A stretch of DNA of 60,947 bases, counting the filler, from Nemertoderma westbladi (lineage: Eukaryota; Animalia; Xenacoelomorpha), in the NCBI GenBank assembly GCA_032718475.1. It is 3 parts of 3 records of this genome, joined end to end, with 100 filler letters (N's around TTAATTAATTAA, not from the genome) between each part and the next. Parts side by side here need not be neighbours in the genome. Positions count along the whole stretch, not along the records: positions 1 to 27,076 come from JAUCBJ010001729.1; 2 more parts are not named here. One strand, given 5' to 3'. Position 1 is the first letter of the stretch, and the number at the start of each line of letters is the position of its first letter. The position numbers and the translations under genes were made by a program. The notes under the pieces were generated by a model, which searched no databases, had not been told where the DNA came from, and was given only the letters and a program-made list of their open reading frames with translations. Below, piece after piece: positions 1-60,947 of this stretch.

Positions 1-225
1 AAATCCCTTTGCGATGCCATAAGCAAACTCCTCCAGCTCCACGAGTACGAGTTGAATTCTTCATCTGTTCACTGATTAAATAATTGCATTCAAAATCATT
101 GTTTAGGTCCGGTAATAGTCAATTCGCTTCAGTTTCATCCAACCAGTGCTCTTGCACTGCTAGAACATCCAAATTATTTAACAAATCTACAATATAATCT
201 GAGTTTGAGTTATAACCATGACAGG
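1..225 (-). mobile_element. Non-LTR retrotransposon (CR1/L2-like) apurinic endonuclease N-terminal fragment, degenerate
   Basis: Manual minus-strand translation gives CHGYNSNSDYIVDLLNNLDVLAVQEHWL...*...RGAGGVCLWHRK, matching APE motifs (D.L..QEHW, GGV). One internal stop. Confidence 0.7.
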
Positions 226-304
226 CGCACTGCATTTAAATTAGTGCATAAATGTGCATTAACAGCATGTACAGTAACACATAAAGATGAAAGTTCACTT
301 ACTC

Positions 305-690
305 AAAAATGGTACGCTATGGTGATGGAAGCGTTGCTGGGCGACCTAAATAGTTAAGAGATTATTGGGAGGTGGTGAACTCAATAGGGCCAGGATATGG
401 GTATTTCCCATATCATATGAAATCTACTTTATCGTAAAGGAAGAGCACAGAGCTCAGGCAGAGGCGATTATAGCAGGAACCGGCATCCAACTTCCCTATG
501 GACACCGGGTACTTGGATCTGTAATAGGATCTCAGCCAGCCTGTCAGACATTCATATCACAGCGAGTCGGCCAACTACAAAAGGAGTTACCTTGATTAAA
601 TGATTTCGCAGGTTCAGCCCCACACCCCGTTTACAGCTGCCTAATGTATGCAGCCAAAGTTTACTTATCTCTCTCGTACAACCCCAGATT
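305..690 (+). mobile_element. CRE-clade non-LTR retrotransposon reverse transcriptase fragment, frameshifted
   Basis: Joined across frameshifts it reads QKWYA.DGS...IGPGYGYFP...IVKEEH.AQAE.I.AGTGIQ...GHRVLGSVIGS...YLSRTTP, typical of metazoan CRE-like RT. Confidence 0.65.
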
Positions 691-1136
691 TCGTGGAAAA
701 CTTGTTCCATTTGTGCGTTTGCTTTTGATTTATTATAGCATTGTTATTATTATTTGAAATAATATTATTTATTTTGTTCATATATTATATTAAACATTTA
801 CAATCTCTTTAGTATAAATTCCTTTCAATAATTATGAAACACTTATTGATTCTTACATCACTTGTGGCAGTTGGCTACGGTTTGAGTTGCCACAGTGCCG
901 GGCCAGATGGAAAAATGAGTAGAGATGGTTGCGTACGATGTGTTGTAAGTCTTCAGCAATAAATATTAGACTATCTGTACAAGTGTAATAGTTTGGAAGG
1001 GGACAGACATGATGGATTAGGTTTAATGGGTCGAACCACTAACTACAACTACTATAGTCGGCCTACAGCATTGAAACTGCACATTGAGATGCTATGCCGG
1101 TTTGACAAAAACATTTTGTCACATTTTGTAGAAGTA

Positions 1137-1330
1137 GGGGTCCATGGTTCCAATGTTGGAGACTTTCAGACAAGTTGGTCCATGGTCCTCGGGTCCATGT
1201 TCTGCGGATGGAGGCTGTCAGACTGGGCGGGGTCCATGGTTCCGGGGATGGAGGCTGTCAGACAAGGTGGGGTCCATGGTTCTGGGATGGCGGCATTCAG
1301 AGAAGTTAGGGTCCATGGTTCCGTTCATGG
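1137..1330. repeat. Degenerate short tandem repeat with a GGGTCCATGGTTC core
   Basis: The core recurs about 6 times at roughly 40-bp spacing. Confidence 0.6.
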
Positions 1331-1475
1331 AGGTTTCCATACAAATTTCGCCCCTGGCACGCCCTGATGACCCCCCCCCCCCCCCCCCCCATTGAATTAA
1401 TAAATTAAATTATAATTTCTTGTATTCGAATGTATTGCTCTGTTGTGTTATTGTACGACAATGTTATTATTTCAG

Positions 1476-1670
1476 ACTATGACCATAGTCCACCATGGCG
1501 GAATCCCTCCAACCACAATGCCAATGTGTTTACCTAAAGACGCCCCTCTATCTGACACCGAATGCAACACAATAGAGACCTACATTTGTGCTGCAGAAAG
1601 AGGCGACCCTAGTGCACCTCCAGACACTTCTTGTAGTGCCACTTGCTGTGATGAAGACCTTTGCAACTAA
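1476..1670 (+). CDS. Terminal exon of a Ly6/uPAR three-finger-fold protein, probably secreted
   Basis: Acceptor ttattatttcag at 1464-1475. The exon ends ...CSATCCDEDLCN-stop, the CCxxDxCN LU-domain signature. AATAAA at 1741. Upstream exons were not identified. Confidence 0.75.
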   Translation, partial: TMTIVHHGGIPPTTMPMCLPKDAPLSDTECNTIETYICAAERGDPSAPPDTSCSATCCDEDLCN

Positions 1671-2153
1671 AAATTAATTCTTCAAATAGAATAGGACAAT
1701 CTACTTTCTTTTTGAATGTTAGGTGATGGAATTTAAAAATAATAAAAAGGTCTAAAAAACAACCAACTGTATTGGGTTAGCCTGTCTAAAGTATATACAA
1801 CTATATATCTTCTTAACAAACAATAAAAATTCATTTTATTATTTAAAATTCAAAAAATCATTTTCACTTAAATCTGTTCTTTTATTTGACAATAATATAA
1901 AATATGCGCTTACCGGTATCTGTCGCTCGTTCCAAAATCAATTTATTTAATGGGTGAACGCTACGATAAACTATACCTAGAGATGGGAAGGCGGATAATA
2001 AAGTATATAATTAAATCTACATTAATTAAGAAATTTTAGTAATTTAAATTAAATTGATTTTGCCCCAAGCTGGGCAATAGGTCTGGGAAATAGTTGGACC
2101 TTTTTTGCAGTTCATGGTATCTAGTTATCGATATTTCATTGCAATATTTACAA

Positions 2154-2277
2154 CAGTCAGAGCATAATCTTGTACTTTGGCAGCCTCATGGAGTGAATAA
2201 GCATGGTGGACAGCCCATGACTTTCTTGAGACACATCTTAAAGGACACTGGCCTTGAAGATCCGGATGATCTAGCAA
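2154..2277 (+). mobile_element. RTE-clade LINE 3' fragment
   Basis: Near-identical to 32163-32287. Encodes [31 protein letters not shown] (RTE C-terminus). Confidence 0.75.
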
Positions 2278-3033
2278 GTAAGCTACTACTATTTATTGAA
2301 TGGATAGCCCAAACTGCACAGAAGTATATTACTTGCCAAATTTATTACTATATCACTCTAACCCAGACAGTAATCAAACATCAACTGTAAGTTTGTATAA
2401 TGTATTACCCCACCAGATGAATAGCTCTTCCCAGTGAATCGTATGACAATAATCTATAAGGTTACTCACTGCTATGTTAGGTGGGAGGGAGTTGATGATA
2501 ATGAATGAGGATGGACCCAACTAACACTACGTTTGTCTATGGAGGGTCTCCTTACAGCCAGCTGGCTGGCTTTCTAGTTGAATCATATTATTCCGCAACT
2601 AAATAATTTAGTCATTTTAGACGAATTTCTGCGTTTTTTTGCCGGACTAACAAATTTTGGCGACGTTCTGTGCGAGATTGGCGATATTTGAAAAGATTCT
2701 GAGGCGCAAATATGTTGCTCAGATAACTGAATATCTCAAATAAAAAAGTTGGTGCATACCCGACGAGTTGAAATCGGTGAAATTCGACTTTAAATTTTCA
2801 AAACCACTATTTTTCAGTGACCTCGTGATCGAAACGCCACAAAAAATATACAGTCTTGTGCGCAACCAAAATTTATGTAGAGTTTGTTATTAAAATTTTT
2901 GCGTACCTGCTTGAGTTTTTGAGATATTGGATGGTTATACACATACACACACACACTCACACACACATAACCACCCCGTGTTTTTGAACGGCTCAACTCA
3001 TGACAAGAACTACCCTGGCCTATTAATAGCCAG

Positions 3034-3290
3034 GTTCGTTATAATCTTGAACATTTTTCGACCAGGTCAATGAGGATCCTGCGATATTCCAGAGGCTTCG
3101 CATCAAACTTATCTAATCTATTTTTACAGCTGAGACCAAACATACTGGGAAGATAACGGCTAAAGGAGTGCTGGGTACGTTCAAATATGCTTATATCTTG
3201 TCAAGATAGGGACACCATATCGAACTGTTATGTTCAATTGTAGGCCTGGCGTAGGTACAATACAACCCCCATCGGAAGGCTGCATTACGA
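3034..3290 (-). mobile_element. CR1-like LINE ORF2 C-terminal fragment
   Basis: Minus-strand translation: LYCTYARPTIEHNSSIWCPYL...ERTQ...GLS.KNRL...LEYRR..IDL..FKII. Confidence 0.7.
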
Positions 3291-3291
3291 T

Positions 3292-3742
3292 GCATTGGAC
3301 AAAATAGACCAAATCTCTAACCGCATCATCCGTTGCCACTTCTCATGTTCTGGAAGACTGGCTAAGAAGTTTCCTAAGGTGGTTCTGATTGTGTGCTACT
3401 CTCCAACTAGTGTTGCACCTGTAGAGGAGGTGGAAAATTTCTACCACAATCTATAAGCAGCTACTGATGGAGTGGATCAGCATGCATTCTTAACATTCCT
3501 GGGAGACTTTAATGCAAGTCTGCATCAATCACCTACATCGCCCTGGGTCTATAGCAATAGTGTCAACCGAAATTCCGTCCATTTTCAGGATTTTATCTCT
3601 GGAAATGGATTGTTTTCGGCTGGAACCCAGTTCAAGAAGCGAACTGGAAAGCTATGGACTCATAGTGGAACCAGTGGTCACAAGTCCCAGATAGACCATA
3701 TTCTGTTTCGTAGGAAGTACAGGAGCTCTATACAAGATTGTA
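3292..3742 (+). mobile_element. RTE-clade LINE endonuclease fragment
   Basis: Motifs CYSPT, LGDFNA, WTH.G.SGHKSQIDHIL. Near-identical to 17970-18420. Confidence 0.85.
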
Positions 3743-3756
3743 AGAGATTGTAAGAG

Positions 3757-3820
3757 AATACTCCTATGTCATCAGCAAAGTCTAGATAGGTTAGGCACTT
3801 ACCATGATTTCCTATTTTAC
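3757..3820 (-). mobile_element. Tiny RTE-like RT fragment
   Basis: Minus strand reads KCLTYLDFADDIGVF (RT catalytic motif). Confidence 0.5.
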
Positions 3821-4033
3821 CATCACCCCATCATCATTATGATGATCTAAGGACATGCGTAGAACATTGAACCTAAATTATTAACCAATATGCCAAACAA
3901 TATACAACCAATATACAATACACAATTAACCAAAATTATCAACGACTTGACCTCAATAATCACATTTCCAATATCATTACTACCGATGTGTCTGAATTAC
4001 GATCACATGTGACGCACATATCTATTTATGCAC

Positions 4034-4872
4034 TGGGCTGTTGGTGTTCCGACTCTATGGATCGTGGGCTGTGGGTGTTTCGACTCTATGGATCGTGGAC
4101 TGTGGGTGTTCCGGCTCTATGTATCGTGGACTGTGGGTGTTCCGACTCTATTTAATCGTGGACTGTGGGTGTTCTGACTCTATGGATCGTGGACTGTGGG
4201 TGTTCCAACTCTATGGATCGTGGGCTGTGGGTGTTCCGACTCTATGTATTGTGGACTGTGGGTGTTCCAACTCTATGGATCGTGGGCTGTTGGTGTTCCG
4301 ACTTTATGGATCGTGGACTGTGGGTGTTCCGACTTTATGGATCGTGGACTGTGGGTGTTCCGACTCTATGTATCGTGGACTGTGGGTGTTCCGACTCTAT
4401 GGATCGTGGGCTGTGGGTGTTCCGACTCTATGGATCGTGGACTGTGGGTGTTCCGACTCTATTTTATCGTGGACTGTGGTTGTTCTGACTCTATGTATCG
4501 TGGACTGTGGGTGTTCCGACTCTATGGATCGTGGGTTGTGGGTGTTCCGACTCTATTTTATCTTGGACTGTGGGTGTTCTGACTCTATGTATCGTGGACT
4601 GTGGGTGTTCCGACTCTATGGATCGTGGGCTGTGGGTGTTCCGACTCTATTTTATCGTGGACTGTGTGTGTTCTGACTCTATGTATCGTGGATTGTGGGT
4701 GTTCCGACTCTATGGATCGTGGGCTGTGGGTGTTCCAACTCTATTTAATCGTGGACTGTGGGTGTTCCGACTCTATGCATCGTGGACTTTGGGTGTTCCG
4801 ACTCTATGGATCGTGGGCTGTGGGTGTTCCGACTCTATTTTATCGTGGACTGTGGGTGTTCCGACTCTATGG
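4034..4872. repeat. 31-bp minisatellite (CTGTGGGTGTTCCGACTCTATGGATCGTGGA)n, array 1, about 27 units
   Basis: Contiguous tandem units seen directly. Confidence 0.97.
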
Positions 4873-4971
4873 TGTTAGGACCTAAGAGACTCAACAATTT
4901 TCCTTACCGGTACCAGAACTAAAAAGTCTGAAACCTAGATTATTATTATTATTAAGCACTGTCTGACTGTG
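4873..4971 (+). repeat. 5' LTR of Gypsy A (part shared with the 3' LTR; true end may lie at about 4983-5020)
   Basis: About 99 bp near-identical to 16187-16285. Confidence 0.85.
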
Positions 4972-5007
4972 TACTGTCTAATATAAAAAGTGAAGAATTT
5001 ATATTTT

Positions 5008-6408
5008 ATGCCGGACAATACTGGTACTTCATCGGGATCTCCAACGCCAACTCTGACACTAAATGTTAAGTTACCACAATTTTACGAAAAGAATACTAGG
5101 GTTTGGTTCGACCGGATCGAGGAGATGCTGGCGAATTTATCTGAGACTGTAAAGAAAAATAGCTTAATTCGAGCATTACCAACTCACGTTATATTCGACA
5201 GTGGTGTGCGAGTTTCTGATTCTTTTGAAACAATAAAGGAATGCTTAATAAAGTATTTCGATGATAGTGAAGATCGTCGCCTAAAGAAACTTCTCAAAGA
5301 TCAAGTATTGGGTGACCGAAAGCCGAGTGTGATTTTGAGACACTTACAGAGGTTAGCTCCGAATAATCCTAATATTGTTAAAATGAGATTTTTGGATATT
5401 ATTCCAGAACCAGTCCGACTAGTATTAATTGCTGTAGAAGGAGTGCCTGTAGAAAAACTCGCAGAAATCGCAGATCAAATGGTTGAACGAATGCCAAATT
5501 ATAACTTAGTGAATAATATTAATGAAAGGGGAACAAGTTCACTCACTAGTAACCCTGAAGCTGAGGTTTATAGACAAGGACAAGCCACATCAGCTCTGAC
5601 TATGGAGACATGGTGCCAGAACATAACTCAAGAAATTAACCGATTATCAAGGGCTTGTGAGTCACTTTCTTCTGGAGATGAGAGAGGCAGACCTCGACAA
5701 TCAACCAGTAGTTTTCGCGGAAGAAGATTCGAGAGATCGTCATCTAGATACGGAGTACGTTCCAACTCCTGAACACGTCAATATAACCCAAATGGTAAGT
5801 TATGCTGGTATCACTGGCGGTTTGGGAGAAATTCTACAAAGTGTAGCGGACACTGTGAATGGGTTCAAACACGACAATATAACACAAACCCAAACAATAA
5901 TCAACCTTCGGGAAACCCCAATGCTCCACCACAAGGGCGGCCTGTGATGGAGTGAACTCTATATATGTTGCCGCCAGTCCAGTGGGAGAATTCTTAGCCG
6001 ACAGTGGTAGCGAGTGTAGCGCTTTACCTCTGAGTTATACCACATCGGAAATGATAGATTCACCAAAAATTATTTTGAAAGCAGCCAATGGAACACCAAT
6101 AAAAGTAAATGGACTGAGGCAACTTAAGTTTAAAATATCAGATTTGTGAGATAAACTGTTTGTTTGGAGATTTTATGTTGCAGAGGTTTCCAAACCAATA
6201 CTAGGTATTGATTTTCTTGGCCACCATAAATTACTCATTGATTGTGCTTATAATAGACTGATCCCATTAAATAGTTTACCATGGGAGATTAAGCCAATAA
6301 AAGAATCCGAAAATAAACCTGCTTTATTTAATTTCAAAACTCCAACAATCAATAGGATAATGGTGGAAGTTGAAAATCCATGCTTTAAAGAAAAAGTAGC
6401 AGAATTAG
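5008..6408 (+). pseudogene. Gypsy A gag plus protease, 5' part
   Basis: KLPQFY...WF.RIE gag motif. Premature TGA at 5770-5772 precedes the Zn knuckle. Aspartic protease DSG, with a stop at 6147. Confidence 0.85.
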
Positions 6409-6701
6409 TGTTAGATTATGTATTGTTAGGGCTCTAGTAGACCCTGGCTTGGTGGTGGTTAGATCCAACCTACTGGTCTTTTAGCTACCGGTCCTCTTCT
6501 GGTATTCCGGTATTCAGTCTTTTCTATCTTCTAGGTCTGTAGGTACAGTAACCGTTACCGGTACCTACTGTACTGATGTGCTGTAAGGTGGTGGGTGTGT
6601 TCATTGGTCTGTTGGTTCATATTATTGTTTGATATGCTGTTCTGTATGTCGACCATTAATAAACTGATGCAGCTGGTATTCATTTATTTCCGATCCCAAT
6701 A
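6409..6701 (+). repeat. 5' LTR of Gypsy B
   Basis: Differs from the 3' LTR by about 3 substitutions and one 8-bp duplication. Confidence 0.95.
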
Positions 6702-7242
6702 TGGCGCAGTGATGTACTTGATGTTCCTACAACCCTATTAAAATGGTGGACATTCCAGCGCATTCAGCAGGTTAGATAATTCAACATTATTCTACCGGTC
6801 GCCTCTACTGATTCTGATCTAGGCCTAGCTACCTACCTATACTTCTGGTGGTGTACCTACTCCAGTACTCTTCTAAACTAAGCCCTTGGGACGGACAGTG
6901 GAGTGACTCGCGCTGGTTATCGTTGTCGTTGTGTAGCTACTACGTTGGCGAAAAACACAGCGACGATGGTAGCCTACATCGTCGCTGAGGACCTTGCGCT
7001 GTCCGGGGGCCGTGAGGGGTAGGCAGCGACGCCGGCTAGCCTAATTATAACTACCGGTACCTATTCAATTCACATTCAGCAGTCAGGCAGTATTCCAGTC
7101 TGCCAGTATTCGATAACTACAGATTTTGGCTGATTTGCGTGGAAAGTTTTGCACATTTTTGCAAAATTTTTTCTTTTCGGATTTTTCAAATTTTTTCGGA
7201 TATTTAATTTCCTGAAATTTCTCTAATATTCAACAGTCAGAT

Positions 7243-10200
7243 ATGCCTACTAAAGCTGAACTCGAAACCGAACTGGAGGTTTTAAGAGAACAGTTGGCTG
7301 GTCGTGGTAATCCTGATCCCACCTCAGCTCTTCTACATGCTTTAGTTAAATCACAACGCGATTTGGCTGATTCCTTAGCACAATCCCAAGCCCAAAATGC
7401 CCATCAATTTCAACAATTACTTGGTCAACCACATCAACCTGTAGTTCATCAGGCTGACTCAACCCCTCGTAATCTTCAAATTAAAGCACCAATTGCTTTA
7501 GAACCGGATTTCAGTTTAGCAAAATTTGAAACTTGGAAGTTGGTTTGGGCGGATTATTATTCTGCATTTCAGATGGATAGAATGGCTAGGGATAGGCAAA
7601 TCTGTATTTTCAGGAGTTACCTTTCTATAGGTATGCGCTCTACACTGGAACAAGTTATTGACATTCCTCCTGACACACATGATAATCCTTTAACAGTTCA
7701 GGTGTTAATAGATTGTATTCAAAGTTATTTTCGTGGTAAACGGAATATAGCCCTTGATTGTGTTCAGTTTGATAATAGGAAACAACGTCAAAGTGAAAAT
7801 TTTGATAGCTACAGTCCCGCTCTCAAAAAGCATTCCTTTGATCAATCATTGATCAAACTTTGATCAAACATTGATCAAAGTTTGATCAAATATTGAAATG
7901 TATCAGGCTTATAAATCCTGCCATTGAGTTCTACCAAAGGCGCTGCACTTCAAAGTCTAGATTCCCACTCAGCTGTGTGTCAATCAAGCAGCCCTCTCTC
8001 TCTCTCTCTCTCTGCTCTCTGTGTGTGTAATGCTCCATATGCTCTGTAGGATGTCTGCAGAGCACACAGGACACCACTTCCATATCATACCAAAGGTTTG
8101 TAAGCTATAGCCGTTATTTAAACCAGTTAAAGCCTAGATTATAATAATTTACAGCGATTATCAGAAAATAACAGCCGCAATTGAATCTCCACTTGGCGGT
8201 GTGGTGGTAATGAAATCAAGGGCGGGTATGGACTGTATGGAGTTTAATTCTGAGTTACGCAATGTGTTGGGTGGATGGCTACAATACATCAGAATGGGGG
8301 GGGGGGGGGGGGGGGGGTCCACAACAAGAGAGGGGATGGGATCACTGGGGTTTTTGGAAGGTATTTTAAGGGGTGCGCTGGTGCTAGCGCTCGGATTTAT
8401 TTATTTCTTTATTTACATTTATTACTGTAGTATAATTAGAGACAGGGGCAGGAAGGAAGCTTGTCGAATTTACACAATTACTGTATAAGCAAATGCAATG
8501 CAACGGCAGCCATCGCGCTGCTACGTCAATGGAGGTCTTTGGCCTTGATTCTGATTTAAGGACCATTGAAACTAATTTCTAATATAACAATAATTTAAAA
8601 ATATTCCAAAGGATGTTTTTCTGAACTAGTTGTTAGTGTAATAATAGGCCCTGCCCTACAAGAACAAGACTCAGTCTGGGACACTACCACAACACTGCCA
8701 TGTAAATCCAATCGCGGTCCATCCACAAAGTCAAGCAAGCTCCATCCACTGCCCTGTCAATCACATTGCGACTTGGCCATTAACACAAGCCAGTTCTCGG
8801 CGGGAATCTGAGTTCAAAGGCTTGCCGCAGTTGAGAGATGTAAACTGTTACCTTGAAATCATTTCAATGTCATTTCAATATGAGACAGAAAGTCGGGAAT
8901 TTCGGTGCGTCGATTTCAAGGTCATTTCAATATGCCATCAATGTCATTTCAATGTCAATGCTACTTTCAATGATATTCTATGGTCACATTTTGATCAAAC
9001 TTTGATCAATGTTTGATCAAAGTTTGATCAATGTTTGATCAAAGGAATGGTTTTTGAGAGCGGGACTGTACCTGGTTGCTATTAAAGATCTTGCTCGAGA
9101 TGCTGATCTATGTCGTCATTGTTTCGATCGGCAGTTGACTACTCTAATTATGTCTGGTATTTCTTGCGAGGACACCAGATCTAAACTTCTTGCCTTGACT
9201 CCATTTCCATTGCTTGAAGATGCTGTAAATCTTTGTAGGTCTGAGGAATCAGCCCAAGCTGGAGTTCAGGATTTAAAAAACCCTTCAATCAACCAAGCTT
9301 CTCGACAATCTCGTTTTCACAACAAAAAGCCTTATAATTCCAGGCGCAACAATTCTTCTAAATCCAATTCCAGAAACAATTCTTCAACTACTGGCCCTAT
9401 AGTTTGTTATCGTTGTGGTAAAACAGACCATAAACGCGCTGACTGTCCAGCAAGGAACAAAGATTGTTCTTATTGTGGCAAGGAAGGCCACTTTGCCAAT
9501 GTTTGTCGGTCTAAACAAAATAATTCGAATTTATCTTCAAAACCTAAGACAAAACCCATTAGCCGCATCACCCTTAATTTGGTTGGAAGCCATAATCGAC
9601 AAGCTCCGAAAGTATTTCTGAACTTCTGTCATATCGCAACAGGACATTTATTCGGTTCTCTCAAAGCAACTCCAGATACTGGTGCTGAGGCCACTGTTGC
9701 CGGCTTACATTTTCTTCAGGCCCTTTCTATTGACAAAGAAAATTTACTTCCACCAGACCATGATGATCTTTCTGCTGCTAATGGTAGTCTTCTTTCATGC
9801 ATTGGTCTCCTCCACACCACAATTTCCTATGGCGAATATTCAACTGATGAGCTCATCTGCATTTGTGAAGAAGTCGATGGAATTCTTTTGGCATGGTATA
9901 CTTGTCAAAACCTAGGAATTATTTCAAGTTCATATCCAGAACCAGTGGCAGAAATTCAGTCTGTTGCTTCTTCTAATTCTTCTAATATGTCACCTATTGG
10001 TATTAAAAACTCAATTCCAACAACATCATTCAAGGTTGACTTCGATCTTTCTGATGAACCTTCGCCTTCAGAATGGGATACTGTTAAGCAGAAACTCATA
10101 AAGGCTTATTGTGATGTTTTTGACCAAGATGACAAACTTCGTCCAATGAATGGCCCACCCATGACCATTTCATTAAAAGATGATGCCCAACCATATGCTA

Positions 10201-12830
10201 TTCATACAGCCAGGCAACTTCCTTTAGCCATTAGAGACTGGGCTAAAGCTCGCTTAGAGAAAATGGTTGAACAAGGTATTATTTGTCCAGTTCTGGATAA
10301 CGAACCAACTGATTGGGTCCATCCTCTTGTTGTAGTTCCTAAACCAACAGGCAGTTGGCGCCTTTGTGTTGATTTGACTAAACTAAACAAACATGTTAAA
10401 CGTCCATATCATCCATCGGTTACTCCTCGTGAGGCTGTCAATTCGATTTCTCCATCAGATTGCTTCTTTTCTTCATTAGATGCCAAGGATGGATATTGAC
10501 AGATACCTCTTGATGAATCCAGTCAGAATTTAACAACATTCATTTCCCCTTGGGGTCGATTCAAGTTTCTTAGGAATCCCATGGGATTAACTTCAGCACA
10601 AGATGTGTTTTGTCTTCGTGGTGATATAGCTTTACAGGGATTGGATGGCATTGCTAAAGTAGTTGATGACATTCTAATTCATTCTTCCGATAGTCACAGT
10701 CATCTCGCACATATTATTGCCGTACTGGATCGGTGTCGTGAACACCAGATCAGTCTCAAAGCTGCGAAATTCAAATTAGCTACCCCTGAGGTGTGCTTCG
10801 CAGGATATATAATTAGTAGTAATGGTATTCAAGCGAATCCTTCCAAACTTAATGCTATTGCTGACTTTCCTGTTCCGACCAACATTTCTGAACTTAGAAC
10901 TTTCTTGGGTCTTGTGAACCAACTAGGTGAGTTCACTTCCTCTATTAGCGAAAAGGCAGGCCCTCTTCGGGACCTTCTTAAAGTTAAAAATGTATTCTGT
11001 TGGTCAGAACCCCAAGAAACTGCATTTCAAGCAGTTAAGAAAGCTCTTGTAAGTCCTCCAATTCTAGCTCCATATGATCTATTGCTGCCTACAATGTTGC
11101 AGACAGATGCTTCACGTTTGAAGGGTCTTGGTTTCTCACTTCTTCAGAAACACGACAGCTTTTGGAAACTCATTCAGTGCGGTTCAAGATTCATCACTGA
11201 CACTGAATCACGTTATGCAATGATAGAGCTTGAACTGTTAGCCGTTGTATGGGCTACTAGGAAGTGTAAGGTATATCTTATGGGTCTCCCATCATTCGAG
11301 TTGGTAATTGACCATAAACCTCTTCTTCCTATCCTAAACAATTATACTTTGGATATGATAGACAATCCCCGAATCCAACGTCTTAAAGAGAAACTCACCC
11401 TTTATTTTTTCAATACAACATGGAGAAAGGGAAGTGAACATTCCATTCCAGACGCACTTTCCCGTGCCCCTGTTTCAGATCCTACTCCAGAGGATATTCT
11501 TTGTGATACAGATGTCAATGACCATGTTTCTGCAGTCATTCGTCACGTGTCTACCTCAATTGTTGTCTCTGATGCTCCAAGTCATCTCAAGGATTCATAT
11601 ATTGAGTCTATCTGATCATCTGCAAAGGATGATATTTCTTACATGGCTTTGGTGGATGCTGTTATTTCTGGATTTCCCTCAACATCCACACAATGTTCTG
11701 TGCACATACGCCCATTCTGGAATGTGCGACATCAGTTATCTTGTGAAGATAATCTTCTTTTATTAGGTTCCCGGATTGTAATTCCATTTTCCCTCCGCAA
11801 GGATGTCCTGAAGCACCTTCATGATGCTCATCAGGGCATTGGACGTTCTAAGAGGAGAGCTAGGCAAACTGTATTCTGGCCTGGTATCAATAGCGATATT
11901 ACAAACATAGTCAATTCTTGTCCCCAGTGTCAACTTTATCAACCAAGTTTACCTAAAGAGTCTCTCCACAGCGACCCTCATCCATGTCTTCCAATGGAAG
12001 ATTGCTCTGCTGATCTTTTCTACTTCAGCACCTGGTCATACCTGGTTTATGTCGATAGATATTCTGGGTGGCCATGCGTTCATTCTTGGCATGCCGATCC
12101 TTCCAGCTCTCAAGTTATTTCAGCTCTTCGAGGATGGTTCAAAGATTTCGGTATTCCAAAACGCCTTCGTTCTGATGGTGGTACACAATTCAATTCAGCA
12201 CGTTATCATGATTTCTTATCCGAATGGAATATCATCCCTGAGTATTCTACTCCTGAGTATCCTCAGTCTAATGGCCATGCAGAGGGGGCTGTAAAGGCCA
12301 TGAAATCATTGATAAAAAAGTTAGATATCAAAGGAGATCTAAACTCTACTTGCTTTGTTCGTGGTTTGCTGGAATGGAGAAATACTCCTAAAGAACATGG
12401 TATGTCTCCAGCTCAACTGTTGTTCGGTAGATCCCTCCGTTCCACTATACCAGCTCATTCGTCCACACTGGCAGGTGATTCATTCCCTATCCCTGGTCCT
12501 TCAACGTCTTCAGCAACTGAATCATATTATAATGATCATGCTCACGACTTAACCCCGATTCCTATTGGTTCCCGAGTTTGCATCCAGAGTGCACATTCCA
12601 AACTATGGAACAAATCTGGTATCGTCCTTTCCCGTGGTACTAGGCGAGATTACAGGATTGAACTAGACAATGGTCGGGTGTATTGGAGAAATCGTCGTTT
12701 TCTGCGTTCCATCCCAGATGACTCTTCTCTTCGTGACATAATGCCTCAAAAACAGGTACAGTTCGCTGATGATCTTCCCAGGCGCAGTTCGAGAACTCAC
12801 AAGCAACCAGCAAGATTCGGAGTTCAATGA
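7243..12830 (+). pseudogene. Gypsy B gag-pol (single frame) broken by a MITE and two premature stops
   Basis: Two CCHC knuckles, protease DTGA, RT VVDD, RNase H QTDAS, integrase HHCC and D,D35E. Stops at 10497-10499 (GYW to GY*) and 11613-11615. Confidence 0.93.
7812..9068. mobile_element. Non-autonomous DNA transposon (MITE; Tc1/mariner-like TA target)
   Basis: About 79-bp TIRs starting CAGTCCCGCTCTCAAAAA, containing repeated TTGATCAA palindromes. TA TSD. Excision restores gag DSY|LVAIKD. Confidence 0.95.
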
Positions 12831-12900
12831 ACTGACCTATTGGTGGTGGTTGGATTTTTTTTTTCAGTACAAATGTCTCCTACATTGTTCTTGGGGGAGA

Positions 12901-13201
12901 TGTTAGATTATGTATTGTTAGGGCTCTAGTAGACCCTGGCTTGGTGGTGGTTAGATCCAACCTACTGGTCTTTTCTCTACCGGTCCTCTTCTGGTATTCC
13001 GGTATTCAGTCTTTTCTATCTTCTAGGTCTGTAGGTACAGTAACCGTTACCGGTACCTACTGTACTGCTGTACTGATGTGCTGTAAGGTGGTGGGTGTGT
13101 TCGTTGGTCTGTTGGTTCATATTATTGTTTGATATGCTGTTCTGTATGTCGACCATTAATAAACTGATGCAGCTGGTATTCATTTATTTCCGATCCCAAT
13201 A
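12901..13201 (+). repeat. 3' LTR of Gypsy B
   Basis: Matches 6409-6701. Confidence 0.95.
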
Positions 13202-13206
13202 ATTAG

Positions 13207-16140
13207 TTAATGAATATTCAGAATTATTTACACAAGTAAACATTGCAGATCCAATAAAACATAAAATTAAACACAATATTCTTACTAATGGTCCTCCTAG
13301 TGTCAGTAAACCACGCCGATTATTTGGAGAAAAGTTGGTAGTGGCTAAAAAGACTTTTGAAGATTGGGAGAGAAATGGTATATGTTATAGGGGAGAATCT
13401 CCTTACGCGTCACCTTTACATGTTGCTTTTCAAGCAAAAACAAAAACTACTCCTTACCGCTCATGTGGAGACTATAGAAAACTTAATAATCAAACAATTC
13501 CAGATCATTACCCAATGCCGAATTTGAGTGATTTGTCAAATAGTTTCCATAACTGCAAAGTATTTTCCAAAATCGACCTGGCTTCTGCATATACCCAAAT
13601 ACCTGTAGATGTAGAGGATCAGAAGAAAACTGGGATTACAACCCCATTCGGGTTGTTTATTTTCAAACGAATGACATATCGTATGAAGAATGCATCATCC
13701 ACATTTCAGCGACTCATGGGCACTGCTCTCAGTGGACTTTCATTTGTATGGTGTTATTTAGATGATGTTACTGTGGCGAGCGCCGATGCAGAAGAACATT
13801 TTAAACATTTAATGATTGTATTTAAACGATTAGCGCAATTTGGTTTAAAATTAAGAGAAAGCAAATGCAAATTTTTTTGTTCGAGTGTAACATTTGTTGG
13901 TGCTCATATCTCGAGTAAGGGAATAAAACCGATCGAAGAGAAAGTAAAAGCAATTGTTCAGTTTGAAAAACCTAGCACAATTAAATCTTTGAAACGTTTC
14001 TTGGGTATGTCGGGATTCTACCACCGTTTTGTCAATGGATTCTCAAGTATTGCGGCCCCATTAACCGATATGACTCGTGGTCGTGAACAGAAAACTAAAA
14101 TTTTGGTGTGGAATGAAAAATCAGAGAAAGCTTTCAATGATTTAAAAGAAGCATTGAAAAACTCAGTCACACTAGCTTTCTCAGATCCCAAGGCAACACT
14201 CGAACTAACCACAGATGCTTCTGGTATAGCCGTTGGCGCTGTATTACATAAGATAGTAAATGATATTAAACAACCTTTGGCTTTCTTTTCTGCTAAATTA
14301 ACCCCGTTAGAAGCAAAAAAGTCAGCATTTGACAGAGAATTATTAGCAATATACCTGGCCCTGAAACATTATAATTGGTTAATTGGTACGAATTTTAAAA
14401 TTAAAACGGACCACAAACCCTTAGTTAATGCACTGCAGATGAGAAATCCATCTCCTCAGCAGACGCGATGGCTATCCTATATCTCCGAATTTAACTGTGT
14501 CATACAACATGTATCAGGAGTATCTAATGTAGTAGCCGATACATTATCACGGGAATGTTTAAATGTTAAAGTCGAATTTGATGAGTCATTAGCCAAAGCT
14601 CAAAATAACGATGAAACTTTAGTCAATTTTTTCAAGGGAACTAGTTTACCGTTGAAGAAACTAATGATTGGAAACTCTAATTTGATTTGTGATGCAAGTA
14701 AAGAATATTTGAGACCCTATGTTCCTACAGAAATGCGTTATCCATTATTTCAAGAGTTACATGGATTGGCTCATATGGGAGTTCGACCGACAAACGAAAC
14801 TGGTGTTAGATAAATATATTTGGCTGGGAGTAAAGAAAGATGTTAGAAAATGGTGTCATGAATGCCTACAGTGCCAACAGTGTAAAGTTACCAGACATAC
14901 TCGTTCTCCTATTGGCTCAATCCCCACAACTAATCGATTCCAAACTGTTCATATCGATCTAGTTGGTCCCTTACCACCTTCTAAATGATATAATCATGTA
15001 GTTACAATGATCGACAGATTTACTCGATGGGTAGAAGTAATTCCTGTTCGAAACACAGACGCCGTAACTGTTGCAAAGGCTATGATAACAAATTGGATTT
15101 CTAGATTTGGAGTCCCCAGAGAACTAATATCCGACAGAGGTACACAATTTGAATCAGCATTTTGGGGAGAATTAATGAGATTGTTGGGAATAGATCGAAA
15201 GAGAACTACTACTTACCATCCACAATCTAACGGGGCGATTGAACGCTTTCATAGGACATTAAAAAACTCCCTAAGAGCTCATGCAATAAATTCAACTTGG
15301 GCTGATACATTACCACTAACATTATTGGGATTAAGAAATAGTATTTCACCGGAGGGTTATTCACCTACCCAGATGGTATATGGTGGAACGGTAGACCTAC
15401 CGCATCAGTATTTTGTTCATACGGACTATAATCTAGATATTAAAAATCTTCCTGAGTATAAGAATGATCTATTCAAGACTATTAACTCATTTGTAGCTCC
15501 AGAACGAAGAAATGAAGCGCCCACATATGTTCCAAAATCGATGGATTTTGTTAAATGGTGTCGAAATGAGCGTTTGAATTCGTCATTGAGTGATCGATAT
15601 TCTGGACCTTATGAGATATTACGGAAAGACAAAAAAACTGTAACCATTAACATAAAAGGAAAATAATCAAAGGTTTCCATTGATCGGACTAAACCTGCTT
15701 TCATCTCAAATGAACACCATCCTGAAAATTTTGAAAGATATGAAACCGATTTGATCCCAATAAGAACTAAACAAAGAAATGAAGACCTTTCAAACAAGAC
15801 ACTAACTGAACTTGATAATAAAATACAAGATGTAAGAAGTAAATTAAAGCCAGGATGCATTGTAATGGTTATGCAACCTGGTTCGTCAACATGGCCTGGG
15901 ATTATAGAAACGAATATAGATCTTGATTTTGACACTGTTTTAATACGTTTTTATGGAAATGATAGAAAAGTCATGATTCGTCTAGGACATATTGAATTAT
16001 TTAATCCAAATAAACTTTACAGGGAAAGAACAAACGCTCGAGCATTTGGTAAGGCTATCGAGTTAGCTACGATACAATATTATAAGACAAACTCTTTAAA
16101 TCGAAAAAAACCTGTGAGATTTAATTTAATTCCAAAATAG
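13207..16140 (+). pseudogene. Gypsy A pol 3' part: RT, RNase H, integrase, PWWP-like domain
   Basis: ORFs 13335-14813, 14719-14988, 15007-15666 and 15751-16140 join through one frameshift (about 14790) and two in-frame stops (14986, 15664). Confidence 0.92.
15841..16077 (+). other. PWWP-like domain at the integrase C-terminus
   Basis: LKPGCIVMVMQPGSSTWPGII...VLIRFYGND...I.LFNP...AFGKAIELA follows the PWWP pattern GDLVWAK.KG.PWWP..V...V.FFG...L.PF...F..A..EA. Confidence 0.75.
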
Positions 16141-16186
16141 AAAACTTATCGAGTAAATGAAGTTCCACTTCTCATAAGGGGGGTTA

Positions 16187-16285
16187 TGTTAGGACCTAAG
16201 AGACTCAACAATATTCCTTACCGGTACCAGAACTAAAAAGTCTGAAACCTAGATTATTATTATTATTAAGCACTGTCTGACTGTG
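16187..16285 (+). repeat. 3' LTR of Gypsy A, truncated and fused to the satellite
   Basis: Preceded by the PPT. Runs into the satellite through shared GACTGTG. Confidence 0.85.
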
Positions 16286-17515
16286 GGTGTTCCGACTCTA
16301 TGGATCGTGGACTGTGGGTGTTCCGACTCTATGGATCGTGGACTGTGGGTGTTCCGACTATATGTATTGTGGCCTGTTGGCGTTCCGACCCTATGGATCG
16401 TGGGCTGTGGGTGTTCCGACTCTATGGGTCGTGGACTGTGGGTGTTCCGACCCTATGGATCGTGGGCTGTGGGTGTTCCGACTCTATGGATCGTAGACTG
16501 TGGGTGTTCCGACTCTATGGATCGTGGACTGTGGGTGTTCCGACTCTATGGATCGTGGACTGTGGGTGTTCCGACTCTATGGATCGTGGACTGTGAGTGT
16601 TCCGACTCTATGGATCGTGGACTGTGGGTGTTCCGACTCTATGGATCGTGGGCTGTGGGTGTTCCGACTCTATGGATCGTGGACTGTGGGTGTTCCGACT
16701 CTATGGATCGTGGGCTGTGGGTGTTCCGACTCTATGGATCGTGGACTGTGGGTGTTCCGACTCTATGGATCGTGGACTGTGGGTGTTCCGACTCTATGGA
16801 TCGTGGGCTGTGGGTGTTCCAACTCTATGGATCGTGGGCTGTGGGTGTTCCGACTCTATGTATCGTGCACTGTGGGTGTTCCGACTCTATGGATCGTGGA
16901 CTGTGGGTGTTCCGACTCTATGGATCGTGCACTGTGGGTGTTCCAACTCTATGGATCGTGGGCTGTTGGTGTTCCGACTCTATGGATCGTGGACTGTGGG
17001 TGTTCCAACTCAATGGATCGTGGGCTGTGTGTGTTCCGACTCTATGGATCGTGGACTGTGGGTGTTCCGACTCTATGGATCGTGGACTGTGGGTGTTCCG
17101 ACCCTATGGATCGTGGACTTTGGGTGTTCCGACTCTATGGATCATGGACTGTGGGTGTTCCGACTCTATGGATCGTGGACTGTGGGTGTTCCGACTCTAT
17201 GGACCGTGGACTGTGGGTGTTCCGACTCTATGGATCGTGCACTGTGGGTGTTCCGACTCTATGGATTGTGGGCTGTGGGTGTTCCGACTCTATATGGATT
17301 GTGGGCTGTGGGTGTTCCGACTCTATGGATTGTGGATTGTGGGTGTTCCGACTCTATTGATCGTGGACTGTGGGTGTTCCGACTCTATGGATCGTGGACT
17401 GTGTGTGTTCCGACTCTATGGATTGTGGACTGTGGGTGTTCCTACTCTATGGATCGTGGACTGTGGGTGGGTGTTCCGACTCTATGGATCGTGGACTGTG
17501 TATGTTCCGACTCCG
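16281..17515. repeat. 31-bp minisatellite array 2, about 40 units
   Basis: Same unit as 4034-4872. Confidence 0.97.
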
Positions 17516-18520
17516 TCAGTTAACTCCTGACCGGCTGCCTGTCTCACCCCCTACTGGAGAGAGAGCAGCCAACAATTCTTTGAGTCCCTTTCATGATGAC
17601 CTTTCTGGCCCAAACCCTGGGTCACCAGGGAGGCCAGATTGTGATGGGGAGAGGGATTCTGGAGTTGGATGCTACTCTCATGTTCCACCCCGACCAATAA
17701 AGCCATTGGTGAATCTGAGGCAAGTCACTAGACTAGCCTCAGTAAACACCCTAACACTCGGGTCCCCAATGCGACAAGGTGAGCTGACTGCCTTGGCAGA
17801 TAAGCTTTCTCTTAGCGCAGTGGGTGTTCAAGAGCACCGAATGCAGACTGGACAGACTGATGAGGTTCTGATTAAGGACATGGGGGGCGGTTGGCGACTC
17901 GCCCTCGCGTCAGCAGATGATAGTGGCAATGGTGGAATTGGTCTATTGATGAATCCAACTGCACATGCAGCATTGGACAAAATAGACCAAATCTCTAACC
18001 GCATCATCCGTTGCCACTTCTCATGTTCTGAAAGACTGGCTAAGAAGTTTCGTAAGGTGGTTCTGATTGTGTGCTACTCTCCAACTAGTGTTGCCCCTGT
18101 AGAGGAGGTGGAAAATTTCTACCACAATCTACAAGCAGCTACTGATGGAGTGGATCAGCATGCATTCTTAACATTCCTGGGAGACTTTAATGCAATTCTG
18201 CATTAATCACCTACATCGCCCTGGGTCTATAGCAATAGTGTTAACCGAAATTCTGTCCATCTTCAGGATTTTATCTCTGGAAATGGATTGTTTTCGGCTG
18301 GAACCCAGTTCAAGAAGCGAACTGGAAAGCTATGGACTCATAGTGGACCCAGTGGTCACAAGTCCCAGATAGACCATATTCTGTTTCGTAGGAAATACAG
18401 GAGCTCTATACAAGACTGTAATGCATTTACACTTCGACCCTTCTCCAGTGATCACCGCCTTATTGTGGCCAAGGTAAGACTTAGTCTGCGTGCTAGCAGA
18501 ACAACGAAATCTGCCTTGCC
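17516..18520 (+). mobile_element. RTE-clade LINE 5' region (APE endonuclease), 3'-truncated, embedded in the satellite
   Basis: Motifs SVNTLTL, VGVQEHR, GNGGIGLL, CYSPT, GDFNA, SQIDHIL, SDHRL. One stop at 18204. Confidence 0.9.
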
Positions 18521-18524
18521 TTGC

Positions 18525-19031
18525 ATGGATCATGGACTGTGGGTGTTCCGACTCTATGGATCGTGGACTGTGGGTGTTCCGACTCTTTGGATCGTGGGTT
18601 GTGTGTGTTTCGACTCTATGGATCGTGGACTGTGGGTGTTCCGACTCTATGGATCGTGGACTGTGGGTGTTCCGACTCTATGGATCGTGGACTGTGGGTG
18701 TTCCGACTCTATTTCATCGTGGACTGTGGGTGTTCCGACTCTATGGATCGTGGACTGTGTGTGTTCCGACTCTATGGATCGTGGACTGTGGGTGTTCCGA
18801 CTCTATTTAATCGTGGACTGTGGGTGTTCCGACTCTATGGATCGTGGACTGTGGGTGTTCCGACTCTATGGATCGTGGACTGTGGGTGTTCCGACTCTAT
18901 GGATCGTGCACTGTGGGTGTTCCGACTCTATGGATCGTGGACTGTGGGTGTTCCGAGTCTATGTATCGTGGACTGTGGGTGCTCTGACTCTATGGATCGT
19001 GGGCTGTGGGTGTTCCGACTTTATGGATCGT
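18525..19031. repeat. 31-bp minisatellite array 3, about 16 units
   Basis: Same unit. Confidence 0.96.
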
Positions 19032-20159
19032 TTGTCATGTGGATACTTTCGCACTTTGCAAGTTTTGAACAGATACTCTCGATCAGTCCAGAGCGGGTGA
19101 GTGGAGTAGAACAGTAAATCACGGGGTGGTGTCCCATTACATTGCTTGTGTGTGAATCAGGCTAGAAGGTAACAGCTGCTACGTAGAGGATGCAAAGTAG
19201 CACAATGTTAATAAAGAGAGCTTTTATAATAGTAAGAAATTGGTTTATTTTATGAAATATATAAACTTACTGATAGACCAACACTTACATTCCTCCTATT
19301 TATTTAGGCGCAATAGATAACAGCTGTGGTTTCGGTAAAGTACAAAACAAAACAATTTATTTCAATAAACTTTGCAATACCTACTTTCTGTGCGCCCGAG
19401 ACATGGAGTAAACTCAGCCTAAGCAACTAAATGTATTGTGCATATTGGTCTGATGTTCTGCAGTTCGATAATTCCAAATATATGAAAGCAATTATGTAAA
19501 ATCCAAGATAATGTACTCAAACTCGGACTACATGTATTCTGTAAACGTAGGGTCGTTTATACGTAGTTCTTTACGTAAGGTACTTTACAGTCTGATGATG
19601 CTAGAGACCTGCTTTCTTTTAAGGATGTTGTTCTTGTTTGGGTTCTTTTTCTTGTTTTATAGTAATAATAAACGGGCCAATAGGATGTCATTACTATTAA
19701 AAGTTGGGCAAATAAATATTTTCACTCGATGGCAAAATTTACAAAAAAACAGCAATATCATCTTGATAAATATACTGGAAATCTTAATATGATATATTAA
19801 TTATTATATTAATAAAATTAATATCATTATTTTATATTGATATCATCATAAATAAATTTTTGGAATAATAAAATGAAGGAAATTTATAAAATTTACTGTT
19901 TTTTTTTCAAAATTTAGAAAAATATAATAAACTGGAATTTACTCAATATTTTTAATCATCTACAACATTTTCCCAAAACAAAGCACTTTCTATTTTCTGA
20001 AAAAGTTTTTAACTTACGCCCTAATTAAATCATAGGCCAAACATAGAATATCACGCATCATCAATTATGGACCAAAGTAAAAATGGTAAGATATTTCCAA
20101 TGAAACGACTATTTTAAAATTGTTTCTACACCCATTAACCATCATGTAAATACTTATTA

Positions 20160-23100
20160 TTAATTACTACAACTCAATCCGTCTAACTGCCAAGGATCGC
20201 GGGAACCTTTTGAACACAACGTCTCCCAACCGGTATTCCCACCCTCAACATCCTGTTTGACATCACCGACGCATTTGGACATGCAGTGCACACACTGCCC
20301 GCTAGAGGCGTCCCACCAGCAGTCAGGGTCCCGCAAGAAGACGCACTTAGCACAGCTGTCCGCGCGGTCACAATTCCATCGTGGTAACTTAGCAACAGAA
20401 TCCTCACTCAACATATATACGCTGTCCTGGGTAAGGGTAACCCTAGTAACTGATTCGTTCTGCATTGCCTGTATTGATTGAACAATTACATTTACATATT
20501 AATTAATTATTAATAATTAAATTACTGTTATTATTTTTACTGAATATTAAATTGAAACCAATTTGAATCATCTATAAAAATGTTTCATTCTGGACAAACA
20601 TATTTGGACTATACTACTACTACTAGGTCGAGCGAACTCGGACAGTGGAAATGAGATCCTTCCAGACTTCTCGTTTCTCCCAAGTTCAGTATCCCTTTCA
20701 AGTTGATCTATATATGTTATGGCCGGTCGTACACGACTACGCTTTCCATGAGTTGGTTGCCAGAGAAGTAGATCTGGTATGACCTCGTCTTTACTTCGCC
20801 AGCAGTGCCCGCTGAATCTTAATCTGCGTTCACGGAGGGTGGTTGATACAGGTGGTATTGTACCATAAAGCTCGGCGTTTGTCATGTGTTGTATCCAGCT
20901 GATGTTTAGGGCTGCCCTTAGTTAGTAGTCTTGTGTAGCTACCATCGATTCGTTGTTCAGGTGATTTAGTAAGTGTCCTGGTCTCACCCCCATATAAAAA
21001 TACACTTTCCACTGTGGCTCGAAAGAACTTAGTCTTCAGGTGCCTGGAGAGATCTGATTTCCAGAAGGTATCCATTTTTGATAGAGCTACCCAAGCCTTT
21101 GCTTTCCTAAATTCTATGTCCTCCATTTTGAGTTAATAGCGCAAAATGAAGCACATACTTCTAAGCTATCATCTGATATATCAATGACTCTCATTAGTGG
21201 TTGTTTGACATTTTTATTTGAAATTTACCTAACTCGATCATTGCGAAATTTGGTGTTATTACACAAAGTCAAAAGCAACTAAGTCAAATTTTAAAGTCAA
21301 AAGAACCTAATACAGACAATTTTAAATATGAGTTATGTCATTTGTATCCGTTTTCTTTTTCAGGTGGGTACTGCCAGACTGCATAAGGCAAAAACACTTA
21401 ACTGAGTTTAAGTGGCCACTCGTCTTGCTCTATCAGTCTATAGACATATGGATATGTACGAAAAGTATAAGAAAAAACATATCAGAGTATGCTCTATCTA
21501 ATGATGACACAGCCATAGTAGCTACAGCATGCTAAAAGAGCAAACAAAATACCTTTGGGGCTTGATATCTCAGAATGAAGTTTTTGGAGTTACATGCCTT
21601 TCACTTTTGGGGTCATTTTACTGTTCGATTGTTCAATGGAAAAATAATTCTGGAAAAATGTAGCGCACCAGAAGTTTGTAATTGCTATGATATCCCTATC
21701 TGTTTCCTGGGTTACATACCTGAACCTCTTCGACCAAATGGAACCCTCCTGATTGGTTGTAGATGATCTTTAATAACCAACCGTGGCTTGTTCCGGCATA
21801 GACCACAGTCCACTTGGGTTGAGTGACGTCAGGGGTTACGATGGCAATGCAGGTGACGCGGTAATGTTTCTGTGTTAAAAGAAACATCGGGGGGCCGAGT
21901 TGAGGGACAGGTTTGGATAAAAGGGGGTGCGCGCGGGCGAATCTGTGAGAAAATTAGAAAATTATATATTTAAATATTTTATTTGAGTCTTCCATTGAAC
22001 ACATTAACAACTGCAGAGATAATATACCAATTATATATTATCTGACAATACACACGGCAATATATAAATGAAACAAAAACAAGTCTATCCCAAATACATA
22101 AAGCTCTAACTACCTTACTCTTTCAACTTCTCTAAATCCCTAATCTCTAACGGCCTTATGTAATGTAACTGAACTAACTCGATTGTTAAGCTGGGCGGAC
22201 TCCGGGAGCACAGCCCCGGACGGGGTTCGGGTACCTTCGGGAATGGGTTCAATTTGAGAGATTCGTCGAAGAAATCTCCTGTGTCGAATAGGTTGTCGAT
22301 GTCTGACAGTTTATAAACACAGACACTAGAAGCGGGGAGTCCTAGTAGTATATAATAATAATATATGAATATTATTCATATTAATAAATTGATAGCAAAT
22401 CATTTAATAGGATAGAATGTAAGAATCGACGTTCTCCTAATAATTATGATATTATCGTCAGCAAAAATAGTTTAATATCAAAGAATAATTAAAATAAACT
22501 CATTCTACTAAATCTCTAAATTGACTAAATCTCATTCTACTTATTCTACTAATAATACTAATTCATAATGAAAATATGCTCATGTTGTGCTAATTGCCAG
22601 GATGGTCCTTCTGTGACATTGAATACCACGGACAACAACAATAATATGTACCGGTATGTACTTACTGTATGTAAAGTGTATTTTCAATCTAAAACAATAT
22701 ATATTTGATAGTTTTTGTTGTCTATCGGGGTTATTGTAAAACATCGCCATATGTAATAACGATTTCATAATGAATAACAAGTAATAAATAACCAAGGTTA
22801 TTTAACACACCAGAATTCGGAGTTGCAAAAGATACATACAGTAACTCATCATCATCGATAGAATCCATAACCACGGCGGAAGTGACGTAATTGAAGACAA
22901 AGTGATCTCGGTAACTCGTGGGATCGAGTCGGCAGGTGAGGTCGGCCTTTAGGAATGATGTGAACCAATCCTTTTCATCGTCGGGAGATTTCGTATCGGA
23001 AGCACAGGAGCGGGCAATACGTGAGTAAATACGAAACTCTTTAGATTCGTAGGCGGCAGCGGGTTCACGGTAAACTATGTACTGGAATAGATATATAATA

Positions 23101-25250
23101 ATAATATATAAAATATAAAATATATATGGATTATGGATATTTGGTGTCTGAAAGTACTAGTATGCACATGGCTAGCCTCACTATCGGATTCTAAATCTCA
23201 AATATCGTTCTATCCGATTTTCGTTCTGTTTCTATAATTATGTAGAGAAACATTGAGTGCAAGAATTGTTATGAAGAATTAAAAATTTGGCTTAAAAAAA
23301 ATTATGGAATTTTTTTATTAATTTTTAAATAATTTTCAAAAACAAAAATTGAAAATTATGTCTACACAATCTTTGCGCGGATTATTTTATTAATACTAAT
23401 ATCTACTAATATTCTATCCTAATCTACCAATTCTGCATTAGAACTAAAATCGATTGAGTAGTTAAAAAGTACATAGAGAAAGTGTCTCAAAAAAGCCAAC
23501 ATGAGAAAGATGACATGTTATGGAAAAAGAGATTACCGATTCGCCATAAAATTTGACATCAGAAAACACAAAAAGCTATCAATAAAAATCGGATCCCATC
23601 ACCCCCCCCCCCCCCCCCCACCCCCCTTATGGTTAGACCAATTAGTGCAGCAGAAGTTCCAGTATGCCTACACCTCTATGGAAGTCTATGTTGGGCTCTT
23701 TATGTTGGGCATAAAGGAGGTGCCACCTGTGGCTGCATAGACCCCTTTACTAGGGCAAATCTGGTCCTGTAACTAGGACCCCCTTCGCTCTGGGATAAGG
23801 ACGCACTTGGTCCTGGATTATGGACGCATACACTTGGTGCAGGAGTATATGGCCTGACCAGGCAGATGGTGATCTACCAATGGCTGGTCAGGAGTAGAGT
23901 GTTCTCATGTCCACTCTGAGTGCACTTCACTGCGACCTGCACCTGGAGGCAGGGGTACAGGGCAAGTCCCAGCAGATGTGTGATATTTGCCCCGAGAGCT
24001 GACTCGGCAAAAAAGCACCCCCCAACCCCTAGTATGGATTACATTAGTAATGCGGAGGTCAGGCCACTAGAGGCCAGTGTAATTACCGGACACAATTGGA
24101 CTCACAGGCATAAGTTATCTCCTGACCGGCTGCCTGTCTAACCCTGTACTGGAGAGAGAGAGATGCCTGCAATTCTGTGAGTCCCTTTCATTATGACTTT
24201 TCTGGCCCAAACACTGGGTCACCAGGGAGGCCAGATTGTTAGGGGGAGTGGGATTCTGGAGTTGGAAGTTACTCTCATGTTCCACCCCGACCAACCAAAC
24301 CATTATTGGTGAATCTGAGACGAGAGTCTGAGTAGAAGACTCAGACTCTTGTCTGAGTCTGAGACACTGAGTCGAAACCAATTAATTGATCAACTGACTA
24401 TATACATTATTGTATATAGGACCCCTGCAATACTACATAAATTACATTATCTACTACATAAACCAACTTGGTATTGTCCAAACAGGAATTGTTTAACAAA
24501 GACACATCCTTCCTTATGGAATAGATTCATCTGCCTGAATGTGGGAACAAATGTATAGTTGGCACCATCTAGTAAATCAGGGGGCTCAGGGCTCCTCACT
24601 GTGAAAGTGGTTCGAAGTATCACTCGTGTCCGGTGGCTACCGCGACCATGAGTGGATGCGGTAAACAGCTGCCCCGCCGAGTTGTAAACGGCAGTGTTGG
24701 AAGTCCTAAATGGAAAGTTTGGTATGAAAACTCTTCCTCTCATCTGTGAGATTAAAGTGAAAGTTGCTGAAGTGGCGATCAAATCAAATAGTTTACATTC
24801 AGGAACTTCACCATAAATTCCACAAGCGAGTAATAAGCCATCTGGACGAAATAATAACAATCTGATGTAATTCTCGCAGATTATATGGGACGTACAATTA
24901 TACGTTGCCCATTCTAGACTTTTTCCAGTATCATTTATGTTGTTTTTATCCAACAAGAAGATGTGGTTTCTAGCTGAAATTAATAAGTGATTTCCATTGG
25001 ATGTAAATATGATATCATGGAGATTCGGGGATATTTTGGATTTATCGTTTTTGTACCATCGATCCGGTCTAGGGATCCAACTTTGAACCGAGTTAAATGG
25101 CGAATTTAAATGAAGGCGTGGGCTGTTAGGTTGCACATCCAGCGGAAGTATGGTCTCAAAAGAAGTCACAATATTGAGTAGGGAGATAAAAATACAGAAA
25201 CAATGTAGATTATTAAGGAAGTTCATATTGAATATTCGATTGACATACAT
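20160..25250 (-). CDS. Semaphorin (signal peptide + Sema + PSI), about 582 aa; exons 25250-24468, 23081-22811, 22341-22179, 21942-21720, 20468-20160
   Basis: GT-AG introns with consistent phases. Sema motifs: ARNHIF, CENYIR, ACG, YSRIARSC, WFTSFLKADLTC, SSVCVY, VPEPRPGLC, HPLL, GT.HG.LLK. PSI: C...SCAKC...RDPDCWW. The C-terminal end is uncertain. Confidence 0.9.
20611..21124 (-). mobile_element. RTE LINE 3' fragment in semaphorin intron 4
   Basis: Motifs FRATVESVFLYGGE, RRLRFSGHCWR, LLWQP. Ends in a (TAG)n tail. Confidence 0.85.
23640..24322 (+). mobile_element. RTE LINE 5' UTR/ORF-start fragment in semaphorin intron 1
   Basis: 24114-24322 is homologous to 17520-17722. The upstream GC-rich part is inferred to be 5' UTR. 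Confidence 0.65.
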
Positions 25251-26319
25251 TTAACAATACATATTAATTATATTCTGCGAAATAGTTATATTATAATTGA
25301 ACTGGTATCACCATACGGAATTGAAAATGTTAAATATATTGTAAAAAAAGAGTTAGCATATATATACTATACATTAGAATGTATGCTACATAACAATTAA
25401 ATAAATAACAAGAAAAAAAAAATTATTTAGATTGATTCAAAAACCCAACCTCCAACCTCCACGAGTAGCTGGACTAAAGGAGTGTTAAATACGCCCTCCA
25501 CCTGACAACCCCAACACCAAGCGAGGTCCCTCTCTTGTATTACATATCGCCTTTACACGAGTGTCTTGGCGCTAACGGCTGCGGTAAAGTAAATGCCACC
25601 ATCCTGGTCTTGGTGACGATTCGGCAGCTTCTTGAACCAACCCCGCTGCTCCAGAACAGAGTCAGTGAAACGGTTTTAATGTAATAAAATTAATTTTTTA
25701 AATTAATTAAATTAATGATGAATTCTAATATGATAATTCAATATGAAATATCCTAAAATAAAGACCACTAGTATATATTATTTCCACTAGCATTTCCAAA
25801 TAAACCCACTAGTATTTATTTATTTTTAAATTAGTTTTATTATTATTTCATATATTATTATTACAAAATTTGAATATTAATTTTCTAACTGGACGTCGTT
25901 GAATAATTTACAAAAGCGATATCATAGTAAAATCAAAAAACCAAGTGCAGTCCGACTGGCCTTTTTTTAACTATCAAACTGTATAATCACCAATTGGTTA
26001 CCGAGTCTGTCTGAATTTTAGTCACTGAGTCACCACTCACTGTCTGTCTGTATTATATTATTTGGCCTAAAAATATTAGCAGAAAATTATATTTCACACC
26101 ATACAGTATATTTAAAATATCCTGGTCAAGTTGGGAGTATCCAGGTAATGTGGTAACAGGTAGAAAATCAGCTGGCCGGTTTCTTTCAGTTTTATGTGGT
26201 CTCATAATAATGCAACTAAATTAGGCCTAGACAGACCCGGCATACACCCTATGCCACTGCCACATATGTAGAGCTGTATATTTCGTTCCTAGTTAGGCCT
26301 AGGCCCACTGTTAGTCCGT

Positions 26320-26560
26320 TCATTATGGTGTTCTTCGACAACGTCTTTATAGAGGAGAGATAAAAGTGTGGCTCTGTCCTGTTTGGTGCACTACTGTTCT
26401 AATAAAAAAAATAATACCAAACTGGTACACGACATAGACCCCAATGCAAAAGAAATTTCTAAACACCATGAAGTTCGATTTGTTCAACATTTGGTAAATG
26501 TAATTGACGTAGTTTGACTAATCTTTCGGCACGTATGGACGTTTGGAAGGAGGATGAAAG
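26320..26560 (+). mobile_element. Possible degenerate hAT-like transposase fragment
   Basis: DIDPNAKEISKHHEVRFVQHLVNVI loosely resembles the hAT 'RW' region. Weak. Confidence 0.25.
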
Positions 26561-26750
26561 GTCCGGTGAAACTGCTGTTTGTCGAAGGACAGATTCTGGG
26601 ATATCAAAACTAAAATCAAAATTTGGGATTCTCGTAATTTTTATTTAAAACAAAACTAAACAAAATAAAATAAAGTTAATATATTATATATTCTTGGTCA
26701 CTTTCAATAAATCGAATATGATTACTGCAGTGACATGGGCACACAACTAG

Positions 26751-26909
26751 CTAATTTTGCACTAATTAAATCTTGTGGTATAAAAAAAATAATAACAGAA
26801 CTTATAAATACAACAAAGATAAAGTAAGTAACTAATTTTGCACTAATTAAATCTTGTGGTATAAAAAAAATAATAACAGAACTTATAAATACAACAAAGA
26901 TAAAGTAAG
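26751..26909. repeat. 81-bp tandem duplication
   Basis: Two adjacent near-identical copies. Confidence 0.9.
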
Positions 26910-27076
26910 AAATAATGTAAATATAAAATACACAAATATAATGTAATAGGAAAGCAGATAGGCAGCCTGATATCATAGCAGTACAAAGGAAAATATGAAT
27001 TGAATTGAATTGCTTCAACTTTGATTCAATTTTGTATCGAAGAAAAAGGTGGAGACTTATATATCGATTAACATGA

Positions 27077-27176
27077 NNNNNNNNNNNNNNNNNNNNNNNN
27101 NNNNNNNNNNNNNNNNNNNNTTAATTAATTAANNNNNNNNNNNNNNNNNNNNNNNNNNNNNNNNNNNNNNNNNNNN
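27077..27176. other. Assembly gap with artificial six-frame-stop linker
   Basis: N-run, TTAATTAATTAA, N-run; exactly 100 nt. Confidence 0.97.
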
Positions 27177-29267
27177 CTGTTAGTGAGGACCTTGGGGAAG
27201 GGAGGTTGTTAGTGAGGACCTTGGGGAAGGGAGGTTGTTAGTGAGGACCTTGGGGAAGGGAGGTTGTTAGTGAGGACCTTGGGGAAGGGAGGTTGTTAGT
27301 GAAGACCTTGGGGAAGGGAGGTTGTTAGTGAGGACCTTGGGGAAGGGAGGTTGTTAGTGGGGACCTTGGGGAAGGGAGGTTGTTAGTGGGGACCTTGGGG
27401 AAGGGAGGTTGTTAGTGAGGACCTTGGGGAAGGGAGGTTGTTAGTGAAGACCTTGGGGAAGGGAGGTTGTTAGTGAGGACCTTGGGGAAGGGAGGTTGTT
27501 AGTGAGGACCTTGGGGAAGGGAGGTTGTTAGTGGGGACCTTGGGGAAGGGAGGTTGTTAGTGAGGACCTTGGGGAAGGGAGGTTGTTAGTGAAGACCTTG
27601 GGAAAGGGAGGTTGTTAGTGAGGACCTTGGGGAAGGGAGGTTGTAAATGAGGACCTTGGGGAAGGGAGGTTGTTAGTGAGGACCTTGGGGAAGGGAGGTT
27701 GTTAGTGAGGACCTTGGGGAAGGGAGGTTGTTAGTGAGCACCTTGGGGAAGGGAGGTTGTTAGTGAGGACCTTGGGGAAGGGAGGTTGTTAGTGGGGACC
27801 TTGGGGAAGGGAGGTTGTTAGTGGGGACCTTGGGGAAGGGAGGTTGTTAGTGGGGACCTTGGGGAAGGGAGGTTGTTAGTGGGGACCTTGGGGAAGGGAG
27901 GTTGTTAGTGAGGACCTTGGGGAAGGAAGGTTGTTAGTGGGGACCTTGGGGAAGGGAGGTTGTTAGTGGGGACCTTGGGGAAGGGAGGTTGTTAGTGGGG
28001 ACCTTGGGGAAGGGAGGTTGTTAGTGAGGACCTTGGGGAAGGGAGGTTGTTAGTGAGGACCTTGGGGAAGGGAGGTTGTTAGTGAGGACCTTGGGGAAGG
28101 GAGGTTGTTAGTGAGGACCTTGGGGAAGGGAGGTTGTTAGTGAGGACCTTGGGGAAGGGAGGTTGTTAGTGAGGACCTTGAGGAAGGGAGGTTGTTAGTG
28201 AGGACCTTGGGGAAGGGAGGTTGTTAGTGAGGACCTTGGGGAAGGGAGGTTGTTAGTGAGGACCTTGGGGATGGGAGGTTGTTAGTGAGGACCTTGGGGA
28301 AGGGAGGTTGTTAGTGAGGACCTTGGGGAAGGGAGGTTGTTAGTGAGGACCTTGGGGAAGGGAGGTTGTTAGTGAGGACCTTGGGGAAGGGAGGTTGTTA
28401 GTGAGGACCTTGGGGAAGGGAGGTTGTTAGTGAGGACCTTGGGGAAGGGAGGTTGTTAGTGGTGACCTTGATGAAGGGAGGTTGTTAGTGAGGACCTTGG
28501 GGAAGGGAGGTTGTTAGTGGTGACCTTGATGAAGGGAGGTTGTTAGTGAGGACCTTGGGGAAGGGAGCTAGTTAGTGAGGACCTTGGGGAAGGGAGGTTG
28601 TTAGTGAGGACCTTGGGGAAGGGAGGTTGTTAGTGGGGACCTTGAGGGAAGGGAGGTTGTTAGTGAGGACCTTGGGGAAGGGAGGTTGTTAGTGAGGACC
28701 TTGGGGAAGGGAGGTTGTTAGTGGGGACCTTGGGGAAGGGAGGTTGTTAGTGAGGACCTTGGGGAAGGGAGGTTGTTAGTGGGGACCTTGGGGAAGGGAG
28801 GTTGTTAGTGAGGACCTTGGGGAAGGGAGGTTGTTAGGAGGACCTTGGGGAAGGGAGGTTGTTAGTGAGAACCTTGGGGAAGGGAGGTTGTTAGTGAGGA
28901 CCTTGGGGAAGGGAGGTTGTTAGGAGGACCTTGGGGAAGGGAGGTTGTTAGTGAGAACCTTGGGGAAGGGAGGTTGTTAGGAGGACCTTGGGGAAGGGAG
29001 GTTGTTAGTGAGAACCTTGGGGAAGGGATGTTGTTAGTGAGGACCTTGGGGAAGGGAGGTTGTTAGTGAGGACCTTGGGGGAGGGATGTTGTTAGTGAGG
29101 ACGTTGGGGAAGGGAGGTTGTTAGAGAGGACGTTGGGGATGGGGAGGTTGTTAGTGAGGACCTTGGGGAAGGGAGGTTGTTAGTGGGGACCTTGGGGAAG
29201 GGAGGTTGTTAGTGAGGACCTTGGGGATGGGGAGGTTGTTAGTGAGGACCTTGGGGAAAGGAGGTTG
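27177..29267. repeat. 29-bp minisatellite (GTTGTTAGTGAGGACCTTGGGGAAGGGAG)n, about 72 units
   Basis: Seen directly; truncated by the gap. Confidence 0.97.
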
Positions 29268-29389
29268 ATATCAGTATATCACTATTATTATAATCGAGTT
29301 ATATTGGTGTTGTAAGGGTCTAAGCCACGATTCTAAGTAAAACAAATTCCGGGCTCTCGATAAAAACTGTACCACGTAACGAACCTAGT

Positions 29390-29875
29390 TTGGGTAAATT
29401 ACTTATACAAAAACGAGAACCAACCCTAGCACTTGGCAACCACCCGTGTGGTCAATCTCGGTGTCTAACATGCCCAGTGATAAACGACCTCTCACACACA
29501 CCATGGGGAGACCGTATTCGAGGCCGGTTCAACTGTAAGTCCCATAATGTTTTATATATAATAACGTGTAATGAACACCAGACCCAGTACTACCTCGGCC
29601 AAACTGAGCAGCACCTCCACAAACGACTCAACAAGCACCGGGAGAATATCCAAGAATATCGGAAGTCCCTAAATGCCCCTCCTAAACCCAACAAACCGAA
29701 CGTGGTGACCAGCAACCCAGAAGTCATCCTTCTGGAACACTTCGCCCAGTGTCGGAAATATACTGTTACGTGCGTACAGCAATTTCGTAATCACCACCGG
29801 CGTATTCACACCGAAGCCATCCTTATTAATTTACACCGCCCTCCCCTCAACAAAGTTATTCCACCATTATACTAA
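29390..29875 (+). CDS. Penelope GIY-YIG endonuclease (C-terminal part of the ORF)
   Basis: CxxxxCxxC, then CKSHNVLYIITC...YYLGQT...RLNKH...HF...EAILI...PPLN. Confidence 0.88.
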   Translation: MGKLLIQKREPTLALGNHPCGQSRCLTCPVINDLSHTPWGDRIRGRFNCKSHNVLYIITCNEHQTQYYLGQTEQHLHKRLNKHRENIQEYRKSLNAPPKPNKPNVVTSNPEVILLEHFAQCRKYTVTCVQQFRNHHRRIHTEAILINLHRPPLNKVIPPLY

Positions 29876-30530
29876 ATTATTCTGCTTTTTGTAACTCGAT
29901 TCACTTTGTATAACAATAGCGTAACTTCAATGGTGGTGTTATATTATATTATATATTTTATTATTGTTAGCGTCTTGTTTCAACAGCTGCTAGACCTGCA
30001 GTAATTTATTCCAGCATTGTGGTGTCATCTATCAACTTTATCTCATTTTATGAATTTTATCGATTGTTTGCTCATGTTTTAAATAATTTTATTTTATTTC
30101 ATTTCACTTTATTTCATTTTATTTAATTGTACCTTCCAAGCCGTCCATACCTGAACTGCCGTATATCTTTTTATTTATTTTTACTATTTTAACTTAATTA
30201 ATTGTATCTACCTAGCCTTAGTCACACTTCGCATTTTATCGAATGTTCATCCGAAAAGTATCACAATATTATATATTTAACTTTATTTTCCTTACCTATT
30301 TTAATTTAACTTATCCTCCATGACAGCCTAATCTAATCTCTCTTTTTACCACTGCTCATATTTTATTCACCCTTCGCATTTTATCGATTGTTCATCCGAA
30401 AATAACCAGGCATGTACTGTACGATAGCCTCGTATAAATTAGTATCTTTTACAGTATTATTCAATTAAATTTAACCACGTACGTACTTATTTTAATATGT
30501 AAATTATGTAAACATTTTATTATATATTTA

Positions 30531-30574
30531 TATCACTGAAGACGTGTGTTAATACACGAAATGGCCATATGATA
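30531..30574 (+). ncRNA. Minimal type I hammerhead ribozyme
   Basis: TATCA-CTGAAGA-c-GTGT(gttaat)ACAC-GAAA-TGGCCA-TA-TGATA: conserved core, stems I and II, palindromic stem III. Predicted cleavage after 30569. Confidence 0.8.
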
Positions 30575-30707
30575 AAAAGGAATTTGTTTTACTTAGAATC
30601 ATGGCTTAGACTCTTACAACACCAATATAACTCGATTTTAATATGTATTCGCCGCGAACGACATCTTTCAAACTCGCTTCATATTTAGACTATTATTATA
30701 GGTATTA

Positions 30708-31005
30708 CAGGGTTGCCACTTTCTTTTAGTTTCAATTTTCCCTGACTTTTTGAAAAAATTCCCTGACTGTAGGTACAACATTTTTATATATTATATGGAC
30801 AGCTGTATATTTTCCATTCGCTTTATTATATTACAAAAAAAAGGAATGCAATGGCGAGCGAAGTCTGCAGAGAAACTTTTACACATTTTCGCTATGACAC
30901 CATGATGTCCTGTATATCAAATTCCCTTACTTTTCCCTGATTTGTCCATTTTTTTACATGAAATTCCCTGACTATTCCAGGTTTTCCAGGTGAGTGGCAA
31001 CCCTG
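30708..31005. mobile_element. MITE with 13-bp TIRs CAGGGTTGCCACT
   Basis: Perfect inverted termini and internal TTCCCTGA repeats. Confidence 0.85.
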
Positions 31006-31068
31006 AAATATCTAGTTCGTCTATATAATGGCAACCGGATTTGGAGTACACTGTAGTAAGTAACTCAC

Positions 31069-34000
31069 CTTCAAACAGAAGTATTAGAACCAAGTCGACC
31101 AGTCGCATAGCATCGAGGACGCATCTACCGTCGCCGGTGACGGATAGAGCGACGGATTCGCAGAGGTTATGTCGGAGTAGACTGTGAGTGATTCCCGGCG
31201 AACCGCGGCACAGGGTACTCAGTAGACTCACTATCGTACTGATATTCTAGAAAACAAACTCACATAGTTAATATGCGAAACCCATACATACATACATACA
31301 TACATACACCATGCCCTGGAATATAACGTATTATTCAAACATTTTCTACAAATCTTAATTAATTAATGCAATTTGAAACAGACAGTTAGATGTCCTAAGT
31401 AGTAGAGGTTTGGCCGGCTCGGCGACAGTTAGATGTCCTGACTTCTTAATGGGTGAAGCAGAAATTATGTTTTATCTTTCAATGTTTAACAACAAAAGCG
31501 TTTGACAATTTGTCTCCGTAGATATTGCACTAGTCGCAGTGAATTTGAATATGAATTTGTTATATTCCATCACAACACATTCCACAGTTTTATAAATATA
31601 TTTACAAGATTGGCAACCGAAACCATGCACCCTTCTGCCGTCATTGCCTATCTCTTGTCGCTCTCGCTTCAACAACTAAATTTTCCAGGTCAATTTTTAA
31701 TCAAATACCTGTCATTAAAATTTACCCCGCCAGGGTGTATATATAATAATATTATGATGCCGGAATTTTTGTTACCATGAAGACGGAATTTTCAAAGTTT
31801 TAAAAGTGTCTTTTGCGAAATCGCACCCTCGGTATCGTGGCCATTCTTCAGATTAGTCGTAATTTTTTCATATCATTAGAAAGCTTACGTTGCAAGGATT
31901 CCAAATATGTAACAATATCTGAATTTCGTTGAGAAACAGATGAGATATAGGCGTTCAAAGATTGCAAGAAGTATCATTCGCTGTAGACAATTAATTCCAT
32001 TGAATAAATACACAAAATTCTAGAAGGTATTATTTATTTTATGAGTAGGTGGGCAACAGCCGCGGTATACCTACCTATATAAATTACCGAAGCGGTTCCC
32101 CCAAGCTTGACACTAGAACAAAGCCGCCCCCGCTTAGCAGGACATTGCTTTCGCCGTGAGGACCAGCCAGTGCATAATCTTGTGCTTTGGCGGCCTCATG
32201 GAGTGAACAAGCATGGTGGACAGCACATGACATTCTTGAGACGCATCTTAAAGGACACTGGCCTTAAAGATACGGATGATCTAGCAAATGTCATGGGTGA
32301 TAGGGAGTTGTGGCGGCGCATTTGTGTCGATAAGCCGGCACATCATTGTTAATATATATGTAATATATATATATAATGCAGCTGCAGTGCATCGTGTCGA
32401 TCGTAGTAGTAGTATACCTATACAATATCGCTATTGCGTAGCTATTCATACATAAACCAAATGTTTCAGAACATTGTGTATTTATTTAATATAATAAATT
32501 GGAGTTGAGATGTGATTATTGAATTATTATTATTATTAAATAGAATAAATGATTATAGCTAAATAATCCCCAGTTAAATAATAACTAGAGTGTAACTGGT
32601 GCAATGGAAGGGGAAGCAAATACATGCAGCTTTCGAAAGCCCGTATATCAGCAATTTTCAAACCAAATTCAATGAATCCGTGGACGGCCGGCTTTCTAAC
32701 AGTATCAACAAATCACTATAGAGTATAAGGTTAAATAACAAGTGCTGTATAACTGGTGCAATATCGATGGAAATACCTTTTTTAAACGCTTGTAGCTAAA
32801 GAATGAAAGCAAAAATAAAAGTTCTGGCTCACCCACTCAGTGGTCGGGAGGTGAAACTATCTTTGTTTTAAATTCCATGCGATCTCATTAATATTTGTAT
32901 AATTTTTGGGGGGTGAGGGGGGGGGGGGGAACCAGTTGAGGTACCTGAATAACGCATTCCAGGACATGGTGTAAATTTAGTACGATTTACTTAAGTTCTT
33001 TTTACTTTAGTTGATTAATAGAGTGTGAGTTGGTAGTCAATTTCCATTTGGTAGGAGAAAAGAACGCAACGACCAAAGTAACTACTATCAACTAATGTGT
33101 TATCATACATAAGTGGTAAGTAGGCTGTTGCTAGGATACAATAATACGGTGAAAATACATTGATTGGACTGTTGCTATGCGTGTTAGCATTATTGTACTA
33201 AAGGTAGAGTAAGGTTGTGTGTGCAGTGCATACCTTCTCAGTACATTGTATTTAGGCCTATTATCTATACTACACTCAAGGTAGGCCAGACTGCCAAGCC
33301 TATCAGCCTGTAGCTGTCTGTGATTCATGTGCCCTAAATTATTTCGGTTTCAAACATTAGACTCCAGACAGCCAGATAAAATTATGACATCACACCCCTA
33401 AATTTCAACCTTAAATTGGTAATCCATAGGCCACTTCCGTATTTCTTCCTACTGCACCTACTGTCTGACTGTCTTACATACAGTACCGGTAGACTGACAG
33501 ACATTCTGATATTCCTGTCTGCCTGTATTCTGCCTCGCGGGCCGGTGTCTTAGATACACCTACATTAACTGTGACATTACGGACCACCCGCACTACGTAT
33601 TATCGTTTCCTTTAAACCTATCTCCATCCACCATCACCACAACGCATACGAACTGAATAACAGAAATGAGCAGCGGAGTTCATCTGTGGAGGTGGGGGGC
33701 GCGACTCAACGGGACTCAACGCTATCGCCTGTTAAACCTACCGGTACATCCTCACGGAAACAACGCCATATGCGCGCCGACTATCGTGGTAAGCAGGTCC
33801 CACTCGGGTATTTACGGAGAGAGTGGGAGCGTGAACGAGCAGCCACTACGACGTTTGGTGGGATTAACTAAAGTATTCGCAGTAGTTGTTCCGGCTATAA
33901 TAGTTGGGGGGTTTATGAGCAAGGAGGGGGCGGCGTGGTTGGAAGATAATGATATATTTGTACCCGAGGAGGACGACGATTAATAGATCCGTAGTGATTG

Positions 34001-37000
34001 GATATATAATTTTGCATATCCTAGTTGCCAAGACTCTGAACTCCTAGTCTAGTACAATGCTAGCTGACTAGTGTACAGTAGTAGACATAGTTGTAGAACG
34101 CAATAATTTTTATTGTCCATTTTTATCCTTTTTTTGTCAATTTTTTTTGATTTTTTATGTCATCCAAAAGTCTAATGTTAGGTTCCATGCTACCGGTTTC
34201 TCTACTGCTGTTCTCTCAGGCTATCAGTACCGGTTAGTATATATATAGCACTATTTTGCTGTATTGTATGTACAGATGTAGGTATAAAGCAGGTATTTCT
34301 GTATTTTAGTACCGGTACCGGCACTGGTACTGCTATAGGCCTACTGTGTAGCCTACCATTTAAATACGGTAATGGTAGGCCTACCGGTTGTGCTAATAAA
34401 TTTTAAATAATTGATAGGCGAAACTGGATTGCAGGATTGTGGAAAATGTGGATATACCTTTCACATAATTTAGGCCTTACTGTATTAGTTTTATAATCAA
34501 TAATGGATCATGACTACTGTCTGAGTAGTGTTACGGATAGCGGCTCCACTACTTCCAACAGCACAGAAGGCCCGCCTCTGTAACCTGCCCCTTTCCCTCA
34601 ATTAGTTAAATGATCGTTTATTGTTTTGGTTAGAAAATCCCGTCTCTGTAACCTGCTCCTTTCCCTCAATTAGTTAAATGATCGTTTATTGTTTTGGTTA
34701 GAAAGTCCCGTCTCTGTAACCTGCTCCTTTCCCTGATTTGGTAAAGTGACTGTTTATTGTTTTGGTTAGAAAATCCCGCCTCTGTAACCTGCTCCTTTCC
34801 CTCAATTAGTTTAAGTGATCGTTTATTGTTTTGGTTAGGAAATCCCGCCTCTGTAACCTGCTCCTTTCCCTCAATTGGTAATGTTATCGTTTATTGTTTT
34901 GGTTAGAAAATCCCGCCTCTGTAACCTGCTCCTTTCTCTCAATTGGTAATGTTATCGTTTATTGTTTTGGTTAGAAAATCCCGTCTCTGTAACCTGCTCC
35001 TTTCCCTCAATTAGTTAAATGATCGTTTATTGTTTTGGTTAGAAAATCCCGTCTCTGTAACCTGCTCCTTTCCCTGATTTGGTAAAGTGACTGTTTATTG
35101 TTTTGGTTAGAAAATCCCGCCTCTGTAACCTGCTCCTTTCCCTCAATTAGTTTAAGTGATCGTTTATTGTTTTGGTTAGGAAATCCCGCCTCTGTAACCT
35201 GCTCCTTTCCCTCAATTGGTAATGTTATCGTTTATTGTTTTGGTTAGAAAATCCCGCCTCTGTAACCTGCTCCTTTCTCTCAATTGGTAATGTTATCGTT
35301 TATTGTTTTGGTTAGAAAATCCCGTCTCTGTAACCTGCTCCTTTCCCTCAATTAGTTAAATGATCGTTTATTGTTTTGGTTAGAAAATCCCGTCTCTGTA
35401 ACCTGCTCCTTTCCCTGATTTGGTAAAGTGACTGTTTATTGTTTTGGTTAGAAAACTCGGCCTTAACCTGCTCCTTTCCATCAATTGGTAATTGTTTTTG
35501 GCTTTTTAGAGTCTTTTTACCACAGGCGCATATGGAAATCTATCTCATAGTCTATAAATCATGGAATCATGGAATGTTTTGGCACAGGCATAGTGAAATC
35601 AACTGTCTGACAGTCCAGAAATGAAGTTTGAAGACAGTGACAGTTTGAAGAAATACATACATAAAAAGTGACAATAAAAGTCATTAAATGGACAACAAAA
35701 GTCATTATGCATAATTCGTAAAAAAAAAGTGACAAAAAAAGTCAAATAAATTGACATAAAAAATCACTGCCGTTGTAGAAGACAATTAATTACTAATTAA
35801 TAGCAGCTGATTAATAGTATTGTAGTACAATACGGTGTATGACCTTCTTACTACTATTACTAGAGTACTGCCGTTACTGTAATATAGATGGTGGACATAA
35901 CTTATGGTTTATTACACCATGTCCTGGAATATAGTGTATTAATTCACGTACTCGACCCCCCTCCCCTACAAATCTTAATGAGATCGTGTAAAATTTGATA
36001 CAGAGTTAGTGTGAATTTGTCCTCTCGTTGTCTGACTGAATATCATTTTCGCCTTGAACACAATATTGCAGCGTTACACCGCAGCTACCCTAATCTAAAG
36101 GTCGGTTTACATATTACAACTCGCTTATCATGTTGGTTCATGTAAACAGGGGAAACACCTCGTCGCCGAAAACATTTGCTGTGGAAATTGCTGTTTTTAT
36201 TTAGAATTTTCGGCATTGGATCGAAAAAGATGGCCGTGTTCCAGCAACTTGCTTGATTTGCTTGTTGTTGTAAGTTAAACAAAAGAAACAGCGAAAAGTG
36301 GAAAATTGGTGACAGTGTGATAAGCTTTAGGCTTTTATACAACTTTTGAACTTCAACCAAATTCATATTTCTTCACGGATTTTTTCTGACGGGTTGATTA
36401 TTTTACACTCCCCCCATTCCAGGACATGGTACACTGTAGTAATAGTACTAATGTTGGATTATATCAGGAGTTCAGTGTACAAGTTGGTATTTTTTCATGT
36501 GCCTTTATCCAGTATTTTTTTTATAGTCTTTATTCGTTGCATTTTTAAGTACTGCACTGTACCGTATTGTCCGTATTGCGTAATAACATTTTAGGACTTT
36601 GTATGCACAGCACAACTTGTTAATGGAGGATAGAGACAGGGGGGGGGGGGGGGGGGGACTGGACGCAAAACCCGCCTTGGCGAATTAATATCCCGCCTCA
36701 AAGTTAAATTCTCAATTTAGGGAAAAGAGCAGGTTATAGTGGCACGTTATTTTAATCAAAACAATAACAGGTTACAGTTTTATTTTTGAGAGTAATCACA
36801 ATCAGCTGTTATTTGCGTCGAATTTCCCCTGGAGAGAGATTATTTTTATTGCGTCCAGTTCCCCCCCCCCCCCCCCCCCCCCCCTGCTGGTATGGAATAA
36901 CAACTTAATCTCAAGGGACCAAGCTACTATAGACTTTGACTTTTCGTTATAATTTCAAATTCGTCAAATAAAATTAAGTGTAAATCTTATGAATTTAATC

Positions 37001-40000
37001 TATAATGTTTGTGCATTCAAGTGCTATTTATTTAAAATTACAATACTTGATATCAATCATAGCAAGTCAAGTTATTTATTTTATTTTAATGACGTCATTC
37101 ATATGGAGTTACATAAAGTCCATATTTAATAATAAGTTTTAATAATTCCGTTCCGATTGGGACCAAAACCATGGAATTTAGATTGACATTGAGCTATAAC
37201 AGTTATTAAAAGAAAACAATTTTTTTTGAAACCCGGGTATTTCTAGTTTGTTTCCTTCCACCTAAACGGTACTCGTTGTTCTTGGTTCTTTTGAGCGAAT
37301 ATAATACCGATTGTATGAAAAAGGTTAGTTTAGTTCATCATATCAGAATATTTTACTTTAAAATTTAAATAAAATTATTCGGACATGGTGAAATGAATCA
37401 ACTTTTTTTATAATGATTATAATGCGATTAGATTATATTATTATAAAAAAATACTAACAGTAAATCAGCGTTTTTTTCTACATTTGTTAGTGAGTCGGTA
37501 GAGTTGGTAGAGTTGGTAGAGTTGGTAGAGTTGGTAGAGTTGGTAGAGTTGGTAGAGTTGGTAGAGTTGGTAGAGTTGGTAGAGTTGGTAGAGTTGGTAG
37601 AGTTGGTAGAGTTGGTAGAGTTGGTAGAGGTGGTGGTAGAGTTGGTAGAGTTGGTAGAGTTGGTAGAGTTGGTAGAGTTGGTAGAGTTGGTAGAGTTGGT
37701 AGAGTTGGTAGAGTTGGTAGAGTTGGTAGAGTTGGTAGAGTTGGTAGAGTTGGTAGAGTTGGTAGAGTTGGTGAGTCGGTAGAGTCGGTAGAGTCGGTAG
37801 AGTCGGTAGAGTCGGTAGAGTCGGTAGAGTCGGTAGAGTTGGTAGAGTTGGTAGAGTTGGTAGAGTTGGTAGAGTTGGTAGAGTTGGTAGAGTTGGTAGA
37901 GTTGGTAGAGTCGGTAGAGTCGGTAGAGTCGGTAGAGTTGGTAGAGTTGGTAGACTAGTTAAACTAGTTAGAATTATAAATATTTCTAAAACTAAATATT
38001 GGAAATAACAAATTTTATTTAAATGTAAATTTTACTGTAGATCTAAAATTTGAAATTAAAACATTGATACAAATTCAAAATTTAGCATCACCGACATTCA
38101 CAGAAGTCAAATCATTCAAACTCTAAATCCGATTCGTCTATACCATGGGTGCACTAGGGCTTCCCACTTTATCTCATCGGACTGGTGATGTTACTTAGTT
38201 GACACTGGGAATGGAAACGTAATCCACGATTTGTTAATCTCCTGGTTCGTGTAGTTTTAACTTTTAATATCGATCTGACTAACTAACTAGTTGTAATTAC
38301 GTTAACTGGGTTACTGGAACCTGCTCTGTATCTACTGGCCGATTACTGGAACCTGCTCTGTTTCTACTGGCCTATGTTCACCTGACGCCATGCCATGGGG
38401 ATATTTAAATAGTAATTATTATAAATAAAAATTCGCCATTCTTTGGGAATTGTTTTTGGTTTTCTAAACAAATGTTCTAATTGTTTAGAAACTTTTCACA
38501 ATGAATATTATAAAACAAATCGCCGCAGTAAATAACAGTGAACCCGACTAAACCGACAAATGACTAACAAAACCCGCTTATTCATTGCAGTTAACAAAAT
38601 AAACAATAAGTATAAACAAACGTTTAAAAAAAAAAACAGAAAGTTATACCTTTTTTGTTTAATTTCGTGCCATTTTATGTTCTATTTCCAAATATCGAAA
38701 CCTTTTATGTTATTGCCGTATATCTATTGCATTATAATCTTATTGGATATTCTATGCGATGCGTCTTGTCATTGCGTTTGATTTACATAACGCTGACATT
38801 AAAATGTTGACTTTTTTTTGTTTCCCACCAACCTGTACTGTTTGTTTCCCATAAACCTGTTTATTTCCCACCAACCTGTACTGTTTGTTTCCCATAAACC
38901 TGTTTGTTTCCCACCAACCTGTGTACTGTTTGTTTCCCATAAACCTGTTTGTTTCCCACCAACCTGTACTGTTTGTTTCCCATAAACCTGTTTGTTTCCC
39001 ATAAACCTGTACTGTTTGTTTCCCATAAACCTGTTTGTTTCCCACCAACCTGTACTGTTTGTTTCCCATAAACCTGTTTGTTTCCCACCAACCTGTACTG
39101 TTTGTTTCCCATAAACCTGTTTGTTTCCCAGTCCACCAACCTGTACTGTTTGTTTCCCATAAACCTGTTTGTTTCCCACCAACCTGTGTACTGTTTGTTT
39201 CCCACCAACCTGTACTGTTTGTTTCCCATAAACCTGTTTGTTTCCCACCAACCTGTACTGTTTGTTTCCCATAAACCTGTTTGTTTCCCACCAACCTGTA
39301 CTGTTTGTTTCCCATAAACCTGTTTGTTTCCCAGTCCACCAACCTGTACTGTTTGTTTCCCATAAACCTGTTTGTTTCCCACCAACCTGTGTACTGTTTG
39401 TTTCCCACCAACCTGTGTACTGTTTGTTTCCCATAAACCTGTTTGTTTCCCACCAACCTGTGTACTGTTTGTTTCCCACCAACCTGTACTGTTTGTTTCC
39501 CATAAACCTGTTTGTTTCCCACCAACCTGTGTACTGTTTGTTTCCCATAAACCTGTTTGTTTCCCAGTCCACCAACCTGTACTGTTTGTTTCCCATAAAC
39601 CTGTTTGTTTCCCACCAACCTGTACTGTTTGTTTCCCATAAACCTGTTTGTTTCCCAGTCCACCAACCTGTACTGTTTGTTTCCCATAAACCTGTTTATT
39701 TCCCACCAACCTGTGTACTGTTTGTTTCCCATAAACCTGATTATTTCCCACCAACCTGTACTGTTTGTTTCCCACCAACCTGTTTGTTTCCCATAAACCT
39801 GATTATTTCCCACCAACCTGTGTACTGTTTGTTTCCCATAAACCTGTTTGTTTCCCACCAACCTGTGTGTTTCCCATAAACCTGTTTGTTTCCCACCAAC
39901 CTGTTTGTTTCCCATAAACCTGTTTGTTTCCCATAAACCTGTTTGTTTCCCACCAACCTGTACTGTTTGTTTCCCATAAACCTGTTTATTTCCCACCAAC

Positions 40001-41562
40001 CTGTGTACTGTTCGCCTCTGGAGTTGCATTCGGTGTAGTCTTTACCGCAGTAGCAGCACTGGGTGTCGGCATTCCGCAGTTACCCAGTCGTAACAACAGC
40101 TGATCAATCAACTGACTTTCGGCCAGCGGGGCGGGATCTAAGCCCCTGCGGGTGAACCGATCAGCCAAGGAAGCGAAACACCTGAGGGCCCCATCCGCAA
40201 CCTAAACGCAACATACAGCTCAGAGTATTGTGAGTTAAGGTGCAATTCAGTCTTCATTTCTTTTCCTACTGCTCTCAGACTTTTTTTTTGAAAGGTTACA
40301 CCAGCCAGGCTGGCATTTGAATTTATTTGCACATTTCAGCTAAAAATTGTATCATACATTACACAGGGGTCAATATAACATACAAGCTTAAAAAAACACA
40401 GCAGAAATATGCTAGTTCGGATAAAAGTTATACGCAAAGAATACATAACAAATACAATCAACTAATTTAACACATTGGACACAATAATTCAATCGGTTAT
40501 ATCGGTTAATCGGTTATATATAACAATAAATAAGTTATATGTTCACTGTTCATTCGCTCCTCGGTTGTATTTAGTGTATGCTTGATACGAGAGAATTTAT
40601 AGGAGGAACTGGGAAGTTGGCAATACATTGCTTGAAAACAGAACCCAGGCCAGAGTAAGAGCATGGATCGATGGATCAGACAGATATACATTCTGCCGAA
40701 GCAGACTGAACTAACCTGGTAGTCATCATGCTGCAGCAAGGTAGACAATGAGTCCACGCACTGTGGCAGCGACGGGTCTGTTGGTTCCACCTTACCACAG
40801 AGTCGGGTTACTACGGACATAGCGGAGTGGAGAGTGTCTTTGTGTATGATGTTGCCATGGTTGCGTATAAATGTGAGACAACAATTGAGACCTCCGGACT
40901 CAAATACAACTCCTGAATTAATGGGACATAATAATAGGGCCTAAATATCAATCACAATTGTCATGCGGGGTGAGCGACTAAGCAAGCGACCTGAGCATAT
41001 GGATACCGCTCCAACCGCTGTTTCAACCGTTGTCTGTGCGTCTGTCGGGTCGGTCGGTCGGTCTGTCTGCAGGTCGGACTGTCGCCTAATGTTTGAAGGC
41101 AAATAACTCAGTCAATATTATATGATTAAATCAAACCAAACTTCGCAAATTATTAAATTACAATTATTAATTATTAGCAAAATCCAAGTTAATTTTTACA
41201 TGAAATAAAACGTTTGAAGAAATGTGATAATAATGTAATTTAAGTGAATTTTCATTTATTATATGAACATGCGATATAGAGTTTAGATATGTCTACCTGA
41301 TTCTCGAGTGCAAACCAACTCCAGCACTTTGACACATTGTTCGGCGAGATCCTTACTGGTTCTATCCGAGGCGTCGATAATAACCAGACGGTTACACAGA
41401 GCGGCTACCGCTCCTTCCACGGCCACTACACGTCTGGTACACTCGGCACTCACGTCCAGGTAGTAAGTAATAGCACGAGCTGTAACCTCGAGGACGTTCT
41501 CAGGGGCTAAATCATCGGTAAGGATCTTACACAGAGCAGGTAGGAACGTGCGAGGTGGACAC
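31069..41562 (-). CDS. HECTD1: HECTD1 E3 ubiquitin ligase, partial; exons 41562-41297, 40912-40716, 40201-40001, 31246-31069
   Basis: [13 protein letters not shown]...[21 protein letters not shown]...[17 protein letters not shown] / VFE.GGLNC...HKDTLHSAM / [26 protein letters not shown] / [15 protein letters not shown]...LLFEG matches the HECTD1 N-terminus. GT-AG phases are consistent. The first coding exon and all downstream exons are not in this contig. Confidence 0.95.
31307..32971. mobile_element. Non-autonomous DNA transposon (TIR CACCATGYCCTGGAAT, TA flanks) containing an RTE insertion
   Basis: Inverted termini at 31307 and 32956-32971. The left end is similar to the copy at 35915. Confidence 0.7.
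32107..32412 (+). mobile_element. RTE LINE 3' end
   Basis: RLAGHCFR...LVLWRP...DRELWR and a (TAG)n tail. Possible TSD GTATACCTA. Confidence 0.85.
33666..33983 (+). CDS. SMDT1: Essential MCU regulator EMRE; intronless and nested antisense in a HECTD1 intron
   Basis: Basic N-terminal presequence, SG.V..QP, TM helix [21 protein letters not shown], acidic tail [17 protein letters not shown]. Confidence 0.93.
   Translation: MSSGVHLWRWGARLNGTQRYRLLNLPVHPHGNNAICAPTIVVSRSHSGIYGESGSVNEQPLRRLVGLTKVFAVVVPAIIVGGFMSKEGAAWLEDNDIFVPEEDDD
34571..35500. repeat. 68-bp minisatellite with a 5-unit (about 341 bp) higher-order repeat
   Basis: Unit CCCGYCTCTGTAACCTGCTCCTTTCCC...TTGTTTTGGTTAGAAAAT. Related inverted copies at about 36710-36780 and 50823-50915. 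Confidence 0.92.
35915..36431. mobile_element. MITE, same family as 31307-32971
   Basis: Termini CACCATGTCCTGGAAT ... ATTCCAGGACATGGT. Confidence 0.8.
37492..37954. repeat. 9-bp tandem repeat (GAGTTGGTA)n
   Basis: Seen directly. Confidence 0.97.
38819..40012. repeat. Modular 19-28-bp minisatellite overlapping the HECTD1 donor site at 40001/40000
   Basis: Sense-strand modules AAACAGTAC(AC)AG|GTTGGTGGGA and AAACAG|GTTTATGGGA. Confidence 0.95.
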
Positions 41563-43540
41563 CTGTGTGAGATAAAGGGGGAAAATGTGGTGGACACCTG
41601 TGTGAGATAAAGGGGGAAAATGTGGTGGACACCTGTGTGAGATAAAGGGGGAAAATGTGGTGGACACCTGTGTGAGATAAAGAGAGGAATGTGGTGGACA
41701 CCTGTGTGAGATAAAGATAGGAATGTGGTGGACACCTGTGTGAGATAGAGGGGGAAAATGTGGTGGACACCTGTGTGAGATAAAGGGGGAAACTGTGGTG
41801 GACACCTGTGTGAGATAAAGAGAGGAATGTGGTGGACACCTGTGTGAGATAAAGGGGGAAAATGTGGTGGACACCTGTGTGAGATAAAGAGAGGAATGTG
41901 GTGGACACCTGTGTGAGATAAAGGGGGAAAATGTGGTGGACACCTGTGTGAGATAAAGAGAGGAATGTGGTGGACACCTGTGTGAGATAAAGAGAGGAAT
42001 GTGGTGGACACCTGTGTGAGATAAAGGGGGAAACTGTGGTGGACACCTGTGTGAGATAAAGGGGGAAAATGTGGTGGACACCTGTGTGAGATAAAGAGAG
42101 GAATGTGGTGGACACCTGTGTGAGATAAAGAGAGGAATGTGGTGGACATCTGTGTGAGATAAAGAGAGGAATGTGGTGGACACCTGTGTGAGATAAAGAG
42201 AGGAATGTGGTGGACACCTGTGTGAGATAGAGGGGGGAATGTGGTGGACACCTGTGTGAGATAAAGGGGGAATGTGGTGGACACCTGTGTGAGATAAAGA
42301 GAGGAATGTGGTGGACATCTGTGTGAGATAAAGAGAGGAATGTGGTGGACACCTGTGTGAGATAAAGATAGGAATGTGGTGGACACCTGTGTGAGATAGA
42401 GGGGGAAAATGTGGTGGACACCTGTGTGAGATAAAGGGGGAAACTGTGGTGGACACCTGTGTGAGATAAAGAGAGGAATGTGGTGGACACCTGTGTGAGA
42501 TAAAGGGGGAAAATGTGGTGGACACCTGTGTGAGATAAAGAGAGGAATGTGGTGGACACCTGTGTGAGATAAAGGGGGAAAATGTGGTGGACACCTGTGT
42601 GAGATAAAGAGAGGAATGTGGTGGACACCTGTGTGAGATAAAGAGAGGAATGTGGTGGACACCTGTGTGAGATAAAGGGGGAAACTGTGGTGGACACCTG
42701 TGTGAGATAAAGGGGGAAAATGTGGTGGACACCTGTGTGAGATAAAGAGAGGAATGTGGTGGACACCTGTGTGAGATAAAGAGAGGAATGTGGTGGACAT
42801 CTGTGTGAGATAAAGAGAGGAATGTGGTGGACACCTGTGTGAGATAAAGAGAGGAATGTGGTGGACACCTGTGTGAGATAAAGGGGGAAACTGTGGTGGA
42901 CACCTGTGTGAGATAAAGGGGGAAAATGTGGTGGACACCTGTGTGAGATAAAGAGAGGAATGTGGTGGACACCTGTGTGAGATAAAGAGAGGAATGTGGT
43001 GGACATCTGTGTGAGATAAAGAGAGGAATGTGGTGGGCACCTGTGTGAGATAAAGAGAGGAATGTGGTGGACATCTGTGTGAGATAAAGATAGGAATGTG
43101 GTGGACACCTGTGTGAGATAAAGGGGGAAACTGTGGTGGACACCTGTGTGAGATAAAGAGAGGAATGTGGTGGACACCTGTGTGAGATAAAGAGAGGAAT
43201 GTGGTGGACACCTGTGTGAGATAGAGGGGGGAATGTGGTGGACACCTGTGTGAGATAAAGGGGGAATGTGGTGGACACCTGTGTGAGATAAAGGGGGAAA
43301 ATGTGGTGGACACCTGTGTGAGATAAAGAGAGGAATGTGGTGGACATGGACACCTGTGTGAGATAGAGGGGGGGGGGGTATGGTGGACATGGACACCTGT
43401 GTGAGATAAGGGGGAATGTGGTGGACATCTGTGTGAGATAAAGAGAGGAATGTGGTGGACATCTGTGTGAGATAAAGAGAGGAATGTGGTGGACAGTGGA
43501 CACCTGGGAGGTATGTGGTGGACATTAGTGTGAGATAAAG
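41554..43540. repeat. 33/34-bp minisatellite overlapping the HECTD1 acceptor at 41563/41562, about 60 units
   Basis: Sense-strand unit ACATTYYYYCYCTTTATCTCACACAG|GTGTCCACC. Confidence 0.97.
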
Positions 43541-43589
43541 GGAGTTACAGTATGTGTCATCGCCTTGTGGAAAATAATGAGTTATTTTG

Positions 43590-43682
43590 AATTGCTGGCG
43601 TAGCTTTGCACCAAGCCGGCGCAAGATTATTTGCACTTGGCGCCGCGTTCGGCGCAGAAAATAAAACTTTTCAATAGGGGCC
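43590..43682. mobile_element. Terminal fragment of the Harbinger-like element
   Basis: Near-identical to 55740-55828. Ends ...TTTCAATAGGGGCC. Confidence 0.65.
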
Positions 43683-44442
43683 TGTGATGTATCTAACCTT
43701 TAACCAGTGCCGGCAGACAGGCAGATCCAGATGGAGCGGAGTATAGTCTAACAAACAGTAGTTAATTACTACTATCAGACTACTGTCAGACTGTACTACA
43801 TTTCCATATATTTTAATTTCCATTATATTTTTATAACACTATCAGACTATATCCAGATATCGCTCTATTTTTTTATTAAAGAATTGATCAATTAAAATGT
43901 AGGCCTACCAATAATTCATGAATAAAATTACGTATTACATGGCTGCATGGCTGCATGAGAAAAAACGTGTAGAACATATTTTTTCAATATTCTCTTGACC
44001 CTTTATTATCCTCGGTGACGGTCGATAAAATCATGAAAATGCCTCAAGAATAGTGAAAAGAACTTCTACTTTTTTCCCATGCAGCCATGTAATAAATAAT
44101 TATTACATTCAGTAATATTGGTAATTTGCATAGTCGACTGTGACGCTCCACGCTGTCAGGTCAGGCCTATGTAATACAATAATAAAGTATTACGTATTAC
44201 GAAACAATGTTAGACGGACCCGCACTGTGGCAGGCGCGTCAGGCTGTCAGGTACCGTACTACTGTACTCCAGTCTGCCAGTACCGGTCAGCCAGTCCAGC
44301 AGTCTGCCTATCTGCCAGTACTCAGCAACTTAGGTAGGCAGTAGGCCCCTACTAGACTAGCTAGGCTGCTATGCCTACAAACAGACAAACGGACAAAGCA
44401 GCAACAGAGCAAAGCTAGGCCTCGCCTACCGGCGCGGCAGAC

Positions 44443-44585
44443 CTACTACTACTACTACTAGGATCGGCATGCTGCATTGCAGCTGCATTTTTAAGAATGC
44501 TGTGCCGGCTTATCGACAAAATTGCACCGCCACAACTCCCTATCACCCATGACATTTGCTAGATCATCCGCATCTTCAAGGCCAG
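44443..44585 (-). mobile_element. RTE LINE 3' tail
   Basis: Reverse complement is homologous to 32258-32412, with a (TAG)n tail. Confidence 0.8.
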
Positions 44586-45477
44586 AAGGCCACTGTTGTA
44601 AAAGCTTTTGCGGAATTAGCTGGTTATTTATCCCGCAAAGTACTCTGTGGGTGTTTTAACGGACATCAAAAGCCGTTTCCTTACTGTACCGGTGTTTTAG
44701 TGGACATAAAAAGCCATTTCTTCTGTATGTGTAATTTAGCGGACATAACTAGCAATTCTATGTCGCAATACGCTAAATCCTCTTGAAACAGTGTAGTTAC
44801 TATGACGACAGCTAACAGCTGATCTGTACACATGGAGCTTTTTCTTTGTTCTCTGTCGTTTCTTTGTTCGGTCGACCAATCAGAGCGTTTTTTGACTCTG
44901 TGTTGGAGGTTGTATACAGAAACTTATGAATTGAGTCAGTATGTGTATTTTGTCCACAGCCAGAAGACCGGCTTTGGAACCTCTGTGTTTTCAGGCTTTA
45001 GCCAAACATTAGTAGGCTTAATCATAGAAACGTATATCTGTTATCAATTCATATCAATTCATAACAATTCATAATTCACCTAATCATATTGTCAACTACA
45101 AACACCGCATTTTTACTGCTATTTAGTGTCGGTTATTCATTATATCAGTTGATGGAATATTGTTATATTTGGATAATATCGATCAATAATCAGAAACCCC
45201 AATCTTCTTGATATACTGAAGGTTAGAGAGACCGGTTACATATAACAATTGCGACTTACATTAAAGTGGTTTTGGAGTGAATCTAATGCTATTTCATAGG
45301 CACTACATGAGTTGGTTGTTGTTCTCTTTATATGTGACTAAAATTAGTGAAGGTCGGCAGATCTGTGTGCAGCATTGTGCGGTAGTGTATATGATTGTGA
45401 CTGATAACAAAGCATCTCCTAAAGAATGCGCTATATACGTGAATCCATAGCCATCTCGTTGTGGCTAGTGTAAGTCA

Positions 45478-45577
45478 NNNNNNNNNNNNNNNNNNNNNNN
45501 NNNNNNNNNNNNNNNNNNNNNTTAATTAATTAANNNNNNNNNNNNNNNNNNNNNNNNNNNNNNNNNNNNNNNNNNNN
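45478..45577. other. Assembly gap with artificial six-frame-stop linker
   Basis: N-run, TTAATTAATTAA, N-run; 100 nt. Confidence 0.97.
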
Positions 45578-48500
45578 AGTTCGGCAATCAAAGCAATATT
45601 GCAATATACAGATATAAGAATAACAATATTATATATATAACAGCAAAGCAGGCATTTGCAATTAAGCGGTATTATCAGTTAGCTGTTACCGACAATAACA
45701 AACAGTCGGCATCACTTTATAACAAAACCAGTAAAAGGTCAACATGCAAACTCACGGTATTATATATATAAGCAATATTAACGGCATATTAGGCCTTAGG
45801 CAGTTAAGGTTATGAATCAGTTACCTACAGCAGTACAGACAACAGTAACCGGTATATTCGGATTCTGTATTGCCGTAAAACAGCTGATCCACCACACTAA
45901 TGCATAAAAGCATACTGTAGAAAATTATAATACTATACCCCATCACCATTTTAAAGTAGTAAAGCAGTTTTGGATTGCACATACCCCCACGTCGCGACAT
46001 ATTTTCTTTCGTCGCGAAACTAAGCAGGATGCTTAACGTGGCGTCCATAAGACGTTATATAGACGGATGGGGTAGACTGAGTTTGACACTTGGATGATAC
46101 CACCGGCGATGAACAGGGAATCATACCCGATGATGCGTTGGTAACACTAGGAATTGGGGCATCTGAAACCTCCAAGGGTATAAGAAGATTTCTTGTGGTT
46201 ATTCTTCCACGAAGAAGAATTTCGACTGCTCGAACGACACCATCACGTCCTGTTAATAGTTTGTGGACCCGAGCTAAACGCCATTGTCCTCGGGGTGCAC
46301 GTTCTTTAACAAGAACAAGATCTCCCAGGTTGGGAGTGTTATATGACTGTTGAGCAGTTCTCCAGGTACGCAAAGATGCCAGATACTGTTGTAACCAAAT
46401 CTTCCAGTAACTTTGAGCCAACCGGTCTCTTGAGAGCAGGCCTCGGCGAAGCTGGGAAGATTCGACAATACGATAATCGACTGATGAATCAGGTGGTGGA
46501 CTACCATATAAGAAATGGCCTGGAGTTATAGCTAGACAATCATTAGGATCTTTAGAAACAGCACTTAAAGGTCTAAGGTTAATTACTGCTTCCACCTCAG
46601 CAGTCACCGCCTCTAATTGTGCTCGAGATAATTTACGTTTCGTTCGTTGATGCTGCTCTACCTTAATGAGAAAGTTAGTAGAATCATCAAGTTCATGTCC
46701 CTGAAGAGATCCAAAAGCTTTGAGATTAGGGTAGCGAGTATTGTGGATAAACCGGCAAATCCAAGCTAAGATACGAACAGGGTGGTTTATAGAGGAATAT
46801 TTATGCAGGTCTAGCAAATTCCAATCATGGGTAAAGGGAATAGATACAATGGTTAGTAATTGTAGAGGTGGAGAAGGCTCATCCGGCCAGAAGGATTCAG
46901 GGTATAAGATAAAAGGTGGACCATGCAGGTATAGGTCATTTGTCGATAATGATGATAAGCTGCATCCTCGAGAAGGAACATCGGCTGGGTTCTGTTCTGA
47001 ACATACATATCTCCATTGACTAGGAGTAGTAAGTTTACTAATTTCTAATAACCTGTTGTTGACAAATACATCACGTTGGGATGTACCCTTATGGATACGA
47101 GCAAGAGTACAGGTAGAATCAGACCAGAGATGAATATATTGTGGTATAAACAGATACTCAACAACATGGTGTGCAAATCGGGCTCCAATCAGGGCAGCCA
47201 TTAATTCAAGTCGGGGTGTGCTTAATCTCAATTTTATAGGTGCAACTCGAGATTTGGCAAAGTATATAGTGGGTTGGTAAGAAGGTTGAGTTACATAAGC
47301 AACAAATGCATATGCATAGGATGATGCATCACAAAAAATATGCAGTCTGCAGTTGCCATTCAGGTTTATACTTCGAGGGAAGGGGATAATAATACCAACA
47401 TCAACCACCCAGTTATTCCATTCCATCTGAAGATCATGAGAGAGTGGTTGACCACTTAGTTCCAGAATCACTGGACTTCTGAACTATTCGACGAACCAGC
47501 AGAATCCAAGGGCTTAGCAAGCCTAATGGATCAAAAACCTGAGCATAGGTTCTCAAAATCTGCCGACGAGTAAGTGAGTTTGGCGAAGATATATGAGAAG
47601 TATCTACATAAATGATGTCTCGTGACATATCCCATGATAAGCCCAAAATCCTAGTAGGATTGATAGTAATTCGGAGATTCATCCCCGCAACAGCAAAGAG
47701 TTCTTTAACAAGTTCATAAAATGCCATGGCAGAATCTGGATTATCACTTCCATACAAGAAATCATCACAATAAAGTGAGATAATAATTGCCTTAAATAAC
47801 TCAGGATTAGGGGGAGCTTTTGTATGAATGTGGTGGCGAATAGTAGAATGAAGTAAGTAAGAACTCGGTTTGAGCCCAAACGGAATTCGTTTGAACTGAT
47901 AAGACTCTCCTTTCCAGATGATTTTTACCCATTGACGGTCTTCGGGATGTATTTCAATCTGATGATATGCTGCTTCTATATCCGTAACTACAACATATGG
48001 ATGGTGGCGAGATCTTAAAAGTACATCAACCATTGAAGCTAATAAATTTGGTCCCACATCAAGGCAAGAATTTAGAGTAACTCCATTACAATCAGGAGAA
48101 GAGCCATTAAAAACGACACGGTATTTGCGTGAAGAAAATACACCATGATGTGGGAGGTAGAATCCAATATCCTTACCAGTATTAGCAGGCTCAATTATGC
48201 CATCCATTGACAATTTGGCAAATTTCTCTTCGTATATAGCCTTTGTTTGAGGATTTAAGGATGAAGTAACTTTATGTTGGCGAGAAACAACTGCACTATA
48301 ATTAGTTACAGGTCTCTGATTTCCAAGGAAATGTAATCGGACTTGATAATGAGGTGGATCCTCTTTAGAGATTACAGGAATAATTTCAGGTACAAAATGA
48401 ATCTCACTCTCTTTAATTCCAATAGTTTCTAAGTTCCATAGATTGGACACTTCTATAGGTTCTGTTAATATTAAGGAAGGAGATAAACCCATATTAATGC

Positions 48501-50810
48501 AGGGGCTTACAGTAATTGGGGAAGAAGGGCCAGTAAGTAAACGCCCAAAGAAAGTATCAACTATAGTAGGAGCATTTGGATACCGATAATAGGCTGTCAA
48601 AGCCCATATTTGGTCAGCACCAATAATAAGGGATATATCACGCTGACCACCATAAAAATTATCGGCCCAATTAGATAAATGGCAGATTGAAGAAAACATA
48701 GTTGGTAGATACTCCTGCTTAATGGAAGGACAGAGTTTGTTGGCTGTCCATGTGGTGAGGTCAATTGGTTCAGAAAAGAATTGGCTGAAAAGTTGAAATG
48801 ACACTAAATTGGAGTCATGTGTAGTAATATGATCTCCAAATGAACCCGTCGACATTATTCTGGTGTCTATAATGGGTAACTGGTAATTATTAGCAAGGTC
48901 GGATTTGATGTAGGTTCTCTTGGACCCATCATCTAAATAAACATGGACCCACTGGCCACTATCACAAGAAGGTGAATAAAGATAGGCCATTGCCAGCTTA
49001 ACAAAAACTTGATTATCTTGGCTGGAGTGAGTTGGCATCACTGGTGTTATTGACATGGCAGGACCACCAGATCGATTCCCTGATGGAATCCAACTAGTAT
49101 CTAAAGCAGGAGCAGATGGCTTTGACTGATCCCAAGAAGGCTTGGTTGAATAATTGGCTTTTGATACTGGAGGTACATACGCCTGTGAGGAAGGGAGCCT
49201 GGTATTACCAGAAGCTTGGTGGGTTTTAGGATCACTAGAAGAGGTTGGGGTCTTTGGATCACGGCACTTTTTAAAACAAAGTAATGAGTTATGCCTCCCA
49301 CCACAATTATTGCAATTATATTTGGATTGGCAAGCTATAGACTTATGAGGTCCAAAGCAATTGACCGGTACAAAGTTTCTTTGTTCTGATAAAGGTCCCC
49401 TTAGCATCAATGGACTTAGAAAGAAAATTTAGACAATCCTTAAGTCTATGGGGATGACCCTGACATGAAAGACAAGTTAGTTGCAGAAGAGCATTTTCAG
49501 TGACAGGCAATGATGAAGTAGTTAGAAGCTTGGGTAATTATTTTACCCTAGTATTCTGAATAGGAGGTTTAGATAAATTGACCTGAGAATAAGCCAATGA
49601 CTCCCTGGTTTCTAATTCTCGTCTAATGAACTCCAATAAAAGATCTAAGTTAAATCTTTCACTGGGATTGTTTCTATTCCACACAATAATTAAATCCTGT
49701 GGAAGTTTTTGCTGTAGAAGTGGTGCTAACAGTAAAGAGGTGAGGTCTAAAGATAAAGCAGAATTGTCACTGGAGGTAACACTAGACTGCACCTCAGAAG
49801 ATAACTGACGAATTTCCCTCAAGGCACTTTCAAAAATATCCATCATTTTGCGAAATGATTTAAGGTCTCCCTCCTTTATGGCTGGAAGGGAGAAAAGCTG
49901 ACTGGCATAGAGACCTATTAAAAGATGGGGGTTGCCATACCGACGTTTTAGGACTTCAATAGCAGTTTTATAATTGGCCGAGGTTGCTGGAAAACCAAAG
50001 GCATCCTTGGCTTCTCCCTCCAAGCTGTTACACAAATAAATAAATTTCTGGACATCACTCAACCCGGGCCTTAAATGAATAAGCGCTTGAAATTGGTCCC
50101 AAAAAGGTCTCCAACTAAAATAATCACTACTAAAAGTTGGTAAAGAAATTTTCGGAAGACCACGAGTTGAGTTATTAGTCCCACTGGCTGACTGGGTTTC
50201 ATCACTATGATGTGAACTGGCAAGGCCTACCTTGTCTAAACGAGAACGAACCCGGCGCATTTTGAACAAATAGCAGTCGAGATCACCAATATGTGTTGAC
50301 GTCTTAGACTCATAATGGCCTAATTCGCTAAGTTCAGAACTTAAAGAATTTAATAAAATTAACTGGCGTTCACCAAGTTCAATCTGATAGGCCAGTTCAT
50401 CTGAATCAAGTTCAGATTCATTTTGTTTAACAATATGTTCAAAATCAGTAAGTAATTTAGATGCTTTTTGGCATTCTGTTTTCCACCTCCCTTTTATAAA
50501 CTCTATCTGATCAATATTATCATCATCTATGTTGTCACCCTTACCCCCACGGTTTTGAGTTTCACCATCTGCCATGGTACTGATGGTTGCACATGCACAT
50601 AAGTAGTAGTAGTAGTAGTAACAGTCAGTTAAATGATGGTAATTGATTAAGAATGAAAATCAATAATAAATATGCAGAATTCCGAAAAAAATCACATTCA
50701 AATTTGGAAACTTTCCAAATCGGGATATCCACATTTAGCGGTTTATATACTCCAGTGTACTGTAGATGATCAGACTGACGGTTATCGTTCATATGCGTAC
50801 CGATGGTGTT
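45578..50810 (-). mobile_element. BEL/Pao LTR retrotransposon 1 (integrase core deleted; 5' LTR not seen)
   Basis: gag LPKISLPTF...WRPFWDQF...LEGEAK (50575-49538). Cys knuckles, protease LDDGS, YLPHHGV, RT LYCDD, FDPLG (49410-47434). RNase H FCDAS, PRLELMAA, WSDS, NPAD and C-terminal RPL...TPGHFL (47471-46020). PPT GGGGG, then an LTR starting TG at 45981 that runs into the gap. Confidence 0.93.
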
Positions 50811-50939
50811 ACAGTAGTGGTGTTTTCTAACCAAAACAATAAACTAATCTCCATTACTTAATTGACGGAAAGGAGCAGGTTACAGTGGTGGGCTTTTCTA
50901 ACCAAAACAATAAACATTATCTCAATAACATAGGGTATT

Positions 50940-53900
50940 TGTTAGCGTATTCAATTCCGCTAGCCAGGCCCACACAGAGTTGGTTTTAAGCAATATTGGG
51001 AGCACGAGGTTGGTTACCAATCAACCTCGTGTCACCCCAATAAGCGGGGACAATAGGCCCCAAGGGAACACACACAGCGGGGGTCAGAGGTTACACCTCC
51101 GGGAGGGAGAGAGAGACAGCAGCGGGGGGAAGTACTCCCAGGGAGATGGGAGGGTGACAAGTGAGTTATTAGCCAATGGGGGGGAGGCATTGGCTGAGTA
51201 GTGTAATGCGGCCAACCAGTGCAATATATTACCAGTAACCGTGTTATTCATTCACTCATTAGCTAGCCAGTTCAGTTAGGGTACGACGGCAACTTTTATT
51301 ACCGTTCAGCCGTTTATTCATTCATGTTGTCTGTATACTGCAATTACTAACTGCATTTGCTATAACTGTGCTTATACTTTATACCATTCTATATTATATA
51401 CATACCGAGCGATTAACAACAGGAACTCTAACAAACTCTTTTCACACGGCGGGACGCGTAAATAAGCCAAACCACCGGATAAACCGGGATCCTCTATCTG
51501 ATCCCGTCACAGTAATAAAATACCGAGGAGTAATAAAATCCAGCTGCCCGAAACTGAACTGAAGTAACAACAGTCTAGCTACCCTAAAGGTAAAGGACAA
51601 ACTATAACTGCCAGCCACCGAAAGATGAGTCGAAAAGGAGAAACGACACCGCCGCGGACCCCGGATGGCAATCTAATGATCCGCGAGGCCGCGACGCGAC
51701 GGTACCGTCCCGCGACGCTGAATCAACCGACAACGGGCGATCCGGCAATCCAGGATGAGGGGGGCCGTCTAGAACCGGAAAACGAGTCGAGGGAAGGAAG
51801 AGACGAGTCGGGAGGAGAGGGAGACGAGTCGACACAGGGCGGCGGTCGACGTGCCGAAGTCGCCGGCCAGCCACAGGCCGAGGGCGACGGACGGCCCACC
51901 GGAACGGCGACGGTTGGGCCGCCGGTACGACGCCGGACCCGGAGAGATAGAGGAGATGTCGGCGACGAGGACGTCGGGGTCAGCGATCGACTTCGGCGGG
52001 CCTACAACGCGACCCGGAAGCTACTCAAAGAGACCAAAGGAGGGGCCAAGATAGACCAGGTGAAGTTGAAAAGGCGACTAGGTGAGTTGAATGAACATTT
52101 TAGCTATTTGATGCATTTTGGGCAGAGAGAACTAGCCGAGGAGAGAGCGAGAGGAGTTGCCAGCGAACTGTTTGAACTATGGAAATGTGGGGGTATGGAA
52201 CCTAGCTTAGTGTATGTAGGGCCATACTTAGTCGATGCACGGGGAGTAAAATTAGTGGGTTGGAAGAGACCTGAGGAGGGCGAATCCGAGGTTAAACCCG
52301 AGGATTCGGTCTCGTCAGTCGGAGGAAGTTCCGGGAGGCGGGGGAAAGTTAGTAGGACGGGAAGGCGACGGGAGTCCGTCGCAACCGATAAGTCCGCTAC
52401 ATCCTCCGCAAAAGAAAAACGGGTGCGAGAAATAGATCTGGCGTGCCAACTCGATCTGGCGGCGCTAGACCAGAGAGAATTAGTGAGACAGTTAGAGGAA
52501 GAGAGTGCGTTAATAGAGCAGGAGAAAGAGCTGGTTAGAGAGAACAAAGAGCGGGCCGAGAGGGCTGCAAGAAGCTTTAGGGAGTGCGAGGAAATAGGGA
52601 GGATGGAAAGGAAGGAGCAAAAAGAGCGCGAGGCAGAGCGTGAGGCGGAACGTAAAGAGCGCGAGGCAGAGCGTGAGGCGGAACGTAAAGAGCGCGAGGT
52701 GAGTGCGGATAACGAGCGAAAAGAGCGCGAGGCGAGACGACTGGAGAGAGTTGCGAGAGAGGCAGAGTTAGCCGATCAGAATTCACGAGAGGGCAGAGAG
52801 AGGGAGAGTGAGAGAAAGCGTGTGCGGGATGATGTACATGCCCGCCTAAGGGGGCTTATGCAATATCAATCCAAACAGAAGCGCAGACTGGAACTGGCGC
52901 AGATGGGGTTGTCAGAGAGTGACGCTGGCTCGAGTATTTTCGAGGAGCCAAGGGTTGTGGAAACATTTATTAATACCCCACTTACAGGAACCGCACGACA
53001 GACCCGAGACTGGTGTGACCGTACGGGCGGGGGGGGGGGGGGGGGGGGGTAATAATAATAATACAGTAGACAACGTTAATATTAATAGTACCGTATTGGA
53101 CAATTCTAATCAAACTTTCATTGCAGGAAATAATATTTTGCCCGACAATAGTAATTTAAATCCGAGTGATTCTAATATTAATGTAGGAAATAATTCAAAT
53201 AATATAATTACGCAAAATAATTCAAATAATATAATTACGCAAAATAATTCAAATAATTTAAACTTAAATCCGAATTTACAAAATAATTCAAATAATCTTA
53301 TTTCGAACGAGCAAAATAATTCCGCTTCTAATCTGGGCGCACAAAATAACTTAATTGAGTTAGAGGATTTAATTGATTTAATGGGCGATACTGGTAGTGG
53401 TGCTATTAATGTGAACGTGTCGGACATGTATAACCCGGCAGATGAGGGCCTGGTAGGCCGTACAGTTAGTAGGCAGGAAGTTGCGGGGTTGATCCAACCC
53501 GAAGAGGGCCTGGTAGGCCACGTAGTTAGAAGGCCGGAAGTGGCGGGGTTGAGCCAACCCGAAGTGGGCCTGGTAGGCCACGTAGTTAGTAGGCAGGAGG
53601 TAACGGGGTTGAGTCAACCCGCGGGGGCCTGGTAGGCCACGGAGTGGAGAGAGAGGCGGGGGTGAGTAGACCCAGCCGCAGTAGAGACGTTGTGTCGACT
53701 GAAGAGGGGTGTAGAAGTGAAGTAAAAGGTGGTGGCGTGATATGTGGCCAGTGGGGGGGGGGGGGGGGGGGCTACAGGAGCCCCACAACGAGAAGTTAGC
53801 AGTGAGAGGGGGGGCAGAGAGTGCCCCACAGGCGTCGACGGATAATGCGCGGGCCGAGTTAGGTAAACCGCAACACCCGGCGACGGAGAGTAATAGGGGG

Positions 53901-55288
53901 ATTGCGAGTATCCCCAGCGGCGTGCAAACGAGCAGAGAGAGACAGGTTGACGTCGCGAGAGGGCGGACGAAGCGTCGAGCCCGATCAGAAGAGGGAAGAA
54001 GAACAGTGGAGTTTAACCGGGAGGTCGACGAGAGATCTCACGAGCGGGAGTACTGCACTACAGAGAGAAGAAAGGAAGAGAGTAGAAGAAGTGTCGCCGC
54101 GAACGACAGGAGAGCGAGGACGGATAGCGAGCCGTCGGTAGTAGAGGTGGAGACGGAGAGTCAGTGGGGTCGAACTTCGGGAGATTGCCGTCGCCCCGGA
54201 GAAACGCGACCTGACGAGGCGTATTACGCGCAGAGAGAGGGGTACGGGATGTACCAGCACGAGAACGAGAGCAGTAGAGGGGATCGAATAGAAACTTCCC
54301 GACGGGATATACCTACCGATCGAGAATACGGTAGCCGCCGGGAGGATTATTTGAGAAGATTAAACTTTGATCCCGAGCGACACATACAGACTGCAGGACA
54401 TACTGTAGGCCTTACTGCACATACCATAGGCCATGCTGAGAGAGATAATGTAGGTGATAGGATAGCGCGAACAACGGGATTAAACCCGGAAGTCGCGGAA
54501 TACATACCGGCAGGTAGGCCAGAAGTTGATAGGCCTATACCGGTACCAGCACAGCAGTATGACTACAGCATGCAAGGACATAACATATACCCAGGGGAGG
54601 GGAGAATTATTGCGGATAGGTGTATGGGCCCCAATATATTAACATCAACCCCAGTACCAAACATACCGGTGGGGGGGGGGGGGGGCAGGGTGACATTCCC
54701 CCATCACAATATCAACAATATACCCCAATAGGAGTAAGAACATCGAACCCCTTGGACGAGAATAGATCGTGCGACACAGAAATATGGAGGGGGCCGCTAC
54801 CCCCTATGATATATCCAAGTCAGAGGAAAGCGACAGACAGGACGAACGGACCGCACCCAATGGGAGAACCTATGCAGCATGCATCGAACCCATTGGAAGT
54901 GCAAGCCATGGGGATGGCCACGTTAATCGATGCATTAAAGACCAGGATCGAGTTACCACCCGTGGAACCATTCAAATTCGATGGAAGTAGGCCGGAAGAA
55001 TACCTACAGTTTCGGCGCATGTATAGTAACGAAATATTAACAAAGAACTTGACGCAGGCGGAGTGCCTAAAGTATCTGCAAGTATATACAGGGGGCCCAG
55101 CATACGACATCGTGAGGCAATACCAGGGTGGCTTCACGACGGCATGGCGGGCGTTAGACAGGGAATATGGGCACCCGGCCAAGATCATCCGGCAGACCCT
55201 GAGAGGTATAACATCGGGTGGCCTACAGGATAACCCCGTTAGCATAAAGACATTCGCTAACAAAGTAGAGAAGGTGCTAATGGTCTAA
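50940..55288 (+). mobile_element. BEL/Pao LTR retrotransposon 2, 5' part (putative LTR 50940-51569 plus very long gag), 3'-truncated
   Basis: TGTTA...TAACA segment with AATAAA. gag from 51625 has a coiled coil, an Asn-rich tract and 20-aa repeats, and ends in the Pao gag core PFKFDGS..EY.QF...LKYL..YTGG.A...AW..LDREYG.P. Confidence 0.75.
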
Positions 55289-55359
55289 CTGTCACAAAGC
55301 CGGCCAAGACCCTACTACTATAGACTTCCTCCACTTGCTATCTCTCTCTATACATGGGG

Positions 55360-55829
55360 TTCTATAGATGAGAGTAATTCATCAAAAGGATGAAATTGAC
55401 ATGCTCGTATATGTAATTAAAAAATTTCCTTTATAACATCTGCCCGCAAATCTTGATAAAGTTTTCCGATAACGCCGTGCAACAACTTTTTTTGATTGAT
55501 CGGGTGAACCCATCGGCGTTTATTTCGCCGCCTACTGTAGAAGTCTGACTGACACGCCGAACACGTTTGGCGCAGCATTTCAACTTGTGCTCGGAGCTGG
55601 TGCAGAAATGTGCTACACCTGGTAATGTGCTGATAAAGAGCCGGCGCAGGGATATCAATGAATGTGCTCGCTGGGACAGCCAGCGTCATGAGCGTAGCAT
55701 CATTAATGATAGAGATGATGAGCTCCGGTGCGATTTTTGAATTGGTGGCGTAGCTTTGCACCAAGCTGGCGCAGGATTTTTTGCACTGGCGCCGCGTTCG
55801 GCGCAGAAAATAAAACTTTTCAATAGGGA
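55360..55829 (-). mobile_element. PIF/Harbinger transposon 5' remnant
   Basis: RRRNKRRWVHPINQ...G...KLYQDLRAD...FFNY..MSISSFDELL (joined across frameshifts) is a Harbinger transposase N-terminus. The terminus is shared with 43590-43682. Confidence 0.75.
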
Positions 55830-56044
55830 CTGACAGACTGTCTCATTTTTGACAAAACTTCAGCTATTCTTTCTAAACTTTTAACGCCCTGCATACGTAC
55901 CGAGGTTGGTTTAATTCCACCATTGACTGTTTGCTTTCAAGAATTAATTAAAAATCGTGCAAAATATTTATTGCCGCAGCTAGGATTCGAAACTACGAGG
56001 GAAGGTCCCATTGGATTTTTAGTTTTTCAATGCCTTAAATTCCT

Positions 56045-56345
56045 TTCGACATTCCTATCCACCTTCCCACATTCCCATCCGGGTGGATATTCCCATTTCC
56101 CCACATTCCCATTCATCTTCCCACATTCCAATCTTCCAACATTCCACCCACCTTCCCATCTTCCTACATTCCCACCCACATTCCCATCCACCCGCATTCC
56201 CACACACCCACCTTCCCATATTCCCACCCACCTTTCCCACATTCATATCTTCCCACCTTCCCATATTCCCATCTTCCTACATTCCCATCTTCCTACATTC
56301 CCACCTACCTTCCCACATTAACACCCACCCACATTCCAACCCACC
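56045..56345. repeat. Degenerate C-rich simple repeat (CCCACATT/CCCATCTT)
   Basis: Seen directly. Confidence 0.85.
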
Positions 56346-57438
56346 GTCTCACCTACCATCCGACCGACCGATTATTGCTGTTTATAATCTATGTCATTAT
56401 TAGGTACATATTCTTGTACAATGAGGCATCAGCCGAAAGTATTGTGAGTTCATTTGTAACTTCATGTTTCCTTTTGGAGTGCGAAATGGACAACAAGTCA
56501 AATTTATTTTAAAAATAATAGTTACTGAGCGGATTGAGTAAAAATCTTATACTGAATGTATTAAGTATATTAACGACGCATTATTTACGCCCCGAATTGT
56601 CAATGTAGACAGACTACAGATGGCATTAAATTAATATGAAATCAAATAAGACTCTGTATTCACGATGTATTGTAGGCCTATTATTAATTCCATTTATTAT
56701 TTTCCTTTACAGCTCTAGCACCTGACAACACAGAAGATGACAGATGTGTATTAACATTATTTTTATGTATATGTAGTTAATATGTATGTTATAGACGGCT
56801 TCACGTTATTTTAATTATAACAAAATGAAAATATTGTCAATCACTGCCAGTATTCTGAATATTATTAATTATTTTGTGTATGTCTACGTATTATATGGCA
56901 CTGCTGTATAAGTTCATTGAATGACTGTGATTTCGAAACATTTAATTCAAAACTATATAAATGTTAATATAATGTTGGATTTTTTTTTGTAATAATTAAC
57001 AGATGAATTATATTTCATTAATTTATTTTTATTATATAATCACATTAAATAAAGAAGCACAGAAATAATACTATGATTGAATATTGAATTGAGGGTACAG
57101 TACCGAATTGAATATTTGAATGGGAGAATCTTTTAGGCTCGTTAAGCCAAGGAATGCCTGTTCACCACCATGGGTGATCTTCCACAGTAAACCCTTCTTC
57201 CACTCTGTTTCCCAAGTTGCCTTGGTTCCCAATCGACCACTGAAGGATGAAAGCCGGGGTTGGGCTAGGCTGCAGCATTTAAAGCACTGTGCCCAAACAG
57301 TACTGCCCCATCTAGGGATCGAACATTGAATATTTGAGATTGCATAAGATAGAGTATTGAATATCTTCGGCCGTCATCCCGTTGGTGTTGGTGACTCCAT
57401 TGGCAACCATTTCGACAGTTTCGATTGGTTTCGGCTCT

Positions 57439-57778
57439 TCAGTGCCCGAATAGACCGATGGTCGGCATGGTTGCTGTCCCCATGACTGAGGCTGCAATAC
57501 CAACCAAAATTGCCATCTCCAGGCGCTGGAGCAGAAACTGGTGTGACCGCGGTTCGTGGGTGGCACTGTGCACTGTGGTGATTGATCTCCCGGAGGAAGG
57601 TGGATGTCTCTGGACCAGGGCGGCCAAAGGTCTCAAAGGCCACGGCTGCACGGGGTGAAAGAAATGGCCCGGTCCATTAGGTCGCGATACTTCGAGTTTT
57701 TAATGCGCCCCGCCCCCTCAGCTGAGTGCCCCCCAGCAATGATGGTTTGTTGAAGGTGGCTGGGGGCCAGTGGATCTA
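57439..57778 (-). mobile_element. CRE-like non-LTR retrotransposon C-terminal restriction-like endonuclease fragment
   Basis: DPLAPSH...K.SKY...AFETFG..GP....FL.E...EPRSHQFLLQRL.MAI..G.AASVMGT (frameshifted). Confidence 0.75.
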
Positions 57779-58435
57779 GTAATAATTAACGCAAAGATAT
57801 GATTAGGTAGGCCTACGTGATATTAGTTTCTCAAACCAAACCTATCCATCCATTGACGTCCAAATATATCCAATTTCTCAATCCATACTAATCAGTATGT
57901 AATGCTACCGGTAATGTCAATGTCCAACCAAACAATGCGTTGAGTGATATCGGACCAGCCGCCAAGAAATGTTAGGCTAATGGCACCTCGCTCTGTACTG
58001 CTGTAGCATCAGTTTTTGTAGTGGTCTAGTTCCAGGCTACCAGAATCCGTTAGGCCTAGTGCATGATATAGAATCAGCACATCCTGACATCTGTGCAACT
58101 CCTGAACTCACGGGAGCATTTTACATATGGTCTTCTACCGCGAAACCGTGTATTATTTACAGATGTAGGCTAAATTTCGGGTAAATCTTTTGCGTAGAGG
58201 TATAGCCTACATAGAGGCTACATGTAGGTAGGTGTAGCCTACATGTAGGTGCACGTGTAGGGTGAATGTAGGTAGGTGTAGTCCCATAGATATTAATGTA
58301 ATTTAACATGATAACATGCAGTAACGGGATGCACGGTCGTCAATCCACAATCAGGGATGTGACGGTACTCACCACGGCTGCACGGTACATCAACGTGCAG
58401 ACCTATCTGCTGGCAGACAACAGACAGTTTTACTG

Positions 58436-58494
58436 TAAGCCGGCACAGCATTCTTAAAAATGCAGCTGCAATGCAGCATGCCGATCCTAGTAGT
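58436..58494 (+). mobile_element. RTE LINE extreme 3' tail
   Basis: Reverse complement of 44454-44512. Confidence 0.75.
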
Positions 58495-59367
58495 TTACTG
58501 TGGGGCGAGCCACGAAGTGAGTGAGCCTTAGCGTAGTGGTACCATTAATCAACCTGTCGTTCTGTCGCGTTTTTTTTCAGTATTTTATTTTAAACGTTAA
58601 TAACTCGGCCAATCCTTGATGAAATCTATCCAAACTTGTTACACATGTTGTTTGGCGAAAGTTTGAAAATTTTCCAAGTAGAATTTGCGTGGGGCCTTCG
58701 TGCAGCATCAGTGTAACTGTTATTGCAGTTATAATAAATTTATTTATCCAAATTTAAAATGCGTTAAATTATTATTACTGTAGGATATATCAGCTGGTTT
58801 TCTTACAAATTTTGCAATTCTGCATGTACCATGTGTACCGGTACTGTCAGGCTGTACTCATTCCCTGAATCGAGAATCCTGCAATCAGTCAATACTGCAA
58901 TACTGGTCAGCCGGTACCATACACTGCAGACATGCCATATCATGTAATCTAATTAAACATGACCCCGCCAACCCTTGCGGTGATTATAGTTTAGGCCTAA
59001 TTAGCCCAGTACCGGTACCGGTAATAATAATATAATACAGTAATAGTTTAGATAGTTACCGCTAATCATTCAGTCATTGGCACGGTACACCGTATTGCTG
59101 TACTGCCGTTGTAGTGCGCACCGTAGGTACCACCCTACTACCGGTACCGGCTGACCGCGTGACCGGTGGCAACTAGCACGTCAACACTTTCACAGCAACA
59201 GCACTACCGGCGATACACAGGTTGGAATTTATGTAGAGTTTGCTCAACAGTACAGATATAAAATAGTTATCTAAATTATATATATTACTATTGACAAGTA
59301 TTGAAATATATACCGTTATTCGTGTTATCAGTATTTGCAACATCTGACATTGAAGAGGTGAGAGAAG

Positions 59368-59700
59368 ATGAATACCGGCACTCAACAAAACCAACGCTTA
59401 TCACAGGTCGGTATGGTTACCTCGAAACCGGCGCGACTGTCCACTCGAATACAACTTCAAAACACAAACGCCAACAATAAACTGAAAGCGAATCGAACGT
59501 CTTCAGAAGAATCTGGCATTGGGACGAAGAAAAGGAAGCCGAAACCACGGGAATGGACCACAGCTAAGATTGAATGCTCCCATTGTCAGAGTTCCTGGAC
59601 CGAAATTGAAACACCAATTGCCGATGGGCTTGATCTCTCAAACCAAAACTTCCTCTGCGGGGTTTGCGCGGCAGTAAAGATTGAAAGTCTGGAAGCTGGC
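59368..59700 (+). other. Possible LINE ORF1 N-terminus with a Zn-finger (CxxC...CxxC)
   Basis: KIECSHCQSSW...FLCGVC followed by a helical segment resembles a half PHD finger. No supporting ORF2 nearby. Confidence 0.3.
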
Positions 59701-60947
59701 ATCCCTAGGTATTATTATTATAAAGAGCGTCAGCCTGCGTTTAATAAATATATTTTAATACAAAACAGGTCGAACGCAAAGAGGCTTATAATGAAGACGA
59801 GTACTGCATTGATTATATTCCTGTAAACCACCTGGCTTTGCATATTGAACGTGCGTTTGGAAATAAGTTCGTGCTACCCTTCCGTGGTGGTAGATGTCGC
59901 GGTTATGTATTGGTGGGGGGAGGGGGGGGGGGGGTGCAGATTAAAAGGGGTGAACACGTACTGTCCCCCTTTCTTTGATTAATTGGTGGTGTGGGTTAAT
60001 CTCTCATAACCTGATTTTGTGATACAGTCGCACAATTTTAATTTGTATCTCATAACTGGGCCTCGTGCTGCGCGAAGGCCCCACGAACGTGTACAGTATA
60101 AGCAGCAAACGTTGTTCTGATTTATATGTTTATTAAGTAACATACAGTAACAGTGGACAGTCAACCATGATTGCGGTGACTAAGGACTACCATAACCCTG
60201 CCCCCCCTCAGCCCCTCTTTATCAACTGTACAGTCACAGGGACTTCTACAGTACTTCAGTAATATCAAGTCTACAGTATAGTATTAAATTCTGTACTCAT
60301 ACTGTATGTCTTGGTCTGGCTTTACGGTTCGTGTGCATATGATAATAGAATATGATATCTCTCAAAGATTTACGTAAACCATTTAAGACTAAAGAACTTG
60401 CGCGATTGTTACTATCTAATTGGGATCGTGTAAAAACATATATCCCTTGCAAACCAATGAATGTCCATTTGCATTCGTAACAGATCATGACCCAAAAGAA
60501 ATAGAGTTTCGGTACTATAGGAAGGGGCCAACTATTAAATATGACACTTTTCGCCACATATATCGCACAGGTGTTGAAGGTATATACAAGACTGTTGTAA
60601 CGGTACCAGGAAAACATGCTGATGCATTATTGCAACTTGCATTATTCCCGTTTTGGGATTTTTAGGTTCATTCCCGTTTTTCTTGTTAATACGTACTAGT
60701 TAATACTTAATAGTTAATACGTGTTAATATGTTTTGATTGTTTTGTTTTAGAAGTAAAAAGTATAGATGTCTGGAAGTTAGTTTGTTTTATTTTTTCACA
60801 TACCGCCAGCCCACAGTATTTGACTCCCATACCATTCCCTTCTAAGCAATAGATCACATCTCCTTTCCACTTGTTTTCCTTTTTGTTCGTCTTACCCATT
60901 GTTTGCACTTTATTTCCACATTATTCACACCACCTAAATTCACTCAT

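Follow-up and report, generated by a model that had tools for sequence, protein, structure and literature searches.

An integrase–PWWP fusion in a CsRn1-like Ty3/Gypsy retrotransposon of Nemertoderma westbladi and its relatives

A decayed CsRn1-like Ty3/Gypsy retrotransposon in the genome of the xenacoelomorph Nemertoderma westbladi encodes a PWWP-type domain in frame behind its integrase, and the same tail is found in 16 related proteins, the bearers forming one clade in trees of RT-RNase H and of the integrase. The element lies in the first part (positions 1 to 27,076, record JAUCBJ010001729.1) of the window, which is the whole stretch of 60,947 nucleotides that was analysed, assembled from three parts of assembly GCA_032718475.1 with filler between them. 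An earlier note, made from the sequence alone, had proposed that a Gypsy integrase is fused here to a PWWP-like chromatin reader across a single stop codon, and that the domain may tether the integrase for target-site selection. The fusion is borne out by the frame, by the relatives and by the predicted fold, while the tethering role is the reading that is discussed below as the preferred one.

Anatomy and classification of the element

The element occupies positions 4873-16285 of the window and consists of the following parts:

4873..5020, + strand: 5' LTR, start firm and end provisional; it starts with the sequence found at 16187
4987..5856, + strand: gag (DUF7041; Pfam E = 1e-4, under the cut-off), with a stop at 5770
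5022..5039, + strand: candidate primer binding site, at the sole TGG in 4873-5100
5904..6408, + strand: start of pol, protease region, with a stop at 6147; the frame overlaps gag
6409..13201, + strand: second, unrelated Gypsy inserted into pol, with both LTRs and a target duplication of 5 bp
13203..14813, + strand: RT and RNase H of the outer element (Pfam RVT_1, E = 2e-24; RT_RNaseH, E = 3e-23)
14797..15702, + strand: integrase with zinc finger, DDE core and GPY/F-type C-terminal module (Pfam rve, E = 2e-11; tblastn)
15703..15840, + strand: variable linker between the integrase module and the PWWP domain
15841..16098, + strand: PWWP-type domain (Pfam PF00855, hhalign, model, fold searches)
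16108..16122, + strand: short RVxF-type motif at the end of Pol (motif counts in relatives)
16176..16183, + strand: polypurine tract (PPT), from sequence, immediately 5' of the LTR start
16187..16285, + strand: truncated 3' LTR; a 31-bp minisatellite starts at the cut

The order of the pol domains (protease, RT, RNase H, integrase) is that of Ty3/Gypsy elements, and the best PDB match of the family profile is the Ty3-G Gag-Pol protein (E = 2e-124). Both LTRs start with TG, the PPT precedes the 3' LTR, and the two LTRs show one mismatch in the 97 bases compared. A loose contig end is seen at 16285 in three sequencing runs of the species, and contigs of other copies extend beyond this position with the sequence seen from 4972 on. 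The minisatellite that starts at 16285 is also found before the 5' LTR, and the target site duplication, which has 4 bp in the CsRn1 clade, is unreadable here because the 3' end of the element has been lost in the minisatellite.

The gag frame encodes a knuckle of the form CX2HX9CX3C at 5803-5856, downstream of the stop at 5770. This frame and its first ATG (5008) start within the presumed 5' LTR and cross the candidate primer site (4987-5040). At the start of pol, a slippery-type heptamer (5910-5916) presumably represents a putative -1 frameshift site, and the protease region is 40-50% identical to the relatives P0001 and P0002 by tblastn. The RT-RNase H frame is open across 13203-14813. The integrase is broken by a shift of frame near 14800 and by two stops, at 14986 and 15664, and the family profile of its GPY/F-type module matches the C-terminal domain of the MLV integrase (2m9u, E = 0.002). 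With stops at 5770, 6147 and 14986, the frame change near 14800 and a nested Gypsy, the copy in the window is dead.

The element is classified as CsRn1-like, and it is not filed as a member of the CsRn1 clade because a tRNA-Trp primer site was not found; the trees described below are built from sequences other than the named CsRn1 elements. In this one decayed copy, the sole TGG after the 5' LTR (5022) does not open with the Trp-type motif. The Gag knuckle is a defining feature of the CsRn1 clade, and no chromodomain was found in CsRn1-like elements (PMC2582038). With CsRn1, PwRn1 and AgCR1-14 the element shares the knuckle CX2HX9CX3C, the GPY/F module, overlapping gag and pol frames and the lack of an env-sized frame, but it differs from them by the added PWWP domain and by its non-Trp candidate primer site.

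The integrase–PWWP frame and other copies in the species

As had been claimed, the integrase (14989-15666) and its tail (15667-16140) are read in one frame, which a single TAA at 15664-15666 splits. By translation, this stop lies inside the GPY/F-type C-terminal module, and the tail motifs that were quoted for the PWWP-like domain are found in the translated frame. The tail also adjoins the PPT and 3' LTR in the way described before, with its stop (16138-16140) located 35 nt 5' of the purine run and the LTR starting at 16187. In addition, the intact relative P0001 aligns to the window by tblastn in a single alignment (14797-16137) that runs through the PWWP domain to the end.

The element was found in three sequencing runs from two studies, with one run possibly being the source of the window. 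At 15664, all three runs yield contigs that differ from the window (64 of 79, 25 of 49 and 206 of 206 depth units); contigs that agree with it come from two of the runs, one per study. The stop is copy-specific, and reading through it, as the earlier note did, agrees with its absence from other copies in the same species; it is also real, since the letter of the window recurs in contigs of both studies. A sequencing error at 15664 was ruled out on this same ground, and programmed read-through of the stop was ruled out because the stop is absent from the other copies and from all relatives. As a separate observation, runs X1 and X3 contain loose contig ends at 15663-15667, which suggests that a further family copy has an LTR-type insertion with a short duplication at this place.

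An 866-nt contig from run X3 spans the end of the integrase, the linker, the PWWP domain, the PPT and the LTR start unbroken. This second copy is damaged too, carrying a 5-nt insertion at 15889 and two stops, and no intact copy was seen among the contigs of the three runs. In the copy-to-copy comparison, for which 34 of the 44 differences of one contig could be classed, the domain differs from that of the window by three synonymous and nine replacement changes and one stop, with 22% of the sites being synonymous. The two copies show neutral decay with no purifying signal in the domain, which is expected of two dead copies and adds nothing in favour of the proposed role of the domain. A second LTR subfamily is seen in runs X2 and X3, in which the first 48 LTR bases are the same and are followed by different sequence (from 16234).

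Sequence and fold of the domain

Pfam PF00855 matches the tail of the window over profile positions 3-89 of 93 with 19.7 bits (E = 0.0013), which is below the cut-off of 25.6. With the tail alone as query, a word-indexed search gave no match among 177 longer candidates, and a single-sequence search against the PDB gave no meaningful match. Such results would fit a likeness due to chance, or a piece of host sequence picked up by one copy only, but this reading is exceedingly improbable: it is refuted by the 16 relatives with the same architecture in one clade, and it is also at odds with the second genomic copy, in which integrase, domain, PPT and LTR start share one contig.

Given the sub-cut-off Pfam score, the window domain is assigned to the PWWP family because of its position, its hhalign match to the relatives and its model. 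The hhalign comparison to the relatives yields a probability of 92.7% (E = 4e-7). With a profile made solely from the 16 relatives, the window frame comes first among the 1037 six-frame peptides of the window, with a weak score on the tail of 15.0 bits compared to 12.4 bits for the best of 1000 tail shuffles. The alignment-guided model (17 rows) has a pLDDT of 89.4 and comprises five strands followed by a C-terminal helix, in agreement with the five-stranded barrel and helix that characterize PWWP domains; it leans on the alignment of the relatives and is not independent of it, because the single-sequence fold of the tail was poor (pLDDT 38). With this model as query, Foldseek gives 12 matches at E<=0.001, every one of them a PWWP domain, and the best match in VIA is the PWWP domain of MSH6 (Z 10.9, rmsd 1.8 Å, 79 residues), with all 50 rows being PWWP-containing chains. 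Compared to cellular PWWP domains, the modelled second loop is shorter and the C-terminal helix is single and long. Taken together, the PWWP match and fold that had been read from the sequence are present in the tail, as seen in the Pfam match, hhalign, the model and both fold searches.

The window domain is 14-26% identical to those of the relatives, compared to 52-54% for RT-RNase H, and is the most diverged domain of the clade. The median identity of the window to the relatives is 46% in the integrase module, 9% in the linker and 21% in the PWWP domain.

Relatives and origin of the domain

A search with the integrase and tail as query gave 303 proteins at E<=1e-10. Among the best 120 of these 303, PF00855 was found in the top five only (P0001-P0005), in all cases in frame with the integrase; four of them are open without a break from the protease region through the PWWP domain, and one starts from RNase H, with PWWP scores of 33.5-53.6 bits. 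A second search, with a profile of module and tail against 1.84 billion representatives, added 11 further tails (P0126-P0132, P0138, P0139, P0144 and P0146) and one cellular N-PAC among the best 150 matches listed. Ten of these 11 tails contain at least the end of the integrase module, three of them including just its last residues, and P0146 is without an integrase part. A third search with a six-row alignment added no member. Pfam was run on 21 of the best 150, and the PWWP profile on all 274 collected proteins, where it matched the 16 relatives and two N-PAC proteins only. One of the collected proteins, P0134, is a beetle N-PAC/GLYR1 protein with four PWWP domains. The Pfam cut-off for PF00855 is passed by 14 of the 16 relatives (28.7-53.6 bits). 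The segment thus occurs, in frame, in other members of the family, as its proposed membership of the element implies. At the DNA level, a metagenome scan for relatives with a PWWP domain gave five loci (31-38% identity) without PWWP, and a viral scan gave none.

The median identity among the relatives is 48% in the integrase module, 34% in the PWWP domain and 12% in the linker, the length of which ranges from roughly 24 to 119 residues. The domain, at 34% compared to 12% for the linker, has therefore been kept over a long divergence.

In the RT-RNase H region, the window is 52-54% identical to P0001-P0004, and the next 21 proteins among the matches listed reach at most 46%. In trees of this region, with the PWWP columns left out, the five bearers form one side of a branch, in line with the separate lineage that had been suspected, with a support of 100 (46 rows), 100 (120 rows, FastTree) and 100/99 (23 rows); 14 of 133 blast hits were dropped for short cover. 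An integrase tree without the PWWP domain (171 rows; 37 of 207 hits dropped) likewise places ten bearers on one side of a branch, with a support of 94. No PWWP-less proteins are found inside the bearer group in the trees, the underlying searches favouring bearers: with the PWWP domain included in the query, members of the clade from which it has been lost may be sampled too sparsely. A long stem branch separates the bearers from their PWWP-less relatives. On these trees the bearers form one small clade, and a single capture of the PWWP domain is the simplest reading.

Behind the domain, an RVxF-type motif is present in 12 of 17 PWWP rows (1.2 expected). Of 74 Pol tails without a PWWP domain, 39 also contain the motif (4.3 expected), and many CsRn1-like elements carry it with or without PWWP; 40 of 114 long Pol proteins were dropped from this count since the end of the module was not located. 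The PWWP domain was therefore inserted after the GPY/F module and ahead of an older motif. We take this motif at the Pol C-terminus to resemble a PP1 docking motif, and a literature search gave no report of such a motif in integrases.

The best cellular sequence matches of the family profile are NSD2 (E 1e-9) and NSD3 (E 3e-9). A donor gene could not be singled out, because the scores of cellular PWWP subfamilies are close (40 vs 31 bits). Among the cellular PWWP proteins (NSD2/NSD3, MSH6, HDGF/HRP-2/PSIP1, DNMT3, N-PAC/GLYR1), the family is thus most alike to NSD2/NSD3 in sequence, and to MSH6 in structure.

The aromatic cage

The family profile aligns to Y233, W236 and F266 of NSD2 as the cage positions, and these residues are named as the cage in bioRxiv 2021.03.05.433782. 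The corresponding residues of the window are Ser (15883), Trp (15892) and Phe (15949), leaving the three-aromatic cage incomplete. The Ser that the earlier note had pointed out at one cage position is real, being common to the window and the second genomic copy. A full aromatic cage is found in 9 of the 16 relatives, the other seven being without it, and the first, solvent-side position is aromatic in 11 of 16. The cage Ser is a trait of the lineage of the window and not of the clade. The Trp-Pro pair is invariant in all 17 rows of relatives and window.

These residues bear on an alternative in which the PWWP domain adds general DNA or nucleosome affinity, or chromosome retention, with no bias toward a mark or region. 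Counting the window, 8 of 17 rows have an incomplete cage, and in 16 of the 17 domains K+R exceeds D+E, which would suit the binding of nucleosomal DNA by basic PWWP surfaces as described, in the part covered, in PMC3663649. Plant group II chromodomains are also without cage residues (PMC3605345). However, the retention of all three aromatic residues in 9 of 16 relatives, and of an aromatic first position in 11, argues against general affinity as the sole role, and this alternative is considered unlikely, albeit with an appreciable chance.

Proposed function and comparison to known systems

The preferred reading, and one that we hold to be more probable than not, is that the PWWP domain serves the integrase as its own nucleosome tether and so influences the choice of target sites, in analogy to the chromoviruses. 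A targeting role is suggested because the domain occupies the position of the chromodomain in chromoviruses and because of the biology of PWWP domains as exemplified by LEDGF. In the proposed mechanism, the protease of the element would cleave Pol to release an integrase-PWWP protein, and the multimeric integration complex would display several PWWP domains on flexible linkers. These would bind to nucleosomal DNA and, where the cage is full, also to methyl-lysine, most likely H3K36me2/3, by which integration would be drawn to chromatin carrying this mark. In the lineage of the window, nucleosome binding is expected to be kept and mark selectivity to be lost, because the first cage residue is Ser and the equivalent LEDGF mutant loses specificity: for LEDGF Y18A, the relevant portion of PMC3663649 reports that specificity is reduced much more than affinity.

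A more specific claim, that the integrase's own PWWP domain reads H3K36-methylated nucleosomes and thereby inserts the element into transcribed gene bodies, is put forward tentatively as possible. If true, the clade would provide the first case of an LTR element encoding its own tether to active chromatin, and its sub-lineages would have retuned or dropped the cage. The sole insertion seen is located within a minisatellite that has a duplicated LINE remnant on either side, and not evidently in a gene body; a single site tests nothing in this respect.

Alternatively, the domain could serve a purpose other than target choice: once the element has inserted, it might, for example, recruit host chromatin factors or compete with them, in conjunction with the RVxF-type motif. 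The conservation of this short terminal motif behind the domain would agree with such a role, as would the reported capture of methyl-CpG-binding or methyltransferase domains by other retrotransposons. However, the PWWP domain is joined to the integrase where chromoviruses carry their targeting domains, and the motif is older than the PWWP domain and occurs without it, which makes a post-insertion role distinctly improbable.

With regard to the tether reading, chromoviruses carry a chromodomain at the integrase C-terminus, behind the GPY/F module (PMC3605345 and PMC5053271, in part). The chromoviruses MAGGY and plant Tekay, Reina, Galadriel and CRM are thus alike in having a Royal-family reader behind a Gypsy GPY/F module, and members with a degenerate cage also exist among them (group II; same sources). 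The reader is a chromodomain there and a PWWP domain here, and the mark is H3K9me there, whereas H3K36me is predicted here. No chromo family was found in the tail or in the five relatives, for which Pfam gives PWWP. The element is not a chromovirus, though by this analogy it probably works like one.

The second comparison is to lentiviruses, in which the PWWP domain of LEDGF tethers the integrase to H3K36me3 (PMC3663649, in part). The lentiviral integrase together with LEDGF/p75 (PSIP1) or HRP-2 is alike in that a PWWP domain is linked to the integration complex (parts of PMC5053271, PMC8149907 and PMC3663649). In lentiviruses, the PWWP domain resides in a host protein that is bound through its integrase-binding domain, whereas in the element of the window it is self-encoded and covalently joined, as a predicted tether. 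Self-encoded tethers of LTR elements known so far are chromodomains pointing to heterochromatin, and the only PWWP/H3K36me route known so far is that of the lentiviruses, which borrow a factor of the host. A clade in which a PWWP domain was captured once and kept would have arrived at this solution convergently, with the reader encoded by the element itself. Its natural series of full cage, partial cage and no domain would furthermore allow reader specificity to be compared with insertion patterns.

A clade with an integrase–PWWP fusion is apparently undescribed so far. Literature pairing PWWP with retrotransposons described no such clade, Repbase, GyDB and subscription journals being outside the scope of this search, and in the consulted parts of PMC10414810, PMC5906684, PMC6673722, PMC8149907 and PMC5053271 PWWP relates to DNMT3, LEDGF or the Royal family. 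The survey of Grau-Bove et al. (bioRxiv 10.1101/2021.11.30.470311) presents 823 candidate fusions of chromatin domains and transposons; among these are SNF2 and SET fusions as well as Gypsy elements that carry a chromo or PHD reader at the C-terminus. The text of this preprint, as far as covered, mentions PWWP twice, neither time on transposons; its Fig. 5d or Supplementary Table 6 might list the fusion. An idea voiced for bromodomains in the covered part of the preprint, that transposons avoid readers of active chromatin, is put to the test by the present clade.

The nested element and the surroundings in the window

The Gypsy nested in pol has Pfam matches for zf-CCHC, RT, RNase H and integrase, and neither Pfam nor the PWWP profile found a PWWP domain in its frames. 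Its LTRs end with TA and differ from each other by three mismatches and one 8-nt indel, and a 1.1-kb insertion that has inverted ends of 84 nt disrupts this element at about 7807-9073.

The outer element is located between a small Cys-rich frame and the last identifiable exon of a semaphorin. It is flanked by LINE endonuclease remnants (3290-3745 and 17970-18420) that are 97% identical, and these remnants together with three arrays of one 31-bp minisatellite reflect either a local duplication or an effect of the assembly. The semaphorin-like gene (20160-25250, - strand) comprises Sema and PSI exons, its 3' end not being found, and because of these exons the window is animal DNA. The small secreted Cys-rich gene (813-1670, + strand) ends with a CC...CN pattern and has no Pfam match; this end presumably resembles Ly6/uPAR proteins. 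Further along the window, a GIY-YIG frame at 29324-29875 (+ strand) suggests a Penelope remnant, a BEL/Pao element (46020-50659, - strand) is recognizable by Peptidase_A17, RVT_1, DUF1759 and DUF5641, and a second DUF1759 gag is located at 54620-55288 (+ strand).

Follow-up and report, generated by a model that had tools for sequence, protein, structure and literature searches.

The HECTD1 locus of Nemertoderma westbladi contains two long intronic arrays (arrays 1 and 2) that repeat, in tandem, a real acceptor and a real donor of this gene. In the assembled transcript the exon-adjacent copy is the one used, and the two arrays are likely neutral mirage minisatellites. They are a large new example of a repeat type that has already been described and is known from lancelets and humans. 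They also provide a natural test of splice-site choice, with 55 decoy acceptors placed upstream of the real one.

Exon map and transcript evidence

The window, meaning the whole stretch of DNA analysed, comprises 60947 bases, and the HECTD1 contig within it is bounded by two fixed 100-base placeholder gaps (27077-27176 and 45478-45577). Using tblastn with 11 homologs, we located four internal HECTD1 exons on the minus strand, which cover homolog residues 47 to ~334 and join into one open frame. In the numbering of this analysis, they are E2 (41297..41562, homolog residues 47-136), whose upstream intron is ancestral and in phase 2; E3 (40716..40912), with both ends free of arrays; E4 (40001..40201), whose last 12 bases seed array 2; and E5 (31069..31246), the final HECTD1 exon in the window, after which the mRNA continues with GT. 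The spliced contig described below agrees with tblastn for E2, E3, and E4, and the junction table does so for E5. Neither exon 1 nor any exon past E5 was found in the window by tblastn, and protein searches for the HECTD1 of this organism itself returned none. Array 3 is cut off by the gap at 27077..27176, within which exon 6 may lie.

Contigs from four sequencing runs cover the region, and none of these runs is recorded as RNA. Three are DNA runs from two studies (the assembly may itself derive from one of these), and the fourth, X4, is labelled 'DNA?'. The X4 contig is 2359 nt long, has a depth of 33, and matches the four HECTD1 exons with 0 mismatches. It omits introns 2 and 3 at GT-AG ends, joins exon 1 to position 41562 (the last acceptor copy of array 1), and joins position 40001 (the first donor copy of array 2) to E5. 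It also includes exon 1 and ~1250 nt beyond E5, both outside the window. Since run X4 is spliced and does not cover unique HECTD1 intron sequence, it behaves as RNA despite its label. None of its three aligned records falls on array units. All transcript evidence thus comes down to a single assembled contig of a single run, and rare forms are lost from contigs.

According to this contig, the spliced junctions read AT|GT at intron 1, AG|AA at intron 4, and AG|GT at intron 5. As a side observation, T occupies position +3 in two of the four HECTD1 donors (GTTAGT and GTTGGT, at E3 and E4), and the predicted first donor of a semaphorin-like gene in the window is listed likewise.

Arrays at the borders of E2 and E4

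The initial annotation had placed three minisatellites at 27177-29267, 38819-40012, and 41554-43540, and all three are present there. It had described the last one as a repeat of the real acceptor plus nine exon bases, which both the unit table and the spliced contig confirm. Array 1 (41554..43544, minus strand) has a 34/35-nt unit made of the last 25-26 intron bases and the first 9 bases of E2, with 56 acceptor copies as assembled and a degenerate far end. All 56 pieces end in CACACAG, followed by GT in 49 and by AT in 7. The true E2 acceptor (41563/41562) is the last copy of the array, and the 55 extra CACACAG acceptors retain splice signals. The units fall into 14 distinct variants and include a 651-nt higher-order duplication. 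Of the 55 decoys, 20 are in frame and stop-free, so their misuse would escape decay and could be counted in raw reads.

Array 2 (38817..40012, minus strand) is made of mixed 19/24/26-nt units with 54 AG|GT sites as assembled. Its unit is the end of E4 plus the donor, as had been proposed for 38819-40012, and all 12 exon bases are retained in 8 of the 54 units. Here the true donor (40001/40000) is the first site of the array, followed by 53 extra AG|GT donor-like sites. The terminal residues of E4 align with homologs (NSTQ vs. KSSH in Mya), so the direction of copying was from exon to array. The intronic part of the unit is unlike the start of E5, and the sequence before its AG is A-rich and lacks a pyrimidine tract. 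The first intronic unit contains an in-frame TAA, and a transcript spliced from any decoy donor of this array would reach a stop after four codons; decay could thus hide such use.

In both arrays the unit runs across a real exon-intron boundary, the copies retain splice signals, and the authentic site is the one present in the mRNA, the latter according to the single X4 contig, in which rare forms could be missed. The proposal that such arrays would fill introns with tens of decoys also stands, with ~55 each from arrays 1 and 2.

Such arrays could arise from a short duplication across an exon border, which slippage and unequal exchange would then expand, in a genome background where G-rich, strand-asymmetric units may expand readily. 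The extra copies would fall within the intron and be tolerated there. The spliceosome would take the site adjoining the intact exon (the first donor or the last acceptor), probably by exon definition, by analogy with human F7 in the case of donors and by extension in that of acceptors. The AG|GT core would be carried along with the ordinary splice consensus.

Comparison with known systems

A mirage in amphioxus Adh3 was reportedly described by Canestro in 2002. Amphioxus mirage minisatellites are also on record for the globin genes BflGb6 and BflGb9 (PMC3087553) and for PGBD5 (PMC3902484). They consist of tandem copies over an exon-intron border, at acceptors and at donors, as in HECTD1. They likewise have many copies with splice signals, degenerate edges, and apparently normal splicing. 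The dimensions differ: BflGb6 has 3-6 copies of 150-160 nt (PMC3087553), whereas HECTD1 has ~55 copies of 19-35 nt over 1.2-2 kb. Unlike the amphioxus cases, HECTD1 combines an acceptor mirage and a donor mirage in one gene, and its arrays are known as assembled.

Two human VNTRs are close to array 2. In the 37-bp VNTR of F7 intron 7, the first unit lies across the border and, of all the donors, the one furthest upstream is alone in use, which is also the situation in array 2 (PMC1557585). F7 differs in having 5-9 sites, and mutations proved its decoys capable of working, whereas array 2 has 54 sites in mixed units and is known from sequence. The 25-bp VNTR of ABCA7 intron 18 is, like array 2, a kb-scale array that extends from the donor with a donor in each unit (PMC5954066). 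However, its units begin at GT, and for ABCA7 it was shown that the second donor can be used and that exon skipping depends on array length. Array 1 is the acceptor-side counterpart of F7, and it runs against simple first-AG scanning. In the literature collection searched, no paper pairing HECTD1 with a minisatellite was found, and none of the papers listed for genome-wide surveys of junction-spanning repeats was on point, as judged by titles and the beginnings of abstracts.

Array 3 and the unseen exon 6

For array 3 (27177..29267, minus strand), the initial annotation was right about the unit. It is 29 nt long, with 72 copies as assembled, and contains a branch-point-like CTAAC, a C-rich tract, and AAG|GTC. 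The splice-junction origin that had been attributed to it is only putative: no visible exon adjoins the array, and it runs into the gap. It carries AGGT on both strands (70 sense and 69 antisense) and shows the strongest G-run asymmetry among the HECTD1 arrays.

The X4 contig matches two bases past the end of E5 (31067), so that exon 6 starts with GT and its next base is not G. A start of GT rather than GTG would fit the AAG|GTC of array 3, and Arg, which follows this Gly in 99 of the 100 homologs with the motif, allows GTC. The conserved Gly dictates the G of the exon-6 GT, which leaves the T as the sole informative base. Random 29-mers from the window contain AGGT in 8.8% and the CTRAY motif in 11.3% of cases. 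Against an exon-6 mirage, AAG ends none of the nine acceptors in the window, and the AGGT on both strands and the G-run asymmetry count against it as well. The last base before the gap gives CTAACAG, a possible acceptor, at a contig end where the base is unreliable. An acceptor weight matrix built from 49 mostly T-rich sites was uninformative (real E2 acceptor -1.8, array 3 -8.2, shuffle P 0.37). When the unit was compared with the end of E5, AAG was the only match. Array 3 may have arisen as a mirage of the acceptor of the unseen exon 6, or it may be a G-rich minisatellite with no such link, and we give both readings about the same weight.

The depth of array 3 varies widely between runs (6138, 140, and 8). 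We did not read these differences as length polymorphism, since at array 1 there is an approximately tenfold difference even between two runs of the same sample.

The AG|GT core

The initial annotation regarded the AG|GT core as the special feature shared by three otherwise unrelated arrays. We found AG|GT to be frequent at the junctions anyway: it occurs at 6 of the 8 HECTD1 junctions and at 7 of 18 in the window, counting those of the semaphorin-like and Ly6-like genes, which were predicted by eye. Two arrays drawn from HECTD1 junctions would both carry AG|GT about half the time. At the E2 acceptor, AG|GT is a coding accident: its GT results from the codons of Met (AT|G) and of the next residue, Cys (TGT), and 6 of 41 distinct homologous E2 acceptors begin with GT.

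Two arrays that had been left out of the initial annotation bear on this point. Array 4 (34571..35491, minus strand) is a 68-nt repeat with CAG|GT in the middle of intron 4, and array 5 (37492..37954) is a 9-nt repeat in the same intron that has no sense AGGT. The latter is a counter-example to the AG|GT theme. Since AG|GT is common at HECTD1 junctions and is also found in array 4, a relative of a dispersed repeat, the core is weak evidence, and the link is mostly ordinary splice consensus.

Alternative explanations

The proposal that arrays are seeded at real junctions holds for arrays 1 and 2 and exceeds random expectation in the window: two of the eight arrays of at least 400 nt span one of the 18 junctions (P ~0.004 under random seeding, in a window picked for the pattern). 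This excess is unexplained by the neutral mirage model itself, and it would be expected if some mutational process aimed at junctions, such as R-loops or reverse transcription at splice sites, seeded arrays preferentially at exon borders. We consider such a process rather unlikely, given that the excess comes from a single window chosen because of the pattern, that none of the ten predicted junctions of the semaphorin-like and Ly6-like genes lies in an array, and that compositional asymmetry near splice sites could yield an equal excess. Two further points sit uneasily with neutral mirages: two non-junction arrays also have sense AGGT, slightly above the expectation of 8.8% per 29-mer, and the ABCA7 arrays can alter splicing (PMC5954066).

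Also at odds with the neutral reading, three of the five HECTD1 introns occupy positions that no covering related locus shares. A loose test flagged 67 loci as intron-bearing, and among these no intron was found at residue 136 (intron 2, 0/29 covering loci), residue 274 (intron 4, 0/25), or residue 334 (intron 5, 0/16; 5 of these cases were settled by eye), whereas an intron near residue 125, present in most related loci, is missing here. The three unshared introns (41297, 40001, and 31069) and the missing one suggest intron turnover in the lineage; given the redundancy and distance of the related loci, these introns can be called 'lineage-specific' provisionally. Junction arrays could have driven intron gain or sliding in this lineage, so that introns 4 and 5 arose or moved in this way. 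Array 2 is at intron 4, array 3 is within intron 5, whose junction reads AG|GT, and Ebner et al. propose mirages as a source of introns (PMC3087553).

Still, we regard this origin of introns 4 and 5 as highly improbable. Of 80 related loci retrieved (a redundant and taxonomically narrow set), 9 lacked context and 71 could be scored; 56 of the latter have intron 1, which contains array 1, so array 1 did not create it. Intron 4 has an AG|AA junction and the intronic part of its array differs from the start of E5, so it fails the duplication model; for array 3, the match with the end of E5 is limited to AAG. Intron 2, whose position is likewise unshared, lacks an array, and the set of related loci is narrow for this argument as well. 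The model of intron gain by Rogers (PMC3265369) likewise involves tandem duplication of sequence containing AG|GT. However, its unit is coding on both sides and a new intron results, whereas the HECTD1 units are part intron and part exon and lie at existing introns. An AG|GT junction together with a unit of coding sequence from both exons was found at none of introns 1, 4, and 5. Intron creation through AG|GT duplication, which the initial annotation had brought up, does not fit the ancestral intron 1 or the AG|AA junction of intron 4.

The AG|GT units could instead act as recursive (ratchet) sites, either removing the intron stepwise or allowing a second splice to repair a mis-chosen decoy. 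In array 1, a pyrimidine tract and a following GT accompany 49 of the 56 acceptor copies, and GTTGGT is a working donor in this gene. Recursive splicing leaves no trace in mature mRNA, as stated in a study of mouse sites (PMC8797253), and the clean X4 contig is compatible with it. Arrays 1 and 3 resemble the sites of that study in having an intronic AGGT after a pyrimidine tract; array 2, with A-rich sequence before its AG, does not. The donors that would be regenerated are poor: exon 1 ends in AAAT and would give AAAT|GTGTCC, array 3 would give GTCCTC, and GTTTAT is the remaining form, with GTTGGT the one form shown to be a donor and none resembling AGGTAAGT. The same study describes mouse sites as single and conserved, with strong donors that favour AGGTAAGT, in introns >51 kb, whereas here there are many weak, non-conserved copies in short introns (intron 4 is 8.75 kb). 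None of the 56 homologous E2 acceptors, all from distant and redundant relatives, carries a tandem array. Recursive use of the units therefore seems to us very highly improbable.

A broader reading, in which the junction arrays reflect active intron remodelling, array 3 derives from the exon-6 acceptor, the arrays mark or have placed introns 4 and 5, and some units serve as recursive or rescue sites, also appears quite improbable. If border enrichment genome-wide or a tie to the unshared introns were true, the arrays would represent a visible route of intron turnover.

Finally, the arrays could have been inflated or created by assembly error. They contain exact block duplications (562 nt in array 1 and 409 nt in array 4), and array 3 both ends at a gap and has the uneven depth given above. 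Against this, the units are diverse, with 14 distinct variants in array 1 and 22 pieces in array 3. In the three DNA runs, which come from two studies, the depth of contigs made of array-1 and array-2 units also far exceeds that of unique sequence (for the array-1 bin, 1912 vs. 54 in X1 and 730 vs. 14 in X3, where summed contig depth does not equal copy number). Moreover, X2 contigs cross from unique sequence into the first units. We therefore hold assembly error to be extremely unlikely, and neutral mirage minisatellites remain our preferred reading of arrays 1 and 2.

Other arrays and repeats in the window

Eight arrays of at least 400 nt fill 9243 of the 60947 window bases, and six of them have no visible junction. 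An absolute G4Hunter score of at least 0.6 was obtained for five of nine arrays, vs. 8.6% of background 30-mers. Exact internal duplications of 562, 210, 173, and 409 nt would point to expansion steps involving several units at once, and higher-order duplications may bear, indirectly, on the instability of array length. Array 4 contains a 341-nt higher-order block, and its dispersed kin are at 36713-36767 and 50823-50915 (76-84% identity).

One 31-nt family accounts for three arrays (4034-4872, 16279-17513, and 18525-19031). Two of the arrays of this family are preceded by what we take to be LINE remnants, endonuclease-like, at 3244-3753 and 17700-18520. Two of them flank what is presumably a nest of LTR retroelements (~4873-16278), with a direct repeat common to both of its ends. 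A high-copy element (29283..30640) separates E5 from array 3, and has inverted ends of ~60 nt, a remnant of a GIY-YIG-like ORF (29324-29875), and high depth. We assume it to be Penelope-like, and it sits 15 nt from the start of array 3. Upstream of HECTD1 E2, past the second gap, there are presumably remnants of BEL/Pao-like retroelements at 46020-50660 (minus strand) and 51568-55288 (plus strand).

Apart from HECTD1, we predicted a five-exon gene at 20160-25250 on the minus strand, which we take to be semaphorin-like; none of its 8 predicted junctions has an array, and its first donor is uncertain. A two-exon gene was predicted at 834-1670 on the plus strand. It encodes a secreted, cysteine-rich protein of 101 residues ending in CCDEDLCN, presumably of the Ly6/three-finger type.

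Follow-up and report, generated by a model that had tools for sequence, protein, structure and literature searches.

Minisatellites of the type termed mirages have been reported from the amphioxus genes Adh3, BflGb6 and BflGb9 (globins), troponin C and PGBD5. The accounts given in PMC3087553 and PMC3902484, both of which cite Canestro 2002 on the subject, describe undisturbed splicing and length polymorphism between alleles, and edge units are reported to escape homogenisation (PMC3087553). Human CBS 844ins68 has a duplicated junction at the exon start; according to PMC2630376, splicing strongly prefers the downstream site, next to the exon, and yields normal mRNA. For the human F7 IVS7 37-bp VNTR, use of only the exon-adjacent donor is described, the identical pseudo-sites, in-frame ones included, being competent but silent, and older duplicated-site experiments cited in the same paper conflict on which copy is used (PMC1557585). 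One narrow search of part of the literature yielded no genome-wide survey of mirages in invertebrates.

The array described here was found in a window of 60,947 nt (the whole stretch of DNA that was analysed) at the 5' edge of an exon of HECTD1. It belongs to the mirage type, of which it is a large example, because it consists of tandem minisatellite units, spans the true exon boundary, keeps the AG in its intronic copies and has a homogenised interior. From the sequence and its analysis we consider it likely, at a probability of roughly 0.8, that the array is a lineage-specific amplification of a splice junction, that splicing uses only the last AG, and that the upstream copies are tolerated decoys.

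The following features define the host gene.

27077-27176 and 45478-45577, no strand: identical 100-nt spacers (44 N, a 12-nt core carrying stops in every frame, 44 N)
31069..31246, minus strand: HECTD1 exon D, 178 nt (tblastn, refined ends)
40001..40201, minus strand: HECTD1 exon C, 201 nt (tblastn, refined ends)
40716..40912, minus strand: HECTD1 exon B, 197 nt (tblastn, refined ends)
41297..41562, minus strand: HECTD1 exon A, 266 nt, corresponding to homolog residues 47/48-136, PF25579
41563..41564, minus strand: AG of the exon-adjacent acceptor, presumed functional; the intron interrupts HECTD1 codon 47 in phase 2

Exon A matched Pfam PF25579 (TRIP12-like N-terminal repeats) and gave 278 protein matches at E <= 1e-10; the named proteins among the best 120 were mostly HECTD1, and identity to homologs was 75-84%. 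A PDB sequence search with exon A gave 0 matches. Exons were mapped by tblastn with 12 of the best 120 proteins, three of which, by their length, covered only all or part of the first two to four exons. In 12/12 tested cases the homologs aligned from residue 48 on to the exon starting at 41561, with the numbering offset in two proteins that have longer N-termini. The original prediction had taken the last unit of the array for the HECTD1 acceptor, and this was borne out both by the homologs, which align from exon A on in tblastn, and by the same AG position in 61/80 related loci. In most of the intron-bearing relatives the match breaks off at query residue 79, which suggests that an intron lies there; exon A is without it.

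The fragment lies on the 18.3-kb piece between the two spacers. Pieces across the spacers need not be linked neighbours. The intron upstream of exon A is longer than 3.9 kb, its donor exon lies outside the window, and no exon for residues 1-47 adjoins the 5' end of the array. Profile searches of the window found neither the exon for residues 1-47 (best E 0.17) nor the 150 residues after exon D (best E 0.13); the window lacks the first coding exon as well as the ankyrin exons (after residue ~330). These missing parts would agree with a dead or partial gene copy, in which splicing would not constrain the array, but both of them fall beyond assembly spacers, and the four exons are bounded by GT-AG, agree in phase and form one open frame, together with the high identity of exon A. 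A dead copy is therefore regarded as extremely improbable.

The acceptor array was delimited as follows.

41563..43544, minus strand: acceptor mirage minisatellite with 56 intact AG sites, which bound 55 complete units
43526..43550, minus strand: 5'-most degenerate copy, AG lost at 43526, preceded by unique flank

TRF reported a head-to-tail repeat at 41554-43495 with a period of 34, 56.2 copies and 91% matches, extended by a degenerate tail to 43544. Intact TCTCACACAG sites on the minus strand number 56, that is 55 upstream sites and the terminal one, in which the G of the AG is at 41563 and the first exon base at 41562; AG dinucleotides in 41563-43560 total 63. A tandem array of the 3' splice site had been predicted with about 60 copies, and the array itself was confirmed, but with 56-57 copies.

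Most units are 34 or 35 bp long, and 12 unit types occur among the 55 complete ones. Each unit comprises approximately 15-17 nt of intron end and approximately 17-21 nt resembling the exon start. Identical first 9 exon nt had been expected in every upstream unit; they are exact at the start of 45/55, whereas the other ten deviate (seven with A for G at the start, two diverging after 7 nt, one with another substitution). The AG is intact in 55/55 interior copies. The likeness to the exon start extends to about +21 to +25 and is interrupted by a 4-nt deletion. Beyond the first 9 nt it is suggestive only, because a variant present in three copies agreed with the exon start at 20/21 aligned bases (shuffle p = 0.009), whereas the commonest unit gave a shuffle p of 0.14.

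The interior of the array is homogenised, and the odd-length and dead units sit at its 5' edge. The unique 5' flank contains TGTAAC, whose A lies 20 nt upstream of the AG position of the dead copy; by the branch-point consensus this motif looks like the original branch point, located outside the amplified unit. The dead copy and the unique flank are likely the remnant of the original intron end. The AG of this copy may have been selected against as a competing acceptor, or it may simply have decayed at the array edge. The junction at 41558-41568 forms a short palindrome (ACAC, AG, GTGT), which, as speculation, might favour slippage. Directly upstream of the array, a 95-nt element (43585-43679) was found with a 95% identical copy 12 kb off at 55735-55828; it is likely a transposon end.

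A 19-unit periodicity and a 562-nt exact internal repeat at 651-nt spacing show either block duplication or an assembly effect. The copy number could accordingly have been inflated if a 19-unit block of a shorter real array had been duplicated in silico, and the piece is only 18.3 kb long and ends in another array at the spacer. Such inflation is considered quite improbable, given that the 12 unit types, interspersed variants and degenerate edges are typical of real minisatellites. Approximately 37 copies would remain without the duplicated block, so that the count would change and the nature of the array would not.

The age of the intron was assessed in 80 related metagenome loci, many of them redundant (56 distinct junction strings among the 75 with the motif). 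In 61/80 loci an AG stood one base ahead of the Cys codon, and the upstream exon with its GT donor at matching phase was found in 33 of these 61. The other 19 loci comprised 11 contiguous with upstream coding sequence, five without the motif and three others (two contiguous with a variant motif, one truncated). Judged from these sequences, the intron position is old. Junction copies upstream of the acceptor, sought at <=4 mismatches in loci with >=40 nt of upstream sequence (upstream lengths 77 to 2987 nt), numbered 0 in each of the 59 testable loci, compared with 56 in the window. In the 75 motif-bearing loci, TRF reported no array over the acceptor. Because the intron position is shared and the junction copies are absent in relatives, the array is read as a lineage-specific addition to a conserved intron. 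Origin of a new intron by AG-GT duplication was ruled out by the intron position common to 61/80 loci.

Amplification probably began with duplication of the stretch from about -17 to +21 around the junction, with loss of 4 nt of the exon part; slippage or unequal exchange would then have multiplied the duplicated junction.

How the proximal site is chosen had been called unexplained. This was overstated insofar as exon-adjacent use has been reported in amphioxus, F7 IVS7 and CBS 844ins68, although the molecular basis is still debated there. Within the array, the pyrimidine tract is the same in all copies, and 53/56 sites, interior and last alike, have a branch-point-like CTCAC 38 to 41 nt upstream, within the preceding unit. 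Predicted accessibility was 0.067 for the last AG and 0.048 on average for the other AGs (range 0.016-0.114). RNA structure as selector of the last AG was ruled out, as predicted accessibility does not differ. All AGs of the array were predicted to be mostly paired. The last AG bears no array-internal mark, and we therefore infer that it is selected from outside the array. This lack of a mark, the intact AGs of all interior copies, the long intron with its donor exon outside the window and the conflicting duplicated-site experiments weigh against exclusive use of the last AG. Exon definition and proximity to exon A would set the choice; only the last AG would give the 266-nt exon with the full exonic sequence next to the donor. 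Leakage would fall mainly onto the nearest copies, and the AGs at -35 and -70 would shift the frame to a stop 210-230 nt before the exon end, with predicted decay.

The consequences of decoy use were derived by translation. The 55 intact upstream acceptors are distributed over the frames as 20 in frame, 22 at +1 and 13 at +2. The proposal that in-frame AGs would insert repeat peptide and others would shift the frame was correct: a frameshift to a premature stop is expected from 35/55 sites. Of the seven nearest upstream AGs, only that at 41668 is in frame, and its use would add 35 residues; from each of the other six, translation would run into a stop that lies 210 or 230 nt short of the exon A end. 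Such premature stops would trigger nonsense-mediated decay in animals.

No stop triplet occurs in 41554-43495, as had been claimed for the three sense frames; a single TAA lies at the degenerate 5' edge and is formed by the same letters that destroy the AG of the dead copy. The three open frames amount to one unit without TAA, TAG or TGA, because units of 34/35 nt cycle one frame through all phases. Stop-free units were obtained in 35% of 100,000 base shuffles and in 64% with the junction fixed. Among intron 34-mers, 182/391 pyrimidine-rich and 829/6839 unselected ones were stop-free, and by consensus 14/38 array strands in the window were. A stop is created in the main unit by 8/102 substitutions and 0/34 single deletions. 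The stop-free state of the array is within chance. Selection against stops was not detectable at chance rates of 35-64% and with so few mutations able to make a stop. The significance attached to the open frames was accordingly not upheld, the shuffles reproducing them and the frames not being independent in units of 34/35 nt. The lack of stops in the unit would simply follow from an acceptor sequence rich in C and T and poor in G. Open frames of 650-750 codons run from the array into the real exon, and the array can therefore mislead gene prediction.

These data bear on regulated or copy-number-dependent use of in-frame upstream acceptors, by which at least 35 repeat residues would be inserted after residue 47 and the frame would be kept by selection. 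The 20/55 in-frame sites, the frame open from 43544 through exon A and the intact interior AGs would all allow this. However, the openness is at chance level, the in-frame share is about one third, the unit length is not a multiple of 3, and the nearest two decoys shift the frame. Spacing at the array site was identical, with no insert, in 90/92 homologs scored (the other two had 21-23 extra residues), which likewise argues against such use. It is considered quite unlikely.

Duplicated AGGT or proto-splice sites have been associated with intron gain (PMC3265369; PMC4974935; PMC3443670), a duplicated AGGT being able to found an intron (PMC3265369), and zero-nucleotide ratchet points are known from recursive splicing in Drosophila (10.1101/006163; PMC8605326). 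In line with both, a GT directly follows the AG at 49/56 intact sites of the array, and its AG-GT junctions might serve as ratchet points or micro-exon boundaries, with re-splicing to the last AG giving normal mRNA. The array junction, however, has 6/9 matches to the U1 consensus compared with 7, 8, 8 and 8 at the four real donors. In those related loci whose exon likewise begins with G (5 of 33), the last two bases of the preceding exon are AT or AC and not AG, and a regenerated donor would therefore likely be weaker still. Moreover, the true exon start bears the same GT, and no re-splicing is expected there. This alternative appears very improbable, and use of the last AG alone is retained as the preferred reading.

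A second array of this kind adjoins exon C.

38817..40010, minus strand: donor mirage of exon C, made up of 54 donor-like CAG-GTT sites and starting with the exon C donor itself

It consists of two interleaved sub-units. All 53 decoys lie behind a TAA at 39988-39986, which is in frame and follows the true exon C donor by 12 nt. That this second mirage is closed by a stop favours the reading of the acceptor copies as tolerated decoys. Mirages are thus present at 2/8 splice junctions of the HECTD1 fragment, one at an acceptor and one at a donor.

Further repeats were recorded in the window. A 29-bp array of 72 copies (27178-29267, minus strand) contains a pyrimidine tract, AAG-GT and CTAAC and runs to the spacer, where the next HECTD1 exon is expected; it is possibly a third mirage, of the acceptor kind. 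With its GT, the Gly codon begun in exon D would be completed. Later codons mismatch R[KQ]AL of homologs, and each unit contains a TAA. A 68-bp array of 13.6 copies (34571-35491) has dispersed inverted relatives at 36707-36767 and 50822-50916. It was rejected as a mirage because no exon adjoins it and related sequence occurs at these two places, and it looks like part of a repeat family. The same 31-bp unit occurs in three arrays at 4034-4872, 16279-17513 and 18525-19031 (27, 40 and 16 copies), which suggests a mobile satellite-bearing element. A Pao/BEL-type LTR retrotransposon with three open frames (DUF1759, RT, Peptidase_A17, DUF5641) lies at 46020-50659 on the minus strand. Open frames at 20163-25250, minus strand, are presumably semaphorin-like, as judged by their motifs. 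Their exon edges carry no tandem array.

It would be an unlikely outcome for a share of HECTD1 transcripts to use in-frame units or recursive AG-GT steps, with array length then setting how much of this conserved E3 ligase is made or which N-terminus it has. Were upstream acceptors used, 56 near-identical acceptors with 12 unit variants would constitute a natural ruler of 3' splice-site choice versus distance, and measurable use would link minisatellite length to the isoform output of a ubiquitin ligase.

In comparison with the described systems, the HECTD1 array shares duplicated AG-GT junctions with intron gain and recursive splicing; unlike in intron gain, the intron is old (61/80 loci), the duplication lies inside it, and the GT context is weak. 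As in CBS 844ins68, an intron/exon junction is duplicated at the exon start, but CBS has two copies of 68 bp and no array. F7 IVS7 also has a minisatellite spanning an exon/intron boundary; it is a donor repeat with 5-9 copies, whereas the HECTD1 acceptor array has approximately 56, and the direct counterpart of F7 IVS7 is the donor array at 38817-40010. The agreement with amphioxus extends to the homogenised interior, the divergent edge units and the retention of AG or GT in most units, and the HECTD1 unit length is within the range of Adh3 (10-72 bp). The copy number differs, with approximately 56 in HECTD1 compared with 3-6 in BflGb6 and 2-7 in PGBD5, and the host animal lineage likely differs from amphioxus. 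Tandem copies of intron end plus exon start, as in BflGb6, and donor-boundary copies, as in BflGb9, are both found in this one gene.
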